Positions 1 through 64,000 of a stretch of DNA of 64,000 nucleotides are shown in pieces. The notes beneath the pieces are model-generated. The model ran no database searches and was not told where the DNA came from. It saw only the letters and a list, made by a program, of their open reading frames with translations. Within the stretch, counting starts at the first letter, position 1; each line of letters starts with the position of its first letter. The translations under genes were made by a program, and so were the position numbers. Location of the stretch: the IMG/VR virus record IMGVR_UViG_3300037087_000760, positions 62,001 to 126,000 of that record; one strand, given 5' to 3'.

Positions 1-94
1 TGAGGATCATATCCATACACATCATAAAAAGGATTCTCTTTTGTTAATCGAACTTTTTCTTCACGAATATTAATCCATTTCATTATCCATTGTT

Positions 95-646
95 TTAATG
101 TGCAATCCTTATTACACCTTGTTCTTTACAAAATTTACACCTACATGGTGCTGGACTATGATCTTCTGGGCTTCCATTCGGTTCCGCACCATGCCATCTC
201 CAACGATCTTCGGCACCCATCAAACAATAAACACCATCATCCTTACCAGTTGTCATTTGATACTCATGATTTAATGTTTCTTTTCGGTAAATAAAATCTT
301 CAAAACTTCTTAGAACTTCTTCATTTGATTTACCTACATCAAAAGTCCAATGTTCGAACCATGTTAAACACCAAACTTCAAACTCTACAAACTTGATGTC
401 GATGGTTACATCATTAATATTTTTAATGTCAAGTTTATATTTATCCCACCATTCAACAAAAATTTCTGAAAGTTCCTTTTCGGATTTTTCTTCTTTAAAC
501 ATTCTTCGAAAACTGGTACTATTCCAAATTCTACCCTCTGGTAAATCTTTATACCAATTAGGATAATTTGGATCTTGAATTCCATCTTCACTCCATCTAA
601 CAGAGAATGAATAAATGGGAAAAGCTTGTTCTTTATTAATTTCCAT
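95..646 (-). CDS. hypothetical phage protein
   Basis: 183-aa ORF in a co-oriented gene run; no recognised motif. Confidence 0.7.
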   Translation of the reverse strand: MEINKEQAFPIYSFSVRWSEDGIQDPNYPNWYKDLPEGRIWNSTSFRRMFKEEKSEKELSEIFVEWWDKYKLDIKNINDVTIDIKFVEFEVWCLTWFEHWTFDVGKSNEEVLRSFEDFIYRKETLNHEYQMTTGKDDGVYCLMGAEDRWRWHGAEPNGSPEDHSPAPCRCKFCKEQGVIRIAH

Positions 647-649
647 AAT

Positions 650-1453
650 TTACTTATAATTAGGGATAATCTTGGTTAAATATTCCCATTCCTGAGAAAA
701 TATTGGTGGATCAACAACAACCCATTTACCATCCACTTTTACGATAGCACGGCCACGCTTTAAACCAGTTGGTATTTTATCCCAATTCTGACCTTTCTGA
801 AAAATCATTTCTTGTTGTTGTTTGGAATTTTTTCCATTTAATTGAGATCGTGAAGAATGTGGATATAAGGATTGTGCCACCGATGAAATACTATTTCTGG
901 TGGCATCTCCCTGACGCCAAACCAGATAGTTGATAACATCAGTCGGGGATGGAATGGTGAATACTCTGGAATCAAAACGAGCACCTTTATTTTTTTTAAT
1001 GAGTTTTATGACATCAGATAGTTTAACTAATCCCAATAATTCATCAAATTCCAATGAATTCATTGATGCCGCTAATAACCAAATATAAAATTCTTTATTG
1101 AATGTTTCAGTTACAATGGAAGCGGAATTACTACAAATCTTCTGAACAATTCCATCCCACCAAGGCATTGTTTTAATATCATCAAAATCGGTCATGATGA
1201 TAGAAATTTCATCCGATTGAACAAATCCAATTTTACAACCCTGAGCTTCTTCACAAAGAGCAATAGCGGATTGATTCATCATATTCACAAAATTTTCATC
1301 AAATGGTCTTTTGAACCTCTTAGTGAATGTGTGGAAAGCACGACCATCTACACGGATAAGAGTATATGTTCTCTGAGGGAGTTTACCACGAGTGACTTCC
1401 TCATAATTTTTCATTCTTTCCCCTAAAGAATCTTTCTCTGGTTTCTTACTCAT
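650..1453 (-). CDS. tRNA-His guanylyltransferase-like protein (Thg1/TLP)
   Basis: Motifs RVDGRAFHTFT, QSDEIS, FDSR, YLVWRQGDATRNS, typical of the Thg1 family. Confidence 0.92.
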   Translation of the reverse strand: MSKKPEKDSLGERMKNYEEVTRGKLPQRTYTLIRVDGRAFHTFTKRFKRPFDENFVNMMNQSAIALCEEAQGCKIGFVQSDEISIIMTDFDDIKTMPWWDGIVQKICSNSASIVTETFNKEFYIWLLAASMNSLEFDELLGLVKLSDVIKLIKKNKGARFDSRVFTIPSPTDVINYLVWRQGDATRNSISSVAQSLYPHSSRSQLNGKNSKQQQEMIFQKGQNWDKIPTGLKRGRAIVKVDGKWVVVDPPIFSQEWEYLTKIIPNYK

Positions 1454-1512
1454 AAAATATTTGTATTAATCAATCTAACAAAAATAGATTATTTATATGA
1501 ATAAAAAAAATT

Positions 1513-2193
1513 TTAAGCCAATAATTCTATTTTTCCTTTCAAAATATCTTTCCAACGACACGACTTTCCAGTAATGTGATCAGTTACAACATCTTCTCTT
1601 ATTCTATAAGTCCTTCTTTTTTGACCTCCCCTACTTCCATTTCCAATTTGGTCATTACGAAAATTCTTATTCTTCTCGTAGTTTTTCTTATCTTCGATTA
1701 CTTTTAGTTTCTCATATAATCTCTGATAAGCTATTTCTTCATTTTTTGTTTGGTCTCTTGTGTCTTGACATTTAATTTGAATTCCAGTTGGAATATGAGT
1801 TAATTGAACACAAGAGGCCACTTTATTCACATTCTGACCACCAGCTCCAGAACTACGGATATATTTCTTAGTTATCTCATTATAATTCAACTGAAGGTCT
1901 GTATTAACTTCTGGGTTCATAATTGCCACCGTTACGAAGCTGGTTTGAACCCTACCATTCTTTTCGGTAGGTGGTATCCTCACAAAACAGTGTGATCCAC
2001 TCTCATTACTAAAAAGTTTTTTTACTTTCTCACCTTTCAGTCAAATGGAGGCAAACCCATCTCGTTCTTCTACTTTATATGAGAAATCATTATTTCTACA
2101 CACTTTTGTATAGATGTTGGTTAGATCCTTAACCAATAATTTAGAGTCATTTCCACCCTCGGATGCTCTTATTTCTATTTTAATTGTTTCCAT
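1513..2193 (-). CDS. RF1-like peptide chain release factor lacking domain 1, with in-frame TGA at codon 51
   Basis: ATG at 2193 gives METIKIEIRASEGG...; in-frame TGA at 2043-2041; then ESGSH..RIPPTEKNGRVQTS (PxT motif) and SSGAGGQNVNK (GGQ). Confidence 0.85.
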
Positions 2194-2422
2194 TTATTCT
2201 TTTATTTATTTTTTTAATTATTACATTATCCCAATCTATCATCAACGGTTCTGGTATTTTTATTCCTTTACTGGTGAATTCATTGAGTATTTCCCGTTCT
2301 GTAAAACTCCCCTCAACAATACCATCGGTCCATTGTTGTAACCATAATCCCCAGCTCTTTTTACCCATGATAACACCCTTTAATATATTAGGATGATAAC
2401 TGGATAAATCATCCAATCTCAT
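2180..2422 (-). CDS. hypothetical protein (frame stays open upstream to ~2654)
   Basis: ORF track; frame extends upstream without an in-frame ATG. Confidence 0.5.
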   Translation of the reverse strand: MRLDDLSSYHPNILKGVIMGKKSWGLWLQQWTDGIVEGSFTEREILNEFTSKGIKIPEPLMIDWDNVIIKKINKRINGNN

Positions 2423-2810
2423 GATACCATTCTCAAATAATTTAAAGGAAACTTTTCCGTCATGTCCATTTGAATCGAACTTGACCTCTACGGATGAACC
2501 ACAAAAATCTAATATACCAACACGATATGACCGTAGAAAAAAAGTAAATATTTCGTTGAAACCCTGAGAATGTTTCTGACGATGGCGCTCTTCTCGCGTC
2601 CCTATAACTTTCTTTCTCTCCTCAATGTTGAGGTGTCTTGTGCTTTTGGCATATTATTCACCCTTTCTTAATCATTTTATAAATTTTTATACAAGATATA
2701 ATACTGACAATTATCAATATTAATCCAAATATTAGAAATATTAAAAACATTTTACTTATATATTAATGTAAAAAGTATAAGTTTAGACCAATTACAAATT
2801 TATTCTATTT

Positions 2811-2999
2811 TTAATGTTCCATTTCCCAATTACAATCCCCACAATTACTACAACGAATTCCTTCTTCGTTTGGGTCATCTTCATATTCTTCATGTTCAAG
2901 TCTGGAGTCGAGACAAGTCATACACATATAAGATGAAGATTCTTTAATCAGTCCGTATTGTTCTTTGATATAATCAAAAAATGGTTTTATGTACTTCAT
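2811..2999 (-). CDS. small Zn-finger protein with capsid-targeting-like N-terminus
   Basis: MKYIKPFFDYIKE; two CxxC pairs; upstream AATATATA motif. Confidence 0.65.
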   Translation of the reverse strand: MKYIKPFFDYIKEQYGLIKESSSYMCMTCLDSRLEHEEYEDDPNEEGIRCSNCGDCNWEMEH

Positions 3000-3054
3000 T
3001 AGAGAAAATTTCTTTTCTCTATATATTTAAATATCAAAGGTGATTTCTCTCAAA

Positions 3055-3840
3055 TCAATATTTATTTTCGAAAGTATAAGCCTCGACTTCAACACCATTA
3101 TCTGTTTTCAAAGTAAACCTAAAATAATCTTTCTCATATTTATCCAGTTTACTTATTTGTTCTCCGTTCAATTCCAATACTCTACCAAAAACTATACCAC
3201 TTGGTTGAGAATGAAGTTGAAGATAGTTTCTTCCTTCCTTAAATACATTCAACACCATCCAATTACTTATACTATCAACAGAAAGAACTGTCGGTAAATC
3301 ATATTCAAAAATCTTCTGTTGAATTTCTGGTTTCTGTAAATCACCATATATAAAAAGTTTCATCATTATTTTATCAAAAAGTTTGTTTTCTATTTTAGTT
3401 TTATATTTATTCAATTCCTTATTGAAAATCCATGTATCTTCCCATCTAACAATTTCCTCACTTAATATACCTTCGAGTTTAGAGTACCTTTCTTTATTAA
3501 TCTTTTTTTCGTAGTCTAATTCTACTTGTCCATCGTACTTGAGTATATGTTTACCATCCACACTAACTCTATCAAAGGATAAACCCAGCATTTGACTTAT
3601 ACCCATTGGTATCGGTCCCCCAAATATCCCAGAATATGATTGAGGAATTAAAACATCTTTTTCACAATCACAACACCATATATGAGATTCAAATTCCGAC
3701 CATTCTATATTACTCCCACCACACAATAAACATTCGATTTCATATTCTACTGGTTTCTGAACATAAATATGAGAACGGAGAACTTTCGGAGCATTCACCA
3801 AATCGTCATCACAGAGTTTATCTTTCAAATGTTCTACCAT
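3055..3840 (-). CDS. Zn-ribbon plus C-terminal gamma-glutamylcyclotransferase-like domain protein
   Basis: CLLC/CCDC pairs; LFIYGDL...VFGRVL..LDKYE..Y.R. Confidence 0.5.
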   Translation of the reverse strand: MVEHLKDKLCDDDLVNAPKVLRSHIYVQKPVEYEIECLLCGGSNIEWSEFESHIWCCDCEKDVLIPQSYSGIFGGPIPMGISQMLGLSFDRVSVDGKHILKYDGQVELDYEKKINKERYSKLEGILSEEIVRWEDTWIFNKELNKYKTKIENKLFDKIMMKLFIYGDLQKPEIQQKIFEYDLPTVLSVDSISNWMVLNVFKEGRNYLQLHSQPSGIVFGRVLELNGEQISKLDKYEKDYFRFTLKTDNGVEVEAYTFENKY

Positions 3841-4265
3841 TATTTTCCAATACTTATGTGATTATACCATTTAACACATTTTACGAAGTGTTTAAACACT
3901 GGTAAGATATCATATAAAGTAACCAAGTGGTCAAGAGTATCACAAAGTTCAACATATTCGGATGATACTTTCTTTATACTTATTTCTATTGCGATGGGTA
4001 ATGGTTTTTCATTAAGAGAATCCCATTTTTTAATGGCACCTATTAAAAAGTTCCAATCCTTATGATATGGTAAATCTCTTACCGACCTACCCAAATAAAA
4101 ATTACCAATAAGTTTTTCTGGATTTGAAGTACCTCGAACTATATTGGATGTTTTTGACCACCACCAACCCGGTTTTATTTTTAATGGGTTGTTAAAGGGA
4201 ATGTATTCATACCCAATGAATTCAGCAATTAGTCTATTACCATCATTTATTTCTTTCGTAGTCAT
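3840..4265 (-). CDS. hypothetical phage protein
   Basis: ORF, overlapping start/stop with neighbour. Confidence 0.7.
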   Translation of the reverse strand: MTTKEINDGNRLIAEFIGYEYIPFNNPLKIKPGWWWSKTSNIVRGTSNPEKLIGNFYLGRSVRDLPYHKDWNFLIGAIKKWDSLNEKPLPIAIEISIKKVSSEYVELCDTLDHLVTLYDILPVFKHFVKCVKWYNHISIGK

Positions 4266-4268
4266 TTA

Positions 4269-4691
4269 TCAACCATTTAGATATGAATAATAAGCGTTTG
4301 AATCCAAAGGAGTAGTATCAATCTCACTCGTATATTCATACGCCTTAGCTGGATAATCACAAAACATCGGTTTTGGTTTTACTGGCTCTTGTTTAGGTTT
4401 TATTACTTTTTCGATTTTTACTTTTATTCTGTTTCTAAAAGATACTTCACTTTTCCCACCACTTAATCTTTTTACAGCATCCCAACATTGTTTATCTGTT
4501 TCAAATCCTTTACAAAATAAAAGATCTTCTGTACCTCTCACCAATTTCTTGAGATCAATTATTGTATATAAGACAGTTTTCCTTAAATTGAATGGTTTTG
4601 TACAAACAACAAATCTTTCATCGAAAGCTCGAACTGTATAACATTGTTTTTCTTCTAAGAATTTTATTTTATCTCCAATACCTATTTTCAT
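4269..4691 (-). CDS. hypothetical phage protein
   Basis: ORF in gene run. Confidence 0.7.
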   Translation of the reverse strand: MKIGIGDKIKFLEEKQCYTVRAFDERFVVCTKPFNLRKTVLYTIIDLKKLVRGTEDLLFCKGFETDKQCWDAVKRLSGGKSEVSFRNRIKVKIEKVIKPKQEPVKPKPMFCDYPAKAYEYTSEIDTTPLDSNAYYSYLNG

Positions 4692-5042
4692 ATATTCTTA
4701 TTATTTTATTCGTATTCTATTTAAAAAGTTCCAATCCACTTCTTTCATTTTTAATACTCTTTTCTTTTCCTTAATAACAGATTCAACCATCTTTATAAAC
4801 TCAGGGTCATTGAAATCAATTTTCTTAACCTTAATCTTACTGTGCTTTAATATGTCTGATAATTTAGTGTTTGGCATTTTTTCTTTTTTTCTTTTTTAAT
4901 CTGTCTAAAACCATTTGTTTTTCTGAATCTGTATATGTTGTCCAATTTGATATTTCTTCTTTCGTTCTATGACAACCTATACATACTCCATCTTCAAGTG
5001 TACATATAAATAAACAAGGACTTTCTATCATGAATTTATATA

Positions 5043-5429
5043 TTATTTTTTCCTGTCCTTAATTTCTTCTACATCTAATCTATAAGCTTTTCCTTTACCC
5101 GATTCTTCCTCTGCTTTATATCCATAAGTGAAACACATACCAAACTGTAAATATGATGGTTGAATTAATCCACCTTTTACCCATCCAGTTTCGAAATCGA
5201 ACCATCCCCAATAATCAGGTGGTTTTTGCTCTTTTTGATTCTCACTAACTGTTAATTTAACATTAAGTATATCCTTTGGATCATCACCATATAAGCAAGC
5301 CGACATTGGAGTAATACCAAAATGATAGAAATATTCTTTTTTATCATGAGTTAAAGTTTTCACAGCAGTTGTTGTGAAACTTTTAGTGAACTTTACCTTT
5401 TTTACTGGATGTTCATTTAAGTGTTTCAT
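5043..5429 (-). CDS. hypothetical phage protein
   Basis: ORF, ATGA coupling. Confidence 0.7.
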   Translation of the reverse strand: MKHLNEHPVKKVKFTKSFTTTAVKTLTHDKKEYFYHFGITPMSACLYGDDPKDILNVKLTVSENQKEQKPPDYWGWFDFETGWVKGGLIQPSYLQFGMCFTYGYKAEEESGKGKAYRLDVEEIKDRKK

Positions 5430-5815
5430 AATATTTCATTTAATTTCTGTTTTCTATCTTCATTCTTATGAAATTCTTCGTTAATTATTTCTGTTTTTAT
5501 ATGAACATTTTGAATTAAACTAAACGGAACAAATTGAAAAAGAACTGGATATTTTTCTGATATAGGATGACCTCTTTGTATTTCAAAACTATCATAAACA
5601 TTGAAAAATTCAAATAAAATTGATCTATTATCCATCGTATCTTCATTTAAAACAATCGAATAATGTAAATCATCATTCGTCCTCCCAGCAAATTGAATCA
5701 AAGAACTATGATTCATGAGAAATAATCGAACATAGGAATCTACAGCTTCCTCAATATTAAATTTTATTTTGTTTTCGAGATATTCGGAATAAAGATTATA
5801 AGTAGTATCTATCAT
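5426..5815 (-). CDS. hypothetical protein with C-terminal RxxKLxEIL motif
   Basis: Ends DRKQKLNEIL. Confidence 0.7.
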   Translation of the reverse strand: MIDTTYNLYSEYLENKIKFNIEEAVDSYVRLFLMNHSSLIQFAGRTNDDLHYSIVLNEDTMDNRSILFEFFNVYDSFEIQRGHPISEKYPVLFQFVPFSLIQNVHIKTEIINEEFHKNEDRKQKLNEIL

Positions 5816-6310
5816 ATTTATTTTGTTTCCTTATAATACTTATATAACATTTTCAACACTTTGTTTTTATCTCCTATTTCAGTCATACCTTTTTTTAACT
5901 TTCCAATATTTTCAATCCAGAACATAAGTTCATTACAAAATTCAACCTCTCCCTGAGTCCAATCTGGTTTCCAATTCGGATCTTCATTTTGCATCCATTT
6001 GACAAAATCAAGATAATATCCGTAGTATAAATACTCTCCGAATACTTTATTTTCTTCTTTTATTTTACTTTCCTTTGCCATCTTCAAAAGATTCACATAC
6101 AAAATGATTATTAATATCTTTTACCCATTGTAAACTAAATTCATCCCCCTTCTCGGTAAGATGTTCTGATATCCATTGTTTATCTTTTTCATGTTCCAAT
6201 GACTTTTCATCAGTACATTTTTTATTGACAAATAAAAAACATCCATTACAACTTAATGTTTCTAAATATTTTTCAAAAGATTCTTCACTTTTTAAAGGAT
6301 GTTCCATAAT

Positions 6311-6562
6311 TCAATTTACTTTTTTCAAATAAAGTTCATTAGCTAATTTTTGATAACTCGAAGTGGTATTCTTCTTCGTATCCTTTACAACCTGCATTCC
6401 TATAATGACCAAATCATGTAATGCTGTCCAATCACCATTATCAGCAAGATAATCAACGAATTCATCAGGATTCATACCATTTACATAACGAACACCATCA
6501 CGGATTTCACAATTGTATTCTTTCCCGTTTAACTTCAACTTACCTTTTATCCTTTTATCCAT
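6311..6562 (-). CDS. hypothetical phage protein
   Basis: ORF in gene run. Confidence 0.6.
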   Translation of the reverse strand: MDKRIKGKLKLNGKEYNCEIRDGVRYVNGMNPDEFVDYLADNGDWTALHDLVIIGMQVVKDTKKNTTSSYQKLANELYLKKVN

Positions 6563-6624
6563 AATATTAAATGTAAGTTTATTTTTTCAAATAAAAAAAT
6601 TAAGACGGAATTTTATCTGTAAAG

Positions 6625-6696
6625 AGCTGGTGAATGGATTTGAACCATCGTCTATTGAGTACGAATCAATTATTCTACCTACTAAACTACACCAGC
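6625..6696 (-). tRNA. tRNA-Thr(CGT)
   Basis: Cloverleaf; anticodon arm ATTGA-TTCGTAC-TCAAT. Confidence 0.88.
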
Positions 6697-7005
6697 ATTT
6701 CTGTATTGAGTTTTTCTATAATTTTTTCAAGATTTATGATCATTACCATATCTACATTTATCTGCTTTATTGTGATATGGCCTTAGTTTTCCTTTTCTTC
6801 TTTTTCCATAATATAACCACCAAAAGGGTTTATATGATTTATGTTTTCTACAAACACATTCAGAATAAGGTTCGATAGCAAACCAATAAATTCTGAATTC
6901 TTTCCTACTTATGGAAAAATCTTCTAACTTCTTTCTATTTTCTCTCATTTCGTTGGTATTATTTTTTATAACACCTAACGAAAATCTCCTTTCTTTTTCA
7001 TAATT

Positions 7006-7344
7006 TCAAAAAACAAATTCAAATGATGGAATCGTTCTCCAATATCTTTCTTTTTTAACCTTTTTTTCCATCCACTGTTTTCTGTTTTTGGAAATAAGTT
7101 TCCAATTTGGATAACGAATATCCCAATATTCAACTCGATTGGAATAAAGTTTAGTTCCAGTAATTTTTCTTCCGACATAACCCCAACTGGTATATCCACC
7201 ATACCACTTTCCAGATCTATTTTCATTCTTGTGATAACCACAAAAAGAACAACGAAGTTTACCCTCTTGTTCAAGCATCTCTTTTCTCAAACGATTGTAA
7301 ACATACCTGTTATCGGTTGTCTTGTACTCAAATCTTGGTCTCAT
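7006..7344 (-). CDS. small basic Trp/Arg/Lys-rich hypothetical protein
   Basis: ORF with CSFC. Confidence 0.6.
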   Translation of the reverse strand: MRPRFEYKTTDNRYVYNRLRKEMLEQEGKLRCSFCGYHKNENRSGKWYGGYTSWGYVGRKITGTKLYSNRVEYWDIRYPNWKLISKNRKQWMEKKVKKERYWRTIPSFEFVF

Positions 7345-7439
7345 ATGTTTCTAAATTATTTTTTAATAACTTAGAAAACACATCCTTTCCTTTTCATATG
7401 ATTTATATATTTTTGTAATTATATAATGTTTTTTCCATT

Positions 7440-7805
7440 TTAGATTTCATTAGAAAGAAATAAATGAGTATTACCAGCAAATACTAAATCAGAACCGTTC
7501 ACAATCCATCTCTTACTGAAATGTTCATTCTTGTTTATCGTAACAACTGGTGTTTCATTTAACTTAGCTGAATAAATATCAATATCTATTCCTGTTATAG
7601 ATTTACCAGTATGTGAAAATTTCAAAATAGATTTATCAATAAGAATACCTGTTTCTTCTTGCACTTCTCTCACAAGACCATCTTCTGGTGTTTCTCCCTC
7701 TTTGACTTTACCACCCGGTAATGCCCATCCAAATGGTTTCTTCTTTCTTAAAAGAAACAAAATTTCATCCTTTTCGTTTCTTAATATCAATAATACTGTT
7801 TTCAT
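7440..7805 (-). CDS. NUDIX hydrolase
   Basis: Nudix box GGKVKEGETPEDGLVREVQEETG. Confidence 0.9.
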   Translation of the reverse strand: MKTVLLILRNEKDEILFLLRKKKPFGWALPGGKVKEGETPEDGLVREVQEETGILIDKSILKFSHTGKSITGIDIDIYSAKLNETPVVTINKNEHFSKRWIVNGSDLVFAGNTHLFLSNEI

Positions 7806-7827
7806 TTCACATTTTTATTTTAATTAG

Positions 7828-7901
7828 TCGGGGTGAGAGGACTTGAACCTCCGACCTCATGCTCCCAAAGCACGCATTCTAGCCAACTGAACTACACCCC
7901 G
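7828..7901 (-). tRNA. tRNA-Pro(TGG)
   Basis: Canonical cloverleaf, loop TTTGGGA. Confidence 0.93.
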
Positions 7902-7907
7902 ATGGTG

Positions 7908-7981
7908 TGGAGTAGGTGGGAATCGAACCCGCGACCTCCTGATTGCAGGTCAGGTGCTCTAGCCATCTGAGCTACTACCCC
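7908..7981 (-). tRNA. tRNA-Ala(TGC)
   Basis: Cloverleaf, G3-U70, loop CCTGCAA. Confidence 0.9.
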
Positions 7982-7990
7982 ATTTGTTTG

Positions 7991-8064
7991 TGGAGATGAA
8001 GAGAATTGAACTCTCCCAGAAAGTTTGCAGGACTTCCTCGCCAAGCCTTGGTACATGCACCCCC
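7991..8064 (-). tRNA. tRNA-Ala(TGC), atypical D arm
   Basis: G3-U70 acceptor stem, loop CCTGCAA. Confidence 0.8.
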
Positions 8065-8069
8065 AATAA

Positions 8070-8295
8070 AAAGAATCTGTCCAATTTTCCAGTGGAATAA
8101 TCTTGGTAGTTTCAGTGGCCCCTCAATCGGAACATGATTAATCCGCGACAGTACGGTCCGAATCCGTACCCGTATGAATCATCTCAATTACCTCTACTGA
8201 TGATATTAGACCCTCTGGAAAGGGGCTATGATTTAGGTTGGCTTTCCCTATGGGAAGTACTCTCTTATCTACACTCATCTTCAAGCAGATTCTTT
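8070..8295 (-). ncRNA. candidate structured ncRNA inside tRNA array
   Basis: 10-bp terminal inverted repeat AAAGAATCTG/CAGATTCTTT enclosing several nested hairpins; no good ORF. Confidence 0.5.
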
Positions 8296-8449
8296 GGTGT
8301 GGATTTCTTACCGTATTTCAACACTTTGGTAAGGGTTAATTCATTTCATCCACAAATACCCTGTTACTGTTCCGAATCTGTCCTCAGACAGTCTATCACA
8401 ACGGATTAAGGTGTACAATTTGATAGAAAACACCTGTCGAAAGTTCCTG

Positions 8450-8524
8450 TGTTCTTGAACGGCCTCGAACCGTTGACCCCCGCCCTGTCAAGGCGATACT
8501 CTGAACCAACTGAGCTACAAGAAC
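8450..8524 (-). tRNA. tRNA-Val(GAC)
   Basis: Canonical cloverleaf. Confidence 0.92.
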
Positions 8525-8533
8525 AAATACGGG

Positions 8534-8661
8534 CGAGGAAAGTAGGACTTTAACCTACACCGATTGCTTTAACCACAACCTGTTCTTCCCGACTGTTTAA
8601 ATACCCGCTCAACGATATTTACCGTTGAATTATTTAAACAAATCCCTTAAACTATCTCCCC
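8534..8661 (-). ncRNA. tRNA-like RNA with long hairpin inserted in the D loop
   Basis: GGGGAGA/TTTCCTC acceptor stem, GTAGG-TTAAAGT-CCTAC T arm, ~55-nt hairpin in D loop. Confidence 0.6.
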
Positions 8662-8737
8662 ATATATTTTCATTTGTATTATATTACAAACAAAATGGTC
8701 AATTTTGTCCTGAATATAGTACATTTTCAAAGAACTG

Positions 8738-8812
8738 TGCGACTGCAGGGATTTGGACCCCGGACCCTCTGCTTGTAAGGCAGATGCTCTGAACCAACTG
8801 AGCTACAATCGC
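8738..8812 (-). tRNA. tRNA-Val(TAC)
   Basis: Cloverleaf. Confidence 0.9.
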
Positions 8813-8817
8813 TTGTG

Positions 8818-8903
8818 TAGGACTACCCGGACTCGAACCGGGATTATACTTCTCGTCTCCACTTTGTAGGAGTGGGATGTTTATCCAGTTACACCATAGT
8901 CCT
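8818..8903 (-). tRNA. tRNA-Val(TAC), long variable region
   Basis: Loop CCTACAA. Confidence 0.82.
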
Positions 8904-8913
8904 ATTAATTTTG

Positions 8914-8986
8914 AGCCGGTGAAGGGACTTGAACCCATATCTCAGCCTTACCAAGGCCACATTTTAACCATTGATACTACACCAGC
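8914..8986 (-). tRNA. tRNA-Thr(GGT)
   Basis: Loop TTGGTAA. Confidence 0.88.
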
Positions 8987-8992
8987 TTATGT

Positions 8993-9070
8993 GATCTGCG
9001 TTTTCCCCTTTAAACTACTGACCATCCTTAATCGGATAATCAGATTGGAGTCGAACCAACAATTCAGATC
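8993..9070 (-). ncRNA. circularly permuted tRNA-like module (YrlA-like order T arm, closed acceptor stem, D arm)
   Basis: GATCTG..GTTGG-TTCGACT-CCAAT-CTGATTATCC-gattaa-GGATGGTCAG-TAGTTTAAAGGGGAAAAC-G-CAGATC. Confidence 0.7.
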
Positions 9071-9073
9071 TCG

Positions 9074-9147
9074 TGGAGTGTAAGGGAATCGAACCCTTGG
9101 CGTTAGACTGCCAGCCTAACATTTTAAACCATCTGAACTAACACCCC
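9074..9147 (-). tRNA. tRNA-Ala(GGC)
   Basis: Cloverleaf, G3-U70. Confidence 0.9.
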
Positions 9148-9163
9148 GTTCATTATATTTTTG

Positions 9164-9236
9164 AGCCAGTAGAGGGATTCGAACCCCCATCCCATGTTTA
9201 CAAAACACGAATAATCAACCATTATACTATACTGGC
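9164..9236 (-). tRNA. tRNA-Thr(TGT)
   Basis: Cloverleaf. Confidence 0.9.
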
Positions 9237-9243
9237 TTTTGTG

Positions 9244-9328
9244 AGCCGACTGAGGGATTCGAACCCCCGCGGAGCCGAAGCTCTCCTGATTACAAGTCAG
9301 GTGGTATCAACCACTAACCGAAGTCGGC
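9244..9328 (-). tRNA. tRNA-Thr(TGT), long variable arm
   Basis: Loop CTTGTAA; variable arm GAGC-TTCG-GCTC. Confidence 0.88.
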
Positions 9329-9333
9329 GTTTG

Positions 9334-9436
9334 TGGATTGGATGGGATTCAGACCCATTCGGTGATCAAACCGTTTCGAAATTACCCTCGGTGTCAACCG
9401 ATACTGTGGAGTCAAACCACAACAGATTCTCAACCC
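9334..9436 (-). ncRNA. tRNA-like RNA with multiple T-loop-like hairpins
   Basis: GGGTTG/CAATCC-A ends (G3-U70) and four short hairpins. Confidence 0.45.
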
Positions 9437-9864
9437 TTTTTAATTACATTTTCTTTCCACCAAAGAATTTCATTTTGTATTTCTTCACACTTTTCATATT
9501 CTTCGTTTAATATCAATTGTTGTAATTTTTCTTCTAATTTATTTAAATTGTTTATTTTATCTCTACACATTATAATTTCATCGGTAACTTTTTTACAGAT
9601 AAATATACTTTTTTTATCAATTTTGTTCTCATATTTCGTGTCAACCAATTTTGAAAATTCATTTAATAATTTTTCAGTTTTTAAACTATCAACAACAAAA
9701 TGGGTTTTACTCCGATTAACATACCTTTTATAATCATTCACATCTTTATAGTGTTCATTTATCCAATTATCATTATTATAAGAATAAATACAAAATTTAT
9801 CTATTTCTTCATCTGTTTCTAATTGAAAACAAGCAAGTCCATCTATATTTTTAAATATTTTCAT
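9430..9864 (-). CDS. hypothetical protein with C-terminal UVR (UvrB/C) motif
   Basis: LEEKLQQLILNEEYEKCEEIQNEI. Confidence 0.65.
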   Translation of the reverse strand: MKIFKNIDGLACFQLETDEEIDKFCIYSYNNDNWINEHYKDVNDYKRYVNRSKTHFVVDSLKTEKLLNEFSKLVDTKYENKIDKKSIFICKKVTDEIIMCRDKINNLNKLEEKLQQLILNEEYEKCEEIQNEILWWKENVIKKG

Positions 9865-9880
9865 TTCATTTATTTTTTTG

Positions 9881-9953
9881 TATCCTTAACAGGATTCGAA
9901 CCTGTACACAAAATTTAGGAAATTTTGATGCTCATCCATTACATCATAAGGAC
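9881..9953 (-). tRNA. tRNA-Arg(CCT)
   Basis: Loop TTCCTAA. Confidence 0.87.
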
Positions 9954-9964
9954 ATTTTTAATTT

Positions 9965-10450
9965 TCATTTATGACTTAGATAATATTGATATAATTGATT
10001 TTCATTTTCGAAATATAATATATTTTCTGGTGGAAAGTAGTTTACCATTTCTCTACCTCTTATTATCAAACCGTCATAACCATTCTTCTTCATTTCTTCA
10101 GCTATTGTTGTGTTTTTACTAAAAAAGGAATTATCACGATTCACATTATGTTCTTTACAATATTTAGTTACCAAATCTTGGAGAAACATTTCAGCTTCAT
10201 TTGTACTAAAAAGAATCTTTGGTTTTTTTGGTATTGCGTTGACAACAAAATAAACTTTCCCATATTCTCTTGCCATTTCTCTATTACCAAGAGCTGCTGT
10301 ATATAATCCCGAACCATATTTAGCCATTCCATTATTTTCTCCATAAAAATCCTTTAGACCTCGTAGTGTTACATTTTTTCGTTTCCATGACAAATAATCT
10401 TTATGTTCAGATTCATTCAAAAAATCATGAAGTTTGTAAATGTGATTCAT
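9965..10450 (-). CDS. putative ADP-ribosyltransferase-like protein with capsid-targeting-like N-terminus
   Basis: MNHIYKLHDFLNE; TLRG..YGSGLYT...GYDGLI..EMV. Confidence 0.5.
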   Translation of the reverse strand: MNHIYKLHDFLNESEHKDYLSWKRKNVTLRGLKDFYGENNGMAKYGSGLYTAALGNREMAREYGKVYFVVNAIPKKPKILFSTNEAEMFLQDLVTKYCKEHNVNRDNSFFSKNTTIAEEMKKNGYDGLIIRGREMVNYFPPENILYFENENQLYQYYLSHK

Positions 10451-10469
10451 ATATCCTTTTTATTTTTTG

Positions 10470-10545
10470 TCGGGTAAGCGGGCTTCGCTCCCGCGTGCTC
10501 TTGATCCCAAATCAAGTGAGATAAACTGAACTCCTCTACTACCCG
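10470..10545 (-). tRNA. tRNA-Pro(TGG)
   Basis: Loop TTTGGGA; atypical T loop. Confidence 0.82.
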
Positions 10546-10554
10546 TTAATTTTG

Positions 10555-10628
10555 TATTCCCAGAGGGATTCAAACCCCCAATCTTCTGATCCGTAGTCAG
10601 ATATTCTATTCAGTTGAACTATGGGAAC
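10555..10628 (-). tRNA. tRNA-Arg(ACG)
   Basis: Loop CTACGGA. Confidence 0.9.
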
Positions 10629-10674
10629 ATTATTCATCACATTATATATATCAAATCTTTTCAGATTTGTTTTG

Positions 10675-10760
10675 TCGAAGAAGCCGGACTTGAACCGACA
10701 AGGGTATATTACCACTACGCTCCAAACGTAGACCGCTACCAGTTACGGACCTATTCCTCG
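10675..10760 (-). tRNA. tRNA-Pro(TGG), long variable arm
   Basis: Loop TTTGGAG; C1-G72, A73. Confidence 0.82.
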
Positions 10761-10766
10761 GTCTTG

Positions 10767-10852
10767 TCTGGGTGAGAGGACTCGAACCTCCAAAGACATT
10801 ATGTCACTCGCCTCCGAAACGAGTTCGCTACCAGTTACGGACTTACACCCAG
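10767..10852 (-). tRNA. tRNA-Pro(CGG), long variable arm
   Basis: Loop TTCGGAG; C1-G72, A73. Confidence 0.82.
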
Positions 10853-10863
10853 ATAATTTTTTG

Positions 10864-10945
10864 AACCTGTGGTGGGATTCGAACCCACATTTACAGCTCC
10901 AGTTACGGTAATCTGACGTTCGTAGCGTCAGTCGGCTACACAGGC
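10864..10945 (-). tRNA. tRNA-Arg(ACG)-like lacking a D arm, with enlarged variable arm
   Basis: GCCTGTG-TAGCCGA-CTGACG-CTACGAA-CGTCAG-long arm-T arm. Confidence 0.65.
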
Positions 10946-10960
10946 ATTTTTAATTTTTTG

Positions 10961-11031
10961 TATTCCCAACGGGATTCGAAACCGTATTTTCTGACTGAGA
11001 ATCAGGAGTCCTTCCATTAGACGATGGGAAC
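10961..11031 (-). tRNA. tRNA-Glu(CTC)
   Basis: Loop TTCTCAG. Confidence 0.87.
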
Positions 11032-11043
11032 ATTTATTCATTG

Positions 11044-11115
11044 TATTCGGTAGGGGAATTGAACCCCTATGTACAGGTTGAAAACCTGTCGGACTAACCG
11101 TTATCCTAACCGAAC
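11044..11115 (-). tRNA. tRNA-Glu(TTC)
   Basis: Loop TTTTCAA. Confidence 0.87.
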
Positions 11116-11120
11116 TTTTG

Positions 11121-11203
11121 TACTGCGGACGGGACTCGAACCCGTACACCCTTTCGGGTCCAGATTGAAAGTCTGGTCACTTAGGCCATTTGTATACCGC
11201 AGT
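11121..11203 (-). tRNA. tRNA-Glu(TTC), long variable arm
   Basis: Loop CTTTCAA; variable arm ACCC-GAAA-GGGT. Confidence 0.85.
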
Positions 11204-11224
11204 GTGTATCTTATTTTTATTTTG

Positions 11225-11305
11225 CTCTCCCAAGGGGAATCGAACCCCTATCCTGACATTGAAAGTGTCAAATCCTCTGCTTACGCTCCGTTAGACGATG
11301 GGAAA
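11225..11305 (-). tRNA. tRNA-Glu(TTC), enlarged D loop
   Basis: Loop CTTTCAA. Confidence 0.85.
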
Positions 11306-11311
11306 AGTTTT

Positions 11312-11331
11312 ATTTCAAGATGTCAAAGAAC
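11312..11331 (-). promoter_or_regulatory. boxA-like antitermination element
   Basis: GTTCTTTGACATCTTGAAAT, identical to 27166-27185 in the other array. Confidence 0.6.
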
Positions 11332-11343
11332 CAAATTGGATAT

Positions 11344-11456
11344 TGGTAAATGAGATTGGACTTGAACCAATATCGAATAGTCTGAAACGACTACCGACCA
11401 CCTGATAGGTTCATCGGTTCATGATTCCGATTACTTACTATCTAACTCACTCATTA
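11344..11456 (-). ncRNA. tRNA-like RNA with encoded CCA, extra hairpins and a CAT-containing loop
   Basis: AATGAG/CTCATT stem, ATTGG-TTCAAGT-CCAAT T arm, ACCA end. Confidence 0.5.
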
Positions 11457-11469
11457 TTTTAAAGAACAT

Positions 11470-11501
11470 AAAAAAACCCGGCTTTCTTTCGAATGTCGGG
11501 T
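11470..11501 (-). terminator. attenuator terminator of tRNA array 1
   Basis: ACCCG..TTC-GAAA-GAA..CGGGT followed by U run. Confidence 0.8.
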
Positions 11502-11548
11502 GTGGGGTTGAAAGAACTACTTCTTTCAATATATTGATGAGGGGATTG

Positions 11549-11662
11549 TCAATCAAATATAATACCTACACCCAGAGCAAACGCTGTCTCTTCTACCACT
11601 ATGGTAGTGACTTCCGTTGGCCTCTCAGGTCGTGGGTTCAATATTTGGTTTATCATCAACAT
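11549..11662 (-). CDS. leader peptide of tRNA array 1 (MLMINQILNPRPERPTEVTTIVVEETAFALGVGIIFD)
   Basis: 37-aa ORF; 17 of 18 consecutive codons are P/R/E/T/V/A; contains antiterminator TGGGTGTAGG. Confidence 0.85.
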   Translation of the reverse strand: MLMINQILNPRPERPTEVTTIVVEETAFALGVGIIFD

Positions 11663-11827
11663 TTTATTTCTTGTATTGTTTTGTTATATATTTATTATTA
11701 TAAGTCTGTTTTTTCCATTTTTATTTCAGACTACAAAATTATGTAATTATTCTGAGATAAAAAAATTTTTAGATAACTTTTTTCAAAATCACCTATTTAT
11801 CTTTATAGTATTAAAAAATAAAAAGGT

Positions 11828-12542
11828 TTATTTTTTCTTTGTTGTTTTCTTTTTGGGTTGTTCTTTAGGTTCTTCTTTCACAGGATTTCCTTTTGGTTTA
11901 AATTCCACTTTACCTTTTTCTATTAATTCAAATCCTGTTTGTTTCATTATATAATCTGATGATTTTTCATAACTCTTATTAGCGAAGTCGTATACAGCGA
12001 AACACTGGAACATCAGAAAAGGATTATGACTAATCACGATCACTTCACATTTATATTTCCATATAAGTTTTGAGATTAGATTATTGTACAAAGTCATACT
12101 CCTTATACTAAATCCATTATCCACTTCATCGAGTACGATAAGAGTTTTTTCAGGTATAATTTTCGGATATAATTTTTCCAAGAACATGCCCATATAAATT
12201 ACTGAACTTTCTCCGTGAGATTTGTTTCTTGTTTGGAATCCACCCGAACTAAGATAAGCACAAGCGTCGAAGGCAACCATCATATCAGATCCGTTATTAA
12301 AAGAATATTTTCTCATATGAATGTTCTATTTCAACAAATTCAGCTAATTTTTTAAAATCACTTTCAAATAAAGAATTTGTTGACATATCGTTTTTCGTAC
12401 CTCTAAGAGCATGAAATAAAGAACTTTTTCCACATCCATTTTCACCAACTATACATAAAGCCTTTATAGTTTTTATGTCTGAGAAATCATATTCATCCCC
12501 AGCTTTAAAACATCTAAAATCTTTTTTAATTTTTATTTTCAT
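11828..12542 (-). CDS. ABC/AAA-type ATPase split into two frames at TTT-TAA (frameshift or pseudogene)
   Basis: Walker A GENGCGKS in 12297-12542; signature SHGE, Walker B LIVLDE and H-loop ISHN in 11828-12316. Confidence 0.75.
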
Positions 12543-12927
12543 CTATTAATAATTTGTAGTGTCTTACGAGATTGAAATTATTCTGGTCTAAGTAGTGCCA
12601 TTGATATTCACTGACCAATTTATCATCACCAATAGATTTAAATCGTTTATACCTAACGATACTTCCTTTTCTATGTACAGTTCCGCCAACCGCCATTAAA
12701 TCTTCGGTGATAATACCCTCTTTCCAACCTTTCCACTTTGGTTTCATCACTTGGTTTTCTTTCCAAAAATAAAATGAAACAGGGTACAAGAGAGCTGGTC
12801 ATTTCGGTCGCAGGTCATTGTACCTTTTCTCGTCACTTTTTCATTAGCTGATAGTTTCATGTCTTTTGTTATCTGTTTACTTCTTAGATGGACAACAAAA
12901 TTACGAAAAATTTAGGTGAGAAAAAAA

Positions 12928-13266
12928 TTAAATCCAGATTCCAGCCAATTTTTTCATTTCTTCAGCTTTAGCGAGAGCTTCCTCATAAGTATCGAAGAAA
13001 TAGCTTTTTGTAACATTACGATCTCCAAAAATTTCTTTTTCAACCATAGAGAAGATAAGTCTACACTCTGGTTTTATATAAAGTACATCATCTCGTAAAA
13101 TAGCACCGGACATTGTACTGTAATCTGAATGAATTAAACGACCTACATTATCAAAAACACCAGATGGTCGTAATAATCCTTCTTTTTTATATTTATACCT
13201 TTGTGATATTCTTTCGGGGTATACCTCTATACTAACGATTTGATTTAAATTATAGAATATTTTCAT
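12928..13266 (-). CDS. hypothetical phage protein
   Basis: ORF. Confidence 0.65.
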   Translation of the reverse strand: MKIFYNLNQIVSIEVYPERISQRYKYKKEGLLRPSGVFDNVGRLIHSDYSTMSGAILRDDVLYIKPECRLIFSMVEKEIFGDRNVTKSYFFDTYEEALAKAEEMKKLAGIWI

Positions 13267-13286
13267 ATCTTTTTTTATTAATATTA

Positions 13287-13802
13287 TTAATCATCAATAA
13301 GATTGACTTCCAATCCTTTTATTTTCTCATTGAATTCTGGAAACAACTGACAAAATTCAAATAGTTTCTTTTTCTTTCGGGTAGATGCTAAGAATATAGG
13401 TGGTAAATCCCAAGCATCAGTAAAGAATTCAACCATCAATTCGATGAATCTATCTTTGGTTGTTCCAGATTCGATCTGAATCATCTGTTTACCTTTCCAA
13501 GAAACTTCATACCAACTATACATTCTATCGAAATCATAATGACAACCTAAATCTTCAAAAGATTTAAAGTATTGAGGGAGTTCATCTTTATCCCTTTCTA
13601 ACATATTCGAAATTACTGGATCATTCATTTTCTTTTTCTTTATTTTTTTTACTTTTAAGACTTGGTAACAACATTTGTTGTACTTAGGACAACATTTATG
13701 CTTTTCTTTATATTCAGACATAAAATCCTTATATTCTTTTGATGGTCCATCGATGGTTTCAACAATAGTATAAGGCACCCAAACCAAACCCTGTTGTTTC
13801 AT
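13287..13802 (-). CDS. hypothetical protein (possibly two fused fragments)
   Basis: ORF; internal Lys run before a second Met. Confidence 0.5.
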   Translation of the reverse strand: MKQQGLVWVPYTIVETIDGPSKEYKDFMSEYKEKHKCCPKYNKCCYQVLKVKKIKKKKMNDPVISNMLERDKDELPQYFKSFEDLGCHYDFDRMYSWYEVSWKGKQMIQIESGTTKDRFIELMVEFFTDAWDLPPIFLASTRKKKKLFEFCQLFPEFNEKIKGLEVNLIDD

Positions 13803-14394
13803 ATCTTTGTTAATTGATTTAATTGAAAATCTTGTACCTCACCCCAATGATAAAAAGCGTTATTAGTAAAAATCTTCACTATATATTTAGATGCCCATAT
13901 ATAAGGATGGTAATTAATTATTTTACCTACTCCACCAAACGGTAGTAACACCCTATCTCCTTTACTTAATTCCATATTCATTTTATTTTCCATTTATATA
14001 CAAGAATTATTACTTTTTACTGTTCTTTCACATACTTGTATAGCCAAATCTATTTTATCCTCTGATATTGTTTCCAAACTACCATACAGAAGATTAAATT
14101 TGGTTTGTTGAGATTCTGTACACTGATTATATAATTCAGTGAGAATTTGTTTCCTGTATTTTTTTATTTTATCTAATGATTCACTCATAATGAAATATTG
14201 TTAAATCCATTTATCATTTGTATCTGTAACAGCAAAAAGGGCGGTTATAAGTCCACCTGAAACCATCATTAAAAGGAATGATAGATGAAGGAATGTAGCG
14301 ATAAATCCAAATATTATAGTTAGTAAGGTCATATTGAAAACAAAATGTCCTAATTTAGTTTTAAAAAACCATCTCATATTTTTATCTTTATTTT

Positions 14395-14895
14395 TTATAC
14401 TACTTTATCAAACCAGTTATCACGAAATTGAATCAATTTTAATTTTGACGATAATAATAATGTTTTATATGTTTGTTCATCCCCAGAATTATTTTCAAGT
14501 TCTTCGGTAATACCCTCTATTATACTTTGAAGAATAGATCTTGCTTCCGAATCTGTTAATGTATCATCTTTTTTTTCAATCTCTTTTAAATTATTAATAA
14601 AATCAAGAGTTTTCTCGGATATTCTACCAGCTTTAATTCTGTGGTTGAATTTCATAGTAAACCAATTTTTAAAATTAGCCACATTAACAATTACATCTGT
14701 TCCATCACTTCCATCTTTAGCATAGTGTGACATTTCGACTTCTTCATTCTTATAATCTTCATAATTATCGAATACATCAATAATAAGATCTTCTTCTTCA
14801 GTCATTAAATAATCGAGGACATATTTCAGTTCAAAAGGAACTTCCACTCCCTGAAAACTATCTTCATTATAAATTTCCCCATAAGCACTTTTCAT
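14395..14895 (-). CDS. hypothetical acidic protein
   Basis: ORF, ATGA coupling. Confidence 0.7.
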   Translation of the reverse strand: MKSAYGEIYNEDSFQGVEVPFELKYVLDYLMTEEEDLIIDVFDNYEDYKNEEVEMSHYAKDGSDGTDVIVNVANFKNWFTMKFNHRIKAGRISEKTLDFINNLKEIEKKDDTLTDSEARSILQSIIEGITEELENNSGDEQTYKTLLLSSKLKLIQFRDNWFDKVV

Positions 14896-15197
14896 AAAAT
14901 CTCTTTTAATTTTTTAGACCTCCAGTTATTTATCTTTGTTGCGGCTTTAATAAGTTCATCTGATTGACATTTTTCACAATCACAATGATATCTATTTGTA
15001 TTTTTAAAATTGGGATGATTCCAACAACGATCAATTTCTTTGGTTTTGATTTCTTCTTCTGTGGCCAATCTTTTTTTAGTCATAGCATGTTCCCAATTCG
15101 CTTTATGACATCTCATTTCTTCGGCTTTTTTTTCAGTTCCCTCAAAAAAGAAATGACCCCACCCATCACCAACAGAAATGACCCAAGTATTTTTCAT
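14892..15197 (-). CDS. hypothetical protein with C-terminal RxxKLKEIL
   Basis: Ends WRSKKLKEIL. Confidence 0.7.
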   Translation of the reverse strand: MKNTWVISVGDGWGHFFFEGTEKKAEEMRCHKANWEHAMTKKRLATEEEIKTKEIDRCWNHPNFKNTNRYHCDCEKCQSDELIKAATKINNWRSKKLKEIL

Positions 15198-15634
15198 TTT
15201 TTAAATGTATTCAAAACTCTTTTAATATTTTCACCGAAGAAAACCTCGTGAGTTACCTCGTTTTCATCGGGTAGAATAATTTCGGATGTCACTACTAATT
15301 TTGTACCCTCTGGAAATTCATCTGCCCATGCTTTGTATCCATTCCCATATTGAAACCCACTTTGAAGTTTTTCTGTACCAACATCTTTCAATAATTGCCA
15401 AAATTGACCGAAAGAGTTCTCAGAAAATTGTTTTCTTATACACACAAGAGTTTCACTGGTATTGGTATTGGTCTTACTTAAAACCGAATTGGGATTCATA
15501 TGCCTTACACAAGTCCATGTCTTATTTCTTTTTACCCCCTCTGTATATTCTTTACGAGTATCATAAGCATAATTGGAATATTCATGACATTCAGAATCAC
15601 TACACTTTATATGTAAATCATAAGTTCTTCTCAT
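15194..15634 (-). CDS. hypothetical phage protein
   Basis: ORF, ATGA coupling. Confidence 0.7.
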   Translation of the reverse strand: MRRTYDLHIKCSDSECHEYSNYAYDTRKEYTEGVKRNKTWTCVRHMNPNSVLSKTNTNTSETLVCIRKQFSENSFGQFWQLLKDVGTEKLQSGFQYGNGYKAWADEFPEGTKLVVTSEIILPDENEVTHEVFFGENIKRVLNTFKK

Positions 15635-16428
15635 CCTTTGATAATTTTTTCTATCGACTTTTTCAATTCAGATTCAATTCCAGATCCTTCAACGGGAGTA
15701 TCCTCTAAATTTACTACAATATTTCCTCTGTTGTTTATTTCAATAGATTTATTCTTCCAGAAACCCATACGGTCACAATCAAGATCAAATGTAATAAACA
15801 ATCCTTTTTTTGTTTTTTCGATTGTTACATTTTCTATTGTTTCACCATTCATTTCATTTTCTGAAATTTCATGAAACTTATCAATCAACCAAGTGGTTGT
15901 TAATTTTGAAAAATTTATTTTTTTATTTTCTATGAGTTTACTTGGTAAATCCTTAATATAATTTTGTTTGTAAAATTCTTTTAACATAGGAATCATTTGA
16001 TTCGTTATCATCTGTCTGATATAATCTCTGAAAATTAACTTAGGATCAAATGTGAATATTTTCATCGGTTTACCATAAATAGAATCATGATTTGATAATG
16101 GGGTTTCCAAAATTATAAAATCATTACCATCCAAAAAAACATCAAATATATTACTTCTATTAATAAGAATTTTTACTTTAGAAATCCACCATCCACCATC
16201 TTCCTTTGTTTCTGCCTCTACTTCCAATTCTGGTATATCACCAACGATGTCTTTTACTTCTTCTTTTATAATATCAATGAACCAAGAAAATCTTTTTCTC
16301 ATTTTCTTTTTGTTCTCTTCATATTCTTTATTAATTTTATCCCAATCTATATTATCCATGACATTTATTTTTTCATCATCATTTGGTGGACAACCACCGA
16401 AATCAAAATTTTCCCAAATATTATACAT
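15631..16428 (-). CDS. hypothetical phage protein
   Basis: ORF. Confidence 0.7.
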   Translation of the reverse strand: MYNIWENFDFGGCPPNDDEKINVMDNIDWDKINKEYEENKKKMRKRFSWFIDIIKEEVKDIVGDIPELEVEAETKEDGGWWISKVKILINRSNIFDVFLDGNDFIILETPLSNHDSIYGKPMKIFTFDPKLIFRDYIRQMITNQMIPMLKEFYKQNYIKDLPSKLIENKKINFSKLTTTWLIDKFHEISENEMNGETIENVTIEKTKKGLFITFDLDCDRMGFWKNKSIEINNRGNIVVNLEDTPVEGSGIESELKKSIEKIIKG

Positions 16429-17392
16429 TTCTTATTTCACTCTTTATTGTCTTTGTTATGAGATTCAAAAAAATCTCATTCTCAGCTGAATTTTGGTTTT
16501 TCGCAACATTTGTTTTCTCATTGATATAGAATTCAAAATTCGGTATTAGATAATCCCCATCCATATTACTTGACAGGATACCTGAATTCATGATGAATTC
16601 CTTTCCAGTTGTGATGTTCTTATATTCCACTAAGGAAATATGAGTTGGGAAATTTTCCACATATCTTACACTCGGTTTCTTGTTGAACAATTCACAGAAC
16701 CACCCATCGGCTTCTTCTTGATGTCCGGAACCACATTGTTCAACAGTGAAAATATCATTCCAAAAATTTTGGTCATCAAATCCGTCAATTATTTTTTTAA
16801 TAACCGTTTTACATTTAGCTAAATACTCCAACATTTCTGATCCGAATAGAACACTCAAAAGTATTAAAGTATCAGATATCATTTGATAATCCTCTATTGT
16901 TCCAAGTACTTTTATTTTATTGAAACCACACAGATACATCATATAATTATAGTAGGGTGATACAGCATCAAGAAATGATGTTGAAAAAGCGAATGTTTCC
17001 GCTTTGGTTGTAGTTGAAAAATTTAAAAGTATATCTTCCTTTTTCAATCCAGTTGGAATAAGCTTGAATACTTCTTCGATTAGACTATCGATTGGCATCA
17101 TAACTGGATCTTGGGTGAAAACCAAAATATCCTTTTTCTCATTTGAATCAGTAAAAATATGTCTGTAATTTTCTGGTTGAGATTTAACAATTGATGCAAT
17201 TTCACATAAAATAGTATACCAAATAATATCTGGTTTTACAATTATTCCATAATGAGTAGCATAACACTTTGATAAATAATCAAGATAGTTATTGTGAAAT
17301 ATCGAACCATTTATATTATCCATAATAGAAGATGGTTTTTGATTTCTCCTGATTTCTTTAATCGGATCATTCTTGTAAATAAATTCTTTCAT
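16421..17392 (-). CDS. DUF4419-like protein
   Basis: CYATHYGIIVKPDIIW...YYNYMMYLCGFNKIKVLGT pattern. Confidence 0.65.
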   Translation of the reverse strand: MKEFIYKNDPIKEIRRNQKPSSIMDNINGSIFHNNYLDYLSKCYATHYGIIVKPDIIWYTILCEIASIVKSQPENYRHIFTDSNEKKDILVFTQDPVMMPIDSLIEEVFKLIPTGLKKEDILLNFSTTTKAETFAFSTSFLDAVSPYYNYMMYLCGFNKIKVLGTIEDYQMISDTLILLSVLFGSEMLEYLAKCKTVIKKIIDGFDDQNFWNDIFTVEQCGSGHQEEADGWFCELFNKKPSVRYVENFPTHISLVEYKNITTGKEFIMNSGILSSNMDGDYLIPNFEFYINEKTNVAKNQNSAENEIFLNLITKTIKSEIRNV

Positions 17393-18692
17393 ATTATTTT
17401 TCTTGTTGATAATCTAAAATTAAATCAATTATACCTTGAGCTCTTTCTGATATTTCTTTCTGTGATATATAATCTATATTATTATAAAGTAAGAAATTTT
17501 CGATCTCTATGGATACTTTTTCTTGTAATGTTGTGTAACCCTGAATATCTTTTAATATTAATTTAACTGATTCGGGTGCTGTACCATTTAATATTTCTTC
17601 TTTAGTCCAACCAGCAATCGTACCACCATTTTCAAATTCATTTTTAAATTCTTCTGTCTGTGTCATAATACATTTTCTAATTGACAAGGAGCGAACCACC
17701 AAAACATTGTGGATGAATATTTTGGATTATAACAAGGTATCCACCCATCTCTGACCTTTGATTGAAATAATGATTCGCTATTGTTTCTATAATTATCTTT
17801 TTCCCATTCTCTGTTCCAACATGAAACGAGATAAACTATATCACCATTATGTAATGGTGTTCCGTTTACTTTATATTTAACCATTTTTATCCACTATAAG
17901 CACAAAATTCATGTCCACATACATCACAAGTCAATATTAACTCATAATTACCAGTATGGGCCACGAAACGATTATCTAATCCACAATTACATACCATCAA
18001 ATCATTTTTAGATATTTCGACATTGATTGGGTTTCTGACCAATACCAGTACATTTAACAATTAAATTTGGATTTCCTGTACTTTGATATACCACACCAGT
18101 TGTTATTTGTTTTACTGATATTTCCATTGATTTAGTTAATTTTGACATAATTCTTTTTCTTGAATATAATCATTTTTCTCGAAAGAAAAAATTATTTGTT
18201 ACTTCATTTTAAATTCATAGGTTCTTACTATTTTCGGCTCTTCTTTTATTTTAATAAATTCATCAACATAATATGCTCTAAGATAAGTATCTTCATTACC
18301 ATTCATACCTTTTAACATATAATCTTCACCATCCAATTCAATGAATTTATATTTTTTACCTTGAAATATAATAATATCACCGAAACTAAAATTTCTATAT
18401 CCGTTTTTCTTATTCATCTGTTTTTTTGTTTTTATCCCTTGCTTTTTTTATTGCTTTTGAAATAGCATTATGGACTTCAATAAGGGTTTCAGAACTCAAT
18501 CCTATTTGGGTGTCAAGTTCTTCTATGTAATCCCCTAATTCGATTAGTGTAACCTCGTCTAAGATCATTTCTTTTTCAATTAATAATTATTATATCAAAA
18601 ATATATTTGTTTGTTTAATAATAAAAAACCACCAACTCGGAGTCGAAACTCGTTGTTGGTGGTCGCACCCAAGTGGAAAGGTGCTAAACTTC

Positions 18693-19418
18693 TTATTTAC
18701 TGTCTTTCTTATCGTCCTCAGTCTTATCGTCAGCCTTTTCATTAGCTACCTCAAACTCTTGATACATTACACCAAGATCTACTCCTCTTGAATATGATTG
18801 AGCATCGTCTGACATTCTGTAATTAGCCGCGAAACAATTCACAGTATCCATTACTGATTTCATACCAGCCTTACTTGCTTTGTAAGTAACGGTGTTATTG
18901 GCGTAGAATCCTAAACCACTACCGACTTGATAAGCATCCTGATTAGCACCTAAAAATAGAAATGCCCATCCATCCTCTTCTTGGAGTTTACTTACTTTTT
19001 CGAAAATCTTTTCTTTGGTGTATTTTCTCTGACCTTCTTTATTGAGAATCTTACTTGCATTTTCTTCACCATCGGTTAAAACCGCGAAGATAACCTTTTC
19101 TGGTCTTTCTTCTTCTGGAAGTGATTCAATTCTTTTTTTGGTCATTTTGATAGCTAATCCCATAGCGTCGTATAAAGCTGTTCCCCCGTCTGGTCTGTAT
19201 GTTGACTCATTCAGTGGGGCGGCGTTCTGAACAGGAATGCTCTCATAAACTACATTATATTCGGTATCAAATAATACCAATGTAATTTTAGCTTCACCCT
19301 CTACTTTTTTTTGGGAATCGATGAATTCGTTGAAACCACCGATAGTGTCTTTCTTGATTGATTGCATCGAACCAGATTTATCTACTACTGGCACGATAAA
19401 AGTTAAACCTTTTTTCAT
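18693..19418 (-). CDS. vWA-domain protein
   Basis: MIDAS DKSGSM, TALYDA, LTDGEENAS. Confidence 0.88.
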   Translation of the reverse strand: MKKGLTFIVPVVDKSGSMQSIKKDTIGGFNEFIDSQKKVEGEAKITLVLFDTEYNVVYESIPVQNAAPLNESTYRPDGGTALYDAMGLAIKMTKKRIESLPEEERPEKVIFAVLTDGEENASKILNKEGQRKYTKEKIFEKVSKLQEEDGWAFLFLGANQDAYQVGSGLGFYANNTVTYKASKAGMKSVMDTVNCFAANYRMSDDAQSYSRGVDLGVMYQEFEVANEKADDKTEDDKKDSK

Positions 19419-19631
19419 AATGTTTCCTTTCTTTATTTTTATTTATGATTCACCAGTTTTCTTTGTCGATTATAAATAGTTTCAAACTCAAAAGCGATTA
19501 CTCACTCGAAACCAATGAATCCAGATTATTAATGTTATATATTATATTATGGTGGGTCGAAAAAGTTTTTAATTTTTAATTTTTTTATCCGAATAGTTTT
19601 CTTATATTTGATTTTATTAAAATTATTTATC

Positions 19632-20165
19632 ATGGGATGCCATACTTGGTTTTACAGAAAAGTAAATAGGACTTTAGAAGAAGCCCGTGAACTTTATATC
19701 AAAGATCACAAAAAGTCTATTATTCGTTTTAAAGAAATGTTGAACAATCCTGAGGATGAAGTTCGCGCCGCTTATTCGTGGACTGATGAAAATCTCGACC
19801 ACGCTATTAAGATAATGGAAAGACAGGTTCAAATGGTTGAAAAAGAATTATGTAATGTGGCGGTTTTCAATCATCAACCAGAAGATCATCGTAGTCGTGA
19901 TTATGAATTTGAAAAAAAGAATAATACTCTTTATTGTACGGATGACGAATTACCACATGATATTTTTCGTATAGGTGGATATCCTGAAGATAGGTTATTT
20001 TCTTTAGAAGAAACTTTACAATATCTCGGATCTCACGATGATAAAATAGGATATGCTGATACAATTTTCAATGAAACCGATAGAAACATTCTTAAAGAAA
20101 GTGCTATCAAAAGATTGAAAAAATTCTGGGAAGATCATCCAGATGGGATGATTGAATTCGGTTAA
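19632..20165 (+). CDS. hypothetical phage protein
   Basis: ORF from MGCHTW, downstream of TAnnTTTG promoter. Confidence 0.7.
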   Translation: MGCHTWFYRKVNRTLEEARELYIKDHKKSIIRFKEMLNNPEDEVRAAYSWTDENLDHAIKIMERQVQMVEKELCNVAVFNHQPEDHRSRDYEFEKKNNTLYCTDDELPHDIFRIGGYPEDRLFSLEETLQYLGSHDDKIGYADTIFNETDRNILKESAIKRLKKFWEDHPDGMIEFG

Positions 20166-21157
20166 TTGTAAATTTCTCTCAGGATCTTTTCTTTATTAAC
20201 AGGAACAACACCAACTTCTTCACAAACAATACCACCGGCTATATTCGACACAAAAGCCGTAAATCCTAAATTACACCCTTCAATATCCATAAGGGCCGAA
20301 AGTGATATAACAGCATCACCAGCCCCACTAACATCCACTATATTTCTTGGTGTAGTACGGAAGTGTAAAGAATCTCCATCTTTTATAGATATAAACATAC
20401 CACGATCAGCCATCGTAACCATAATCTTCTGAATATTCTTTTTTTCGTGAAGTTCCTTACAATGGGTTTTTAAACAATGAATTATATCCTCATTTCCGAA
20501 ATCTATTTTTAGACCATCCCTGAATTCAGATAAATTTGGTTTGAACAGTTCCACATCATGATATAAATTAAAATTCTTATATTTTGGGTCAACATATATT
20601 TTTATTTTTCCTTTTGTTATTTCCAAAATCTTATCAATCAAAACTCTGTTTATTATTCCCTTATCATAATCTTCGAATATAATACCATTAATTGTATGCT
20701 TCTTTAATATTTTTTCTATTTCTTTTACTAAGGCAAGATATGAGGTTATTTCCAAATCAGCTCTTGTTTCTTCATCAATTCTTAACATCTGATAATTATT
20801 ACCCATTATCCTTGTTTTACTGGTAGTTTTACGCTTATTGGATATAATAATTCCAGATTCACATAAATCGTTATCTTTCATCAATTTCGAAAATATTTTA
20901 CCAGTGTCATCATCCCCGATGACAGAACAGATAATTGGTTTGGCTCCCAATCTTTGTAAATTAATAGCAACATTCGAAGCCCCACCAAGTTTATATTCCC
21001 TGTTATAAATCTCACAAACAGGGACAGGGGCTTCTGGTGAAATTCGTTCCACCCTACCAATTTGATAAGTATCCACCATGACATCACCTATAACCAATAT
21101 TGTATTATTCTTGAATCTTTCAAAAACACTATTGTAATCAAAATCTTTATAGTCCAT
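20162..21157 (-). CDS. heptose-7-phosphate kinase (RfaE/HldE kinase domain, PfkB family)
   Basis: GDVMVD..RISPEAPVPV, GGASNVA, DYDKG, DVSGAGD. Confidence 0.9.
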   Translation of the reverse strand: MDYKDFDYNSVFERFKNNTILVIGDVMVDTYQIGRVERISPEAPVPVCEIYNREYKLGGASNVAINLQRLGAKPIICSVIGDDDTGKIFSKLMKDNDLCESGIIISNKRKTTSKTRIMGNNYQMLRIDEETRADLEITSYLALVKEIEKILKKHTINGIIFEDYDKGIINRVLIDKILEITKGKIKIYVDPKYKNFNLYHDVELFKPNLSEFRDGLKIDFGNEDIIHCLKTHCKELHEKKNIQKIMVTMADRGMFISIKDGDSLHFRTTPRNIVDVSGAGDAVISLSALMDIEGCNLGFTAFVSNIAGGIVCEEVGVVPVNKEKILREIYN

Positions 21158-21158
21158 G

Positions 21159-22079
21159 TTATTTTTTTCTTTTTTTATTTTCTTTTTCTATCCAATAAGT
21201 TACGAAGTTAAGGTCGAATTCTTCATGCCATACTTCAATCCCATATAATTTTATCATTTCTTCTTTCCATTTTTCATCCCTACCCGGCACCTGCCACCAA
21301 TAAATTCTTTGGGTTTTAAATATATTCTTATCTGGGTCTCCCTCGAATCTTTCAGAACCAAGAACTAATTCATAGAAAAAATCATATCCATTGGGACCGG
21401 ATTGAATGATAAATTTAGTGTTTTTTATTGCTGTTATTATTGGTATGAGAGAATCATAAATAATTTTTTTATGCTTAATACGAGAAAAATTAGAAATGAA
21501 AAAATTGTCAATATTACATCCGATTGCTAAATTTTTACCAGATGTCATTGTAAAAATTCTACAACCATTTTCGAATTCCAAAATTCTATTCGACCATTTT
21601 ATAATTCCTTGCTTTAAGAAAAATGGTAAACATTGATATGAATTTTTAATTTTTTCAAGGAATTGTTTATTATACTTATTGATTATATCCATACAGGTTA
21701 TTGTCTTATCGATATTGAATGTCATATAATGTAAAAAAATTAACGACATCAACGAAGTTATCCCCACTTGTCTACTGGTAAAAAGAATGTTGAATCTATT
21801 TTCCTGATAATTTTTAAGAACTTCCTTTTGAAAATCAAACAACTTTATTTGAGCCATTCCATTTGGTGTCATTATTTTACAATATTTTTCAATAAAGTAA
21901 ACTATATCATTAACACATTTAGAATATTCTAATAGTTCTTCATTTGTGTAAAGAAATTTGATTCCACTTCTTCTCGTTCCACCATATCCTCTATATTCAA
22001 ACTGTTCTGCCTTTTTAATTGGATATCCTAAGTTATATTGTTTTACTAATTCATTGTAAATTTCTGTTGTGAAAATCAT
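21159..22079 (-). CDS. degenerate terminase large-subunit ATPase-domain paralog (T4 gp17-like)
   Basis: YFIEKYCKI, LFDFQ, SRQVGITS, SGPNG, WWQVPGRDEKW; no nuclease domain. Confidence 0.75.
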   Translation of the reverse strand: MIFTTEIYNELVKQYNLGYPIKKAEQFEYRGYGGTRRSGIKFLYTNEELLEYSKCVNDIVYFIEKYCKIMTPNGMAQIKLFDFQKEVLKNYQENRFNILFTSRQVGITSLMSLIFLHYMTFNIDKTITCMDIINKYNKQFLEKIKNSYQCLPFFLKQGIIKWSNRILEFENGCRIFTMTSGKNLAIGCNIDNFFISNFSRIKHKKIIYDSLIPIITAIKNTKFIIQSGPNGYDFFYELVLGSERFEGDPDKNIFKTQRIYWWQVPGRDEKWKEEMIKLYGIEVWHEEFDLNFVTYWIEKENKKRKK

Positions 22080-22233
22080 ATGTAATTTTCTTTTTTACTT
22101 ATATATAAACATTTTAAAGTCAAAAATAATTAAAAAACAATCAATTTTTTTTCCAATATGATGTTTTTTAATACAAATTGAAAAATTATACTCATAATAA
22201 ATGAATTAGTTTTCAAAAATAATATATAAGATC

Positions 22234-22722
22234 ATGAAATACCTTAAACTATTCGAGGACTATAATAAGAAAATAGGGAATACCTATAAGGAGGGAGATT
22301 GGATGGTCATGGAACTTGATAATTCGGAACAATTTAATTCCATATTAGATAGGTTTTATCTGGATAAAATTTGGATTTCTTCTGAGGGAGATTGGGAAAT
22401 TTACTATTTGGATTATACAGATAAAGATGATGATAATGAAGATTTTTGGCATAAGAAAATGGTTATATATTTAGACCCAAAACATTATATAATAAAAACA
22501 AAAGAACTATTAAGTGAACCAGTTTATAAAGTAAGAGATCCCAAATTATCTATGGAACAAGAACTTCATTTAAGATCTTGGATTGGGAAAGATAATAAAC
22601 CGAAAATTAATAAATATAGTGGTAAATATTTGGGAGTTAATGATAAAGGACAGGCTATGTTTATTAGTCCCCATTCTGGTAATGTTATATTCATAGAAAA
22701 AGATGGAGAGGTAATAACATAA
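22234..22722 (+). CDS. hypothetical protein with capsid-targeting-like N-terminus
   Basis: MKYLKLFEDY; upstream AATATATA. Confidence 0.7.
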   Translation: MKYLKLFEDYNKKIGNTYKEGDWMVMELDNSEQFNSILDRFYLDKIWISSEGDWEIYYLDYTDKDDDNEDFWHKKMVIYLDPKHYIIKTKELLSEPVYKVRDPKLSMEQELHLRSWIGKDNKPKINKYSGKYLGVNDKGQAMFISPHSGNVIFIEKDGEVIT

Positions 22723-22746
22723 TACTATAATTAATATATACTTCAT

Positions 22747-23757
22747 ATGAAATTCACAATTCAAGATATAGCAGATAATGTCAATTACACAGATTTTGAT
22801 AATTTATTTCCCGGATATTCCCCACCCGGATCTTATTCTTCTACATCATCAACAGATAATGATAACAACGATTGTATGTTTTCGAATAAGAATAAATTTA
22901 TTGAATACGCGACTGATATAATTGAAATGTTTGATAGTTTTCCACCAGAATTTCCGATATACAGATCAATATCTGTCAAATCAGAAAAAGATATTATAAT
23001 GGATAATCTCGGAGAATCATGGTCATTTGATTTTGAATCGGCTAAAAATTTCGGAGGACATAATAGATGTAATATTATGTTATCCGCGATCGTAACTCGT
23101 GATAATGTAGATTGGTATGCGTCAATGAATCGTTATGTAATATTTTCGGGTCATTATGATGGAGATGATGAAAATGAAATTGTTGTTATAGATACGGAGA
23201 AATTAAAAAATCTTACTGTTAGTAATATTAAAGAGGCCAAGGAAATCGGGGAGAACCCCATATTCACCAGAGTAGAAAAGAAATCGGAATCATATGTAAA
23301 GAATTTTGAATCTTGGTTGAAGAAAAATATATTCGAAGATGCTCTTTTTGAACCAACTCATATAAAGCGTTTCTCCGAAATTTCTATGTCTAAAGCTGAA
23401 ATAAAGAATAAGTTTGGAGATCTGATCAAACAATTACAGGAATTGATTTTACATTTATTCGATAAAAATGAATCCCCAATAATCACTTGTAAAGTGGTAT
23501 CAGTATATGATAAAGAAAATGATGATTGGGTAGATGGATTAGAATTACCAGATGGTGAATTTTCAAAAATGAATTTAAAAGATCTGGGAGAACTTCTCAG
23601 ACAGAAAAAGAAATTATTACCTTGTACTGTGAAAATAACAGATGATAAAGGTAAGAGAACGAAAGAACCAATTATCAATGGTTATATAAAATTCTTACAT
23701 CCCAAAACAGATAAACAGAATGATCCCTCAATGCCTTGGGAAAATAAAAATCAATAA
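22747..23757 (+). CDS. hypothetical protein, possible R-S-E ADP-ribosyltransferase-like domain
   Basis: IYRSI...GESWS...ENEIVV. Confidence 0.45.
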   Translation: MKFTIQDIADNVNYTDFDNLFPGYSPPGSYSSTSSTDNDNNDCMFSNKNKFIEYATDIIEMFDSFPPEFPIYRSISVKSEKDIIMDNLGESWSFDFESAKNFGGHNRCNIMLSAIVTRDNVDWYASMNRYVIFSGHYDGDDENEIVVIDTEKLKNLTVSNIKEAKEIGENPIFTRVEKKSESYVKNFESWLKKNIFEDALFEPTHIKRFSEISMSKAEIKNKFGDLIKQLQELILHLFDKNESPIITCKVVSVYDKENDDWVDGLELPDGEFSKMNLKDLGELLRQKKKLLPCTVKITDDKGKRTKEPIINGYIKFLHPKTDKQNDPSMPWENKNQ

Positions 23758-23788
23758 ACATCACATAATATTCCATATATAATATTAT

Positions 23789-24262
23789 ATGAACACATTC
23801 GAAAGAAAAATATCTTCCATTCGTGATTGTGATATAACACAAATGTTTAAGGATATGTCAGAAGAATATGATGTTAAAATAAAGATCAGAGATCCTGAAT
23901 ATTTTGATTTTGAATCCATAAAAGCCACAGCTACTTTACATAAAAATTTGGTAAATATTAATTTGAAACTATTAAAAAATAAATCTATTTTGATAAAAAG
24001 CATTTTACACGAGATAGGTCATATAGTATGTTTCAGAAAAGGAATTTATAAAAATTACCATACTACTAATAATATCATAAGTAATATGTCTGAAGAAGTA
24101 AAAAGATTAAAAATATTAACAGGACTAAAAGCTGAAAAATATGTTGATAGATGGGCATCCAACGAATTAAAAAAATGGAACAATAGATTAAAATATGATT
24201 TTTCATATTCAAATATTGGTGTTCAAAAAAGATATAAGGAGTGGTTAAAAAGATATAAATGA
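23789..24262 (+). CDS. HExxH metallopeptidase-like protein
   Basis: ILHEIGH. Confidence 0.55.
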   Translation: MNTFERKISSIRDCDITQMFKDMSEEYDVKIKIRDPEYFDFESIKATATLHKNLVNINLKLLKNKSILIKSILHEIGHIVCFRKGIYKNYHTTNNIISNMSEEVKRLKILTGLKAEKYVDRWASNELKKWNNRLKYDFSYSNIGVQKRYKEWLKRYK

Positions 24263-24265
24263 AAA

Positions 24266-24850
24266 ATGGATAGTTTTGAAACAAAAGTCGCTTTGTTCGA
24301 CATGGATGGTACATTAGCTGATTATGATAGTCAGTTATTGAAAGACCTCAAAAAAATAGCTTCACCCAATGAACCACCAATTGATGGTGAAAAAGATGCA
24401 CATAGAGTTGGTGGTTATATCGAAGCTCGTAGACACACAATCACATCCCAAGTTGGTTGGTGGTTGAATCTAAAAAAATTAAAACTTGGTATCGATATTC
24501 TCAAACTGTGTAAAGAAATTGGATTTGAAATTGTTGTTCTTACAAAAGGTCCATCTACTAAATTTTCAGCTTGGTCAGAAAAAGTAGAATGGTGTAATAA
24601 ACATATAAAAGAATACATAAAAGGAGTAACCATTACAAATGATAAAGGTCTGGTATATGGTTGGGTTCTGGTAGATGACTATCCAGAATATATCGAATCG
24701 TGGTTAAAACACCGTCCAAGGGGATTGGTGATAATGCCAGCTCACGAATATAATAAGGATTTCAAACACCCAAATGTCATAAGATATGATGGTACAAATA
24801 TCGAAGAAGTAAAGGAAAGACTAATATCTCAGTTCAATAGAAAGAAGTAA
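24266..24850 (+). CDS. HAD-family 5'(3')-deoxyribonucleotidase-like protein
   Basis: FDMDGTLAD, LT, K, LVDD motifs. Confidence 0.8.
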   Translation: MDSFETKVALFDMDGTLADYDSQLLKDLKKIASPNEPPIDGEKDAHRVGGYIEARRHTITSQVGWWLNLKKLKLGIDILKLCKEIGFEIVVLTKGPSTKFSAWSEKVEWCNKHIKEYIKGVTITNDKGLVYGWVLVDDYPEYIESWLKHRPRGLVIMPAHEYNKDFKHPNVIRYDGTNIEEVKERLISQFNRKK

Positions 24851-24919
24851 TGTCTAATACCGAAGTAGAAGAATGGTTAAATGAACAAAGGGCTAAAAAA
24901 TTAAAAGAAATATTGGATA

Positions 24920-25123
24920 ATGTCTAAACTAAATGGAAAATGGTTATATTGTCCAGTTTGTGGTCCAACCTCATACCCATCTCATTTATTCAAAGGTATT
25001 CATGAATGTTACAGATGTAAATGGAGAGGTAGGAAAAAAGATTTATGGGGACCCTACGAAAATCCTCATGAACAATGGTTAAATGAACAAAGATCCAAAA
25101 AGTTAAAAGAAATATTGGATTAA
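24920..25123 (+). CDS. small Zn-finger protein with C-terminal RxxKLKEILD
   Basis: CPVC/CYRC. Confidence 0.65.
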   Translation: MSKLNGKWLYCPVCGPTSYPSHLFKGIHECYRCKWRGRKKDLWGPYENPHEQWLNEQRSKKLKEILD

Positions 25124-25182
25124 TTTTTTTATTTCAGCTAATTGTCGTAATTTTGTATCATCAAACTTAAAAACCATAGAGT

Positions 25183-25542
25183 ATGTCAGTTTATAAAGAA
25201 TTATTCTGGTCGGCCGAACAGGTCGAGAAAAGATCAAAAAGGATTTATCCTGATGCATGTGATTACGGTGTTCCCATCTTTTCCAATGGAGATGAACTTA
25301 TCATGATGGTGAAACAGTGTATTGATATGTATGATGGTAAGGTAACTACCGAAACTTACGGAACAGGATCAACACAGACCATTGTAATTGAGGGTTACGA
25401 TGAATGGGTTACAAAGGAAAAGGTTGTTTTTACATTCACCTATACATCCATCAACGAAAAGTATCGTGGATCGGATAAGAAAATGATCGGTATCCTTGAA
25501 ATCATCAAAAGAAGTGATAGGGAACTTGTAACAAATTGGTAA
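25183..25542 (+). CDS. hypothetical phage protein
   Basis: ORF after early-type promoter. Confidence 0.7.
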   Translation: MSVYKELFWSAEQVEKRSKRIYPDACDYGVPIFSNGDELIMMVKQCIDMYDGKVTTETYGTGSTQTIVIEGYDEWVTKEKVVFTFTYTSINEKYRGSDKKMIGILEIIKRSDRELVTNW

Positions 25543-26027
25543 AAATGGATAAAATTTATATTATTGAATCAATTCCCGGCGATTACGACAGCGATCCGAG
25601 TATCATTGGTTATATCGAAGATAAAGACATAGCTAAAGAAACAGTTCGTAAACTGAATGAAACTCTTGAAAAGGCCAAGGAATGGAATGAGAAAATTTCT
25701 GATTATCTTATAAATGTTATTAATCCATCAATACCAGAAGAAGAAAGAGAAGAAGTTCCTGAAATTCCAAAATGGAAAGCTGGTATTTCTGAAAAGGAAA
25801 TCACCGATGAAATGAGATCCGAAAGAAATCGTATCAAAGCATTACAGGTGGAAATAGGGGAAAGAAATCACGAAAAATATCTGAAATGGAAACTTCAATC
25901 GGATGAACTTCAAAAGGAATATATTTATTCTTTTAATATCGACCCTGAAATTTTGGTAATGATGACGAATATAAAAATGAATTGGATAAAGGGTTTCCGT
26001 TGGATTGAAGTTTCAAAAATGAAATAA
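25536..26027 (+). CDS. hypothetical phage protein
   Basis: ORF. Confidence 0.7.
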   Translation: MVKMDKIYIIESIPGDYDSDPSIIGYIEDKDIAKETVRKLNETLEKAKEWNEKISDYLINVINPSIPEEEREEVPEIPKWKAGISEKEITDEMRSERNRIKALQVEIGERNHEKYLKWKLQSDELQKEYIYSFNIDPEILVMMTNIKMNWIKGFRWIEVSKMK

Positions 26028-26194
26028 ATTATCAATTAATTTTTTTTATTCAAAAATTTGACATAATTTTGTAGTTCGTTTGTGAAAAGTTTTTTATTCC
26101 AGTTATCTTGGGAAGTCGGACAATGGAATCCGATTTCCCTCGAAACAGGAATAAAATAAAAAATAAAAAATATCGTTCTTAAACTTATTGAAGA

Positions 26195-26405
26195 TTTCGG
26201 TTCTTCCGTCATAATTTTACACGGCTTTTTCGGAGAAATCAAAGACGCGTTAAGATTTCGATGATGAAAAGGTTTTCCCTCAGTGGGATTAACTATTAGG
26301 TATCTGAGATGATGGGTAGCTCTAAGCAAGAACCGATACGTACTCAAGGAGTCCCCGCTGGGTGTGGGGCCAAGTAAGTGGAAGTGATCCCCCTCTTAAC
26401 CCCTT
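26195..26405 (+). ncRNA. candidate structured ncRNA
   Basis: GC-elevated intergenic region; TCGGTTCTT/AAGAACCGA long-range pair; preceded by the same 22-mer that precedes the Y-RNA-like elements at 36.6 kb. Confidence 0.45.
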
Positions 26406-26435
26406 TTTCTTTTTTCAAAATGTAAATATGAAATT

Positions 26436-26648
26436 ATGGAAACCATTAAATTAATTGTAGCATATTCTGATGAATCTGGAAACCCCAAAGGAATTATGAC
26501 TGAGGATGGGTACAATCGAATCATGGATAAGTCGTGGATTCGACACAGGGTTGAAATTATAGTACCGAAAAAAGATTGGGATGAAGAAAAAATACACATC
26601 GGTAATGTGAAAGCAATCGTATCTAAACAAATAGGTGATATATTTTGA
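26436..26648 (+). CDS. hypothetical protein
   Basis: 70-aa ORF. Confidence 0.6.
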   Translation: METIKLIVAYSDESGNPKGIMTEDGYNRIMDKSWIRHRVEIIVPKKDWDEEKIHIGNVKAIVSKQIGDIF

Positions 26649-26744
26649 AAATGGAAAAAAGTCATATTTTTGAAAAAATATATAAAATAAATTAAACAAG
26701 ACTGAAAAATTATAATATATAACAATACAAAACAAATTTCAACA

Positions 26745-26840
26745 ATGATACAGACATTGAAACATAGTAAACATTTTAGTTCATCATCCAAGTGGTTTAC
26801 CACTATCGGGGTTGAAGTGAAATTGCTATGTCAGGTGTAA
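26745..26840 (+). CDS. leader peptide of tRNA array 2 (MIQTLKHSKHFSSSSKWFTTIGVEVKLLCQV)
   Basis: 31-aa ORF; 13 consecutive K/H/S/F/W codons; antiterminator TATCGGGGTT at 26804-26813. Confidence 0.88.
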   Translation: MIQTLKHSKHFSSSSKWFTTIGVEVKLLCQV

Positions 26841-26863
26841 GATAACATTGGAAATAGATTCAC

Positions 26864-26897
26864 AAAAAACCCCGATACGAAAGTGTTGGGGTTTTTT
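26864..26897 (+). terminator. attenuator terminator of tRNA array 2
   Basis: AAAAAACCCCGATAC-GAAA-GTGTTGGGGTTTTTT. Confidence 0.88.
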
Positions 26898-26935
26898 GTT
26901 TTATATCGTTCTTTAAAATAGTGTAATTGTGTAAT

Positions 26936-27064
26936 GGGGAAATAGCTCAGTTGGTAGAGCGCTAAAAATACTTATTCTGGTATTCTCGTTGTGAAACGAA
27001 GCGGTAGAATGAGTTACTTCGACTTCTAATCGAGAGGTCGTGGGTTCGAGTCCCACTTTCTCCG
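26936..27064 (+). ncRNA. tRNA/Y-RNA chimera: tRNA body (TCT loop) with extra arm between D and anticodon arms
   Basis: Normal acceptor, D and T arms; inserted hairpin with GTATTC/AGCGG internal loop and GTTACTTC motif shared with RNAs beside Ro60. Confidence 0.75.
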
Positions 27065-27069
27065 CACAT

Positions 27070-27153
27070 GGTGATTGTAGTCCGTAAATGGAAGCGGGAC
27101 GGGTTGTGACCCCGTAGGTATACTCCGTGAGGGTTCGATTCCCTTCTTTCACC
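27070..27153 (+). tRNA. tRNA-His(GTG), encoded G-1, long variable region
   Basis: Loop TTGTGAC; C73. Confidence 0.75.
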
Positions 27154-27165
27154 CACCTAATAAAT

Positions 27166-27185
27166 GTTCTTTGACATCTTGAAAT
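27166..27185 (+). promoter_or_regulatory. boxA-like antitermination element
   Basis: GTTCTTTGACATCTTGAAAT. Confidence 0.6.
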
Positions 27186-27219
27186 GAAATTTTGTGTTGA
27201 ATACCTAATCAACACAAAT

Positions 27220-27290
27220 GGAGAGGTAGCTCAATTCATAGAGCCTATGGGTTTACCGTAGAGATGGTGATTTGATTCCACCCCTCTCCA
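27220..27290 (+). tRNA. atypical or pseudo tRNA (loop GGTTTAC)
   Basis: Perfect acceptor stem, degenerate T arm, no U33. Confidence 0.5.
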
Positions 27291-27295
27291 CATCT

Positions 27296-27423
27296 GGGGG
27301 GATAGCTCAGTTGGTAGAGCATTCGGCTGGGTAGAACAATCATCATAATACAGTGCACACAGATTTATGATTGAAAGGTTCTACCGAAACTGATGGTCGC
27401 TGGTTCGAATCCAGCTCCCCCCA
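27296..27423 (+). ncRNA. tRNA with long hairpin inserted in the anticodon loop (intron-like)
   Basis: Canonical D and T arms; GGTAGAAC...GTTCTACC hairpin in the loop. Confidence 0.7.
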
Positions 27424-27426
27424 CAA

Positions 27427-27543
27427 TCGAGATTTGGTTCGAATCCAATTTATAGTTTAATATGGTAAAACACGAGGTTCTGAAATGTAGGTTCGATCCC
27501 TACCAAACCCTTCGGGATGGTAGTTTAACTGGTAAAACGCAGA
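27427..27543 (+). ncRNA. tandem permuted tRNA-elbow modules (T arm then D arm; YrlA-like)
   Basis: TTGG-TTCGAAT-CCAA..TAGTTTAATATGGTAAAAC, then GTAGG-TTCGATC-CCTAC-..CC-TTCG-GG..-TAGTTTAACTGGTAAAAC. Confidence 0.65.
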
Positions 27544-27548
27544 CAATA

Positions 27549-27678
27549 GGGGGAATAGCTCAAAGGTAGAGTATAGATTCTGAGAACAAATATTCCCTTT
27601 TAAGTTAAGTGGCGATGTATTCAGTTACTTCGGTTGTCTTAAAAACAAAAGATACGGGTTCGAATCCCGTTTCCCCCG
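27549..27678 (+). ncRNA. tRNA/Y-RNA chimera (TAA loop) with inserted arm
   Basis: Same architecture as 26936-27064, with GTTACTTC motif. Confidence 0.7.
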
Positions 27679-27680
27679 CA

Positions 27681-27750
27681 ATGTAGTAGTGATTTGTAGT
27701 GTTACTTCGACTCGAAATCCAAAATGAACACTCAATAATTTTCTCTACAT
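27681..27750 (+). ncRNA. minimal Y-RNA-like stem-loop
   Basis: ATGTAG/CTACAT stem, internal loop, GTGTTACTTC motif. Confidence 0.6.
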
Positions 27751-27751
27751 T

Positions 27752-28114
27752 TTAATATTCTGTGTAATGAGGTATTTGAACATTGTACTTTTTCAAATAA
27801 TGATTTATATTTTCTTCATTATTCGTTATCTCTATTTGTTTTAATAATTTTTGATCATCTAAATCATAAGGTACTTTTGTGTTCAACCAAAAATTAATTT
27901 GATACATTGTATCATAATCAACTACTTCAATTTCTATTGGTAGTAAATCATGTACATCTTTATCATATTCTTTATTACCTGTATCATGAGATAAATATTC
28001 ATAAATAATGTATTCACTCCACCATTTATTTAAAAATTGTTTTATCTTTTCTTCTGGTGAAAAACTACTAACATCTTCGTTTATGAATTCAGTGAAGTTC
28101 TTTATATTTTTCAT
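27752..28114 (-). CDS. hypothetical protein with capsid-targeting-like N-terminus, antisense inside tRNA array
   Basis: MKNIKNFTEFINE. Confidence 0.7.
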   Translation of the reverse strand: MKNIKNFTEFINEDVSSFSPEEKIKQFLNKWWSEYIIYEYLSHDTGNKEYDKDVHDLLPIEIEVVDYDTMYQINFWLNTKVPYDLDDQKLLKQIEITNNEENINHYLKKYNVQIPHYTEY

Positions 28115-28153
28115 GATAGTATATATTTAATTATAAAAATCATTTTTCTTTAT

Positions 28154-28228
28154 GGTGGTTGTGGCTCAGTTGGTCAGAGCGTCAGATTGTGGATCTGAAG
28201 GTCGTGGGTTCGAGACCCACCATCCACC
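28154..28228 (+). tRNA. tRNA-His(GTG), encoded G-1
   Basis: Canonical cloverleaf. Confidence 0.92.
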
Positions 28229-28241
28229 CCAAATAATTACT

Positions 28242-28315
28242 GGACTTTAAGCTAATCAAGTTGGAAAGCGCTACCCTGAAGAGGTAGAGAGTCGGAGCGT
28301 TACCGAAAAAGTCCA
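28242..28315 (+). tRNA. tRNA-Phe(GAA), atypical T loop
   Basis: Loop CTGAAGA. Confidence 0.75.
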
Positions 28316-28320
28316 CAAAT

Positions 28321-28393
<73 letters not shown>

Positions 28394-28407
28394 CCTGAAT
28401 GAATAAT

Positions 28408-28478
28408 GTGGTTGTAGCTGAGTAGGTTAGCACTGGCGTGAAGCCCCAGAGACACAGGTTCGATCCCTGTCATCCACA
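28408..28478 (+). tRNA. tRNA-Phe(GAA), atypical anticodon loop
   Basis: Loop GTGAAGC. Confidence 0.7.
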
Positions 28479-28487
28479 CAAAAAATT

Positions 28488-28573
28488 GGAAGATGAAACG
28501 GACAGGGTTTCCGTAACCGCCCGCTAAGCGTGTTGTTCCTATCTGGAATGGGTTTCGATTACTCCATCTTCCG
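28488..28573 (+). tRNA. tRNA-Ser(GCT)
   Basis: Long variable arm, G73. Confidence 0.75.
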
Positions 28574-28595
28574 CAAAAATTAATGTAGGTTAAAT

Positions 28596-28679
28596 GGAGA
28601 GTTGGCAGAGCGGTCTAATGCGGCGGTCTTGAAAACCGTTGACCATCTTGGTCCGGGGGTTCGAATCCCTCACTCTCCG
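28596..28679 (+). tRNA. tRNA-Ser(TGA)
   Basis: Canonical cloverleaf. Confidence 0.93.
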
Positions 28680-28688
28680 CAATAATTT

Positions 28689-28781
28689 GGAAGGTTAACT
28701 GGTCAGGGTTTTTGCCAGCACTGTCTTGAAAACAGTTGGTTCGTCTAAACAACGGATGGGGTTCGAGACCTCAGCTTTCCG
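28689..28781 (+). tRNA. tRNA-Ser(TGA)
   Basis: Loop CTTGAAA, long variable arm. Confidence 0.85.
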
Positions 28782-28791
28782 CACTGTAAAT

Positions 28792-28873
28792 ATGGAAGTA
28801 GTTTAAATGTAAAACACCATCCGGCCAAGGGTGGAGATGTACCGCGGTTTAGGTTCGAATCCTACCTTCCATG
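28792..28873 (+). tRNA. atypical tRNA (loop contains GCC/CCA; G73), possibly Trp-like
   Basis: Good acceptor, D and T arms; irregular anticodon loop. Confidence 0.5.
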
Positions 28874-28878
28874 CAAAA

Positions 28879-28962
28879 GCAACCGTGGCCGAGAGGACAG
28901 GCTCCTGACTTTTAATCAGAGTGGAGAAATCCACAACACAGGTTCGATCCCTGTCGGTTGCA
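28879..28962 (+). tRNA. tRNA-Lys(TTT), long variable arm
   Basis: Loop CTTTTAA; variable arm GTGGA-GAAA-TCCAC. Confidence 0.85.
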
Positions 28963-28986
28963 CAAATCATCCATCTTCATCTGGAT

Positions 28987-29059
28987 GACCTCGTAGCTCA
29001 GTTGGTAGAGCATCGCACTTTTAATGCGAGGGTCATGGGTTCGAGTCCCATCGGGGTCA
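28987..29059 (+). tRNA. tRNA-Lys(TTT)
   Basis: Canonical cloverleaf. Confidence 0.93.
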
Positions 29060-29068
29060 CTAAAATTT

Positions 29069-29143
29069 GGGTTTGTATCATAATTGAGTTAGTGAAATTG
29101 ACTCTTAATCAATGCTATGTGGGTTCGAGTCCCACCAAACCCA
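29069..29143 (+). tRNA. tRNA-Lys(CTT)
   Basis: Loop CTCTTAA. Confidence 0.87.
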
Positions 29144-29153
29144 CTAACGATAC

Positions 29154-29228
29154 GGGTCTGTATCACAACAAGAGTAGTGAAACTGTCTTTTAAACAGTGC
29201 TATGAGGGTTCGAATCCCTCTGGGCCCA
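29154..29228 (+). tRNA. tRNA-Lys(TTT)
   Basis: Loop CTTTTAA. Confidence 0.85.
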
Positions 29229-29233
29229 CAAAA

Positions 29234-29315
29234 GCAACATTGGCCGAGAGGTTAGGCTCCTGACTCTTAATCAGAGAACGAAAGTTCAACACAGGTTCGA
29301 TCCCTGTATGTTGCA
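29234..29315 (+). tRNA. tRNA-Lys(CTT), long variable arm
   Basis: Paralog of 28879-28962. Confidence 0.85.
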
Positions 29316-29319
29316 CAAT

Positions 29320-29390
29320 ACGAGTATGGTGTAACAGTAGCATAAAAGTCTCCAAAACTTTTGGTCGGGGTGCGAATCCTCGTACTCGTG
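29320..29390 (+). tRNA. tRNA-Trp(CCA)
   Basis: Loop CTCCAAA, G73. Confidence 0.87.
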
Positions 29391-29395
29391 CATAT

Positions 29396-29477
29396 ACGAC
29401 AGCTCATTGGTGTGACCAGCCGGCTCCAACCCGGTAATCCGTAAGGGTGGTTAGAGGTCCGAATCCTCTCTGTCGTG
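29396..29477 (+). tRNA. tRNA-Trp(CCA), atypical D arm and long variable arm
   Basis: Loop CTCCAAC, G73. Confidence 0.7.
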
Positions 29478-29500
29478 CTAAAAAGCGAAATGGTTGTAAT

Positions 29501-29587
29501 GGTGAGTAAACCTACAAAGCGTAGGGCCTGTCTGCTAAACAGAGTGTTCGGATAAAACCGGATGTGGGGCGGAACCACTGCTCACCG
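29501..29587 (+). tRNA. tRNA-Ser(GCT), atypical T loop
   Basis: Loop CTGCTAA, long variable arm. Confidence 0.78.
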
Positions 29588-29594
29588 CTCAAAT

Positions 29595-29759
29595 GGTATA
29601 AGGTCCTTTGATAAAGGTAATAGCGGTTTAGTTATCGAGGTGTTGTAAGTCTTTCTGTCCAAAGGAAAGCTGGCCAAACCACCGAGGATTCCCGAAAGGG
29701 ATTACCCGAACGCAATATCGGTTATGATAACTTGTGGTTTGAATCCACAACTTATATCT
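29595..29759 (+). ncRNA. ~165-nt tRNA-like RNA with large multibranch insertion
   Basis: GGTATAAG/CTTATATC closing stem, TTGTGG-TTTGAAT-CCACAA T arm, nested hairpins. Confidence 0.6.
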
Positions 29760-29782
29760 GGAAAATTTTATATATAACTTTG

Positions 29783-30607
29783 ATGATAACAAAGTTTGGT
29801 ATATTCGAGCAAAAGGATTCACTGAATCAAAATTTTTGGAACTGGTTTGGTGATTCTAAGGTTATTAATGATAATAATACTCCGATGGTAGTTTATCATG
29901 GAACAAAGGAAAAATTCGATACTTTTGATGATAAAAAAATAGGTTGGGGTACTGGTAATTATGGTCATTATGGATATGGCTTTTATTTCTCAGATGATAA
30001 AAGAGAAGCAATAGGTTATGGTCATAATATAATGAAATGTTATCTAAAAATGGAGAAACCATTTACTGGAACAAATGAAGAAATATTGTTATTAAAAAAG
30101 AATGGTGTAAAAAATATTGATGATTTGGTTATTAAATCTATTGATTTTGATTCATTATATAATGAAATAAAAAGGATAGATGTGAAAGCGGCCCTTTTGA
30201 TGAATTATATTAAATTGTATGGACTTTCTGGAGCTTGGGAAAAATTTATGGAAGAAAAAAATCAGGTTAAAGACTATTACAATGAATTATCAAACATTAC
30301 TGATGAATATACCACAATAAGTAAAAATATAGATTGGGAAGTACCAGAATATATTTTTACTACTTTAAAAGAGATTGGTGTTAATTTATCAAAATTGAAA
30401 TATAATAAGGGATTTCAATATGTTCAATTATTACATTGGATAACTGAATTAGGAGAATTGAGTAAATATATAACAGAGGTAATAAAAAAACTTGGTTTTG
30501 ATGGTGTTATATATGGATCTGAATATGTTGTCTTTTATCCAAATTATATAAAGTCAGTGGATAATGATGGTAGTTGGGATATTGATGATTCAAATATATA
30601 TTCTTAA
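29783..30607 (+). CDS. ADP-ribosyltransferase-like protein (ART-PolyVal type)
   Basis: NFWNWFGDSKV...PMVVYHGT...GYGFYFS...GFDGVI..EYVVF..NYIKS. Confidence 0.7.
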   Translation: MITKFGIFEQKDSLNQNFWNWFGDSKVINDNNTPMVVYHGTKEKFDTFDDKKIGWGTGNYGHYGYGFYFSDDKREAIGYGHNIMKCYLKMEKPFTGTNEEILLLKKNGVKNIDDLVIKSIDFDSLYNEIKRIDVKAALLMNYIKLYGLSGAWEKFMEEKNQVKDYYNELSNITDEYTTISKNIDWEVPEYIFTTLKEIGVNLSKLKYNKGFQYVQLLHWITELGELSKYITEVIKKLGFDGVIYGSEYVVFYPNYIKSVDNDGSWDIDDSNIYS

Positions 30608-30613
30608 ATTTTT

Positions 30614-30701
30614 GGAAGTCCCCATGTGGAGTGGTTAGCAATCTCGAAAATTGTGAAGTCGGTGAGATTCCGATGTAAGGGTTCGACTCCCTTGACTTCC
30701 G
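30614..30701 (+). tRNA. tRNA-Ser(CGA)
   Basis: Loop CTCGAAA, long variable arm, G73. Confidence 0.78.
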
Positions 30702-30707
30702 CACAAT

Positions 30708-30795
30708 GGAAAAAGAATCAGTCGATGAACTGGACATGATTGGAAATCATTGTGATCGTTGAAAAACGGTTGTGGGGAGGGACCACTTTTTTCCG
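30708..30795 (+). tRNA. tRNA-Ser(GGA), atypical T loop
   Basis: Loop TTGGAAA, long variable arm. Confidence 0.72.
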
Positions 30796-30877
30796 CTTCT
30801 TAACACATATTTCATTTCAAGATTTTTTTATTCCAAATATTTTTCCTATCTTCATCAGACTAAAAAATATACTTTTT

Positions 30878-31465
30878 ATGGAAAACGAAAACTATGTAAA
30901 GTTAAAAGGTAAAAAACTTTGCCGTGCTAAGGTAGTCGAAAACATAATCATAAATTTCATTGAATGGTATAAGAGGGAGACCGATATCAGCCAGAAAGAA
31001 GAGATCACTTTTTCCATTCAGCCCTTACTTTGGTTTATAATGCCAAAGAATAAGTACAGGGTTATCCAGATATCCACTGAATTTTGGAATAGTTTTCTGA
31101 AAGATCCAAGTATTACAATATCTTTTAATCACTTAGATCCCAGAAAAGATGTGTCTAAGAGATTATTTGATACTTTCGATTATTATGATTGGAAAGGTGA
31201 CGGGTTAGTCATTGAAAAAGTTGTCAATGAATTTCAGTTTAGTATTATAACCAGAAAAGAAAATTCAGCTGGATACAAGGGTGAGATTAAATTAAATCCT
31301 ATATCTGTTGATATGGTTGAGAAAATTATAAAATATCAGATGTATTGGAAAAAAGGTTATCTTCATAACAGGCCACTAAAGTCTTATGATGAAGTACAAA
31401 AAATTCCATTGGGTAGGAAATTTAGAAAAGAAAGTGATTTAATAGCTTGTATGGAATTAGATTAA
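30878..31465 (+). CDS. hypothetical phage protein
   Basis: Probable start MENENY after early-type promoter. Confidence 0.65.
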   Translation: MENENYVKLKGKKLCRAKVVENIIINFIEWYKRETDISQKEEITFSIQPLLWFIMPKNKYRVIQISTEFWNSFLKDPSITISFNHLDPRKDVSKRLFDTFDYYDWKGDGLVIEKVVNEFQFSIITRKENSAGYKGEIKLNPISVDMVEKIIKYQMYWKKGYLHNRPLKSYDEVQKIPLGRKFRKESDLIACMELD

Positions 31466-32148
31466 TTACACCAATCGAATCTCAGTTCACCATTTGGAAA
31501 CAATGTTTGTTTAGTTTCATTATAAACAGGTTCTTCAAAATTAAATACTTTTTTAAGGTCTGAATCTCTTTTATCATCATTGTTTCTTATAACCCAACTG
31601 GATATATTATTCAATCCATAATCATTTAGCTTATTTTTCATTTCATTCAAAGCTGATACATTATTTATTCCCTCTTTAAATAACGGTATATTAATTCTTA
31701 TTTGAAGATTGATGTCATCTCCTATTTTTCTTATTTGATCCATCGTTGGTGGTAAATTCTTTGACTGTAATGTTGTTTGTGAAATTTTTGGGTCAATATT
31801 ATGAACTGTTATGTACAGGTGAGTAAGACCCCATTTTTTCCAAGAATTTAAATAAATATACGATTGATTTAATAATATACCATTGGTGTATAATTTAATT
31901 GACTTTAAATTAGGGAGATCGGATTTCTTGATTAAATATAATGTTTGGGTTATATTTTCTGGTTGAAGTAAAGGTTCACCCCCTCCAGAGATTGATATTT
32001 CCTGAATATCTTTATTATCATTTAATATTTTTTCAAATAAGTTAAAATCGAATGGTTCATTTGTTCGATGTTGTTTACCAGCACAGAATGAACAATTAGC
32101 ATTACATCCCTTATTAGCAACCAGCACACCTAATTTTATTATTTTCAT
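31462..32148 (-). CDS. radical SAM protein
   Basis: CNANCSFC, SGGGEP, YTNG. Confidence 0.88.
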   Translation of the reverse strand: MKIIKLGVLVANKGCNANCSFCAGKQHRTNEPFDFNLFEKILNDNKDIQEISISGGGEPLLQPENITQTLYLIKKSDLPNLKSIKLYTNGILLNQSYIYLNSWKKWGLTHLYITVHNIDPKISQTTLQSKNLPPTMDQIRKIGDDINLQIRINIPLFKEGINNVSALNEMKNKLNDYGLNNISSWVIRNNDDKRDSDLKKVFNFEEPVYNETKQTLFPNGELRFDWCN

Positions 32149-32339
32149 ATTTTTTTATTTTTGATAGCGATAAACAAACATATTGGAAATAATAAGAAAT
32201 TTATTAAAAATCCCTTAAAACAATTCAACCATATTCCATATAATGATTTAGATATTTTATATTGTTTATAAATCGCGTAGAGTGACCACAAAAAAGAAAA
32301 TATCAAATAAACAATTAAAAATATTATCCCAATTGACAT
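32145..32339 (-). CDS. small membrane protein
   Basis: Two hydrophobic segments, between the radical SAM genes. Confidence 0.6.
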   Translation of the reverse strand: MSIGIIFLIVYLIFSFLWSLYAIYKQYKISKSLYGIWLNCFKGFLINFLLFPICLFIAIKNKKI

Positions 32340-33205
32340 ATAGCACCCTCTTTAATCCAACTGTAATAAACCCCACCATTTTGTAAAACCACAAGTTGTC
32401 TAACAAAATCTTTTTTCGGGTCATGTTTTGTGACATAATCGGTCAATCTAACAATTTGACCCATGTAATCATATACTCCACCACCCCATTCGTGTGAATG
32501 ACAAAGTTTACCATTTTTATGTAACCATCTCCATATCTTGTATACATTCCATCGAGAGGGTGTAAATTCGTTTCTCGTACCATCTGGATTACCAACAGTC
32601 CAAGCCGTTATATTTTGATAACCATCTCTTGTTATCAGAGAATTGATGGTTTTTTCGAATTTTTCTGGTGTATCGATTGCCCCCTTTCTGAGTAATACAG
32701 TAGCTCTCACACCTATTCCATATTTTTTGATATTGTTACGGATTGTTGAGAATCTTGGATATTTTGAAATTCCATAAACATTACCCTGTTCTTTTTCAGA
32801 CCAATAATGTACTGACACAACAATATTTGTTAGTCCTAAACATTTCCAAAGAGGTAGCCATTTCTCACAAAATGATTCATCCCCAAAAAGAATTCCATTA
32901 GTAAACATATTCACATTTGGAAAATAGGCTCCATCCTGTACACATTTCCTATAAACTCTCAGAGCTTCGGTTACTGATTCTGGGTCACAAGTGGGTTCAC
33001 CGGCTGATGTAAATGATAAACTCCATCCACCGTATTTTGATGATAACTTGATAGCAAACTCCAGATTCTTCATATTGGTTTTATGTAATGTTTCATTACA
33101 TTGACCTCTCCCAAGACTTTTTCCTGAACAAAATGGACAATTTCCGTTACAAGTACCATCTCCGATTACTGCGGAAACACTATAAATTTTTTCTATACAA
33201 GCCAT
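32324..33205 (-). CDS. radical SAM protein
   Basis: CNGNCPFC, TSAGEP, FTNG. Confidence 0.88.
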   Translation of the reverse strand: MACIEKIYSVSAVIGDGTCNGNCPFCSGKSLGRGQCNETLHKTNMKNLEFAIKLSSKYGGWSLSFTSAGEPTCDPESVTEALRVYRKCVQDGAYFPNVNMFTNGILFGDESFCEKWLPLWKCLGLTNIVVSVHYWSEKEQGNVYGISKYPRFSTIRNNIKKYGIGVRATVLLRKGAIDTPEKFEKTINSLITRDGYQNITAWTVGNPDGTRNEFTPSRWNVYKIWRWLHKNGKLCHSHEWGGGVYDYMGQIVRLTDYVTKHDPKKDFVRQLVVLQNGGVYYSWIKEGAICQLG

Positions 33206-33249
33206 AAAAACAGGTTTGTATATTTATATCAAATAAAAGAGGATTTGTT

Positions 33250-33816
33250 TTAAGAAATAGGTCTGATCCCAATCCCATCACAAGTACAGGATCTTCTTTT
33301 AAGAATAAGGTCTGTGAGTTCTTTTTCAAAGTCAGGATTAACTTCTTTAGCCATCGGAAGTATAAATTGTTCTGTCTGGTCTAAGTATTGAGATATTTTA
33401 AAATCTGAATGAGTGTCCAAATGTAAATCCGTGAGGTTACTGATTCTGTCAGCACATTTAAGAATCTTTGCTCTTTTTGACCCCGTTGTTAAAACACGAT
33501 TCAAATATTCTGGTTTGGTTTCTAATTCTCCTTTTGTAACCTCTAAAACCAAACTAAGAACCTGATAACCATCTTGATCGATGTTACGAATTTCATCCAG
33601 AGCTTGCCAGTGAAGATCTTCTACGAGGTCGTGTAAAAGTGCCGCTTTAAGTAGGACACTATCATCATAATATTTATAATCCAAAAGGATTCCAAGAGTA
33701 GCGAAAGAATGTCTAAATTGATTCCCTCCTACTTTACGACTTACTCCAATGAGGGCTGTTGCTTTTAAAATATAAGGAGCGAGTACTAAGTTTCTTAATG
33801 TAGTTAAATTGTCCAT
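33250..33816 (-). CDS. HD-domain (p)ppGpp hydrolase-like protein (Mesh1/small alarmone hydrolase)
   Basis: R..G..Q..H, AALLHDLVED, VLEVTK, KILKCADRISNL. Confidence 0.8.
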   Translation of the reverse strand: MDNLTTLRNLVLAPYILKATALIGVSRKVGGNQFRHSFATLGILLDYKYYDDSVLLKAALLHDLVEDLHWQALDEIRNIDQDGYQVLSLVLEVTKGELETKPEYLNRVLTTGSKRAKILKCADRISNLTDLHLDTHSDFKISQYLDQTEQFILPMAKEVNPDFEKELTDLILKRRSCTCDGIGIRPIS

Positions 33817-33903
33817 CTTACTTATATATTAATTACAAATTTAAGAAATATACTTTAAACAAAAAAATGATTTTCAATTTACGATAAAATAAGAAACACT
33901 ACC

Positions 33904-34104
33904 ATGAGTATAGTATTAAAATTTTCTGAATTCGTGAATGAAAAGAAGAAAGAAAAAGAAGAAAAAGAAGTAGAGAAGAAAGAGAAAGACGAAAAAGGTG
34001 AAAAAGAAGAAAACACCACTGGTTTAACAGCAAAACAAAAGAAATTACCAGAAGCTTTACAGAAATCAATATTAAAAAAACAAAAAAAATCTTCCAAAAA
34101 ATAA
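33904..34104 (+). CDS. small Lys/Glu-rich protein with capsid-targeting-like N-terminus
   Basis: MSIVLKFSEFVNE; GLTAKQKKLPEALQKSI. Confidence 0.7.
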   Translation: MSIVLKFSEFVNEKKKEKEEKEVEKKEKDEKGEKEENTTGLTAKQKKLPEALQKSILKKQKKSSKK

Positions 34105-34114
34105 TTTCATTTAT

Positions 34115-34813
34115 ATGAAAAATATAAGGTCGTTTAATGAGTATATAAACGAAAAGAAATCCAAAGAGGAGAAATCCAATAAGGAAGAAAAATCTAAGGA
34201 AGTAGAAAAGGAAGAAGAAGTTGTTGAAGAAAAACCACAGGGGTTAACTCCTAAACAACAGAAAAATTTACCAGAGCCTTTAAAGAATGCTATATTAAAA
34301 GCTCAGAAAGAAAGAGTGAATTTAAAATCATTCGATGAATATACAACATCAATTTCCGAAGCTGGTATCTACAAGGATAAATGGGAAAAAGACGATTTGA
34401 CATTGGCTTTATATAATTCAATTTATGGTACTCGTGGATTAGGTATGACAGAAAAAGAATTAGCCGAAGATGTTATTGGATCAAGTCTAAGTTCATTAAA
34501 AATGCAAAGTGCCAACTTTGATCATTTAAGAGGTCTTAGAGGGTTAGACAGACCTCATAGTATTGAAAGTTCAGTATATGATGAATATAAAAATATTTCT
34601 CAAAATGAATTGAGACAAATTTGTTTAAGAATAATATCCGATAAGGGAAAAACAGGAGGATTGAACTTTCAAAAAACATTTAGAGAAAGAACTCTGAAAA
34701 AAGATTTAGAAAATGAATTTCGTAAAAAAGGATTTGATCCATCAAAGATGAGATCTCTTGGAACAAGGCCGACATTATCATCCATGTTAGAAGATCCAGA
34801 GGACACCCCTTAA
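34115..34813 (+). CDS. protein with capsid-targeting-like N-terminus; N-terminal half paralogous to previous gene
   Basis: MKNIRSFNEYINE; GLTPKQQKNLPEPLKNAI. Confidence 0.7.
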   Translation: MKNIRSFNEYINEKKSKEEKSNKEEKSKEVEKEEEVVEEKPQGLTPKQQKNLPEPLKNAILKAQKERVNLKSFDEYTTSISEAGIYKDKWEKDDLTLALYNSIYGTRGLGMTEKELAEDVIGSSLSSLKMQSANFDHLRGLRGLDRPHSIESSVYDEYKNISQNELRQICLRIISDKGKTGGLNFQKTFRERTLKKDLENEFRKKGFDPSKMRSLGTRPTLSSMLEDPEDTP

Positions 34814-34843
34814 ACAAAATTAAATTTTTGATATACAATAGGT

Positions 34844-35893
34844 ATGAATAAAAATATCTTTATTGTATCTGCTTATCCATCATCACCAAAGAATCTCGAA
34901 ATATTAAAGGATTGTTTATGTAGTCTTAAACAATTAGACTATGATATATTATTATCCACCCATTACAATATAACAGATATTGAATTATATTCAATGGTTG
35001 ACTATATTATATATGATAAGGTAAACATCACTAATTTTTTAGATTATGATGATTTAGACTATTTAAATGATGGATGGTGGATGCAGAACGATAGATTCAG
35101 GGTATCATCAAAATTCAACAATGCCTATCATTATGATATATATCGTGCGATGTATAACGCAATTGGATTGGTTAATTCACTTGGTTATGAATTTTTTGTT
35201 TTTGTCGAGGGAGATTGTATACTGAAAGATTTTGAAAAATTAAATCAGTTACGAGATAGAATGTTTTCGGAACAGAGAAAAATGTTATTCGGAAAAATAA
35301 TAATAAATGTCACATCGGAATTATCTTATGATAATTATTGTACTTTATTATATGGTGGAGTACCATCATATTTTTTAAGTAAGACAGATATTTCATATGA
35401 CCTCATGGATTGGGTAAATAAGCCAACTTTTATTAAAGAACTCAATCAAAATATTTATTTAACTCAAAGGGGATTAGAAGTTATATTTCATGAGTGCTTT
35501 CACAAGTATCTGGATGAAATCTTAGAACTCGAATTCTTTGGGAATATGGAAAACATAATGGAATATAATAGAATAAAATCCTCAACAGAATATGGATTGA
35601 GTAATATCTTTTATTTCAACGAATTGAAACCAGATAGAATATATGTTTTCTTACATAATAACAATGAGTATCCCGTTGATATTAAATTATACTTTAATGA
35701 TGCTCTATTTTTAGAACAACCTTTAACAGTTAATGAATGGATATTGAGGGAAATGGATCTTCAAGATATTTTCGACAAAAAAGCCAAATTATTAGTTTAT
35801 ATAAATAACGAAATAGAAGCGGTCATTGAACGAGAATTGAATGAGAAAAATATTGATAAAATGCGAAAATCTCATAAATTCATCGAATATTAA
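34844..35893 (+). CDS. hypothetical protein, possibly glycosyltransferase-like
   Basis: 349-aa ORF; weak GT-A-like N-terminus (EGD). Confidence 0.5.
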   Translation: MNKNIFIVSAYPSSPKNLEILKDCLCSLKQLDYDILLSTHYNITDIELYSMVDYIIYDKVNITNFLDYDDLDYLNDGWWMQNDRFRVSSKFNNAYHYDIYRAMYNAIGLVNSLGYEFFVFVEGDCILKDFEKLNQLRDRMFSEQRKMLFGKIIINVTSELSYDNYCTLLYGGVPSYFLSKTDISYDLMDWVNKPTFIKELNQNIYLTQRGLEVIFHECFHKYLDEILELEFFGNMENIMEYNRIKSSTEYGLSNIFYFNELKPDRIYVFLHNNNEYPVDIKLYFNDALFLEQPLTVNEWILREMDLQDIFDKKAKLLVYINNEIEAVIERELNEKNIDKMRKSHKFIEY

Positions 35894-36138
35894 TTTTTTT
35901 ATTCACATAAATTTTCTATCTTTGTATTTATGGAAAAAATGATTTTTATACACGACATCACATTACCACCACCAACAAATGGTGATGAACATCAGGAAAA
36001 ATTCGTGAATGCTTTCAATACTGTTTCTGAACTCTTTCAGAAATCGAAAGATCCAAACCTGAGCCAAGAAGAACAAAATAAATATTTTGAAGCTTTCTGG
36101 CAAGCTAAATATTGTTTAGAACAAGGAATAGGATTTTA

Positions 36139-36411
36139 ATGGAAGGAAATTGTGGTTTCTGTAACAGGCTGAAAGAATTAACCTTTCATCACTTCATACC
36201 GAAAACTTTACATAAGAACAAACTCTTTTTGAAATTGTTCAGTAAAGAATATATGAAAACTCACGGTATTGATTTATGTAAGGATTGCCATAAAACAGTA
36301 CATCATTTCTGGGATGAAAAAACTCTTGGTAGAGAATACAATACTAAAGAGAAAATAGTGAATGATCCCAAGTTCAGGAAGTATCTTAAATGGATCGTTA
36401 AACAAGATTAA
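36139..36411 (+). CDS. HNH endonuclease-like protein
   Basis: CGFC..TFHHFIP...LCKDCHKTVH. Confidence 0.75.
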   Translation: MEGNCGFCNRLKELTFHHFIPKTLHKNKLFLKLFSKEYMKTHGIDLCKDCHKTVHHFWDEKTLGREYNTKEKIVNDPKFRKYLKWIVKQD

Positions 36412-36413
36412 AA

Positions 36414-36487
36414 GGGTCCTTAGCTCAGACGCGTAGAGCGCTTGACTCATAATCAATAGGTCGCTGGTTCAAATCCAGCAGGGCCCA
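36414..36487 (+). tRNA. tRNA(CAT), Ile2 (lysidine type) or Met
   Basis: Loop CTCATAA; GGGTCCT acceptor resembles Ile2. Confidence 0.85.
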
Positions 36488-36616
36488 CCCGAATAAATTT
36501 TTTTATTCCAAATATTTTACTTATCATTGTATAAGTTGAAAAATGGAAAAAATTAAACTTTTTGGTTTAATATATATATAATACTTACAAGAATATCGTT
36601 CTTAAACTTATTGTTA

Positions 36617-36684
36617 AAATCGAAGCGGTGTGGAGAGTTACTTCATATAGGAAAAAAAAGCTTTCTACAAAACATTCTCGGTTT
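36617..36684 (+). ncRNA. Y-RNA-like element upstream of Ro60
   Basis: Stem, AGCGG/ACATTC internal loop, stem, GTTACTTC. Confidence 0.7.
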
Positions 36685-36724
36685 ATTTAAAATATTATTG
36701 TTGTTGATGCTCAACAACAGTATG

Positions 36725-36874
36725 TGTTGAAGCGGTTCATAGAGTTACTTCATTTATATACGACAGTCCGGACAAAAGAGCCGGACAAAAAAGTTTCAAA
36801 TCACGTTCTTAAAACGGATCGTTTTTATGAATAAACGATAAAAAATCAGACCACTCTTTGATAATTTCTCAACA
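36725..36874 (+). ncRNA. Y-RNA-like element upstream of Ro60
   Basis: TGTTGA-AGCGG-TTCATAGAGTTACTTC ... ACTCTTTGA-TAATTTC-TCAACA. Confidence 0.7.
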
Positions 36875-36883
36875 AAATATTAG

Positions 36884-36934
36884 AAAAAAGCCGATTTTAT
36901 GACCTTAACCCGTTATTCAATCGGCTTTTTTTTT
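36884..36934 (+). terminator. intrinsic terminator
   Basis: AAAAAAGCCGATT...AATCGGCTTTTTTTTT. Confidence 0.7.
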
Positions 36935-37197
36935 AACTTTAAAAGAAAAATGAATTATGAAAAAGAAGAAATTAGTATTGTATTTAGTTGATACCACAAC
37001 AGGGGACAAATGGGAAATTACTGGTGGAAGTTATTTAGTGAAAGCCACTTCTAAAAAAGAAGTAGAAAAAATGAAATTAACTATTTTGGGTAATGAAAAA
37101 ATAGTTTCCATAACTCCCATAAGTAAATTACAATTTAACAAAGGTATTCATGTGATTACTGGTAGTGTTGTAGAATAAAATTAAAAAAAAGAAAATT

Positions 37198-38817
37198 ATG
37201 TCAAAGTTTAGAAAATCAGCAGTAAAGAACAACATCAATGGTTTTTACGAAAACCAAGTTGAAAACTTCATGGGTGGAGTATCATTCAATATTAACCCAT
37301 TGGATACATTAAGAATTGTAGCCGCTAGCTCAATTTTTGGTGAACCATCTTATTACAGGGATGGATTTCAGTCAAAAGCCTATATCAAAAATATAGATCA
37401 ATTGAGTAATACTGAATTCTCGTTCATATTTAAAGATACCAATTCAACTCTTGATGTGTTTACAAACGCCATTAAAAATTCTCTGGACTTTGATTTCAAG
37501 GCAACACTTGAACTTGCTTCGCGTTTAAGGAATGAATTCAACATGAGATTAAATCCTTCTGTTATCTTCATTTATGCTTGTGTTCATCCTAAGAGAGTTG
37601 AATTCAATAAGGAAAATCCGGGGTTCATGAGAGAGATTGGTAAGAAAATCATTCAGCGTCCTGATGATATGACCAATCAATTTGAATACTATACCTTTTT
37701 AAAGGGATCAGACTTAGGTTTACCATCCATAGTAAAGAGATTGTGGGCTGATGTTCTGGGTGGACTTACACCTTATCAAATTAACAAATACAAGGGTAAA
37801 TTAATAATTGACCTTGTTCGTCTTAGCCACGCCAAATCAGAAACTATCAATGAGTTGATGAAAACTGGAACTGTAAAAGTTACAGATACCGAAAAAACTT
37901 GGGAAAATTTAAGATCTCAGGGAAAAACATGGAAAGAAATTCTTGACACAATCAAGATTCCTCACATGGCCCTTTTGAGAAATCTTCGTGGAATATTCAG
38001 TGAAATTCAGGATCTTGACCTTGCCAAAAAAGTTTGTTCACAACTTAAAGGTGGTGTATTATATGGGAAACAATTTCCATTCAGATACTTATCAGCCTAC
38101 CGTGCTATTTCATCGGAGGTTAATCATTACCAGTTATTAAAAGATACTTTACAGGAATGTATTGATATCTCAGTAGCCAATTATCCGAAATTAAAGGGTA
38201 AGACTATTTGTTTATCTGATAATTCAGGATCTGCTTGGGGAGCTGTTCCATCCGAATATGGTTCTGTTAAGATTGCTTCAATCTCTAACTTATCATCCAT
38301 TATCACAGCCTTACAATCAGACGAAGGATATGTGGGATTATTTGGTGATAGTCTGGTTATTAAATCAGTTTCTAAGAGAAATGGTATCCTTGAACAATCT
38401 GAACAATTGGATAAAATTGGACCAGACCAAGATGATACTGGTGGTGGTGGAACTGAAAATGGTATTTGGATGTTCTTCAGAGATTCTATCTCTAACAAAA
38501 CTTCTTATGATAATATTTTCATTTATTCTGACCAACAGGCTGGACATGGTGGATTATATGGGACAAGTGAGGGACAAGAGGAATATCGTGATTATTCACT
38601 CGATAGTTATATTGATGTATTAAAACTTATTGATGAATATCGTAAGAAAGTTAATTCGAAAGTTAACATTTTTTCTATTCAATGTGCCGGATATGATAAT
38701 TCAGTAATTCCAGAGAACTATTACAGAACTACTATTTTGGGGTCGTGGACCGGTAAGGAATCTGTATATGCCCAAGAGTTAATTAAAATATGGAATGATG
38801 TAGAAAAAAGGAGTTAA
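37198..38817 (+). CDS. Ro60/TROVE-domain RNA-binding protein (Rsr-like)
   Basis: ENFMGG, MALLRNLR, QFPFRYLSAY, vWA DNSGS and YSDQQ. Confidence 0.9.
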   Translation: MSKFRKSAVKNNINGFYENQVENFMGGVSFNINPLDTLRIVAASSIFGEPSYYRDGFQSKAYIKNIDQLSNTEFSFIFKDTNSTLDVFTNAIKNSLDFDFKATLELASRLRNEFNMRLNPSVIFIYACVHPKRVEFNKENPGFMREIGKKIIQRPDDMTNQFEYYTFLKGSDLGLPSIVKRLWADVLGGLTPYQINKYKGKLIIDLVRLSHAKSETINELMKTGTVKVTDTEKTWENLRSQGKTWKEILDTIKIPHMALLRNLRGIFSEIQDLDLAKKVCSQLKGGVLYGKQFPFRYLSAYRAISSEVNHYQLLKDTLQECIDISVANYPKLKGKTICLSDNSGSAWGAVPSEYGSVKIASISNLSSIITALQSDEGYVGLFGDSLVIKSVSKRNGILEQSEQLDKIGPDQDDTGGGGTENGIWMFFRDSISNKTSYDNIFIYSDQQAGHGGLYGTSEGQEEYRDYSLDSYIDVLKLIDEYRKKVNSKVNIFSIQCAGYDNSVIPENYYRTTILGSWTGKESVYAQELIKIWNDVEKRS

Positions 38818-38871
38818 TTTCCTTTTTTCTATTTTTATAACCAAGTGATTGTTTTTTAATACTTTCTTCCT

Positions 38872-39705
38872 TCAAATAATCCAATTTTCCTCTAAAAATG
38901 TATTTAGTAAATATTTTTTTATGTATTTATTAATATTATTTTTATGAATCCATATCCTATTTTTTGATTGCTCTGACATCTTATTTCTCGTTTCCCTTGA
39001 CACATTTTTATTTTTATTAGATAATGACATTATTTTTTTATTTTCTTCTCTCATTTTTCTACCCAAATTAGCATTTTTTATAATATTAAAAGCTTCATCT
39101 GTTAAAATTCTTCCAAGTTTCCAACCATTTTCTAAATATTTATCTATCATTTCTTTTTTTACTAATTTATTAATAATGTTATTATGAATCCATTTTCTAC
39201 CAGTGGCATTGAACGTTATCCTCATGTTACCTAATTTCCATCCATTATTTAAATAACATTCTAATTCTTCTTTTTTGATATATAAGACATTTCCATTTTC
39301 ATTGTGTATCCATTTCTTATTATAACTTGGATTATTAATACCAGACATTTTTTCAGATACTTTCTTTTTACTTTTATCTGTATGTTTTTTATTAGAAAAA
39401 CCATTTTTATTTCCAGAACAATCCTTTCCTGTTGTATGAAAAGTAAATGGAGGTATAGAAAAATTCTTATTTAATTTATTATTAATGTATTTATTTATTA
39501 ACTCAGATTCATATAACATAGCTGAATTTCTATTATCAAATTCTCTTAATATTTTTTTAATTAATTTTCTTTTATCCACTATCCATGTTTTCATCGATCC
39601 TTTATATTTTACATCTTCTAATGGTTTACAATTACAACTTCGACTACCAATATAAAACTCATTAGTTTCTGGTAAAATTACTTTATATACATAATGTGAT
39701 TTCAT
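38872..39705 (-). CDS. GIY-YIG homing endonuclease with NUMOD3-like repeats
   Basis: YVY..FYIGSR; KKHTDKSKKKVSE; repeated KWIHN...NGWKLG. Confidence 0.8.
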   Translation of the reverse strand: MKSHYVYKVILPETNEFYIGSRSCNCKPLEDVKYKGSMKTWIVDKRKLIKKILREFDNRNSAMLYESELINKYINNKLNKNFSIPPFTFHTTGKDCSGNKNGFSNKKHTDKSKKKVSEKMSGINNPSYNKKWIHNENGNVLYIKKEELECYLNNGWKLGNMRITFNATGRKWIHNNIINKLVKKEMIDKYLENGWKLGRILTDEAFNIIKNANLGRKMREENKKIMSLSNKNKNVSRETRNKMSEQSKNRIWIHKNNINKYIKKYLLNTFLEENWII

Positions 39706-39827
39706 TCCAACTTCTTTTTTTACTGTATATATTAAACTAAAAAAAGGAAAAGAGGTTATTTATCCCAACAATAAAAGAAAAATAATCTTTATCATATTAA
39801 TATATAGTAGAAAACAACCAGTAAGAT

Positions 39828-40076
39828 ATGGAAGTATTAAAATTTAAAGAATTCAAACAATTGTTTGAAAAGAAAAAAGAAACAGAACCATCACTAAAAG
39901 CACCTAAAAAATGGTGGAAAAAAATGACTAAAGAAGTAAAAGATGGTAATTCATCTTATGATACTGAAACAGTCAATAGAACAGTTGGTAAAATCTGGTC
40001 AGAATTGAGTGACGATAAGAAATCTGAAATTCGTGGTAGAGAAGGAAAGACCTATGGAAAGGCCCCTGAAAAATAA
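39828..40076 (+). CDS. small basic protein with capsid-targeting-like N-terminus
   Basis: MEVLKFKEFKQLFE. Confidence 0.65.
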   Translation: MEVLKFKEFKQLFEKKKETEPSLKAPKKWWKKMTKEVKDGNSSYDTETVNRTVGKIWSELSDDKKSEIRGREGKTYGKAPEK

Positions 40077-40086
40077 ATAATTTAAT

Positions 40087-40296
40087 ATGCCAACAGTAAA
40101 AAAAGGAGAGAAGAAAAAGAATTATATTTCAAGATGTATACCAATCGTAATGGGTGAGGGTAAACCTCAAAAAGAAGCAATTGGTAAATGTTATGGGTTG
40201 TACGATTATTTTAAAAAGAAGAAAAAGAAGAAAGGAAAGAAAAATGAATCTTTCGTTTTTCCTAAATTTTCTGATTTATATGATCTCCAGAAATAA
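40087..40296 (+). CDS. small basic phage protein
   Basis: KKGEKKKNYISRCI...EGKPQKEAIGKCY. Confidence 0.6.
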   Translation: MPTVKKGEKKKNYISRCIPIVMGEGKPQKEAIGKCYGLYDYFKKKKKKKGKKNESFVFPKFSDLYDLQK

Positions 40297-40479
40297 TTTT
40301 ATATACCCCGTTTTCATCAAACATTTCAGGATATTCTTTCTTAAAAGCTTCATTACATTCTTCCTCATATTGGAATAAAGAATCTCCAGATGGTTGTTGT
40401 TCTTGTGGTATGATAGAATGGTTATCAGCTTTCAATACTGGAGTATTACACGGTACACAAGTAACCACCAAACAATGTG

Positions 40480-41085
40480 TCATTTTTTATTATCTATTTG
40501 TTTTTGAATTTTAGCAGCTTCTTCATAATTTTCTACATCAATAGCTTCCTGAAGCTTTATTTTTAAATCATCAATAGTTAAATCTGCGGTGGCTTCATCC
40601 CAAATATCCATCGTCATAGGATAAGATAAATTCATTCCTTGTTCTTTGAGTTCTTTAAAAAATGATTCCTTGGGATTAACACCATTTTCTTTCATTTTTG
40701 ATATCTCAAAAAATTTCTCAATATACATTCTCTGTTCTACTGTTTTTCTGAATAAATCTCTTACTTCCTGAGGTACTTCTGGAAGTCTATTTAGAATGGA
40801 AAAAGTAGGTGTTACCATACAAAGACTAACATCCATGTGTTTTAATTCTTCTTCTAATCTTTCCTCTAAATCCATTTTCAACACTCTATCATATAGCTCT
40901 TTGTTGTAAATTATTTCTTCCCTTCTAAAAAAATAAGAATAAAACCATGAGATATCATTTATTGGAAAATCATCATCCAGAGATTCACTATTTCTGAGTA
41001 ACCATATAAACTTCTCGACCATTTTTTCATGCTTGAGAAGTGCTTTTTCATATGATAGATTTATCAAGCTAATATTATCGTTCAT
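40480..41085 (-). CDS. hypothetical protein with C-terminal UVR motif
   Basis: LKIKLQEAIDVENYEEAAKIQKQI. Confidence 0.7.
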   Translation of the reverse strand: MNDNISLINLSYEKALLKHEKMVEKFIWLLRNSESLDDDFPINDISWFYSYFFRREEIIYNKELYDRVLKMDLEERLEEELKHMDVSLCMVTPTFSILNRLPEVPQEVRDLFRKTVEQRMYIEKFFEISKMKENGVNPKESFFKELKEQGMNLSYPMTMDIWDEATADLTIDDLKIKLQEAIDVENYEEAAKIQKQIDNKK

Positions 41086-41759
41086 TATTTTGATTTCATT
41101 ATTTTATCCATCTGTTCAATATGTTGAATTAATCTATTGAGATTTTTTTCATTCTCCATATGATCAGGAATACTTAGCCTCAAAAATTTTATTCTTCTTT
41201 CTTTATATTGTTCCCATCCAGCAAATTCATATTCTTTATATATTTGTTCTTCCCATTTCAATAAATCCTTGAAACTTCTATCAAGAATTGAGCAATCTAT
41301 ATCATTAAAAACTGAAATCAATTCATGAATCTTATCATGGCTCTTTGTAGCTAATATAATTTTCTTGGATTTTTCGATTATAGATTCAACCTTTTCTTTT
41401 TCCTCTATTGAGGAAATATCAGTATAATCATCCAGAAGTTCAACACATCTTTCTTCATTATCCTTTCTCTTTGGGTCATAAATTATATCATGAAACACAC
41501 CAGAGATAACCATTGATACTAAATCTTCTAAATTTTGAAAAGAAGTCCCAAAAATCTGTCGTAAGACATCGTTTAAGTGATTAGTCGTATGGAAGTGTCG
41601 TTGTGGTTCTGAATATCTCCTACGCACCTCAGATTCGGTTATATTGATACCAAATTGATTGATTAGGTGAACAGCCATTGAAATATAAACTTTCTCTGGA
41701 TCTTTTCCATTAAATATACCGTATAAACTCGATAACATCAACTTTATTGGTTTTTTCAT
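41085..41759 (-). CDS. HD-superfamily metal-dependent phosphohydrolase
   Basis: YSEPQRHFHTTNH...FHDIIYDP..DNEE...DID. Confidence 0.8.
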   Translation of the reverse strand: MKKPIKLMLSSLYGIFNGKDPEKVYISMAVHLINQFGINITESEVRRRYSEPQRHFHTTNHLNDVLRQIFGTSFQNLEDLVSMVISGVFHDIIYDPKRKDNEERCVELLDDYTDISSIEEKEKVESIIEKSKKIILATKSHDKIHELISVFNDIDCSILDRSFKDLLKWEEQIYKEYEFAGWEQYKERRIKFLRLSIPDHMENEKNLNRLIQHIEQMDKIMKSK

Positions 41760-42169
41760 AATACTACTAAACTTAATTTTTCTTTTTTTATCATTTTCTT
41801 CGCTTCGTCAAATGATAAATATTTAATCTCCTTTTTATCATAAGGCCAATGTGAATGATGAAATACACGATAACAACGATAATAAATTATATCTTCTTTT
41901 TTTAAATTCATATCACTTATATGAGGACTATATTGAATTAAAGTCCATAAATTATGTCTGATTAAACAATCTAAATGTGGGAAATATAATTTACAATATA
42001 AATCATATGGATGAATTTTTTCGAAACCATCTTTTTCTTCTTTACTTAATTCTATTTTTATAGATTCACTAAAGTCAATAGCACCAGAACATTCAAATTC
42101 TAATGAATCCTGAATTGGAATCCATAATTTTCCTTTTTCTGAATTATCTACAATTAATACATTTTTCAT
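41756..42169 (-). CDS. hypothetical protein
   Basis: ORF, ATGA coupling. Confidence 0.6.
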   Translation of the reverse strand: MKNVLIVDNSEKGKLWIPIQDSLEFECSGAIDFSESIKIELSKEEKDGFEKIHPYDLYCKLYFPHLDCLIRHNLWTLIQYSPHISDMNLKKEDIIYYRCYRVFHHSHWPYDKKEIKYLSFDEAKKMIKKEKLSLVVL

Positions 42170-42627
42170 CTTCCTAATGTTTTTTTCATATCCCTATCAC
42201 TATCTTTCTCTTTTATTTTATCTTTCTTATCATACTGCTTCTTACCTTTTGCTAAACCGATATTTAGTTTTATGATACCTTTATCATTAGTTTGTATAGC
42301 CAATGGGACTATTGTTATACCATCAATTTCAAATTGTTTTTGAAATTTCAATAATTGTTTTTTAGTCAATAAGAGTTTTTTATCTCTCTTTGGATCATGA
42401 GATACATATCCAGATTGTTCATATTCAGATATATGAAGATTCTTAATCCACATTTCACCATTGATGAAAAAACAATAAGAATCAGTGAAATTAACTTTCT
42501 GTTGTCTTACAGATTTTACCTCCGTTCCTGTTAAAACAACACCAGCTAATTCAGTATCAAGTATTTCGTAATTAAAATACGCTTTTTTATTTTTTAATAT
42601 CAGTTTATTATTGGTTTCTTTTTTCAT
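42166..42627 (-). CDS. smpB: SsrA-binding protein SmpB
   Basis: NKKAYFNY, AGVVLTGTEVKS, HDPKRDKKLLL, GKKQYDK. Confidence 0.95.
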   Translation of the reverse strand: MKKETNNKLILKNKKAYFNYEILDTELAGVVLTGTEVKSVRQQKVNFTDSYCFFINGEMWIKNLHISEYEQSGYVSHDPKRDKKLLLTKKQLLKFQKQFEIDGITIVPLAIQTNDKGIIKLNIGLAKGKKQYDKKDKIKEKDSDRDMKKTLGR

Positions 42628-43000
42628 TGGTTTGGTTTAATATAATGTCAGCATCTTTTGAATCCTTGTCTGTTATAGTTTCCTTTTTTTCATCAAAAAT
42701 TTTTCCCAATAACTTAATCAAAATCCTAATATCCTTTGGATTTCTGAAATATTGATGTGTATCGAATATGAGAGATCTTTTATTCTCTTTATCATGAACA
42801 TCAATTTCAACATCAGTATGAATCTTACTATGTCTATGAACAAGAAGATCTATATCATATTGTTCATCAGAAAATTTAAACACATATCTATTGTTTAAAA
42901 ATTGATAATCATATGAACAATCAACTTTCTCTGGATGATTAATAATCTTGTTATTGATTATCCTTATTAACTTCATTTTTTGATCCTCTGTAAATCTCAT
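42608..43000 (-). CDS. hypothetical protein
   Basis: ORF. Confidence 0.6.
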   Translation of the reverse strand: MRFTEDQKMKLIRIINNKIINHPEKVDCSYDYQFLNNRYVFKFSDEQYDIDLLVHRHSKIHTDVEIDVHDKENKRSLIFDTHQYFRNPKDIRILIKLLGKIFDEKKETITDKDSKDADIILNQTNEKRNQ

Positions 43001-43078
43001 ATTTTCAAGGTGTTAATTCTAATGTTGAAAGATTATGATATATAATATAATATAATATAATATAATATTATAAACTTA

Positions 43079-43504
43079 TTATTTGTTATATACTTTCCAT
43101 TTATTATTTACATAATTGGGTTTTTCTGAGCATTTTTCACAAATGGTAGAAATCCATCCAGTGCTTGTTTTTCCGACATTTTCCATACTTCCACAATCTT
43201 CACAGGTAATTTCTGACAATTGTTCCGATTCTCTTATCAAGTCAGAAGTATGAGAATCACCCCCACTGAAATAAAAACATAAATCTCCAAATTTTTCTTT
43301 TACCTGAAGAGCCACAACTTGTTCAATATGAATATTCTTATCCAGATAAGATTGGATCTCATAACATAAATTATCGAGAATGGTAAACCAACCATCCCCA
43401 CATTCGAATCCCCAATACATACAGGATTCGTTCATACCCCAACTTCTTTGTATGAATATTTTGGGATATTTTTTCACCAAAAAATCATCATTCTCTTTTT
43501 TCAT
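43079..43504 (-). CDS. conserved phage hypothetical protein
   Basis: ECGDGW..QVKEKFG.L..CEDCG. Confidence 0.75.
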   Translation of the reverse strand: MKKENDDFLVKKYPKIFIQRSWGMNESCMYWGFECGDGWFTILDNLCYEIQSYLDKNIHIEQVVALQVKEKFGDLCFYFSGGDSHTSDLIRESEQLSEITCEDCGSMENVGKTSTGWISTICEKCSEKPNYVNNKWKVYNK

Positions 43505-43739
43505 AATACTTTCAGATGTATTTCATATCCTACTAAATGAGAATAGGGATATTGAATCATTTTTTTACTTTCTTCATCTAATTCGATGATGTATCCTTTA
43601 CCAATGACAGCTGATCCTGTATTAGCCAGACCACAAATTTTACCTGTCATTATGATAGATTTTTCACTCTTTGGATACGGATTATATTCAACCCTTGTTC
43701 CTTGTTCTAAATCTTTCTCTTCCATGTGTTTTTTATTGA

Positions 43740-44315
43740 TTATATCTTTTTTATAAATATAAGTTTCTTGTTTTCTCCTGTTGGTTTAACAAATAGTCCT
43801 TTTAATTCTTCTTTACTATTCCATTTCATTGATGATGATTTATGAGATGGAAGTCCACTCGTTTCTCCAATCAAAGTCCAATTATCGGCTTTGTAGACAG
43901 CTCCATTATTTCCACCAGCCACAAAAGTTAGAATGTATTTCAGATCATCATCATATTTCTTTTTCCATTCGATAGGGGCTAATCTTCTTAATTCCTTTAA
44001 TATCTGAGTTCCAGCGTTCTTTATATGTTTAATCATACAGAATCTCCAGTTATTAGAGAAAGTGTTGAAATTATCTTTATATTCGTTTTTAGACATATTT
44101 ACGAAGGTTAGAATATCTTTAGGTGGTGGATAAACAGAAGATCCAATTCCAATCATTCCTATCGGGTAAGGATTGTTTAGTTCATATATCAACCAATCTA
44201 TTCTACGACCAACTGAAGCATTACTTGCAACATAACTGTGATGTTGTTCTATAATGTTCTTAACAATTATTTTTTGCTCTTGTGAAACGACCAATTCTAA
44301 CTGTATTTTTGTCAT
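43740..44315 (-). CDS. DUF4338/DruA-like (Mom-like) protein
   Basis: HHSY..GRRIDWLI..NNWRF..LTFV..GAVYKADNW..IGET. Confidence 0.65.
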   Translation of the reverse strand: MTKIQLELVVSQEQKIIVKNIIEQHHSYVASNASVGRRIDWLIYELNNPYPIGMIGIGSSVYPPPKDILTFVNMSKNEYKDNFNTFSNNWRFCMIKHIKNAGTQILKELRRLAPIEWKKKYDDDLKYILTFVAGGNNGAVYKADNWTLIGETSGLPSHKSSSMKWNSKEELKGLFVKPTGENKKLIFIKKI

Positions 44316-44431
44316 GTCATAAAGGTATGAAAAAATATTGATAAAAAAAAGTTAATCATCCTGAATTTTTTATTTTCAATTATTTTTCTTATCTTTGGTC
44401 AAATCATAATTATGAAGTTAAGATTTCTAAT

Positions 44432-45313
44432 ATGAAATTAACATTTTTTCATTATATATTCCACGATAAGGATAATTATCACAAAGATGATAATTTGAAA
44501 GGACGATGGGAAAAATATAAATATATTCTGGGATATCTCAGGAAAGAATCTTTCCCTCTTTTGAAAGATAAGTTCATTTACTTCATGAAGTATAAAAAAC
44601 TTACCACTTTGAAAAGATTCACAATAATAGCTGTCATTGGAATTATGATATATTTCAGTAGTTATTATGGTGGAAAGTCTGTTGTAAATTATGTCAATTC
44701 GAAATTTAAACTTCATATGTTTGAAAAATCAGTGAAATATATTCCGAAGATTGATGAATATGTTCCAGATACTATTTCACTCGAAAGAAGAATCAAGGAT
44801 TTATCATTGTCACTATCATTAAGTCCTGAACAAATCAATAAAAAGTTCACTTTCATAACAGTTTATAGTGTTGATAGTACAAAGACATTAAAAAAGTTCC
44901 TTGAAAGATTGGGAGAGATCGAATCCAGAAATCAGTATGATTGTAGAAGGCAGGGATCTCAATATTTGGGAAGATGGCAAATGGGTGATCAAGCAAGGCG
45001 TATTATTGGATTCGGAAATATAAGTTATGAGAAATTCTTACATACACCAGAGATACAAGATGCTGCCGTTGTACTACTGTTGAAGTATAATTACAATTAT
45101 ATGAGGCCATATTTAAAAAGATACAATAATCGAATCATAAGGGGTTATCACCTAACTACAAGTGGAATGTTAGCAATGGCTCATAATGTAGGTGCGGATG
45201 CTGTTATAGGTTTTCTAAATAGTGCCTGTTCTAATGTACCTCATGATGGAAATGGTTCTTCTGATAGATTTCTTATTTTAGGAAATTACGAACTATCCAG
45301 TTTAGAAAAATAA
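44432..45313 (+). CDS. membrane-anchored lysozyme-like/transglycosylase
   Basis: TM segment; IES..Y...YLGRWQMG...AMAHNVG. Confidence 0.65.
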   Translation: MKLTFFHYIFHDKDNYHKDDNLKGRWEKYKYILGYLRKESFPLLKDKFIYFMKYKKLTTLKRFTIIAVIGIMIYFSSYYGGKSVVNYVNSKFKLHMFEKSVKYIPKIDEYVPDTISLERRIKDLSLSLSLSPEQINKKFTFITVYSVDSTKTLKKFLERLGEIESRNQYDCRRQGSQYLGRWQMGDQARRIIGFGNISYEKFLHTPEIQDAAVVLLLKYNYNYMRPYLKRYNNRIIRGYHLTTSGMLAMAHNVGADAVIGFLNSACSNVPHDGNGSSDRFLILGNYELSSLEK

Positions 45314-45707
45314 CTTTATTAAACAATAGATAGCTTTTTTCTCTATAAATAAGAAAAAAGACTATGGACTATAATATGGATTCAACAGCTAATGTTGAAA
45401 TAAATGTTGATTATAAAAAAGAAATAAAAAAGTTAGAATCATTAAGAATTAATTCAGATAATGAATTTAATTCTATAATTGATGATATAATCAAAGAATG
45501 TAAGATATTAGATAAGATTTCTAATGATCTGAAAACCAATAAAGATAATAATTTTGACCAGTTTGAATATAAGTATGAAATTGGTAATCAATTTATAGGT
45601 ACTCATGTAGAATATTGGAATACTATGGGAAATCAAGGATGGGAAATGGTTCATTATGAACCACCAAGAGAGGGTGGATGTATAATTTGGAAAAGAAAAA
45701 TTGTGAA

Positions 45708-46214
45708 ATGAAAAAGTTATTATTTATATTTTGTTTACTGTGTATGCCGATTGTTTTCGGTAGTTCGATGATGTCCCCGTCTCCATTATTTGAAACTTAT
45801 ATTGGTTCTACGAAGAACCAAATCATTGATGACTTAAGAGATAAATCTGAAAAATTTACTATTTCCGATAGAATACAAGTTAGGGTTGATAGTTTAAATC
45901 GTTGGTTGATTAATGACAATTATTACACTTACTTTTTCGATTTTGATGATGGAAGTAAATTAGCTGCCTCTTTTTCTAATCGTACAAATCTCTGTACAAA
46001 TTACTTATATGATTTTACAGATTGTGATTACAGAGATGATATTTTTCTTTTTAATGAAGCATTTGAAAGAATGGATAGTTTGACTTGGTATGAATCCGAT
46101 AGTAAGTCTGTCATAAAATTATTTATAACTGGTTATAGAGGTGGTTATTCTTTATATGCTTACAAGAAACAGTCTGATCCATTTATTGATATAAAAACAA
46201 CCATAAAAAAATAA
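45708..46214 (+). CDS. secreted hypothetical protein
   Basis: Signal-peptide-like MKKLLFIFCLLC. Confidence 0.6.
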   Translation: MKKLLFIFCLLCMPIVFGSSMMSPSPLFETYIGSTKNQIIDDLRDKSEKFTISDRIQVRVDSLNRWLINDNYYTYFFDFDDGSKLAASFSNRTNLCTNYLYDFTDCDYRDDIFLFNEAFERMDSLTWYESDSKSVIKLFITGYRGGYSLYAYKKQSDPFIDIKTTIKK

Positions 46215-46226
46215 TATATAAGATAC

Positions 46227-46383
46227 GGGAGATTACTCAATTTTGATTCATCAGTTTAAAGATACTGGTATGTTGGCTTGGAAGCAGCCAAGCATTTAAA
46301 GGGTGCGTAACGGCCCACCAATATTGGATGACAAAGGGAGAGCCCATCCACCGGTGGGAGTGGTTCGAAACCACAATCTTCCA
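46227..46383 (+). ncRNA. tRNA-scaffolded mimic of 23S rRNA H43-H44 (uL11-binding GTPase-associated centre)
   Basis: GGGAGATT/AATCTTCC-A acceptor stem, GTGG-TTCGAAA-CCAC T arm; 46266-46320 matches the rRNA 1051-1108 domain. Confidence 0.85.
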
Positions 46384-46434
46384 CAAAAGATAGCCCTAAA
46401 TAGGATCATCAGCAGGAGTGCACCCTGACCGATG

Positions 46435-47232
46435 TTAAAGAAATCTGTGTATTTCTCCGGCCATCTTTTTTTTAATTATTAATGATGATTTTCTTTTATA
46501 CTGGTCAAATTTCAATAATCTACTTTCTCGAATCGGTTTATCCTCAATTAATACATCCAAAGACTTGATATCGAGAAACTTGTTTATATTTTCTATGAAT
46601 TCTTGTTTATTTTCACATTTCCACAATTTAGCTTGTGTGGTCATCCATCTTGGTCTTTCTTCCCCTGTTTCCAGATAATTTCTTAATTCCTGTTTGAATT
46701 CAGATAATAACTTCTCTTTATCCCTGATCTTTAAATTATAATATTTATATCTCAACATTGACATAGCAAAATTCTGAACAAAAGATGATGATTTAATATC
46801 AAACATCTCCATTATTATTTTAGATGATTTAGATTCATAATTTTCTGATTTTTCTTCTTTTCTATTTCTCCATACTCCATCTGACCACAACCAAAGATCA
46901 CCATCAGATTCAATTTCAGATGTGCCGACATTAATATGAAAACTTCTGGGATCTACATTCATTTTCATTACATCTGGACCACTTCCATCTTTTTCCCCTC
47001 TATTTTTAGCGTACCAATAAACGGAATCTCCATATTGACTTTTACTGGTATTTGAAAAGAAAAAACCATCTCTAAATAATCCAGAATTACGAATTTCAGA
47101 AGCACCTTTTTTACTTGTACCGTGATATAAAGTAACATAATTAAAACTGAAATCTAATCTAACACCGATTGACTTAGCATCGTCCTTTAAATCTTGGATA
47201 ACTTCTCCGTATGTTGGTTCTCTATCTTCCAT
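46435..47232 (-). CDS. ADP-ribosyltransferase-like protein
   Basis: VTLYHGT...GFFFS. Confidence 0.5.
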   Translation of the reverse strand: MEDREPTYGEVIQDLKDDAKSIGVRLDFSFNYVTLYHGTSKKGASEIRNSGLFRDGFFFSNTSKSQYGDSVYWYAKNRGEKDGSGPDVMKMNVDPRSFHINVGTSEIESDGDLWLWSDGVWRNRKEEKSENYESKSSKIIMEMFDIKSSSFVQNFAMSMLRYKYYNLKIRDKEKLLSEFKQELRNYLETGEERPRWMTTQAKLWKCENKQEFIENINKFLDIKSLDVLIEDKPIRESRLLKFDQYKRKSSLIIKKKMAGEIHRFL

Positions 47233-47666
47233 TATCTTTATATATTATTTTTTACTAAAACTTTTTAGGACATTTCTATTACAATATATAAAAAGAATAA
47301 TAAGAGATATGAAATATTTATTACTGACATTGATTTATATTATAAAAGATTGGGATCTATCGTTGGATGAATTTAATCCGATTGGTAAATTTCTTTGGTG
47401 GATACCAAATTTTCTTAATAATATTATTCGAGTATTTTTTAAGTTACTGGTATCACCCATCATATTTTTATGGATATTATTCTTTGAAAAGAATAAAAGT
47501 CTTATATTAAGATTTTTTGTTTACTGGAAAGATTCTCTTAATGAAGTAATAAATGGGATAAGTCAAGTAAAGGAATAGTATTCCAATTACACTTAAAAGA
47601 AGAAATATTAGAAAACAAAATAAATCTTTCATACAATCTTATATATTAAAATAAAGTGATTTATTG

Positions 47667-48710
47667 ATGAATCTTAATAAAGACTATTACTCAATACTTG
47701 GAATAAAAAAGGAATCCAATTCCGACCAAATTAAGACAGCATTCCGAAAGTTAGCCAAAGAACATCACCCTGATGTCAAAGAGGGTAAAGACGAAACAAA
47801 AATAAAAGAAATCAATGAGGCATATACTGTCTTAAATGATAATACATCTCGTAGGCAATACGATCAACAAAGTAAATACGGGTCTAATTATAATCCAGTA
47901 ATGAATCCTTATACATTCTTTGGAAATTTCGGAAATTTCGAACAGGATTTTGATATATTTAGTGGACCAGCAGGAGTATGGTCAAATAATTTAAATAATG
48001 ATATCTTTAATTCATTTTTCAAAAGAGAAGAATTTCGTGAAAATCTTGATATAACTTATCATACTGATATTACCTTAAAGGATATTTACAATAATAATTT
48101 CGTTAATATAAAATACAAAAGATACATTAAATGTGATACTTGTGATTGGACAGGTTTTGACTTTGATGGTGAATCATTCGAATGTGATGCTTGTGATGGA
48201 CATGGCCATGTTAAAGGAAGAAGTTGTGAATTATGTAGAGGTACTGGAAAAATATTTACTGGAACTTGTAAAAAATGTTCTGGTATTAAAGTAATTTTGA
48301 AAGATGAAGAATTTGCTTTAAGTAATGTTTATGGTATTCGTGAAAGTTTCGATAAGTATCTCAAGGAATACGGACATCAATCTAAGCATTATAGAGGTAA
48401 AATTGGTACTATGTTTGTCAAGGTAAATACTATAATGGACAATCGCTATCAAATTCTACCAAGTAAAGATTTACTTTTTAAATTGGATCTTCATTATCGT
48501 TATGCTATTGATGGATATGAATTCGAATATGAACATTTGGATGGAAAAAAGTATAAGATAAAAATACCATCAAAAACAAAGGATGGAGATCTATTAAAGA
48601 TTGATGGTAAAGGACTTATAATAGATTCCACATTAAAAAGGGCTGATTTATTATTCAAGGTTAACATAGTGGTAGACTATAACTTAGTAGAATTAGCTAA
48701 AAAAGAATAG
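47667..48710 (+). CDS. dnaJ: DnaJ chaperone
   Basis: DYYSILG, HPD motif, CxxCxGxG repeats. Confidence 0.9.
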   Translation: MNLNKDYYSILGIKKESNSDQIKTAFRKLAKEHHPDVKEGKDETKIKEINEAYTVLNDNTSRRQYDQQSKYGSNYNPVMNPYTFFGNFGNFEQDFDIFSGPAGVWSNNLNNDIFNSFFKREEFRENLDITYHTDITLKDIYNNNFVNIKYKRYIKCDTCDWTGFDFDGESFECDACDGHGHVKGRSCELCRGTGKIFTGTCKKCSGIKVILKDEEFALSNVYGIRESFDKYLKEYGHQSKHYRGKIGTMFVKVNTIMDNRYQILPSKDLLFKLDLHYRYAIDGYEFEYEHLDGKKYKIKIPSKTKDGDLLKIDGKGLIIDSTLKRADLLFKVNIVVDYNLVELAKKE

Positions 48711-49077
48711 GAAAAATTTTTTATTTTAGATAAACTATCGTATATTTGTTATCTGAATTAGAATACCGTTTCAATATTATATCATATGGAAAAGATTAAC
48801 GAATTAAACGGGTTTATTAAGGAGTACAAGAATAAGTACATTACTTATCGTTTTATTACCATGTTTACTCATTCTTATCTATTATCTCCAGCTTTGATGT
48901 TTCTTTATTTTTTCGGGATCAATTTCTTCCTTTGTATCGGTATATCTCTTTTATTTGCGGCCATAAATCGTTACATCTATGTAAGGTCTAAACATGATTG
49001 GATTCTTAGTTATAATTTATTTAAAGTATTTGAGGTCTGTCGAGAAAATGAATTGAATATGATATTTAAATAAAGAC

Positions 49078-49431
49078 TTATCCAATTCGGTGTGTGGCTG
49101 TATATTTTCCAGCGTCTACCCATTTCGGAATCCAATTCGGATCTCCTTTTACCTTATCAACCCATTTAGCATATAATACACTTGGATGTTGTGATATGAA
49201 AGTTAAATATAATTTTGCTTTTTCTGGATCAGATTCTAATAATTTTTCATAAGCTTGTTTTTTTGCTGAATGGGAATTTATAATATTCAGTGCTTCTTCT
49301 TCGGTAACTGGTTTCTCTCCAAATAATTTATTACCTGTCTTTTTCACAGTGTCTATTACATTTCCTAAGAATTTTTCATCTGTCTTATAATTTTCATTTA
49401 CAAAATTTTCGAAAGTCATTAAATGTTTCAT
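49078..49431 (-). CDS. protein with capsid-targeting-like N-terminus
   Basis: MKHLMTFENFVNE. Confidence 0.7.
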   Translation of the reverse strand: MKHLMTFENFVNENYKTDEKFLGNVIDTVKKTGNKLFGEKPVTEEEALNIINSHSAKKQAYEKLLESDPEKAKLYLTFISQHPSVLYAKWVDKVKGDPNWIPKWVDAGKYTATHRIG

Positions 49432-49528
49432 ATCAATTTATATTTTGTTTTAAGTATATATTGATTTTTTAATTCGTTTTTTTTTTCTGTCAGTCAAAAT
49501 TAATATATAAGAAGAAAAATCTCATTTA

Positions 49529-50113
49529 ATGGAAAAGTTTTCGAATCTCAAAATGCAAAAGGAAGAAGATGTACCAAAAGACACCTCAAAATATAAAAAT
49601 GATGATTTTTCGATCATTGATTATAATGAAAATGATATAATGATTAGTAAAGACGAATTAGTAATTCTACCATATCTTAAAGATGATGGATTTGTTCTGA
49701 TGAAATATCAAAGCATACCAGCTTTCAGTTATAAATATAAAGACACTTACTCAAACAGTGAATATTTTTTAAGTTGTATAAGATCGTTTATAGATTCCAA
49801 GGAAAATACTATTCAAAATGTGAGAAAAATATTATATGAAGAAACTGGATTAGTACTGAGTACAAATGTAACTATTGAAGTTGATAAGGTTTTGTTTAAG
49901 AATAATCTAAATGTAGGACAGTATCATTTCTGTTTATTAAATCTTTCTTATAATGATTATAAACAAGCAAGTCTTAGAACAAATGATATAATTTCAGACC
50001 CGAATAAAATCAGAGTAGTTAAGATCTCACTTGGAGATTTGGATGAAATTAAATCTTATGATTTGGTAACGGATTATATGATTTTGAAATTTAAATACGA
50101 GATTAACATATAA
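49529..50113 (+). CDS. degenerate NUDIX-fold protein
   Basis: RKILYEETGL partial Nudix box. Confidence 0.5.
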   Translation: MEKFSNLKMQKEEDVPKDTSKYKNDDFSIIDYNENDIMISKDELVILPYLKDDGFVLMKYQSIPAFSYKYKDTYSNSEYFLSCIRSFIDSKENTIQNVRKILYEETGLVLSTNVTIEVDKVLFKNNLNVGQYHFCLLNLSYNDYKQASLRTNDIISDPNKIRVVKISLGDLDEIKSYDLVTDYMILKFKYEINI

Positions 50114-50496
50114 AATTAAACATTAGGGGTTATTTTTGTTATATATCTATAAAAATAACCCCATCTTTATGCCAAAGGATTTTAAAAAGATGTACTTAGA
50201 GGAACAATCCGCTAAGTTAAAATTAGAACTGGAAGTTGCTAATTTAAAAAGGGAAAATGAAGATTTGAAGAAAGTTCAATTATTTCATCAACAGGCTCAA
50301 ATCCAGAATAATCCAAGTCAGACACCAGCTCAAACTTCTCAATTCGAAGCAGATGTTAAATACATTGTAGGTTTATCCCAACGAATGAGTATTACACTTC
50401 AAAAATGTAGAAAACATATGTTACCTATGGAATTGGGTAAGGAAATTGATGCTGTATTAAGAGAAATAGAAAGATTATAAAAAATAAAATAAATTT

Positions 50497-51639
50497 ATGA
50501 AGAATTATATAAAGGTAAAGAGTAAAACAGATTTAAGTGGTTTCTATGTGGTCTATTATGGTAGTACACTAAACGAAAAACCCGGTATTTACGGAATATC
50601 ACACTTGATGGAACATTTAGTGTGTAAAGGGATTGATCATCTTATGGGAGATTTTGAAAAAGATGGTATTTCATGGAATGCCTACACTTCAGATAGGGAT
50701 ATAGTATTCTTTATGACAGGACTTGATGAGTATGTAAATAAATGGAAGAAAAAATTCTATGAGAGTATCCTAAATTTTAACATAACGGAAGAACAGTTTC
50801 AGAATGAAAAGAAGATTGTCTTAGAAGAATACACTATGTCTTTTAATTCTCAAGGTGAATCTCATTTCTTGAATTTATATAGAAAAATTTTCAACATATT
50901 TGGACCAATCGGTTTAAAACAAGATCTTAAAAAACTTACCCTAAAAGATTGTCAAGAATATTTTAAAATACAATATACCAAACCTCATAAGATAATTGAT
51001 GTAACGAAGTATAACCATACCGAAACGGAAAAATTCTTTGAGTCAGTTGAATATTCAAATACAGTAGTAAATAAGAAGTTTGATTATATAAAAAACGGTA
51101 AATTTATTTTCGAGAAAGGAAATGATTATAAAAATGAATCTTCGATTATAGATATAACCAAAATTATATCAGAAGATTTACCGATTGTGGAATTCATTTG
51201 TAGAATGTTATCTGGTGGATTAAAATCTCCTCTTGTACAGGAATTAAGAGAAAAAAGAGGATTGATTTATCATGTTGATTGTTTTTTACATGAACCAATT
51301 AATGATGCTGGTATTGTGATTATATCAATGGAAACAACCAATAAGAATAGAAAGAAAGTTCAGGATATAATTCAAGAAGTTATTGAAAATCCAAGAAAAT
51401 ATTTAACAAAAAAAAGATTTGATATAGTATATCAATATTACGAAATAAAATTTAGAAAAGAAAAAGAAAGTCAACATTCAGCTGTAAATACATTTATTTA
51501 TAAAACCCAATCTGAATTAGAACTAAAAATTTTTACTGGAGATATCACTTATAAGAAAGTGTTAGAGGTATATGAAAAATATTTTAATTGGAAAGATTTT
51601 TATAAGTCAGTAGATATAAAAGAATTCGAAAAAATATGA
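50497..51639 (+). CDS. M16 family (insulinase-like) zinc peptidase
   Basis: GISHLMEHL, NAYT, ELREKRGLIY. Confidence 0.9.
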   Translation: MKNYIKVKSKTDLSGFYVVYYGSTLNEKPGIYGISHLMEHLVCKGIDHLMGDFEKDGISWNAYTSDRDIVFFMTGLDEYVNKWKKKFYESILNFNITEEQFQNEKKIVLEEYTMSFNSQGESHFLNLYRKIFNIFGPIGLKQDLKKLTLKDCQEYFKIQYTKPHKIIDVTKYNHTETEKFFESVEYSNTVVNKKFDYIKNGKFIFEKGNDYKNESSIIDITKIISEDLPIVEFICRMLSGGLKSPLVQELREKRGLIYHVDCFLHEPINDAGIVIISMETTNKNRKKVQDIIQEVIENPRKYLTKKRFDIVYQYYEIKFRKEKESQHSAVNTFIYKTQSELELKIFTGDITYKKVLEVYEKYFNWKDFYKSVDIKEFEKI

Positions 51640-52433
51640 AAAAGTCATTTGATAATTTTCTTTATGATATATTTTCATCAAAAAAGAAAACAGAGGTAGT
51701 AAATAAAAAAGATGATCTTCCAAACAATATCAGGAATCTTATAAACAAGATTGACTTACAACTGAAAGGTAATGATATCCCATATGAAATTCCATTTGTT
51801 TATAAGAAAAATAATTCGTTTCAAACTCTTAAAATAATAGTATCTAACTTATATACTCCACAACAATTAAGTGAAATTTTAAATATTGATGAATATAAGT
51901 CAGAAAAAGAGTTTGTTGATACAGTAATTGATGGTGTTAAAGTAACATTAATTTTAACACCTGAGGATAAGTTTCCTCTTACTTTTTGGTATTATAGTTG
52001 GGATATTTTACCAACTCTTTTGAATGTTTTATTTGAAGGTTTCGGACTTCTATTCGATAAAGATGGATTGAAGTATACTCCACGAAATAATTTTCTTTTA
52101 TCCACTAAAATTGATGAGATAATTGAATTTTTGGGATTAGACTTTAATCAATATAAAGCTGGTTTCTTCACATTAGAAAATGAGATTGATTATATCATGA
52201 ATAGTCCAAGTTTTAATGCTGATTTATTCTTTAATTATAAATTAAATGAAAAAGATCATTTCTTTAATGAAAATTTACAATTATTTAACAAATCATTAGA
52301 AATTTACGAACCATTTCGCGAAACATCAGGAAACTTCGTTTTTTCTAATGATAAAGATGTTTACCTATCTTTTATAGCTGAATATTTTTATGATTCTGGG
52401 TTAATTGAGAAATTAACTGGTCAGAAAAAATAA
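51636..52433 (+). CDS. hypothetical protein
   Basis: ORF, ATGA coupling. Confidence 0.65.
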   Translation: MKKSFDNFLYDIFSSKKKTEVVNKKDDLPNNIRNLINKIDLQLKGNDIPYEIPFVYKKNNSFQTLKIIVSNLYTPQQLSEILNIDEYKSEKEFVDTVIDGVKVTLILTPEDKFPLTFWYYSWDILPTLLNVLFEGFGLLFDKDGLKYTPRNNFLLSTKIDEIIEFLGLDFNQYKAGFFTLENEIDYIMNSPSFNADLFFNYKLNEKDHFFNENLQLFNKSLEIYEPFRETSGNFVFSNDKDVYLSFIAEYFYDSGLIEKLTGQKK

Positions 52434-52462
52434 ATATATAATGAAAAAGACCAGTTATAAAA

Positions 52463-52948
52463 ATGTCATATATAGATCAGATGAATATTTATCTGATGAA
52501 ACATTCGGATGAATATAATTATGAAACAGTTATTTACACTAAAAATTTGGTTGAAAAAATAGAAGTTGAAAGAGGTGTTATTTATGATTTCTTTAAAGAA
52601 AATCAAATAGATTTTAATAGGTTTCTGGAAGAAGCCATGTCCTTATCTGATTATCGTTTAAAAATATTTGGTAAAGCTGATTTAACAAAAGCAGACTTTG
52701 ATGAAGTTCTTGATCTTCTGGTAATTGAAATTGATGTCGAACATTTAGTTGATGATGGACATATGGAACGTTTCGATCAGGAAGATGAAGATTCTAAATT
52801 TTTCATTCCAGATCAATACGCTGTTGATTTTATGAAAAATAAATACGGTGTTGATTTAGATGTCAATAAACCATTCGATTATAATCTATTTTATGAAAAA
52901 CCAGATAATCCTGTTATGGAATTATTGGATAAGGTCTGTTTAAATTAA
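52463..52948 (+). CDS. hypothetical acidic protein
   Basis: ORF. Confidence 0.65.
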   Translation: MSYIDQMNIYLMKHSDEYNYETVIYTKNLVEKIEVERGVIYDFFKENQIDFNRFLEEAMSLSDYRLKIFGKADLTKADFDEVLDLLVIEIDVEHLVDDGHMERFDQEDEDSKFFIPDQYAVDFMKNKYGVDLDVNKPFDYNLFYEKPDNPVMELLDKVCLN

Positions 52949-53589
52949 TCTCGGTAAGTCTTTGGTTTGTAAATGAATTCTTGTTTCTTTTGGTTCAACT
53001 GGTTTACAATTAGAACAATAAAATACTATTTCAAAATGTTTAGGTGAATGACATTCACATTTTATGTCATAATGATAGTATTCTCTTTGTATTACGACAT
53101 TTTCTGATTTACAAATGTCACATTTTCCCATTTCTATACTGTCCATTACTTTTTTACTTTTTTATTTAGTTGTTTTCTTCTATTAATTGTATAACATAAT
53201 CTTTCTTAGCATCCATTTTTTCATCATCATTAAACTCTGATAAACCTTTTATTAATTCATCTTTAATGGATTTAGTATCCTCTATGATATTCTTATTATC
53301 ATCCCAAGGATATCCATAATATAATTTACCTTTCGTTTGTGTGAATAATCTATCATCTACACAAAATATTCCTTTATCTGTTATAATCTCAACAGTACCA
53401 CCGTCCAAATAACTGACAATTTCTTTTATTATCATACCCCAGAATTTTTCAATATTTTCCAAATCATATACAACATTAACATAGCAAACCCATCGAAAAT
53501 GAAACTATACCATACCACACCAAAGGTAGATGCGTTAAAAACACACCAACCAATAGCTAATGTTAAACAGATTAAAATTCTAAAGAATA

Positions 53590-54543
53590 TCATATTTTAT
53601 CAATGTAAGATTTAACAGAATCATTATTAATTTCCAATTCTTTTTCAGAGATAATTTCCATCATTTTTTCCAATGTTAAATCACAATAATCATCAGTCCA
53701 ATCTCCGATAAAATATAATTTTCTACTATTGAGAACGACACCAAATAATATAGGATCTTTCCTCTTTTTCTCTTCCTCTTTTTCTTTTTCAGTGGTATCA
53801 GTAGAATCATTAAACGGATCATAGTGTAATATTACATAATTATCAAATACACATAGTTCATCCGCTGTCTCTTTCAATTTGATCACTTCACTCGGAATAA
53901 TCCTTAAATAGTTATCAATGTAAGTCAATTTCAGGTGTTTGCTTTGGTCTACATTTTTATATAATTTAACTACTTGTTCTTCAGTAACATATTTAGTTAT
54001 TCCATTTTCAATCAATCTACATTCGGAAGCTACAACATCTTTCATTTTGAGAAGTTTTTCAATTAGGGCTTGTTGTCCATTTTTACGAGCTTCTTTCAGG
54101 ATATTTTCGTATTTTTCCAAAACATCTTTGGTTTTATTTATTTCCATTTTTGAGTCCTTGATAGTTTTAAAGAAATCTTCAATACTATACATTTTCTTTG
54201 TTACGACAGTTTTTTTCTTATTTTTAAGGAAAAATGTAGCAAAGAAGAAAAGAACATTATATTTCCATTTATTAAGCACGGAAATATTATATTCAGACAT
54301 TTTTTGTTTTAAATATTTCAAATAATCGATTGATGTTCTTTGAAATTCCGAAATCATATCCTCGGAATCCATAGATGATTGGGTGAATCCATTAGATCCA
54401 GTTCTTCCCCAAAAAATATCAGTACTATCACCATCAACTATGGATATAGTAGAACTTTTAGTGTCTTGTAATTTTTTATATTTTGGTAGGTTTCGATTAA
54501 TCTTCAAGGAATCGAAGATTATTAATTTATTTCCATTAATCAT
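53590..54543 (-). CDS. conserved phage hypothetical protein
   Basis: KDPILFG..RKLYFIGDW.D. Confidence 0.7.
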   Translation of the reverse strand: MINGNKLIIFDSLKINRNLPKYKKLQDTKSSTISIVDGDSTDIFWGRTGSNGFTQSSMDSEDMISEFQRTSIDYLKYLKQKMSEYNISVLNKWKYNVLFFFATFFLKNKKKTVVTKKMYSIEDFFKTIKDSKMEINKTKDVLEKYENILKEARKNGQQALIEKLLKMKDVVASECRLIENGITKYVTEEQVVKLYKNVDQSKHLKLTYIDNYLRIIPSEVIKLKETADELCVFDNYVILHYDPFNDSTDTTEKEKEEEKKRKDPILFGVVLNSRKLYFIGDWTDDYCDLTLEKMMEIISEKELEINNDSVKSYIDKI

Positions 54544-54611
54544 AATTGAAAATTTAAAGGTTAATATTATTATACTACCTATTATAGATGAAAAGTGATA
54601 AAAAGTTTTAT

Positions 54612-55052
54612 TTACTCTCTGGACATTTCAGATCCACCTTTTTCAGTTGGATTGTCATCTTTACGATAATAATTATTTACTATCTCTTTTTTAAAAGTTT
54701 CTATTATCTTTTTTGCAGCAGCGGTATAGTCTTGATTCTTTTCACATTCAGAAATTATATCTTTGATTTTTTGACCTTTTTGATCTACTTGACTACAAAA
54801 TCTATCTGATGCCTTTATTGCATCATTTTGATCGGCATTGGGATTTTGTTTTTTGAGATATCCCAATAATATTTTTTGCATTTCAGTCTGAATTTTTTGA
54901 AAGATTACATTCTTGTTCTGGGTATCAGCGTCTTGTCTATCCGTTGGTGGAACGGCCACTGTTTTTTGACTAATTGGATATTTATCCTGATAATCTCTTA
55001 AACCCTGTGTATCTTCATTTAAATAATTCAAGAATGTTTTTACATATTTCAT
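54612..55052 (-). CDS. protein with capsid-targeting-like N-terminus
   Basis: MKYVKTFLNYLNE. Confidence 0.7.
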   Translation of the reverse strand: MKYVKTFLNYLNEDTQGLRDYQDKYPISQKTVAVPPTDRQDADTQNKNVIFQKIQTEMQKILLGYLKKQNPNADQNDAIKASDRFCSQVDQKGQKIKDIISECEKNQDYTAAAKKIIETFKKEIVNNYYRKDDNPTEKGGSEMSRE

Positions 55053-55989
55053 AATAGAAAATTACTTTTCTACTATATATAGTTTTTTTATTCTGGTTAA
55101 TTGTTGGGGGTAATCTTATATTTCCCTACATTAAAAATTTCTGGTCGTACTTTTCTCAAAGTATCCCTATAAACTGAAGTATAGAAAGAACATAAACAGT
55201 TTTTAGTGAATTGATTGTACCATGAGTTCTTTTCTACAGCATCTTTTTTTTCATGAAGTAATAGAGTCAGAAAATAATGTGGATGATTAGAAAGACTGGC
55301 TGATTCACACATAATACAAAAATTCTCAGCCATCTCATTCACTTTATTATTTATTCTTGAGTCATTTATCTTAGTTAGTTCATCTATGATATTTCGACCA
55401 GATTTATATCGTTCAAGTATATTAGCGAACCCTTTTGTTGTCTTTTTTCTTCCTTTTGGCATTTTACTCTTTCGGTTTTAATCTATTCAGTATTTCCATT
55501 TTCTTATCTGGGAAAATAATGATAAAAGCCTCAACAGGAGAGTATCTATTTTCACCCCTACCATTATCATCTTTTCTCAATTTAGATACATCCAGCCCCT
55601 CTACAATCGTTTCCTCGGAGGTTATTATACAAGGTACACATCTCGAAAACAACGGTACAACTTTTTTAGTGTATCCAATGGATACTAAATCAGTATAGAG
55701 GTTTGAATTCTCGTTTAGATTGTTTCGAGAATCGATGTGTGCGTAATAATACAACCATTGTATTTCGAGATCAACAAGTTTGTTTAATTCTTCTATCGTC
55801 ATTTATCGTTTAAATCACAAAATATTCCACCTATTCCAAACATACACATAGATAAAAATGATTCATATATAACCATACCTAAATCAATTGGTGTATGTGT
55901 ATGTTTTCCTAAAATAAATCGTAGGGTAATTGATATAATGAATCCCCCTACCCATCCCCCAATTATAAACCAACCCAATATTTTACTTT

Positions 55990-56562
55990 TCATAATAATT
56001 CATGTTTTAATAAATTCATTCTATAAAGACCTACCAAAGTCTTACCATCCTCTATTCCAAGTTTTTCAATATCCTTTTCGTAGACTTTAATAACTTCAAT
56101 ATCTTCATTTTCGGTTTCTAATCCACCACCTTTTGAGATTTGTTCTGATACAGTAACATAAAACAAATACATTTTTTCGTTTGTTTTACCGGGTGTTGTG
56201 AAAAATGGAGTACATATAGGAATAATATGATCCACTTTATAACCAAGTTCTTGTTCCACTTCAGCAATCATTGTGTCCATTGGGGAAATTCCCTTATGAT
56301 CAATTAATCCAGCGGCTAATTCGATGACATCTTTTTGTGGTCCGGGTCTGTACTGCTTAGCGAAAATGTATTTATGTTCAACTTCATCATAAACAACGGC
56401 ACATACAGCATCGGGAGATACAACTTTATCTCTGGTAAAATCTTTTCCCTTATTTCTTAAAAATAAACGTTTTATTTTTAAAAAACCTTTTTTCTTTTTT
56501 CCTTCTTCGGTGATGTATCTTTCTTCAACCGTAAATAAATCTTCAGTTTTTATTATTTCCAT
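55990..56562 (-). CDS. ADP-ribose pyrophosphatase-like NUDIX hydrolase
   Basis: QYRPG..IELAAGLID..EVEQELGY..TPG..ENEDI. Confidence 0.85.
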   Translation of the reverse strand: MEIIKTEDLFTVEERYITEEGKKKKGFLKIKRLFLRNKGKDFTRDKVVSPDAVCAVVYDEVEHKYIFAKQYRPGPQKDVIELAAGLIDHKGISPMDTMIAEVEQELGYKVDHIIPICTPFFTTPGKTNEKMYLFYVTVSEQISKGGGLETENEDIEVIKVYEKDIEKLGIEDGKTLVGLYRMNLLKHELL

Positions 56563-56563
56563 A

Positions 56564-56962
56564 TCATTTTAATTTATGCCAGAATCTTTCTGACAGTTTA
56601 ACATTTTCTAATGTTTCTACACCTTTAAATAACGGTGCTATGTCTTTTGGTTTATAACCAGCCAACCCACATCCAATTTCAGTAACGAGAAAAATCATGG
56701 TAGGATGCTCCTTTGCGAATTGTATAAATCTTTCGACAAAAGGTTTGATGTCACTGATAGGTAATGTTCTTATTTTGGAATTTTTAGTCGGGATACCATA
56801 AGTTTTTCCCTGTAATCCCTCTCCCTGACCCCATATGGCACCCCATGTAAGTGATCGTTTAGCAGCCCCTCTACTATGTTTACCAGATGTATTAGAACCA
56901 AATACAAATATCTCATTGTCTTTTAGTTCAGTAATCTCGGTTGGGATAGTTCTATTAATCAT
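56564..56962 (-). CDS. macrodomain-like phage protein
   Basis: IFVFGSN..GKH..GAA...YGIPT...IGCGLAG. Confidence 0.6.
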   Translation of the reverse strand: MINRTIPTEITELKDNEIFVFGSNTSGKHSRGAAKRSLTWGAIWGQGEGLQGKTYGIPTKNSKIRTLPISDIKPFVERFIQFAKEHPTMIFLVTEIGCGLAGYKPKDIAPLFKGVETLENVKLSERFWHKLK

Positions 56963-56997
56963 GATGTAAAGGTAATAAAAAATATGGAATAAAAAAA

Positions 56998-58656
56998 TTA
57001 TGTAGTATATTCAGGTTCGTTTTTCTTTGTTTTTTCTCCGATATTTATGAGATATTTTACTTCTGATTCTTGGTCTACACGACCATCTTTTTTGGGTATT
57101 AAATTATTTTCTTCGAAGAAATCTTTTGTTTTCTTTTCCCCCAATAACTTTTCAGTAATGGCCCATATAAATCTAATTTTTACTTCTTTATCTTGGCTTA
57201 ATTTTGTTAATTTTGGTAAAAGTTCCTTGAAATAATCCTCGGTTGTATTTTTTTGAATGAATAAAACCCAATTTCCCTCATCTACATATCCCCAACAACC
57301 TCTATGTCCAATATCATCACCCAGATAATCCTTTTCAGTTATTTCTCTATAAATCATTTTTCCTCTTAAATCTATTAATTTATAATCGGTATCATCAACA
57401 ATCGAGGAAATTAATTCCTTGGCTTTATTTTCATCATATAAATTAAAAAGAACATTCAATACAATTTTAATAGTAGGACTGAAACCAAGATCATAAATTT
57501 TATTTACTACCTCATCACTCAATTTAGTGAATCTTAAAAATCTATTTTCTTTATCATTATCAATCAAAATATATCTGTCATATTGTTTATAAACAAATCC
57601 ATATATTTTTGAATAATCTATATTTTTTTCATTTTTTCTTTTGGATTTTAATAACCCTCTCTTAGCTTTTATTAAATCCCCGATACTACTTACTTTATAC
57701 TTAATCATTTGATCAGATAGAAGTTTTAAAATCTCATAATTTATTTCTGTTTTATATGATGATTTTCCAAGATTATGAATATCTGCGGTTAGTCCACCTA
57801 TAAAATCATAATCTGTATCTAAATAACTTGATTGGGCTTTTTGAGAAATAGTATACCTCATTTCTTTCATCTCTTTGTCAGTGATATCTTTTAATTTCTT
57901 TTCACCAAGATCAATAAATTTATCAATATACTTTCGAATGAATTTTTCAACATATTCCTTATCATCAACATTTTTATCATCAATTAGTAAAATGGTTAAA
58001 ATATTTTTCAATAAACGAAAATCAAAGGATCTCAAAGAATTACTCCAATTTTTTTGATTCTTATTTGGTTTAGTTTTAGGTGGATTGTAATCGTTAATAG
58101 AAATCCAATTTTTACCATAATTTAAATCTTTTTGATTGGTAAATACTCTAATTTTTTTAAGTAAGGGGTTTTTTATTTTTTTAATTTCGAGAACTTTTAA
58201 CATTACATAATCAGCATTCTCTTTTTGCCATTCTTCCCAACTGATAGGAACTATTATATCAATGTTTTTAATATATTTATCGAGATCTTCCAAATAAGGA
58301 TTATTACTAAAAATCCTATCTTCATATTCATCAGATTCACTTCTTTGTTTATCTGTAACATTTGGCCAAGCCCAATAATCAAGAGATTTTCCACTATATT
58401 TAGTTTTTAATTGTTGACCATCAAACTCTATTACTACATCAGCATTTTTACTATACCCGAATTTACTATGTTTAGTTCTACTTAATGATAAAAAATATGG
58501 TTTCTTACTATAAACATCAGATCCAGTACCCATTGAAGTACTCATTAGTATTTTTCCATTTTTTAGAATACTAAGTAAAGCGGAAAAACTGGTTCTGTGA
58601 TAAACTACATCTGTAATATTAGATTCATTCAAAAATTGGTCAAATTTTGTTATCAT
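56998..58656 (-). CDS. large protein with capsid-targeting-like N-terminus and possible ART-like domain
   Basis: MITKFDQFLNE; VVYHRT...FLSLSR...EYEDRI. Confidence 0.55.
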   Translation of the reverse strand: MITKFDQFLNESNITDVVYHRTSFSALLSILKNGKILMSTSMGTGSDVYSKKPYFLSLSRTKHSKFGYSKNADVVIEFDGQQLKTKYSGKSLDYWAWPNVTDKQRSESDEYEDRIFSNNPYLEDLDKYIKNIDIIVPISWEEWQKENADYVMLKVLEIKKIKNPLLKKIRVFTNQKDLNYGKNWISINDYNPPKTKPNKNQKNWSNSLRSFDFRLLKNILTILLIDDKNVDDKEYVEKFIRKYIDKFIDLGEKKLKDITDKEMKEMRYTISQKAQSSYLDTDYDFIGGLTADIHNLGKSSYKTEINYEILKLLSDQMIKYKVSSIGDLIKAKRGLLKSKRKNEKNIDYSKIYGFVYKQYDRYILIDNDKENRFLRFTKLSDEVVNKIYDLGFSPTIKIVLNVLFNLYDENKAKELISSIVDDTDYKLIDLRGKMIYREITEKDYLGDDIGHRGCWGYVDEGNWVLFIQKNTTEDYFKELLPKLTKLSQDKEVKIRFIWAITEKLLGEKKTKDFFEENNLIPKKDGRVDQESEVKYLINIGEKTKKNEPEYTT

Positions 58657-58729
58657 ATATTTATATATTAATTTTTTTATTAGGTGAAAATGTAGTACCT
58701 TTGTATTGTCAAATTAAAAGGAAACTTAT

Positions 58730-59008
58730 ATGAACAAGTTATCAGAAAGAAACAAGTTATTATTGTTACAGGGTTCAAAACAATCAGGAACAATGGTTGG
58801 TGGTTTTTCGTATGTCGAAGAACAATTATACTGTGATGAAGCCCATGAACTTCTTGAATTCTGTAAATGGGTTGATAAAGAAATCGGTGGAGTTGGTTCG
58901 GCAAATATTGACATACTGTTCCGAGCATTCAAATATCCTGAGAACAAACAGTATCAAACTGAAGCCTTAGTTGTCAAGAATCGTATAGCTGAAATTCGGA
59001 GATACTAA
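58730..59008 (+). CDS. hypothetical protein
   Basis: ORF after TAnnTTTG promoter. Confidence 0.65.
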   Translation: MNKLSERNKLLLLQGSKQSGTMVGGFSYVEEQLYCDEAHELLEFCKWVDKEIGGVGSANIDILFRAFKYPENKQYQTEALVVKNRIAEIRRY

Positions 59009-59023
59009 AGAAAATTATCATAA

Positions 59024-59063
59024 AAACAAAAAAGGTGGTTGAGAGACCACCTTTTTTGTTTTA
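59024..59063. terminator. bidirectional intrinsic terminator
   Basis: AAAACAAAAAAGGTGGT-TGAGAG-ACCACCTTTTTTGTTTT. Confidence 0.8.
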
Positions 59064-59198
59064 TTCTACATCAACACCACGATACAAGGATATCCACCTT
59101 ATTAGAAGTTAGTTTTTTCTTCTATATTAATTTTTCAAACAAAATATTAACAGGTTTGTATAATAACCATTATTAACTTAAAAAATAATAGCCTATGA

Positions 59199-62100
59199 AT
59201 GATAAAAAGAGTTGCAAACTGTGGAGATATCCATATACCGAAAAAACTTGACAGACATTCAGAATATAGAGAAGTCTTTGAAAATTTTTACCAAAAACTT
59301 AAAGAACAAAAACCAGATAGAATCGTCATCACTGGTGACTTATATAACGATTTTATAGATCTTGAAAATGAAGCCCTTATCCTTGTCGGAGAATTCCTTA
59401 CTAAGTTAGCTTCTATCTCGAAAGTCATAATTATCAAAGGAAATCATGATGTTAGAAAGAAAAATCGTAATCGTGTAGATACGATTGAAACAGCGGTTAC
59501 TATGTTAAGTAACCCCAGCATCACCTATTACAAAAAATCAGGATTTTATCCTGATGAAAATGTAGTTTGGGTAGTATGGGATTATCTTGATAAGATAAAT
59601 CCTTGGAAAGCTTTTCCGACAAAGAAAGATCCTGATTTAATTTATATTGACCTTTATCATAATCCTATAATTGATGTTAAGCTTTGTAATGGTTTTATAT
59701 TTCCTAAGAAGAGTGTACCCAATATAACCGATTTAAAGGGTGATATCTCTATGTTGAGTGATATTCACTTACATCAATCTTTTGTTAAGGGAACAAAAGC
59801 CTATACATCAAGTATGATTCAACAACATTTCGGAGAATCATCATCTCCAAAAGAACATGGTTATCTTTTATGGAATATACCTAATAAATCTTTTGAGTTT
59901 ATTCCAATTCCAAATAATTATGCTTTTGTAAATTTCAAACTTACTTCACCTATCGATTATGATAATCTACAAATGTCAAATCCAGATGTAGTTCAAAATA
60001 ATAAATTCAGAGTTATCTGGACTGATTATTCATCTAATATAAATCGAGAAAATGAATTCAAAATAAAGAAATATTTAAGAGATAAATATTCAGCGTTTAA
60101 TGTAGAAGATATTCGATTCCAGAAATTTCCATTTCATACTAAGATAGAAGATTCAAAATTAATTTCTGAAATCATCAATATCAATGATAAACAGGTTCAA
60201 CAAGATGTTATTCGTGAATACTTAACCATCAATCATTATGATGAGAAATTTATTGAAGAAATTATAAAAATTGATGATATTATTAATGGTAGAATTGTAA
60301 CAAACGAAGCCACTAATATTGTTTGGAATATAGATAAAATAACATTCAGTAATTTCAAATCTTATGGAGATGATAATGTTCTTGATTTACACGACACAAA
60401 CGGATTGATTCAGATTAATGGTATTAATCAATATGGAAAAACTACCATTCTTGATGTTATTTGTTATGCTTTATATGGTAAAACAATAGCCACTACTAAA
60501 AGAGAAAAGAACGGAGAAAATCGTTATATTAATAACAAACGAGATTTGAATTTTTGTGAGGCTACCGTAATAATTGATATCAACGGTGAAAAATTTTGTA
60601 TTAAAAGAAGAACAGATAGAGAAGTAAATTCTCGTGGGGAAATTACTAAATGTTCAACAGTTGTTAATTATCATGAGGGTGATCACATTTCACAAGATCC
60701 AGAAGATAGTTCAAATAAAAATGATGAAACTGCTAAAAGAACTCAGAAGTTAATTCAGGAAGTATTGGGTGATTTTGATGACTTTGTGAGATTGGCACTT
60801 ACCAACGCTGACAATTTAAATCAATTATTATCAATTGAAAGAAGTGTATTCATTGATAGTGTGGTTAAGGATGCTGGATATGAAATTTTTGAAAAGAAAC
60901 TTATCGAATTTAAAAATTACAAAAAAGAATTAAATCTTGAAAAAATAGTTTTAGATCCAGTTTCAGTTGATGAACAAATCAGGGATCAACAAGAAAAAAT
61001 TCAAGGGTCTGAGAATGAGGAATATGAAATAAACCAAAGTATAACTGAAGTTGAAGAAAGAATAACCAAAGGTCTTGCTATTCAGGAAAAACTCACTTTA
61101 AAAGTTCATAAAATAGATGATGATATTATGAATTTGAATGTTGAAAATGTAAATTATGATATTGAAACAGACAAGAAAAAAACAACAGAGAATAATGAAA
61201 CCATAAAGAGTTATAAAGAAATAATAGATGGTTTACCAAGTGAATTTGATTATAGAAAATTCAATGATGATGTAGAAAATAAATCCAAGTTTGAAAAAGA
61301 ACATCACAAGAAAGAACTGGAGAATGTTGAATGGGGTAGAAAGATGGATGAAAACAACTTCAATATTGATAATGTAGATGTTAAAATAGAAATGGTTAAA
61401 ACAAAGGTAATAAATGAGAAGAAAAATGAAATCAGTAAATTAACCAATTCTATAAATACAGAAAGAAATAAGATAAGTAGTATTGTTAATGAAAAAATAA
61501 GAGAAATTGATAAAAAGGTCACAAAGATATACAATGAAATAGGAAAATTGGATAATGAACTTTCACAATTAAAATCTGATGGGATTAAAATTTCAGGCGA
61601 AATCAAATCTTTTGAAAATGCTAAAAATGGAGATAAGGAAAATTGTCCTACCTGTGGCCGTCCTATGGAAGATTGTGATGAAAATCATCTCAACAAACTT
61701 ATCGAAGAAAAAAGAAAGAAATTTCAAGAAATTTCAGAAGAAGCAAAACCAAAATTAACCAAAAAGAAAGAACTTCTAATAGAAGTTGATACATTAAATA
61801 ATTCCAAAAATGATCTATCATCTGATTATTATTTAAAAGAAAACATCATAGAGGTTAAATTGGTATATCAAAATATTGATACTATTGGTGTCCAGATAAA
61901 GAAGATTGAAGAAGAAATTGATAATTTCGACATTAATGAGATTAAAGATGATGTTGATAAAATCATGTTGGATAAAGAAAAGGCTGAGAAAGAAAATAGG
62001 GAATATAAGGATATCATCAACGAAAACACCGTTATTATAAGAAAATTAAAAGTGGACATTGATGAATTGGAGAAAGTTATTGCTGAAAAGAATCTCATTA

Positions 62101-62888
62101 AAAAGGGATTAGAAAAAAGGAAAGATTATATAATTAAAATGAATAAACTTTCTCAAGATAACAATACTCTGGAAAAGGCCATACAAAAGAACGAAACTTT
62201 ATTAATAGACTACAACAAAAATCTTAAAAAAATTGAAGAAAACAAAGAAACGAATAGTAAAATTGAGCAATCAAGAGTCATTCTTAAACAAATGAACGAT
62301 AAGAAGAAAGATCTGATAGATAAGAAGATTGTTATTACTAATATGATCACTTTACATCGTAAAACCATAGAAGATATGAGAGAAAGATTGAAGAAATATC
62401 AGGAACAGGTATTAAGGGAAGAAATTCATAATGTTTATATCAGTATAATGAGCCGTACAGGATTACCCACTTATTTATTAAAGAAAAATATAGACTTACT
62501 AAATGGGGAACTCTCAACTTTATTATCTAATACCAATTTTGATATGTTCTTTGACGATGAATTAAATTATAAATTAGAACATAATGGATTACCGGGTATT
62601 CAGAACGCTATTGAATCATCTGGTATGGAAAGGACATTCGCTGCCCTTGTTTTGAAAGTCGTTCTAAGGACAATTAACTTCAGATCTAAACCAGCATTCA
62701 TTTTCTTAGATGAAGTGATAAATAGATTATATGGAGAATCTGTTGATAAGTTCGTTGAACTATTAAATGTTATTAAGGAAAAAATTGATAAGATCGTAAT
62801 CATTGAACACAATAATGAAATCATGGCTGATATGATTATTGATGTGAAAAAGGATAAAAACGGAATTTCAAGTTTTGAAATAATTTAA
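59199..62888 (+). CDS. Mre11-Rad50 (SbcD-SbcC, gp47-gp46) fusion nuclease/ATPase
   Basis: DIH, GD, GNHD phosphoesterase; GINQYGKT; CPTC hook; SSGME; FLDE. Confidence 0.92.
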   Translation: MIKRVANCGDIHIPKKLDRHSEYREVFENFYQKLKEQKPDRIVITGDLYNDFIDLENEALILVGEFLTKLASISKVIIIKGNHDVRKKNRNRVDTIETAVTMLSNPSITYYKKSGFYPDENVVWVVWDYLDKINPWKAFPTKKDPDLIYIDLYHNPIIDVKLCNGFIFPKKSVPNITDLKGDISMLSDIHLHQSFVKGTKAYTSSMIQQHFGESSSPKEHGYLLWNIPNKSFEFIPIPNNYAFVNFKLTSPIDYDNLQMSNPDVVQNNKFRVIWTDYSSNINRENEFKIKKYLRDKYSAFNVEDIRFQKFPFHTKIEDSKLISEIININDKQVQQDVIREYLTINHYDEKFIEEIIKIDDIINGRIVTNEATNIVWNIDKITFSNFKSYGDDNVLDLHDTNGLIQINGINQYGKTTILDVICYALYGKTIATTKREKNGENRYINNKRDLNFCEATVIIDINGEKFCIKRRTDREVNSRGEITKCSTVVNYHEGDHISQDPEDSSNKNDETAKRTQKLIQEVLGDFDDFVRLALTNADNLNQLLSIERSVFIDSVVKDAGYEIFEKKLIEFKNYKKELNLEKIVLDPVSVDEQIRDQQEKIQGSENEEYEINQSITEVEERITKGLAIQEKLTLKVHKIDDDIMNLNVENVNYDIETDKKKTTENNETIKSYKEIIDGLPSEFDYRKFNDDVENKSKFEKEHHKKELENVEWGRKMDENNFNIDNVDVKIEMVKTKVINEKKNEISKLTNSINTERNKISSIVNEKIREIDKKVTKIYNEIGKLDNELSQLKSDGIKISGEIKSFENAKNGDKENCPTCGRPMEDCDENHLNKLIEEKRKKFQEISEEAKPKLTKKKELLIEVDTLNNSKNDLSSDYYLKENIIEVKLVYQNIDTIGVQIKKIEEEIDNFDINEIKDDVDKIMLDKEKAEKENREYKDIINENTVIIRKLKVDIDELEKVIAEKNLIKKGLEKRKDYIIKMNKLSQDNNTLEKAIQKNETLLIDYNKNLKKIEENKETNSKIEQSRVILKQMNDKKKDLIDKKIVITNMITLHRKTIEDMRERLKKYQEQVLREEIHNVYISIMSRTGLPTYLLKKNIDLLNGELSTLLSNTNFDMFFDDELNYKLEHNGLPGIQNAIESSGMERTFAALVLKVVLRTINFRSKPAFIFLDEVINRLYGESVDKFVELLNVIKEKIDKIVIIEHNNEIMADMIIDVKKDKNGISSFEII

Positions 62889-62918
62889 TATATACAATAG
62901 AAAACAATAAATTATTTT

Positions 62919-63668
62919 ATGAAAAATTTTTGGTACAGACTCAGATTTTTATGGTTCGCTTATTTGACGAATTATTTTTATCAAGATCATTATCTATTAG
63001 GAACGACTAATCCAACACTTCTTGATGAAAAATTTCCTGATAATAAATATACTTACACTTGGGATAGACCGAGTTGGTCAACTTGGAATAATATAATTTT
63101 TAAAAATTCTCAGGTTAAACTCATTAATAATGAAGTTATCATGACAACAGATCATAATAATGTCCCAAATGAGCCAGCCATTATGAGTGGGGAAATAACC
63201 TCTGCTAATTTCTTAAATAGAACATATGGATATTATGAAGTAAATATGAAGCCTTGTGGATCATGGGATGCTACATGGCTTTTTCAGAGTGCTAATATTC
63301 CAGTAGGTATGGAACATTTTGAGATTGATTTCTCAGAATTCGAATGTGATACAGATAGTGCTTTTACTTGTACGATTTGGACTTATGGTATAGACGGAAA
63401 AGGAATAAATGGTAAAACCTCAGAAATAATAGCATCAAAGCGTTTTCAAGCAAAAAAGAATCTAACAAATAACTATCATATCTTTGGTTGTGATTGGCAA
63501 TCGGGATATGTCGCTATTTATTTGGATAATAAATTACTTTGGAAATATACTGGAAAAAAGATACCTAATACAAATATGTTTTTATGGGCTAATAACTCAT
63601 ATAAAGGTGGATCATTACCATCCTCTAATAGTACAAGAGCATTAAGAGTTAGTGAAAATAAATATTAA
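62919..63668 (+). CDS. glycoside hydrolase family 16-like protein
   Basis: YGYYE, EIDFSE, YHIFGCDW. Confidence 0.8.
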   Translation: MKNFWYRLRFLWFAYLTNYFYQDHYLLGTTNPTLLDEKFPDNKYTYTWDRPSWSTWNNIIFKNSQVKLINNEVIMTTDHNNVPNEPAIMSGEITSANFLNRTYGYYEVNMKPCGSWDATWLFQSANIPVGMEHFEIDFSEFECDTDSAFTCTIWTYGIDGKGINGKTSEIIASKRFQAKKNLTNNYHIFGCDWQSGYVAIYLDNKLLWKYTGKKIPNTNMFLWANNSYKGGSLPSSNSTRALRVSENKY

Positions 63669-63669
63669 A

Positions 63670-63864
63670 ATGAAAGATTTACTTACTAAAATTAATGAAG
63701 CTGCCAACTATATAGCTAAACATGAAAGGACAACAGGAGCCAATTATGTTGTGGTAAGTCCTAAGGTAGCTGATGCTTTTGAAGAAATCAAAATCATTCA
63801 AGATGCAAAAAATATCAATCAGGAAAGGTTCGAAAAATTAAAGAAAATATTAGATGAAGATTGA
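63670..63864 (+). CDS. small protein with C-terminal RxxKLKKILD
   Basis: GANYVVVS; ERFEKLKKILDED. Confidence 0.6.
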   Translation: MKDLLTKINEAANYIAKHERTTGANYVVVSPKVADAFEEIKIIQDAKNINQERFEKLKKILDED

Positions 63865-64000
63865 TATAACATACAATCCATATGAAACTGGAAGTACATT
63901 AGTTAAAGTAGCACCTGATTTTCAAATCATTTCTACATTACAGAGAACGAATATCCAAGATCTATTGAAAGTTTATGATATGGATATTGTGAAAGAACTT

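Follow-up and report, generated by a model that had tools for sequence, protein, structure and literature searches.

The window analysed here, a stretch of 64,000 nucleotides that corresponds to bases 62001-126000 of a single viral contig of 210,983 bp (30.6% GC), carries a class-I release factor gene of the RF1 type that is interrupted by an in-frame UGA at codon 51. The contig is classified as a provirus in IMG/VR and its completeness was estimated by CheckV to be approximately 71%. Comparison with homologous loci supports that this UGA is genuine, and that it is conserved and kept as a stop codon by selection. In the reading that we prefer, and to which we assign a probability of roughly 0.55, this UGA acts as a programmed read-through gate, making the synthesis of an extra RF1-type terminator dependent on the capacity of the infected cell for termination.

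The complete recoded gene is located on the minus strand at positions 1513-2193 of the window and comprises 226 codons including the internal UGA. The frame runs from the ATG at 2193-2191 to the TAA at 1515-1513 and its single interruption is the TGA at 2043-2041; as the distance from 2193 to 2043 is 150 and divisible by 3, the frame is kept across the stop. Starting from the ATG, it translates as METIKIEIRASEGG... before the TGA. The start codon (2191-2193) lies in a 14-nt overlap with the end of an upstream ORF of 80 amino acids (2180-2422), and at this start no Shine-Dalgarno sequence was found in the A-rich leader. The EIRA...GG motif begins at codon 7 with only six open codons before it, and the frame is closed just upstream of the ATG. 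A program-made list of open reading frames splits the gene into an ORF at 2041-2193 (50 amino acids) and an ORF with a GTG start at 1513-1983. The earlier note on this DNA had described release factor homology from the ATG at 2193, an ORF track starting only at 1983 and one in-frame TGA in between, and all of this was confirmed on the minus strand. The N-terminal piece (codons 1-50, 2044-2193) is followed by the UGA gate at codon 51 (2041-2043, referred to as column B), the proposed programmed read-through site with the context ATT TGA CTG, in which the leucine codon CTG (2038-2040) provides a C at position +4 and thereby a weak termination context. The C-terminal piece (codons 52-226, 1516-2040) encompasses the remainder of domain 2, domain 3 with the GGQ motif, and domain 4. 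It contains the tripeptide PPT at codons 74-76 (1966-1974), which is of the PxT type as in RF1 and located within ...FVRIPPTEKNGRVQTS..., and the peptidyl-tRNA hydrolysis motif GGQ at codons 118-120 (1834-1842), encoded as GGT GGT CAG. The true terminator is the TAA at 1513-1515, and all homologues that were checked for their terminator likewise end in TAA. Upstream of 2043 no Shine-Dalgarno-like element is present, and no ATG is found between the gate stop and the conserved NESGSH motif. The gene is the only one in the contig with a release factor domain. The gene immediately downstream is Thg1-like and not RtcB, and the neighbouring genes are not conserved among relatives, so that synteny gives no clue to function.

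Both pieces belong to the release factor family. The N-terminal piece of 50 amino acids matches positions 102-141 of the Pfam domain PCRF (E 6.4e-6) and the C-terminal piece of 175 amino acids matches positions 158-194 of PCRF together with the RF-1 domain (E 1.7e-30); as the two matches follow one another within a single domain architecture, the colinearity of the pieces is not due to chance. The best NCBIfam models are those for prfA (158.7 and 148.1 bits), followed by prfB (125.7 bits) and PrfH (73.5 bits), and ArfB also scores below prfA. The match to prfA extends from model position ~105 onward, showing that domain 1 is absent. With equivalog cut-offs of 400 and 423 bits, both prfA scores stay below the threshold, and by this measure the gene is a truncated paralogue and not prfA itself. 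Compared with solved structures, the family profile matches residues 107-319 of Thermus thermophilus RF1 with 172 bits, RF2 with 111 and PrfH with 92 bits. The suggestion that the gene encodes an RF1-like factor with PPT motif and without domain 1 is thus borne out by the ranking of prfA, by the start of the match at ~105 and by the presence of PPT and GGQ. By analogy to RF1 the factor is predicted to read UAA and UAG. However, the residue equivalent to Gln181 of RF1 is a valine in the window's protein and the equivalent of His193 is a glutamine; within the clade the first position is occupied by Val, Ile, Leu, Ser or Asn and the second by Gln. As these residues determine the third-base specificity of RF1, the codon specificity of the factor is uncertain. 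In an AlphaFold model of a close homologue (pLDDT 85.6), residues 1-50 form β1, α1, β2 and half of β3 of the sheet of domain 2, the decoding domain, and all columns at which gates occur in the family are located in β2-β3. Judged from this model, a functional product would need passage of the stop, because the C-terminal piece alone lacks part of the decoding domain.

The stop codon is found again in many diverged relatives. The column of the window's gate is occupied by a stop in 28 distinct homologues with protein identities of 44-79%, namely by TGA in 25 and by TAG in three of them, and in none by TGG. The conservation of the TGA among homologues, which the earlier note had proposed to check, was therefore found, and its counter-scenario, a sense codon at this site in all homologues, is clearly contradicted by these 28 loci. 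In front of the retained stop, isoleucine is encoded synonymously by ATT, ATA or ATC. The nearest relatives are the uncultured huge phages LR756501, LR756502, LR745206 and LR756504 with 45-63% identity; three of the four possess a TGA at exactly the alignment column of the window and all four genes end in TAA. LR756501 and LR745206 have a second TGA at another column, and in LR756504 the only TGA is placed at another column. Loci from IMG/VR with 63-77% identity show the same pattern of a conserved stop. Pairwise dN/dS values range from 0.06 to 0.27 over the 44 codons that precede the stop and from 0.06 to 0.41 over the 40 that follow it, indicating that both flanks are under purifying selection. 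Furthermore, 100% of the sampled 31-mers of window positions 1400-2400 are present in seven peat-metagenome runs from several samples and studies, so that the reads agree with the given sequence. A sequencing error or a decaying pseudogene was rejected on these grounds: dozens of diverged loci share the stop, dN/dS is far below 1 on both sides and the k-mers occur in seven runs.

A protein search yielded 437 relatives with E <= 1e-20 among proteins of 96-306 residues. Among the best 120 of these 437 relatives most entries are shortened to 134-175 residues, which is typical of gene calling at an internal stop. Some database entries of ~225 residues show a tryptophan at the gate; as at least two of these are translations of TGA loci with code 4, a database W at this position was discarded as evidence for TGG. 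The full-length entries were aligned, and 80 more viral loci were then added and classified. In the alignment of full-length entries GGQ is invariant and PPT is invariant or nearly so. Altogether, 73 distinct domain-1-less genes of the PPT type were obtained, 58 of which contain in-frame stops, nine a +1 frameshift site and six neither. A recoding site is thus present in 67 of the 73 distinct members (~90%), in all cases within the same segment of ~25 codons. The 58 loci with in-frame stops contain 67 TGA, three TAG and no TAA in a tally without locus L160. In a 67-row alignment that includes L160, the in-frame stops are distributed over four columns within ~25 codons: 29 stops are placed at the conserved tryptophan of canonical RF1 (..kGW..), seven at a column two residues past it, eight at a column five residues further on, and 28 at the column of the window's gate. 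In the short family, TGG is never seen at the four gate columns even though a single transition separates it from TGA. Some homologues contain two in-frame stops, which are 8-13 codons apart.

The base following the stop is also restricted. In the tally without L160, position +4 is A in 44, C in 21, G in five and U in none of 70 cases, although T is the first base of 23% of the codons in this genome. At the window's column C was counted 16 times and A 12 times, and T and G never. No TTA or TTG leucine codon follows the stop at this column, yet these account for 64% of the leucine codons of the genome. A U at +4 lowers read-through (PMC5289835). The termination context at the gate is weak. The earlier note pointed to UGA-C as a leaky context, but the C as such is not the conserved feature of the family.

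In the nine frameshift members the stop directly follows CTT, and the family sequence is resumed in the +1 frame. Their stops are TGA in five, TAG in three and TAA in one case, and closely related members use TGA, TAG and TAA in combination with the same RVPPTE loop. Seven of the nine, all of high GC content, additionally possess a GGAGG(G)-like Shine-Dalgarno-like element, which is followed by a spacer of 2-3 nt and the CTT-stop, as exemplified by CGG AGG GGT CTT TGA G. In a maximum-likelihood tree a basal set without gate is separated from one group of 68 rows, in which 67 carry a gate and one has lost it, and within which gate type and gate column have changed repeatedly. The logic that UGA is read only by RF2, from which the earlier note started, does not extend to the whole family, in view of three in-frame TAG codons and of cassettes with TAG (three) or TAA (one). 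A dependence on host RF2 only, or a pure RF2 sensor, is therefore not generalisable, since gates with TAG or TAA are also read by host RF1. A search of 185,579 reference prokaryote genomes returned only seven family matches, all on contigs of metagenome-assembled genomes, the nearest of which are labelled Muribaculaceae and Bacteroidetes. A scan of metagenome contigs for the GGQ pattern was swamped by ordinary bacterial release factors and added no members.

At the level of the whole genome no change of the code is apparent. Greedy ORF sets cover 87.5% of the sequence with the standard code 11 and 87.8% with code 4, in which TGA is a sense codon. TGA terminates 75 of 322 ORFs and TAA ~71%. Open extensions of at least 80 codons are not more common after TGA (6 of 87) than after TAA (25 of 257). 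By inspection and codon-usage scoring of all TGA-split frames, the release factor gene is the only clear TGA-split gene. A genome-wide reassignment of TGA was rejected on the basis of coding density, stop usage, extension statistics and coding-potential scoring. Pieces of 50 kb from three huge-phage relatives likewise show no genome-wide TGA recoding, and additional TGA-split ORFs in LR756502 turned out to be wrong-frame artefacts. Two other TGA-split frames were noted in the contig, one candidate at window position ~7008 without family match and a weak one at genome position 29989. Shine-Dalgarno sequences precede 4% of the starts in the whole genome compared to a background of 7% and the leaders are A-rich, so that no Shine-Dalgarno signal is present. 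A host of the Bacteroidota type fits these data because the phage makes no use of Shine-Dalgarno sequences. The plain read-through sites of AT-rich members and the cassettes of high-GC members may reflect that a Shine-Dalgarno-stimulated frameshift would be unworkable in a Bacteroidota-type host.

The contig is rich in tRNAs, with 67 genes identified by ARAGORN and 78 tRNA-like matches to the Rfam model. The UGA is most probably decoded by a near-cognate tRNA-Trp(CCA) of host or phage. Insertion of tryptophan fits because one of the gate columns is the conserved tryptophan of canonical RF1. A candidate decoder is the phage tRNA-Trp(CCA) at 29320-29391 (plus strand) with a fully paired anticodon stem and U11:A24 in the D-stem; A24 is the state found in the Hirsh G24A UGA-suppressor of E. 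coli tRNA-Trp (PMC13092985). Two further plus-strand genes are possible decoders, a sub-threshold tRNA-like gene with CCA anticodon and long variable arm at 29396-29478 and a CCA-containing tRNA-like gene at 28792-28874 with an anticodon loop of 8 nt (CGGCCAAG) and also a long variable arm. In tRNA-Trp of LR756501 a C.C mismatch leaves only four paired positions in the anticodon stem, and tRNA-Trp(CCA) variants, including those with a 4-bp anticodon stem, can raise bacterial UGA read-through (PMC13092985). The tRNA-like element at 11347-11452 contains the hairpin UAGUC-GUUUCA-GACUA, and LR756502 encodes two cloverleaf tRNAs with a UUUUCA loop that resemble this element; the element represents a weaker lead to a decoder. 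ARAGORN, the Rfam models for tRNA and tRNA-Sec and a pattern scan found no canonical UCA tRNA in the ~71%-complete contig, nor did they find one in three complete huge-phage genomes or in a 501-kb IMG/VR contig; permissive ARAGORN settings returned noise only. A UCA suppressor tRNA could be encoded in the missing part of the record. For members with two UGA codons a simple leak would result in a very low yield, a hint that decoding may be more efficient than that. No conserved RNA structure around the gate was detected by RNAalifold with 26 sequences (0 pairs); the local fold of the window itself has a z-score of -2.3 and is not conserved in the family. Selenocysteine incorporation was rejected owing to the absence of a conserved hairpin, the four gate columns, the occurrence of cysteine only once at the window's column and the lack of a tRNA-Sec above cut-off.

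Regulatory read-through in competition with RF2 appears to be the most economical explanation of these observations, and it is strongly reinforced by the analogy to prfB, because homologues of the gene carry prfB-like cassettes; for the same reason the dependence on RF2 may be regarded as a selected property. Most ribosomes would stop at codon 51 by the action of host RF2 and release a harmless peptide of 50 residues, while a fraction would decode the UGA with a near-cognate tRNA and produce the complete, phage-specific factor of 225 residues. Read-through and RF2 would compete for the same A site, and the output would thus depend inversely on RF2 activity, with the yield of the full-length protein increasing if termination at UGA is slow and decreasing if it is fast. 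In this way the gate would tie an auxiliary terminator for UAA and UAG to the termination capacity of the infected cell. Relatives would realise the same logic differently, by UGA at three other columns, by an occasional UAG or by a +1 cassette as in prfB. For B. subtilis, UGA read-through of 6% in the wild-type and of 19-54% in prfB mutants is cited in PMC7918605. The interpretation of the earlier note is partly supported; its proposal that the factor is made only when host RF2 activity is low or phage Trp tRNAs read through the UGA goes too far, and modulation of a basal leak is more probable. RF2 as the competitor and a regulatory purpose of the gate both are inferred. As a factor of the RF1 type cannot relieve a shortage of UGA termination, any benefit from sensing RF2 would be indirect, as a back-up of UAA termination.

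Other explanations have to be weighed against this read-through gate. The main one, though unlikely, is self-autoregulation as in prfB. A factor with broadened or shifted specificity, reading UGA or being omnipotent, would terminate at its own gate when abundant, and a low level of the factor would allow read-through of codon 51. The tripeptide PxT and the profile, which is clearly closer to RF1 than to RF2, argue against it, as does the fact that in-frame gates are never TAA. To our knowledge, PxT factors do not read UGA. The deviations from RF1 at the positions of Gln181 and His193 nevertheless are in its favour, as are the prfB-like cassettes of homologues and the occurrence of related cassettes with TGA, TAG and TAA and the same RVPPTE loop, which would be explained most easily if the factor read all three stops. 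The predominance of TGA also mirrors prfB, in which TGA accounts for 98.6% of the motifs (PMC12421855). Extending this thought, a minimal factor without domain 1 might have broadened, possibly omnipotent stop recognition and regulate itself via whichever stop constitutes the gate, which we regard as rather doubtful. If true, this would explain UGA, UAG and UAA in the otherwise identical cassettes of close relatives, and the protein would represent the first known bacterial-type factor that naturally reads all three stops and the first self-regulating release factor outside prfB. A code switch confined to a single gene is considered quite unlikely. Here, a dedicated phage tRNA would read UGA efficiently and the factor would appear once the tRNA programme has been expressed, resulting in temporal gating. 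Candidates for the decoder are the three tRNA-like genes with CCA anticodon and the element with the GUUUCA loop, or else a UCA tRNA encoded in the 29% of the genome that the record lacks. The 67-78 tRNA-like genes (three carry a CCA anticodon, and two of these are non-canonical), the GUUUCA hairpin at 11347-11452 with the UUUUCA-loop tRNAs in LR756502, the LR756501 tRNA-Trp with four paired anticodon-stem positions and the many relatives with two UGAs per gene fit this scenario; moreover, tRNA-Trp(CCA) variants are able to read UGA in bacteria (PMC13092985) and phage code-change modules with RF1 have been described (Borges et al., bioRxiv 10.1101/2021.08.26.457843). However, no canonical UCA tRNA was found in this contig or in three complete huge-phage genomes, no other gene of the genome clearly uses an in-frame TGA, and the 75 phage ORFs terminating with TGA would be read through as well if the suppressor were efficient. 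In addition, the RF1 gene of Jade phages is written in standard code (Borges et al.), and the homologues with frameshift cassettes need no special tRNA.

The gate could also act as a passive dose limiter, with a leaky stop holding a potentially toxic factor at a few percent and without any sensing. The position of the gates early in the gene, which leads to a short abortive product, and the lack of a conserved stimulatory RNA structure would agree with this, and B. subtilis is harmed by over-expression of release factors (PMC12421855). The same limitation could, though, be achieved equally well by a weak start site, and any gate made of a stop codon is unavoidably sensitive to release factor activity. 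The repeated origin of four gate columns, the switches to elaborate Shine-Dalgarno-stimulated cassettes and a single loss in 68 rows argue for a property that is specific to stop-codon recoding, and render pure dose limitation improbable. Least credible by far is that the gene represents a pseudogene or a sequencing error, that UGA encodes selenocysteine, or that termination followed by re-initiation yields the protein in two pieces. Pseudogenes are usually recognised by just such a single in-frame stop, UGA can encode selenocysteine, and the codons following the stop, ATT, ATA and CTG, are rare near-cognate starts. Against these stand, beyond the grounds given above, the homologues whose two stops are separated by 8-13 codons and would leave fragments too small to be of use, the CTA after the stop in several members, and the frameshift homologues, which make one chain.

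Regulated recoding within a release factor gene is a textbook peculiarity of prfB. The data presented here describe a whole family of gated RF1-type genes of phages, whose gates come in two or more mechanistic forms, employ all three stop codons and occupy positions unrelated to the prfB site, which suggests a so far undescribed way of tying the synthesis of an RF1-type factor to termination in the infected cell. The family represents an independent natural experiment on the sensing of termination capacity, and for reporter assays it offers compact read-through and frameshift cassettes, taken from organisms that use Shine-Dalgarno sequences as well as from those that do not. The gates are the likely cause of systematic mis-annotation, most database entries of the family being either cut there or translated with code 4 without notice. 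Finally, they provide a handle on the question why large phages carry their own termination factor.

RF1 and RF2 were listed among the genes of huge phages by Al-Shayeb et al. without comment on internal stops (PMC7162821), and a description of recoded RF1-type genes in phages was not found in the literature searched, which does not prove novelty. Phage code-change modules resemble the present case in that a phage RF1 is linked to UGA as sense codon in large, tRNA-rich phages (Borges et al., bioRxiv 10.1101/2021.08.26.457843). In contrast to phages using code 4 or code 15, neither a genome-wide reassignment of TGA nor a UCA tRNA was found here, and the recoded gene here is that of the release factor itself, whereas Jade phages recode their lysis genes and keep the module in standard code. 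UGA read-through by tRNA-Trp is similar with respect to the in-frame UGA, the weak context and the proposed low-frequency reading by tRNA-Trp(CCA) in competition with RF2. In RNA phage Qβ, the A1 read-through protein is an extension of a complete protein, whereas here no functional protein would be made without read-through, and what the gene encodes is a termination factor itself. We know of no recoding in prfH. PrfH (RF-H) is comparable in its size of ~200-230 residues, the lack of domain 1 and the presence of the GGQ domain, but the score of the window's protein for TIGR03072 is 73.5 bits with a cut-off of 166.65, and PrfH structures in the PDB reach 92 bits compared to 172 for RF1. The PxT loop is retained and the adjoining downstream gene is Thg1-like, whereas PrfH pairs with RtcB2.

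Another close parallel is the prfB site. Its RF2-sensing architecture consists of a Shine-Dalgarno-like element, CUU UGA C and continuation in the +1 frame (PMC12421855). Both systems place a premature in-frame stop in a weak context early in a class-I release factor gene and the bypass competes with termination, and nine homologues share the cassette itself, with CTT, the stop and the +1 continuation, and in seven of them a GGAGG-like element with a short spacer. The window's gene differs, as it stays in the 0 frame, has AUU instead of CUU before the stop and lacks a Shine-Dalgarno-like element, and its protein is of the RF1 type (PxT) and devoid of domain 1. In a 2025 survey that covered over 12,000 bacterial genomes, Prince et al. 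detected neither a programmed frameshift in prfA nor a TAG among 8,164 prfB motifs (PMC12421855), whereas the cassettes of the family described here include TAG. As the gates of the family are located in domain 2 and the prfB site in domain 1, the family gates arose independently of the prfB site.

Apart from the release-factor gene, the whole viral genome contains only one TGA-split frame in which the codon usage on either side of the stop resembles that of coding sequence and no ATG follows the stop. It consists of the ORF at 7006-7344 (minus strand) and 92 open codons that follow its TGA at about 7008, it has no match in Pfam or PHROG, and it is a candidate for a second read-through gene. 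Directly downstream of the release-factor gene lies a gene for a Thg1-like protein of the tRNA-His guanylyltransferase family (650-1453, minus strand; Pfam Thg1, E 1.9e-28), an arrangement that is absent in the relatives. This gene constitutes a further tRNA- or translation-related function within the block of the release-factor gene.

Many tRNA genes of the window are over-long, measuring 83-87 nt (8817-8903, 9243-9328, 11120-11203, 27071-27154, 28879-28963, 29234-29316 and 29396-29478), and carry anticodons that usually belong to short tRNAs, i.e., Val UAC, Thr UGU, Glu UUC, His GUG, Lys UUU/CUU and Trp CCA. Each of them adjoins a tRNA gene of normal length whose anticodon is identical or synonymous. 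At least both Lys genes and the CCA gene clearly combine a type-II-like body with a long variable arm, and these two Lys genes possess a D-loop of the GGCCGAGAGG type. If these tRNAs were charged via the long arm, by SerRS- or LeuRS-like recognition, mistranslation would result. A long variable arm is also found in the tRNA-like gene at 28792-28874 (plus strand; Rfam tRNA, 41.3 bits), which has an 8-nt anticodon loop, CGGCCAAG, called 'gcca' by ARAGORN.

Three further tRNA genes of about 128-130 nt, at 27296-27423 and 27549-27678 in the window and at genome positions 155311-155439 (112-240 of locus L047), score 56.7, 47.0 and 30.5 bits with Rfam tRNA, respectively. They carry 50-70 nt inserted in the anticodon region, either intron-like or an extra arm, and their anticodon reading is not confident. 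The genome contains exactly one tRNA-like element with a 6-nt anticodon-hairpin loop, GUUUCA (11347-11452, minus strand), and the huge-phage relative LR756502 contains two with the loop UUUUCA in otherwise regular cloverleaves (locus L240, ~434062-434135 and ~435101-435174); these genes are possible unconventional decoders. In the relative LR756501 (locus L243, ~204163-204333), a tRNA-Trp(CCA) shows a C.C mismatch at the loop-proximal pair of the anticodon stem, leaving four paired positions, and adjoins a tRNA-like gene, 91 nt in length, that has an 8-nt loop and is called 'Stop|Val (ttac)' by ARAGORN.

Within the release-factor family, two loci (L160 and L161; IMG/VR 3300035208_002042 and 3300014204_000112) show two in-frame TGAs and, after roughly 144 codons, a break of the reading frame, with another frame taking over after ...GAC TAA C; this break is either an assembly error or an additional recoding event. 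The protein database entries P0017 and P0038, and probably many others, present the family protein cut at the gate (134-175 aa) or with the TGA rendered as W, and such entries in public protein collections make the recoding site invisible to users who work from sequence only.

The genome originates from peat metagenomes. Upstream of 239 long ORFs a Shine-Dalgarno signal is absent (4% vs 7% background) and the leaders are A-rich, a Bacteroidota style of initiation.

Follow-up and report, generated by a model that had tools for sequence, protein, structure and literature searches.

The 37-codon ORF that precedes a minus-strand array of tRNA genes in the 64-kb window (the whole stretch of DNA analysed here) is probably the leader of a ribosome-mediated (leader-peptide) transcription attenuator governing that array. 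The DNA belongs to a giant phage of Bacteroidota, and the codons of the ORF match the tRNAs encoded downstream; most likely, a ribosome translating such a matched leader detects that these tRNAs are running short and turns on the cluster. The analysis itself shows the ORF, the match of codons to array with its statistics, the alternative RNA pairings, their spacing, and the recurrence of the design at four arrays of the same genome and in other phages.

The leader ORF and its upstream region

The leader ORF (nt 11549–11662, minus strand) runs from an ATG start to a TGA stop and codon 3 is a further ATG, from which public gene callers have called it as a gene in two assemblies. Codons 10–27 (nt 11582–11635, minus strand) form the run PRPERPTEVTTIVVEETA, in which 17 of 18 codons specify Pro, Arg, Glu, Thr, Val or Ala, the amino acids for which the array behind the ORF has tRNAs. 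This count had been made in a first-pass annotation and was found correct when re-read from the sequence, as was the codon diversity noted there, all four Thr codons being present as well as AGG, CGA, GAG, GTC, ACG and GCG. When all 47,420 stop-free 18-codon windows in the six frames of the 64 kb were scored for the same amino acids, the leader was the sole locus to reach 16 or 17 (the runner-up scored 15), and only one of the six frames gives the match. The run reaches 11 of the 14 anticodon species of its array (P=0.015), codon choice leaning towards the sampling of different species. Phage genes use AGA for 64% of their Arg codons, and the run avoids it; the tRNA that reads AGA belongs to the other (plus-strand) array of the window and not to this one. 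Six assemblies carry the leader in identical form, which offers no population variation for comparison, and three scans found no orthologue of it.

A candidate Bacteroidota-type -7 promoter box, TAATTTTG (nt 11734–11741, minus strand), was read from the sequence 72 nt upstream of the leader ATG. It aligns with TATTTTTG, located 73 nt upstream of the ATG of the plus-strand leader, and boxes of this type are also found upstream of host tRNA genes, suggesting that it may function as a promoter. Alignment of the two leaders also revealed a conserved 5'-UTR block (nt 11673–11693, minus strand), which holds a copy, with one mismatch, of TAATATATAA, a gene-start motif that many genes of the window have directly ahead of their start. 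The leader start has an A-rich upstream context and no Shine-Dalgarno motif, as do 34 of the 37 long genes of the window; with the motif present in only three of these, its absence at the leader is normal for this phage.

The tRNA array and the elements before it

The array (nt 6624–11298, minus strand) carries tRNAs for Glu, Arg, Pro, Thr, Ala and Val only, interspersed with five ORFs, among them a NUDIX gene. ARAGORN at its default setting called 17 tRNAs (Glu4, Arg2, Pro2, Thr4, Ala2, Val3), Rfam 16–18, and ARAGORN at a relaxed threshold 21 (Glu4, Arg3, Pro4, Thr4, Ala3, Val3). The six types listed in the annotation therefore stand, while its figure of exactly 21 tRNAs is reached only at the relaxed threshold, standard calling giving 17. 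Four of the 21 (nt 7990–8060, 10676–10756, 10766–10852 and 10863–10945) are marginal or non-canonical, being called at the relaxed threshold only, and the anticodon of the last is predicted to have 4 bases.

Two nucleotides past the U tract of the terminator (see below) begins a pre-tRNA 5'-leader motif, GTTCTTTAAAATAATG (nt 11452–11467, minus strand). In Flavobacterium, Chryseobacterium and Flavobacteriaceae genomes this motif lies 0–15 nt 5' of host tRNA genes, both downstream of promoters and between co-transcribed tRNAs, and it is present in many phage arrays as well. Across leaders the motif starts 2–10 nt after the U tract; the terminator is followed so closely by a host-transcribed motif that no promoter can be accommodated ahead of the first tRNA.

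Between the terminator and the first tRNA-Glu there is also a tRNA-like element (nt 11340–11452, minus strand), left out of the earlier count. From its sequence and predicted fold it has a 7-bp acceptor stem, a T arm, a CCA end and extra internal helices; ARAGORN called it only at a very relaxed threshold, and it had no match in Rfam. It is followed by a second inter-tRNA motif, GTTCTTTGACATCTTGAAAT (nt 11312–11331, minus strand), identical to nt 27166–27185 of the plus strand.

Alternative pairings of the leader RNA

Just 3' of the codon run lies the putative 5' strand of an antiterminator, TGGGTGTAGG (nt 11565–11574, minus strand; segment 2), which can pair with nt 11506–11498. The latter belong to segment 3 (nt 11497–11507, minus strand), which includes CCCACACCCG (nt 11506–11497) and is common to the antiterminator and to the 5' arm of the terminator. 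That the leader segment pairs with the 5' side of the terminator had been claimed before, and TGGGTGTAGG and CCCACACCCG do form 6+2 bp around one A.C mismatch. The predicted intrinsic terminator (nt 11470–11501, minus strand) is weak, with an interrupted G+C stem of about -10 kcal/mol followed by U7; because the stem is interrupted, the hairpin was absent from a generic consensus terminator scan.

Folding models indicated that the choice between terminator and antiterminator depends on the position of the ribosome, whose footprint was assumed to extend 13 nt beyond the A site. With no ribosome, or with one at the stop codon, the probability of the terminator was 1.0; with a ribosome placed inside the run, the pairing probability of the antiterminator strand rose to as much as 1.0. 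The antiterminator probability ranged from 0.19 to 1.0 for A sites at codons 6–26, exceeding 0.8 at codons 6–7, 10–13, 18 and 23 and falling below 0.4 at codons 14–17, 19–20 and 25–26. When the 3' arm of the terminator had not yet been made and the ribosome stood within the run, the 5' arm was paired upstream with a probability of 0.5–0.9. In these models the antiterminator excludes the terminator and its formation follows the ribosome.

A sensor that needs no ribosome, in which the codons are shown directly to anticodons as in a T-box with several specifiers, or in which the RNA acts as a tRNA sponge, would share some of these features, as T-box leaders likewise end in a terminator/antiterminator pair and the codons of the run are by definition complementary to the anticodons of the array. 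We consider it very unlikely. In the free RNA the ORF lies within a long hairpin and the run is mostly buried in a helix, in all leaders examined an ATG opens the frame of the run and a stop codon closes it, the switch point follows a ribosome-sized footprint, and no T-box or other Rfam family was matched, even at permissive thresholds.

Other arrays of the same genome

A paralogous leader of the same architecture was found on the plus strand (nt 26745–26840, 31 codons). Its run, KHSKHFSSSSKWF (nt 26760–26798), consists of K/H/S/F/W codons and is the single 13/13 window for its amino-acid set in six frames of the 64 kb. The antiterminator strand (nt 26804–26813) is a perfect 10-nt complement of nt 26868–26877, within a predicted terminator hairpin with a U6 tract (nt 26864–26897), and the array (nt 26936–30702) encodes tRNAs for His, Phe, Ser, Lys, Trp and Arg(UCU), plus three tRNAs with insertions. 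The two arrays had been described as having disjoint amino-acid sets. This does not apply to Arg, which both carry, but does apply to the anticodons, those for Arg being CCU/ACG/CCG in the minus array versus UCU in the plus array. In two relatives, the plus-leader run is 100% identical, compared with 76–86% nucleotide identity elsewhere; the run, stop codon and terminator arms are invariant while the terminator loop differs. This conservation is at the nucleotide level and includes every synonymous site of the run.

The first-pass annotation had also predicted further arrays, with their own matched leaders, for the remaining amino acids, and following this prediction led to a third and a fourth array in the same phage genome. 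The third encodes Ile, Asn, Met and Gln tRNAs, with a lone Leu upstream, and has the leader run MIMTQNIQNMIINQI; the fourth encodes Tyr and Leu tRNAs, and its leader run reads LYYLYLYLY. For Gly, Asp and Cys, which were part of the prediction, inspection of 74% of the genome revealed no array. When each of the four leaders was scored against each array, the 4x4 matrix was cleanly diagonal, with own-set log-odds of 20.7, 11.6, 16.9 and 15.0 compared to 3.3–6.7 for every wrong pairing.

Recurrence in other phages

The same leader design was recognised at about a dozen other arrays on unrelated large-phage contigs, with set-specific matches such as W/S/R, H/P/Q and F/E/A/D. Several arrays of other phages have no such leader, and at Met-Met arrays the hairpin is present with no Met-rich ORF. 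Among 24 non-redundant arrays, the own set ranked first in nine, as against 1.0 expected (P=3e-7). In the permutation test proposed in the annotation, none of 20,000 permutations reached the observed summed own-set score of 204 (permuted, 124 +/- 9; permuted maximum, 170). Codons cognate to an anticodon of the array numbered 186 of 216 in the pooled runs of 13 leaders, where 171 were expected (P=0.001).

These data bear on the simplest alternative, that the match arises by chance or composition. Codons for P, R, A, T, V and E are relatively G+C-rich, and the minus leader ORF lies inside a long hairpin, so structured intergenic DNA that is rich in G+C, within a genome rich in A+T, could yield such amino acids, with the array nearby being coincidental. 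The plus, third and fourth leaders, however, match their sets (K/H/S/F/W, I/M/N/Q and L/Y) with A+T-rich codons, the unrelated phages show matches specific to other sets, and only one frame in six gives the match. In our view, chance or a compositional artefact is refuted by the uniqueness of the run in the window, the permutation test over 24 arrays and the diagonal matrix, and its residual probability is negligible.

It is nearly as improbable that the ORF encodes a functional micropeptide with no regulatory role. The ORF is called by gene callers, and the plus-leader peptide is conserved in relatives; against this, leader peptides of different arrays have no common sequence, apart from the first few residues among the leaders of this genome, it is composition and not sequence that covaries with the array across leaders, and the conservation of the plus leader extends to all synonymous sites of its run.

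The geometry of the leaders is also shared. In eight of the 11 leaders measured, the stop codon lies 50–53 nt from the U tract, and nearly all of the 13 leaders modelled have a strand complementary to the terminator 5' arm just 3' of the run. With a ribosome within the run and the terminator 3' arm not yet made, the 5' arm was predicted to pair upstream with a probability of mostly 0.7–0.9 across the 13 leaders, and in nearly all of them this dropped to about 0–0.3 within a few codons of the end of the run, the exception being L013(-), in which the drop occurs about four codons ahead of the last matched codons. This stronger pattern depends on the use of a kinetic proxy and on the assumed ribosome footprint; in the equilibrium model the switch was clear in only about half of the leaders. 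Several leaders formed the antiterminator even with no ribosome in the folding models, so untranslated transcripts of these would read through.

A rival that accepts translation and sensing of tRNA supply places the output elsewhere, in Rho-dependent termination, in the stability or processing of the transcript, or in a reversed logic like that of pyrBI, where a closely following ribosome melts the terminator. The weakness of the minus terminator, the ORF of the third leader, which continues through its terminator, and the equilibrium model, which leaves the terminator intact in several leaders, are in keeping with such an output. For most leaders, however, the stop codon is about 50 nt before the U tract, which puts the hairpin out of reach of a terminating ribosome, and both the complement of the 5' arm just 3' of the run in nearly all modelled leaders and the G+C hairpins with U tracts, present at leaders throughout, count against this rival. 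We consider this rival unlikely, albeit the least improbable of those weighed here.

Proposed mechanism

In the attenuation model, the transcription unit would comprise the promoter, a 5' UTR of about 65 nt, the 37-codon ORF, the intrinsic terminator, the pre-tRNA leader motif and the tRNAs. We infer that the ORF is translated, that ribosomes stall in it, and the direction of the switch and its physiological trigger. Where the run is translated rapidly, the ribosome would near the stop codon and cover the segment just 3' of the run, which can otherwise pair with the terminator 5' arm, while the polymerase makes the terminator; this would then form and the array would be off. If any charged tRNA of the array types were scarce, the ribosome would stall in the run, the antiterminator would form, and RNA polymerase would read into the array. 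The outcome would be a demand-driven negative feedback on the phage tRNA supply, in which each array answers to a composite leader of its own. The switch might be triggered where the tRNA pool of the host fits phage codon usage poorly, or where host tRNAs are lost in the course of infection.

More speculatively, and on balance doubtfully, the leaders may form a multiplexed circuit for surveillance of the tRNA pool, widespread in huge Bacteroidota phages, in which each array would be mostly off until ribosomes sensed that precisely its own tRNA species had been lost; the matching replacement tRNAs would then be induced and, after supply is restored, turn themselves off again. Such losses could then stem from host anticodon-nuclease defences, phage-induced breakdown of host tRNAs or a host pool unable to read the codons of the phage, and the codon content of the leader would be an evolvable bar code that tracks the content of the array. 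One array contains a gene for ribosomal protein bL12, which this circuit would also control through the same leader design.

Comparison with known systems

Leader-peptide attenuators are well known from amino-acid biosynthetic operons (trpL, hisL, pheL, leuL, thrL, ilvL), and some have mixed codons, those for Thr and Ile in thrL, and for Ile, Val and Leu in ilvL. The phage leaders resemble these in layout, with a short leader ORF in which regulatory codons are clustered, antiterminator and terminator hairpins that exclude each other, and a U tract; stalling is likewise expected to give read-through. Unlike them, they precede tRNAs and not enzymes, a single leader can bring together six or more types of amino acid and sample different anticodon species, they are encoded by phages with SD-less genomes of Bacteroidota type, and several are predicted to default to read-through when not translated. 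The His, Leu, Thr, Trp and similar leader families of Rfam gave no match at gathering or permissive thresholds. Another parallel is pheM, the leader of the E. coli pheST (Phe-tRNA synthetase) operon, where the product under attenuation likewise belongs to the translation machinery for the sensed codons, although pheM involves one amino acid, a protein product and a cellular gene. The T-box (RF00230) similarly senses tRNA status and decides between terminator and antiterminator in the 5' leader, but needs no translation, its specifier codon and T-box sequence binding one uncharged tRNA directly; neither its stem I specifier loop nor the T-box sequence was matched here.

The tRNA arrays of large phages, to which the big arrays of this huge phage are similar, have been viewed as compensating for a mismatch in codon usage or for the loss of host tRNAs. 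The nearest GenBank relative of a protein from the window (45% amino-acid identity) is encoded by a 735-kb genome of Mahaphage, a clade of huge Bacteroidetes phages (PMC7162821). Neither the full-text literature searched nor the Mahaphage paper (PMC7162821) describes leader ORFs or attenuators before phage tRNA arrays. Relative to the literature searched, the control of tRNA genes by leader attenuation would be a new form of ribosome-mediated attenuation.

The minus-strand leader and its tRNA array

The first-pass annotation had placed a short leader ORF at 11662–11549 (-), ahead of a tRNA array on the same strand (11298–6624). The ORF is present and has 37 codons, of which codons 10–27 form a run, PRPERPTEVTTIVVEETA, that matches the tRNA types encoded downstream. 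The array had been credited with 21 tRNAs; this number is reproduced by ARAGORN under relaxed settings, but default settings recognise only 17, and under both the tRNAs are confined to Glu, Arg, Pro, Thr, Ala and Val, as claimed. The terminator (a hairpin followed by a U7 tract) and the complementarity of the leader to one of its arms lie where they had been proposed. No other 18-codon segment, in six frames across the whole window, has at least 16 codons belonging to the set of this array. The leader is a genuine feature, and its match to the array is far above chance.

The run touches 11 of the 14 anticodon species of the array (P = 0.015 when synonymous codons are redrawn according to the codon usage of the phage). 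Neither of its two Arg codons is AGA, which accounts for 64% of Arg codons in the phage genes, and the tRNA that reads AGA is encoded in the array on the plus strand (below). The terminator is followed immediately by a tRNA-like element (11340–11452, minus strand), which precedes the first tRNA-Glu. It has an acceptor stem, a T arm and a CCA end, but an aberrant core, and is not recognised by standard models.

The minus leader has the same sequence in six assemblies, and no diverged orthologue of it was recovered. Searches of viral contigs with the exact 21-mer of the run, of metagenome contigs with the peptide-level pattern, and a 5'-UTR motif scan each returned the source contig or nothing, and a protein search for relatives with two array-adjacent genes matched the source contig alone. 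BLAST of the leader region against GenBank phages gave no match (likewise for the leader of another phage), and Rfam, at gathering and permissive thresholds, identified only tRNAs in or near the leader, with no leader family and no T-box.

The plus-strand leader and its array

A second leader, a 31-codon ORF at 26745–26840 (+), precedes the plus array, which encodes His, Phe, Ser, Lys, Trp and Arg(UCU) tRNAs. Its run, KHSKHFSSSSKWF, is the sole 13/13 match to the set of this array in the entire window. The two leaders can be aligned, and share a TAnnTTTG box 72–73 nt upstream of the ATG, a 5'-UTR block, an ORF lying within a long helix, and a terminator followed by GTTCTTTAAAATA(A/G)TG. The antiterminator of the plus leader is a perfect helix of 10 bp. 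Orthologues of this leader occur in two relatives at 76–86% overall nucleotide identity, in a lineage where one protein shows 65% amino-acid identity; the 44-nt run, stop codon, antiterminator and both arms of the terminator are unchanged, in contrast to the loop of the terminator. On the contig of one relative (L339), no counterpart of the minus array was present within 10 kb of the plus leader.

Some of the tRNAs are unusual. Three in the plus array, with putative identities, carry insertions of about 55 nt (26936–27064, 27296–27423 and 27549–27678, plus strand), which are shorter than group I introns; one apparently separates the D arm from the anticodon arm. Lengths of 84–87 nt are found for several of the Val, Thr and Glu tRNAs, and two tRNAs have predicted 4-base anticodons (accg, gcca); together these map to 8817–8903, 9243–9328, 11120–11203 and 10863–10945 (-), and 28792–28874 (+).

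Third and fourth arrays of the genome

The window covers positions 62,001–126,000 of the 211-kb IMG/VR contig IMGVR_UViG_3300037087_000760. The same phage is also represented by an ENA scaffold of 229,679 bp, and it occurs in about 20 more assemblies. Additional arrays, each with its own matching leader, had been predicted elsewhere in the genome, and two were found by walking along 74% of the scaffold (positions 39,191–208,539); no other tRNAs were encountered, and no array for Gly, Asp and Cys was seen in this portion. The leader of the third array (on L347, a stretch of this genome) has the run MIMTQNIQNMIINQI and a strong terminator, after which come a gene for ribosomal protein bL12 and then tRNAs for Ile, Asn (three), Ile, Met, Gln, Met and Gln (five). 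The fourth (on a further stretch, L349) has the run LYYLYLYLY and a terminator, followed by one Tyr and seven Leu tRNAs, and the Leu codons of the run (CTA, TTG, TTA, CTC) correspond to four distinct Leu anticodon species of the array. When all four leaders were scored against all four arrays, the diagonal values were 20.7, 11.6, 16.9 and 15.0, and the off-diagonal values 3.3–6.7.

Codons 1–9 of the minus leader (MLMINQILN; 11636–11662, minus strand) are similar to the run of I/M/N/Q codons in the third leader (L347:11908–11952). This hints that the leaders may be paralogues, the runs of which would have diverged together with their arrays. Gene-free, G+C-richer stretches lie ahead of both the plus leader and the third leader (window 26050–26425, plus strand; L347:10748–11880), each preceded by the same promoter-like TTTGACATAATTTTGTAGT; they have no match in Rfam, and the L347 stretch includes a weak tmRNA/tRNA-like match (11465–11551).

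The motif following the terminator

Just after the terminator is a motif, GTTCTTTAAAATAATG, at 11452–11467 (-) and 26908–26923 (+), which begins 2 nt (minus leader) or 10 nt (plus leader) from the U tract. A promoter at this site would bypass an attenuator, but this explanation was rejected, as in bacterial genomes, including those of Flavobacteriia (host loci L214, L229, L247, L248 and L280), the motif lies 0–15 nt upstream of tRNA genes, where it follows TTTG/TAnnTTTG promoters and can also separate co-transcribed tRNAs. It is therefore a transcribed pre-tRNA 5'-leader element, conserved between Flavobacteriia tRNA genes and these phages. Given its closeness to the U tract, polymerase can enter the arrays only by read-through of the terminator, barring internal promoters located further downstream. 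A related motif, GTTCTTTGACAT(N)TTGAAAT, is also found immediately upstream of tRNAs, and one possibility is that both are processing signals.

Folding models of the proposed switch

Under the attenuation reading, a ribosome stalled in the run would favour an antiterminator and so permit read-through into the array. Partition-function folding of the RNA downstream of the ribosome footprint (A site + 13 nt) gave, for the minus leader, a terminator probability of 1.0 without a ribosome, or with one at codon 27 or beyond. With the A site at codons 6–26, the modelled antiterminator probability was 0.19–1.0, exceeding 0.8 at codons 6–7, 10–13, 18 and 23 and falling below 0.4 at 14–17, 19–20 and 25–26. 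The modelled switch in the plus leader is at codons 10–16.

For half of the leaders, equilibrium folding alone was too conservative, with strong terminators staying intact; the terminator of the classical trp leader would likewise survive such a model. It was replaced by a truncated-transcript proxy, which considers the pairing partner of the terminator 5' arm at a point when the 3' arm is not yet made. With the ribosome in or before the run, the 5' arm of every modelled leader paired upstream with a probability of mostly 0.7–0.9 (0.5–0.9 in the minus leader), and in nearly all of 13 leaders the value fell to about 0–0.3 within a few codons of the end of the run. In the minus-strand leader of locus L013, the drop comes about four codons ahead of the last matched codons. 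Of 11 leaders measured, 8 have 50–53 nt between the stop codon and the U tract. From these thermodynamic models we infer a terminator/antiterminator switch that would depend on ribosome position.

Leaders in other phages

Scanning with GTTCTTTAAAATAATG recovered many tRNA-rich stretches in other large phage contigs. Many of these arrays are preceded by a short, ATG-started ORF with a run that mirrors its own array, and then by a G+C hairpin and U tract, the 3' part of the ORF being complementary to the 5' arm of the hairpin. Examples are WSSRRRSSSR (Ser/Arg/Trp array), HIQPQPQQHPQ (Pro/His/Gln) and FEFSFEAAEDD (Phe/Glu/Asp/Ala); further cases accompany arrays of Asp/Glu/Val/Leu/Trp, Arg/His/Leu/Gln/Ser, Cys/Gln/Phe/Pro/Glu/Leu and Val/Pro/Ala/Gly/Gln/Ser, and larger mixed arrays.

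Upstream regions were scored by set-size-normalised log-odds (best segment, any frame). Its own set ranked first in 9 of 24 non-redundant arrays, against 1.0 expected (P = 3e-7), two of the arrays being mutually orthologous and so slightly redundant. The permutation test of leader composition against array content that the annotation had called for gave a summed own-set score of 204, a value that was not approached in any of 20,000 permutations (124 ± 9). At the codon level, strict wobble rules paired 186 of 216 degenerate in-set codons in 13 leaders with an anticodon of the array (171 expected; P = 0.001), where the null approximates all contigs by the codon usage of the window phage. Several arrays among the loci examined lack a matched leader, and the design is common, not universal. 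In Flavobacterium phage immuto, a 51-codon ORF precedes Ser-Glu-Gln tRNAs without a matched run or terminator; the part of Tenacibaculum phage PTm1 inspected showed no tRNA features, and a Thg1 search for cultured relatives found distant phages only. In another phage group, arrays of two tRNA-Met genes (L007, L042, L071, L107, L112) have a Bacteroidota-type promoter, hairpin and U tract, motif and tRNAs. None of the five has a Met-rich ORF, so these arrays may be under a different kind of control.

Phage and host

Three observations point to a host in the Bacteroidota, probably in the class Flavobacteriia: the scarcity of Shine-Dalgarno motifs, the nearest phage relatives, and the motif preceding tRNAs. 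The window DNA has about 29% G+C; of 37 long genes, just 3 are preceded by a Shine-Dalgarno-like motif, and A makes up 52% of start regions. For a large window protein, the nearest GenBank relative is in a 735-kb 'Mahaphage' genome, a clade for which Bacteroidetes are given as hosts (PMC7162821), with Tenacibaculum and Chryseobacterium phages next. The 16-nt motif upstream of phage tRNAs also precedes tRNA genes in Flavobacterium, Chryseobacterium and Flavobacteriaceae genomes.

Translation-related genes surround the arrays (window 650–1453, ~1513–2300 and 7440–7805 (-); L347:12156–12533; L349:4882–6901). They comprise a Thg1-like tRNA-His guanylyltransferase, pieces similar to release factors that are annotated as two genes, a NUDIX hydrolase gene within the minus array, the bL12 gene of the third unit, which is putatively controlled by an attenuator, and a class-I aminoacyl-tRNA-synthetase-like gene that follows the Tyr/Leu array and is itself preceded by a GIY-YIG gene. 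An AAA/ABC-type ATPase (11828–12542, minus strand) is split into two overlapping ORFs, of 81 aa with a Walker A motif and 162 aa with a Walker B; the split may reflect a frameshift or be programmed. TAATATATAA occurs 4–30 nt ahead of many same-strand gene starts, those of the leaders included (copies at window 2756, 5036, 19535, 22220, 26713, 33822, 46212, 47238, 47639, 49501 and 58661), and is a candidate promoter or start-site element specific to the phage.

Significance and comparison with known systems

The association between leaders and arrays is close to certain. Leader-peptide attenuation, as the first-pass annotation had proposed, is the best explanation, and is probably the mechanism. 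The textbook view is that tRNA genes are governed at their promoters rather than by attenuation, and we know of no mechanism for the timing and dosing of large phage tRNA arrays. If attenuation does operate, a leader spelling out the content of its array would monitor decoding capacity directly and in a self-correcting way. The classic mechanism would then also apply to products that are RNA, and to many amino acids simultaneously, with a bearing on phage-host conflict over tRNA pools. The leader-array rule predicts from sequence which tRNAs form one regulatory unit, and it correctly foretold two arrays in this genome and about a dozen loci in other phages, which is unusual for a purely sequence-derived finding.

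No prior description of such leaders was found in the full-text literature, of incomplete coverage, that included the Mahaphage paper (PMC7162821). The proposed mode of working is that of classical leader-peptide attenuators, and pheM-pheST is alike in that the regulated product serves translation. Unlike those systems, the leaders described here stand before tRNA genes and, in the third array, before a ribosomal protein gene as well; they are composite, a single one covering as many as six or more types of amino acid; they sample different anticodon species; and they are carried by a phage.

Follow-up and report, generated by a model that had tools for sequence, protein, structure and literature searches.

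A copy of the 23S rRNA GTPase-associated center at the tip of a tRNA-like phage RNA, a possible uL11/stalk decoy

Introduction

Why would a huge phage carry a domain of ribosomal RNA on a small RNA of its own? The question is raised by a 157-nt locus in the 64-kb stretch of DNA analysed here, which we call the window, and the domain is H43-H44 of 23S rRNA, the GTPase-associated center (GAC). uL11 binds this 58-nt rRNA domain, and activation of RelA needs uL11. An earlier note on the window had described the copy as displayed on a tRNA scaffold, and had proposed that the RNA titrates uL11 and stalk proteins, RelA or a GAC-targeting defence enzyme. Here we ask whether the copy is real, what carries it and what it might do. 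The copy and its carrier can be read from the sequence; a decoy function, whether directed at uL11, RelA or a defence enzyme, is something that we purely infer.

Results

The window holds a genuine copy of the rRNA domain

46266..46320, plus strand: copy of the 23S rRNA GTPase-associated center (GAC), H43-H44, E. coli 1053-1106, at the tip of the long arm; Rfam LSU_rRNA_bacteria match

The 55-nt string given in the earlier note is found verbatim at 46266-46320 on the plus strand. The LSU rRNA model, which that note had suggested running, matches it in a cmscan local alignment at positions 1094-1147 of LSU_rRNA_bacteria (RF02541), corresponding to H43-H44, with 35.1 bits and an E value of 3.3e-9 in a 421-nt search, and flags no non-standard pairs. 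The H43 stem-loop, the 1082-1086 pair, the H44 hairpin and the closing stem are all in register. Over E. coli positions 1053-1106, the copy is identical to Salmonella 23S rRNA at 41 of 55 positions (74.5%), and its H43 loop is almost identical to that of rRNA. The 19-mer GTTGGCTTRGAAGCAGCCA occurs once in the window and in none of 100 shuffles, even with 3 mismatches allowed.

A chimeric join with host rDNA, one of the outcomes that in the earlier note would overturn its reading, did not appear. At the Rfam gathering score, there is no rRNA gene in the window and no rRNA match in the flanks of the copy, which form a tRNA-like frame and not an LSU rRNA gene. Six further assemblies of this phage, made independently (ENA, JGI, Logan), carry the region unchanged, which excludes an assembly chimera. 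Moreover, a 1-nt insertion in the copy is common to other compact phage copies and absent from rRNA. Collectively, these data show that the window copy is a real, non-chimeric H43-H44 domain, statistically secure and with every modelled pair standard.

The differences from rRNA had been read as compensatory, and in part they are, as two closing pairs are altered on both strands (C-G to U-A and A-U to G-C). The 'GGG..CCC' change cited in the same breath takes in A1088G, at a position that is invariant in 53/53 phage relatives. Because A1088G removes the invariant A of the U1060-A1088 tertiary pair, this change is not simply compensatory. In all, the copy departs from rRNA and from the phage family at G1067, an extra nucleotide after 1078, A1088G, A1098G and U1101C. 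Neither the U1060-A1088 partners nor the sheared G1093-A1098 pair is kept (G at 1088 and G at 1098), while phage family members retain A at 1088 in 53/53 cases and at 1098 in 51/53. When the U1060-A1088 pair of rRNA is altered, the tertiary fold is weakened.

The copy caps one arm of a tRNA-like four-way junction

46227..46383, plus strand: whole tRNA-like four-way-junction RNA, 157 nt (free fold, constrained fold, homologue folds)
46227..46234, plus strand: acceptor stem 5' strand GGGAGAUU, pairing with 46375-46382, third pair G-U
46236..46340, plus strand: long arm, RNA positions 10-114 (constrained fold)
46343..46358, plus strand: hairpin CCCAUC-CACC-GGUGGG at the anticodon-arm position (constrained fold)
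46360..46374, plus strand: T arm GUGG-UUCGAAA-CCAC, with T-loop motif
46375..46384, plus strand: acceptor 3' strand AAUCUUCC, discriminator A (46383) and C (46384), then AAAAG, the same layout as in phage tRNA genes

The free fold of 46227-46383 scores z = -2.97 against shuffles. Its ends form the alanine-type acceptor stem that had been proposed, GGGAGAUU/AAUCUUCC, of 8 bp with a G3-U wobble and a discriminator A, stacked on a 4-bp T stem, and this element shows covariation in two homologues (5/8 pairs). The stem lengths of 8 and 4 bp are a correction to the account in the earlier note. Outside tRNA clusters, the T arm is the sole instance of a GGTTCGAANCC-type motif in the window. In our folds, the long arm occupies the D-arm position and carries the GAC copy at its tip, just as had been described; it also contains a conserved internal loop, UCAUCAG(U/A)UUAAAGAU / AUUGGAUGAC. 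The hairpin at the anticodon-arm position has a 4-nt loop in place of a 7-nt anticodon loop.

Compared with tRNA (RF00005), the RNA has an acceptor stacked on a T arm (8 + 4 bp), a UUCRANY-type loop (UUCGAAA) and A73, and lacks both a D arm bearing G18 G19 and an anticodon arm whose loop has 7 nt. Neither ARAGORN nor Rfam called a tRNA in the local region, even at E values up to 10. A tRNA with an intron or insert is likewise rejected, as ARAGORN was negative at default thresholds and in its intron modes too, and none of about 4,700 internal deletions of the RNA gave an ARAGORN tRNA. Separately, tRNA genes with extra hairpin arms are present in the same phage.

The RNA shares two features with tmRNA, the G3-U70 alanine identity and a T arm. 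The D-loop analogue, pseudoknots and tag reading frame of tmRNA (RF00023 and relatives) are missing, and the models do not detect it: ARAGORN -m found nothing in the RNA even at lowered thresholds, nor was there an Rfam tmRNA match, and we therefore reject a tmRNA identity. The same programs found no tmRNA in the 64-kb window, which covers part of a contig of at least 211 kb, so that an ordinary one may be encoded outside it.

At its unconstrained minimum energy (-50.7 kcal/mol), the fold loses the GAC to the competing hairpins GCAUUU/GGGUGC and CCCACC/GGUGGG, and the constrained fold stands at -27.0 kcal/mol; nearest-neighbour energies of this kind underrate the GAC tertiary domain. We conclude that a huge phage encodes, at 46227-46383, a small RNA as a gene in its own right, with a four-way-junction fold.

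The gene has a promoter-like motif and a tRNA-type 3' end

46212..46220, plus strand: promoter-like motif TAATATATA, 6 nt before the first G of the RNA (G46227)
46385..46470, plus strand: trailer with a long-range stem and then a U run, a weak terminator candidate (fold z = -1.42)
42166..42627, minus strand: phage SmpB gene, context (Pfam SmpB, E 8.6e-53)
37198..38817, plus strand: TROVE (Ro60-like) protein gene, context (Pfam TROVE, E 2.4e-7, above the gathering score)

The claim of a promoter is supported in so far as the RNA lies directly behind a motif that behaves like the promoter of this phage. TAATATATA has 16 copies in the window against 4.2 expected, and at least eight of these stand 4-10 nt ahead of the ATG of an ORF. 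The same motif class is found 4-6 nt ahead of G1 in two homologues described below (L197 and L199). At the other end, the A-C-AAAAG trailer has the layout of the phage's 32 tRNA genes, in which N73 is followed by C and an A-rich trailer and CCA is not encoded. Further downstream, the structure at 46385..46470 is not significant, and a terminator scan of it found nothing. The next gene is convergent (46435-47232, minus strand), and the closest tRNA gene is 10 kb away. The SmpB and TROVE genes lie 3.6 kb and 7.4 kb from the RNA, respectively.

Relatives keep the frame and vary the tip

Homologues of the frame were reached only via a neighbouring protein and not by DNA pattern. Searching IMG/VR for the pattern returned the window's own contig plus chance matches in coding sequence, and a metagenome scan returned a single locus, of the split type defined below. 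In the search for phage homologues and covariation that the earlier note had advised, GenBank phages yielded no close relatives of the window, and the GAC domain itself proved to have a covarying family in phages.

Two diverged homologues with the frame were found by way of the neighbouring protein (L197, 4283-4403, and L199, 3350-3498), and several relatives lack the RNA altogether. Folded independently, L197 and L199 each give the same four-way junction, and both are rejected by tRNA and tmRNA finders, like the window RNA. In L199, the acceptor stem is GGGGUGAA/UUCACUCC, with 5/8 pairs changed on both sides and G3-U kept; indeed, G3-U is retained in all three RNAs, that of the window included, while other acceptor pairs covary, and A73 and C74 are kept as well. 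Compensatory or wobble changes preserve the helices CUC/GAG, UUUUG/CAAAG and UCAUC/GAUGA in L197 and L199, and the internal loop UCAUCAG.UUAAAGAU / AUUGGAUGAC is common to all three. The hairpin at the anticodon position is identical in L197 and is replaced at the same place by ACACU-GUUGUUAUA-AGUGU in L199. The T loop reads UUCGAGA in L197 and a degenerate CUCGUAA in L199, and directly after the L197 RNA there is a clean hairpin with a U run.

The tip behaves differently. L197 has a plain 12-nt loop in place of the rRNA copy and retains CUGGUAU, a remnant which suggests that the tip may have been deleted. What L199 and L200 keep is a reduced junction that has neither the 1067 loop nor the 1095 loop. 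Within the lineage of the frame, the GAC tip is not conserved.

The copy belongs to an uncatalogued phage family

The 19-mer core is present in at least 119 stretches of IMG/VR, of which hardly any are rRNA, and the GAC domain in more than 100 other phage or prophage loci. These include cultured jumbo phages that carry the core in unannotated gaps (GAP32, CBB, Serratia BF, XacN1, pf16, Aeromonas 4_4572 and others), and the core is also found in contigs of many bacterial phyla. The family core can be written GG-R-N GUUGGCUURGAAGCAGCCA ... UYUAARGAGU, with covarying 1057-1059/1079-1081 and 1082-1086 pairs; the window copy has the exact 19-mer and the pairs, with GGGU in place of GAGU. Most members are split by a 45-445 nt insert between U1090 and G1091, in H44, in which an insert helix is followed by UUUGGCGUARYAGCACAC. 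The window copy has neither and is compact, as are those of L047, L106, L124, L119 and L025. Its closing stem runs on into the long arm, and split-type members have a long, covarying closing stem.

In an alignment of 53 members, A-U (46) and C-G (6) are found at pair 1057-1081; U-A (28), G-C (15) and A-U (9) at 1058-1080; U-A (30), C-G (18) and A-U (3) at 1082-1086; and G-C (43) and A-U (9) at 1054-1105. U1060 and A1088 never vary across the family, and the G1093-A1098 pair is kept. As pairs covary while tertiary partners are kept, the rRNA fold itself is under selection in the family.

Sixty-one of 106 family sites lie within 1 kb of a tRNA gene, always on the same strand. There is no conserved neighbouring protein, and only GIY-YIG/HNH homing endonucleases recur. 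In L047, L106 and L124, the compact copy is followed after 15-20 nt by a Shine-Dalgarno sequence and the start codon (ATG) of a small ORF, and in L115 a split GAC element directly precedes a tmRNA. We rejected a group I intron as the insert of split members, since there was no Rfam Intron_gpI match in 37 loci and the median insert, at 130 nt, is too short for one; nor was there a sign of an internal guide, the RCUC motif occurring in 10/53 inserts against 8.4 in shuffles. GOLLD, ROOL, Y RNA and ribosomal-protein leaders were also rejected, with no Rfam match at these sites. The family is absent from Rfam 15, and the literature that we searched held no description of a phage GAC copy. The window copy is one member of a large and so far uncatalogued phage family of GAC copies, in which the secondary and tertiary pairs of rRNA are kept.

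Discussion

What might such an RNA do? Our best guess, and a tentative one, is that the window RNA is a uL11/stalk-base decoy. The acceptor/T minihelix would let the ends mature as those of a tRNA do (RNase P, 3' trimming, CCA addition) and would make the RNA stable, and charging by AlaRS may be possible. The GAC copy would bind the usual recognisers of the rRNA domain, uL11 first and possibly with uL10/bL12. Acting in trans as a decoy or sponge, the RNA would withdraw free stalk-base protein and could thereby alter GAC-dependent host events, for example RelA activation. The lack of a conserved neighbour protein in a family whose hosts span many phyla fits a universal host partner. The proposal is weakened by the closest frame homologue, which is without the domain, by the second, in which it is reduced, and by A1088G in the window copy; uL11 in assembled ribosomes may also be inaccessible to a decoy. 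A wider version, which we hold to be possible but doubtful, is that phages of many lineages encode trans-acting GAC copies, made and matured with tRNAs, that capture stalk-base proteins or divert factors or toxins aimed at the GAC, the window version being built on an alanine-type scaffold and maybe handled by the phage SmpB.

If the frame is what lasts, then it, and not the GAC, may be the functional unit, with a phage or host factor reading the acceptor/T minihelix or the internal loop and the GAC serving as an exchangeable or decaying self-folding cap. Frame and internal loop are indeed kept in all three homologues under a tip that may be a full GAC, a reduced one or a simple loop, the window copy deviates at A1088, the family GAC clamps inserts of variable length (45-445 nt) as a folding scaffold would, and extra hairpin arms decorate tRNA genes of this phage. 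Nevertheless, we think this somewhat unlikely: the family keeps rRNA-identical loop nucleotides and tertiary pairs across many host phyla, which a shared external partner fits better, and the GAC is the only sizeable payload in the window RNA. An external partner could also be an attacker, the RNA being a decoy substrate that soaks up a GAC-attacking enzyme or small molecule of the host or of a competitor (for example an RNA ADP-ribosyltransferase, a nuclease or a thiopeptide) much as phage tRNA clusters buffer attack on host tRNA. Genes of phage tRNA clusters are thought to counter RNA-targeting defences, and both the position of so many family sites beside same-strand tRNA genes and the absence of a conserved protein partner would suit such a role, but we know of no anti-phage system aimed at the GAC. 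A GAC-targeting toxin does exist in Tre23, a bacterial toxin that ADP-ribosylates H44 of the GAC (nucleotides 1095-1098) (PMC8661411), although it acts on rRNA inside ribosomes. Since position 1067 (G in the window copy, R in the family) argues against thiopeptide binding and the tip is lost in close homologues, we regard a decoy substrate as decidedly unlikely.

The SmpB gene 3.6 kb away brings up a different partner. The RNA could be a tmRNA-like alanine acceptor without a tag frame that enters stalled ribosomes with SmpB and EF-Tu, its GAC arm an accessory. G3-U70 and A73 are conserved while the remaining acceptor stem covaries, the window offers no tmRNA and no other T arm outside tRNAs, the split GAC element of L115 sits immediately ahead of a tmRNA, and both tmRNA and SmpB have been described in huge phages (PMC7162821). 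Against this, the tmRNA searches of the RNA were negative, its 5' segment is taken up by covarying pairs of the long arm, leaving no unpaired D-loop analogue, pseudoknots and a credible tag ORF are absent, and the L199 T loop is degenerate; as the window is only part of the contig, it may also have an ordinary tmRNA in the rest. We judge this reading unlikely. Far less credible, and close to refuted, is the view that the element arose in assembly or is host rDNA that was once captured and now has no function: a short rRNA-like stretch in a metagenomic contig, with a tip lost or decayed in relatives, might look like either, but six other assemblies are identical, no rRNA flanks the copy, its closing pairs show compensatory change, the 1-nt insertion is shared with compact phage copies and not with rRNA, and the element is precisely embedded in a covarying arm behind its own promoter-like motif. 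We give as little credence to a leader acting in cis, in which the sensing of a ribosomal protein would control the gene that follows, in the manner of ribosomal-protein leaders that mimic rRNA. The placing of L047, L106 and L124 ahead of small ORFs is what such a leader would show, and for these three it may be correct; at the window locus, the geometry argues against it, with a convergent next gene and a tRNA-like 3' end on the RNA.

If we return to the uL11/stalk decoy as the preferred reading, the RNA can be set beside several known systems. The GAC of 23S rRNA (H43-H44, E. coli 1051-1108, the uL11/thiostrepton site) has the same secondary structure as the window copy but is part of rRNA, whereas the copy is free-standing on a tRNA-like frame. 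Ribosomal-protein leaders that mimic rRNA (the L10(L12)4 site of rplJL, and those of L1, L20, S8 and S15) likewise imitate protein sites of rRNA outside the ribosome; these are cis-acting, partial mimics in cellular mRNA, whereas the phage RNA is separate, apparently stable and displays a near-complete domain. To our knowledge, no ribosomal-protein operon leader copies the uL11 site. The tRNA-like domain of tmRNA, including reduced mitochondrial tmRNAs without a tag frame, shares G3-U70/A73, a T arm and a long helix off the core, but its stems are of 7+5 bp, against 8+4 bp in the phage RNA, which is without a D-loop analogue, pseudoknots and a tag ORF. Bacterial Y RNAs (YrlA, bound by Ro60/Rsr) are also tRNA-like non-coding RNAs near a TROVE-domain gene. 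In YrlA, however, the two ends make the Ro-binding stem and the tRNA-like module is internal, whereas the ends of the phage RNA form the acceptor stem, and it has no Rfam match. Phage T4 encodes RNAs C and D, stable RNAs of unknown role among its tRNA genes; T4 is not among the 53 phage records that match the GAC core. GOLLD and ROOL resemble the split GAC family in their phage or prophage setting, their tRNA regions and their variable, ornate parts (PMC5737381), but the core of the split family is a recognisable rRNA domain, and the window RNA is small. Finally, in engineered 'tRNA scaffolds', which serve to express recombinant RNAs, the displayed RNA domain likewise owes its processing and stability to a tRNA-type frame. 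The window RNA is their counterpart in nature, with the differences that its frame lacks D and anticodon arms and holds the payload at the D-arm position.

Similar unannotated copies are widespread in phage tRNA clusters, which suggests that phages may make decoys of this part of the ribosome. The family supplies naturally varied forms of a textbook tertiary fold, which take inserts at two defined places, and should be useful for RNA structure work, and even without a decoy role, a widespread class of structured phage RNA that is missing from Rfam merits cataloguing. Because the family sits unannotated in cultured jumbo phages (GAP32, CBB, XacN1, pf16 and others), the idea is testable in laboratory hosts. 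If the RNAs do bind uL11 or the stalk, then phages would be tampering with the factor-binding centre and the stringent response by RNA mimicry and not by proteins, and the family would represent viral RNA decoys of a new class, directed against the translation apparatus.

A separate RNA gene, tRNA-like at both ends, displays a GAC copy

Positions 46227-46383 make up a discrete RNA gene (the window RNA) whose ends resemble those of a tRNA and which displays a copy of the uL11-binding domain of 23S rRNA, helices H43-H44 of the GTPase-associated center (GAC). Its parts are as follows:

46227-46383, plus strand: window RNA, 157 nt, a tRNA-like four-way junction
Ends of 46227-46383, plus strand: acceptor stem of 8 bp, GGGAGAUU/AAUCUUCC, third pair G-U, then an unpaired A
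Stacked on this 8-bp stem, plus strand: T arm, GUGG-UUCGAAA-CCAC, with a canonical loop
46266-46320, plus strand: GAC copy, at the tip of the long arm

The earlier note, a reading of the sequence alone, had quoted a 55-nt string as the H43-H44 copy, and this string is present exactly at 46266-46320. Its identity is borne out by a permissive Rfam scan of 46100-46520, in which the single strong match was LSU_rRNA_bacteria, model positions 1094-1147 (H43-H44; 35.1 bits, E 3.3e-9), with all modelled pairs standard. Identity to Salmonella 23S, which is the same as the E. coli sequence over this stretch, is 74.5% (41/55; E. coli positions 1053-1106). A single instance of the H43 19-mer is present in the window, against none in 100 shuffles even at a tolerance of three mismatches. 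A chimeric join with host rDNA, a doubt that the earlier note had itself raised, is excluded, because an Rfam scan finds no rRNA gene in the window and the region is exactly identical in six further assemblies of this phage (ENA, JGI, Logan). The copy has G at 1088, where rRNA and all phage relatives have A, and deviates further at G1067, G1098 and C1101 and by one extra nucleotide after 1077/1078. The unconstrained minimum-energy fold of the window RNA favours competing hairpins over the GAC, a tertiary domain that nearest-neighbour energies undervalue.

The acceptor stem with G3-U and A73, the T arm and the promoter motif directly ahead, all described in the earlier note, were found as well. 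The motif, TAATATATA, ends 6 nt ahead of the RNA's first G. Its 16 copies in the window (for example at 22220, 33831, 47247 and 47648) are a four-fold excess over the 4.2 expected, and it lies 4-10 nt before the ATG of many ORFs (at least 8 cases); judging by this placement, it is probably a promoter yielding leaderless or near-leaderless mRNAs. The 3' trailer, A-C-AAAAG, has the layout of the phage's 32 tRNA genes, in which the discriminator base (N73) is followed by C and an A-rich tail, and CCA is not encoded. Outside the three tRNA regions, this RNA holds the window's only T-loop motif. Neither ARAGORN nor Rfam calls a tRNA or tmRNA at 46227-46383, and a tRNA with an insert was rejected, as none of the internal deletions tried gave a recognisable tRNA.

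Three tRNA genes in the window bear extra hairpins of 54-74 nt (26936-27064, 27296-27423 and 27549-27678; Rfam 47-57 bits) and are missed or truncated by ARAGORN. One, a tRNA-Arg(UCU), has an arm added between the D and anticodon arms, and the other two have an insert in the anticodon arm. ARAGORN reports a tRNA-like gene with a four-base anticodon (gcca) at 28792-28874 (+), and many class-I tRNAs in the window are unusually long (83-87 nt).

Homologues share the frame and vary at the tip

A DNA-pattern search found no relatives of the frame (acceptor stem, long arm, short hairpin and T arm). The neighbouring 265-aa protein has homologues, and two of their contigs bear the RNA at the same place; an identical neighbour protein occurs on contigs of up to 736 kb. 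Through these homologues we obtained:

L197:4283-4403: frame homologue, 121 nt
L199:3350-3498: frame homologue, 149 nt, identical to L200:1010-1158

The L199 and L200 copies were counted as one, giving three versions for comparison (window, L197, L199). Folded alone, the L197 and L199 RNAs each adopt the architecture that the window RNA gave in a constrained fold, with GAC and acceptor/T stems imposed: an acceptor stem, a long arm 1 nt later, a short hairpin and the T arm. The long arm had thus been rightly placed at the D-arm position in the earlier note, and the covariation for which it proposed to look is found in L199, whose acceptor stem (GGGGUGAA/UUCACUCC) is changed on both sides in 5/8 pairs, with G3-U, the discriminator A and the next C constant. 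Compensatory change is also seen in the proximal long-arm helices (CUC/GAG to CUUC/GAAG; UUUUG/CAAAG to AUUG/CAAU), and the short hairpin has another sequence at the same position. The best-conserved stretch of the frame is the long-arm internal loop, UCAUCAG(U/A)UUAAAGAU facing AUUGGAUGAC. A promoter-like motif stands ahead of all three versions, and a clean terminator lies immediately 3' of the RNA end in L197. Together, the independent folds, the compensatory changes and the motif and terminator in the homologues argue, at the level of sequence, that the frame is a real, conserved and independently transcribed RNA.

At the tip, L197 has a 7-bp stem and 12-nt loop in place of the GAC; because CUGGUAU, the start of the GAC in the window, is retained, the GAC was likely lost by deletion. 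The L199 tip keeps AUGG/CCAU, UUAAG, GAGU and a 2-bp H44, without the loops bearing A1067 and A1095. The RNA is wholly missing from other relatives. By this comparison, the GAC tip is not conserved and is dispensable in the nearest frame homologues. In the relative L215, the neighbour gene's homologue is followed, at the place of the window RNA, by an ORF with a weak ART-PolyVal match (L215:631-1128).

A phage family of GAC copies keeps the rRNA fold

At least 119 IMG/VR contig stretches contain the H43 19-mer; only one of them resembles true rRNA, and Rfam detects no rRNA gene and no other family at the 19-mer sites. Cultured phages carry the GAC core as well: those of Xanthomonas (XacN1, XbC2, XaC1) and of Pseudomonas (pf16, Astolliot, Milchi, UNO-G1W1), Cronobacter GAP32, Pectobacterium CBB, Serratia BF, Yersinia fHe-Yen9-04, Erwinia pEa_SNUABM phages, Aeromonas 4_4572, Paenibacillus Pd_22F and a Vibrio phage. 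These cores fall in unannotated gaps in nearly all cases; two are overlapped by ORFs with a hypothetical-protein annotation. The family consists of phage and prophage RNAs, most of them in tRNA clusters and on the strand of the tRNA genes. Its loci are:

L001-L127: IMG/VR, L120-L123 being GAP32, Aeromonas 4_4572, XacN1 and pf16
L128-L196: bacterial/MAG contigs

A tRNA gene lies within 1 kb of 61 of the 106 distinct GAC sites, on the same strand every time, and homing endonucleases are the only protein family recurring nearby. The 3' half-motif occurs in 69 bacterial/MAG contigs from many phyla (34 with the 5' half within 700 nt), some with further compensatory H43 changes.

Most members are split. 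A long closing stem leads into GG-R-N GUUGGCUURGAAGCAGCCA N-C-N-UYUAARGAGU, followed by a helix with a variable insert of 45-445 nt, then UUUGGCGUARYAGCACAC and the second strand of the closing stem. The insert lies exactly between U1090 and G1091, and some members have a second one after 1077.

Covariation in 53 aligned family members (E. coli numbering)
Pair 1057-1081: A-U 46, C-G 6
Pair 1058-1080: U-A 28, G-C 15, A-U 9
Pair 1082-1086: U-A 30, C-G 18, A-U 3
Pair 1054-1105: G-C 43, A-U 9

Covariation also takes in about 8 closing-stem pairs and the insert helix at its base; U1060 and A1088 never vary, and G1093-A1098 is retained. In the phage GAC family, to which the window copy belongs, these substitutions show purifying selection acting on the rRNA fold. 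Only a few other copies are compact, as the window's is (L047/L106/L124, L119, L025). They share with it the 1-nt insertion after 1077/1078 that is missing from rRNA, which points to common descent within phages and not to fresh host capture.

In L126:1520-1680 (-), the insert of a split element contains a stem of acceptor type together with a T-arm-like hairpin (GGGGGUUCAAUUCCCCU), a tRNA minihelix inside a GAC clamp and the inverse of the window's arrangement. A GOLLD RNA shares a tRNA region with a GAC element at L018:685-1176, and a split element directly precedes a tmRNA at L115:1490-2097 (Rfam 43 bits, below gathering score). Compact, almost rRNA-identical copies at L047:4367-4396 (-), L106:1777-1806 (+) and L124:3143-3172 (+) lie 15-20 nt upstream of the Shine-Dalgarno and start codon (ATG) of a small ORF (~55 aa, hydrophobic), where the same mimic may be used cis-regulatorily.

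Proposed function

The window RNA lacks defining features of tRNA, tmRNA, Y RNA, GOLLD/ROOL and ribosomal-protein leaders, each of which was tested, and membership in these classes was rejected. Like ribosomal-protein operon leaders, it mimics an rRNA site, a known principle; unlike them, it is free-standing and phage-encoded and carries a near-complete domain on a tRNA-like scaffold. The surrounding genes include:

37198-38817, plus strand: TROVE-domain (Ro60/Rsr-like) gene
42166-42627, minus strand: full-length SmpB gene (Pfam E 8.6e-53)
43740-44315, minus strand: DruA-like ORF (Druantia defence protein family)
47664-48710: DnaJ gene

An M16 peptidase and a NUDIX protein are also encoded. 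Huge phages are known to encode tmRNA and SmpB together with ribosomal proteins, L7/L12 among them (PMC7162821); no tmRNA (ARAGORN, Rfam) or Y RNA was detected in the 64-kb window. It seems unlikely to us that the window RNA serves the phage SmpB as a tmRNA-like partner without a tag.

We tentatively predict that the GAC copy is a decoy acting via the universal binders of this domain, uL11 first. The acceptor/T minihelix would confer tRNA-type maturation and stability, and G3-U/A73 could permit alanylation. We hold this reading no more firmly because the nearest homologues can dispense with the tip and because the tip deviates at A1088. A frame that is itself the functional unit, with the GAC as structural cap, is a somewhat doubtful alternative. 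The existence of Tre23, a toxin that modifies H44 (PMC8661411), favours a decoy for GAC-targeting toxins, which we nonetheless consider quite improbable. A cis-regulatory leader is possible for L047/L106/L124; in the window it is excluded by geometry and carries next to no weight, and a relic or artefact is barely credible.

Rfam 15 has no family for phage GAC copies, and we found no description of one in the full-text literature searched, where papers in subscription journals could be missed. We rate the phage GAC-copy element as a new class of RNA element, with a putative function as a decoy.
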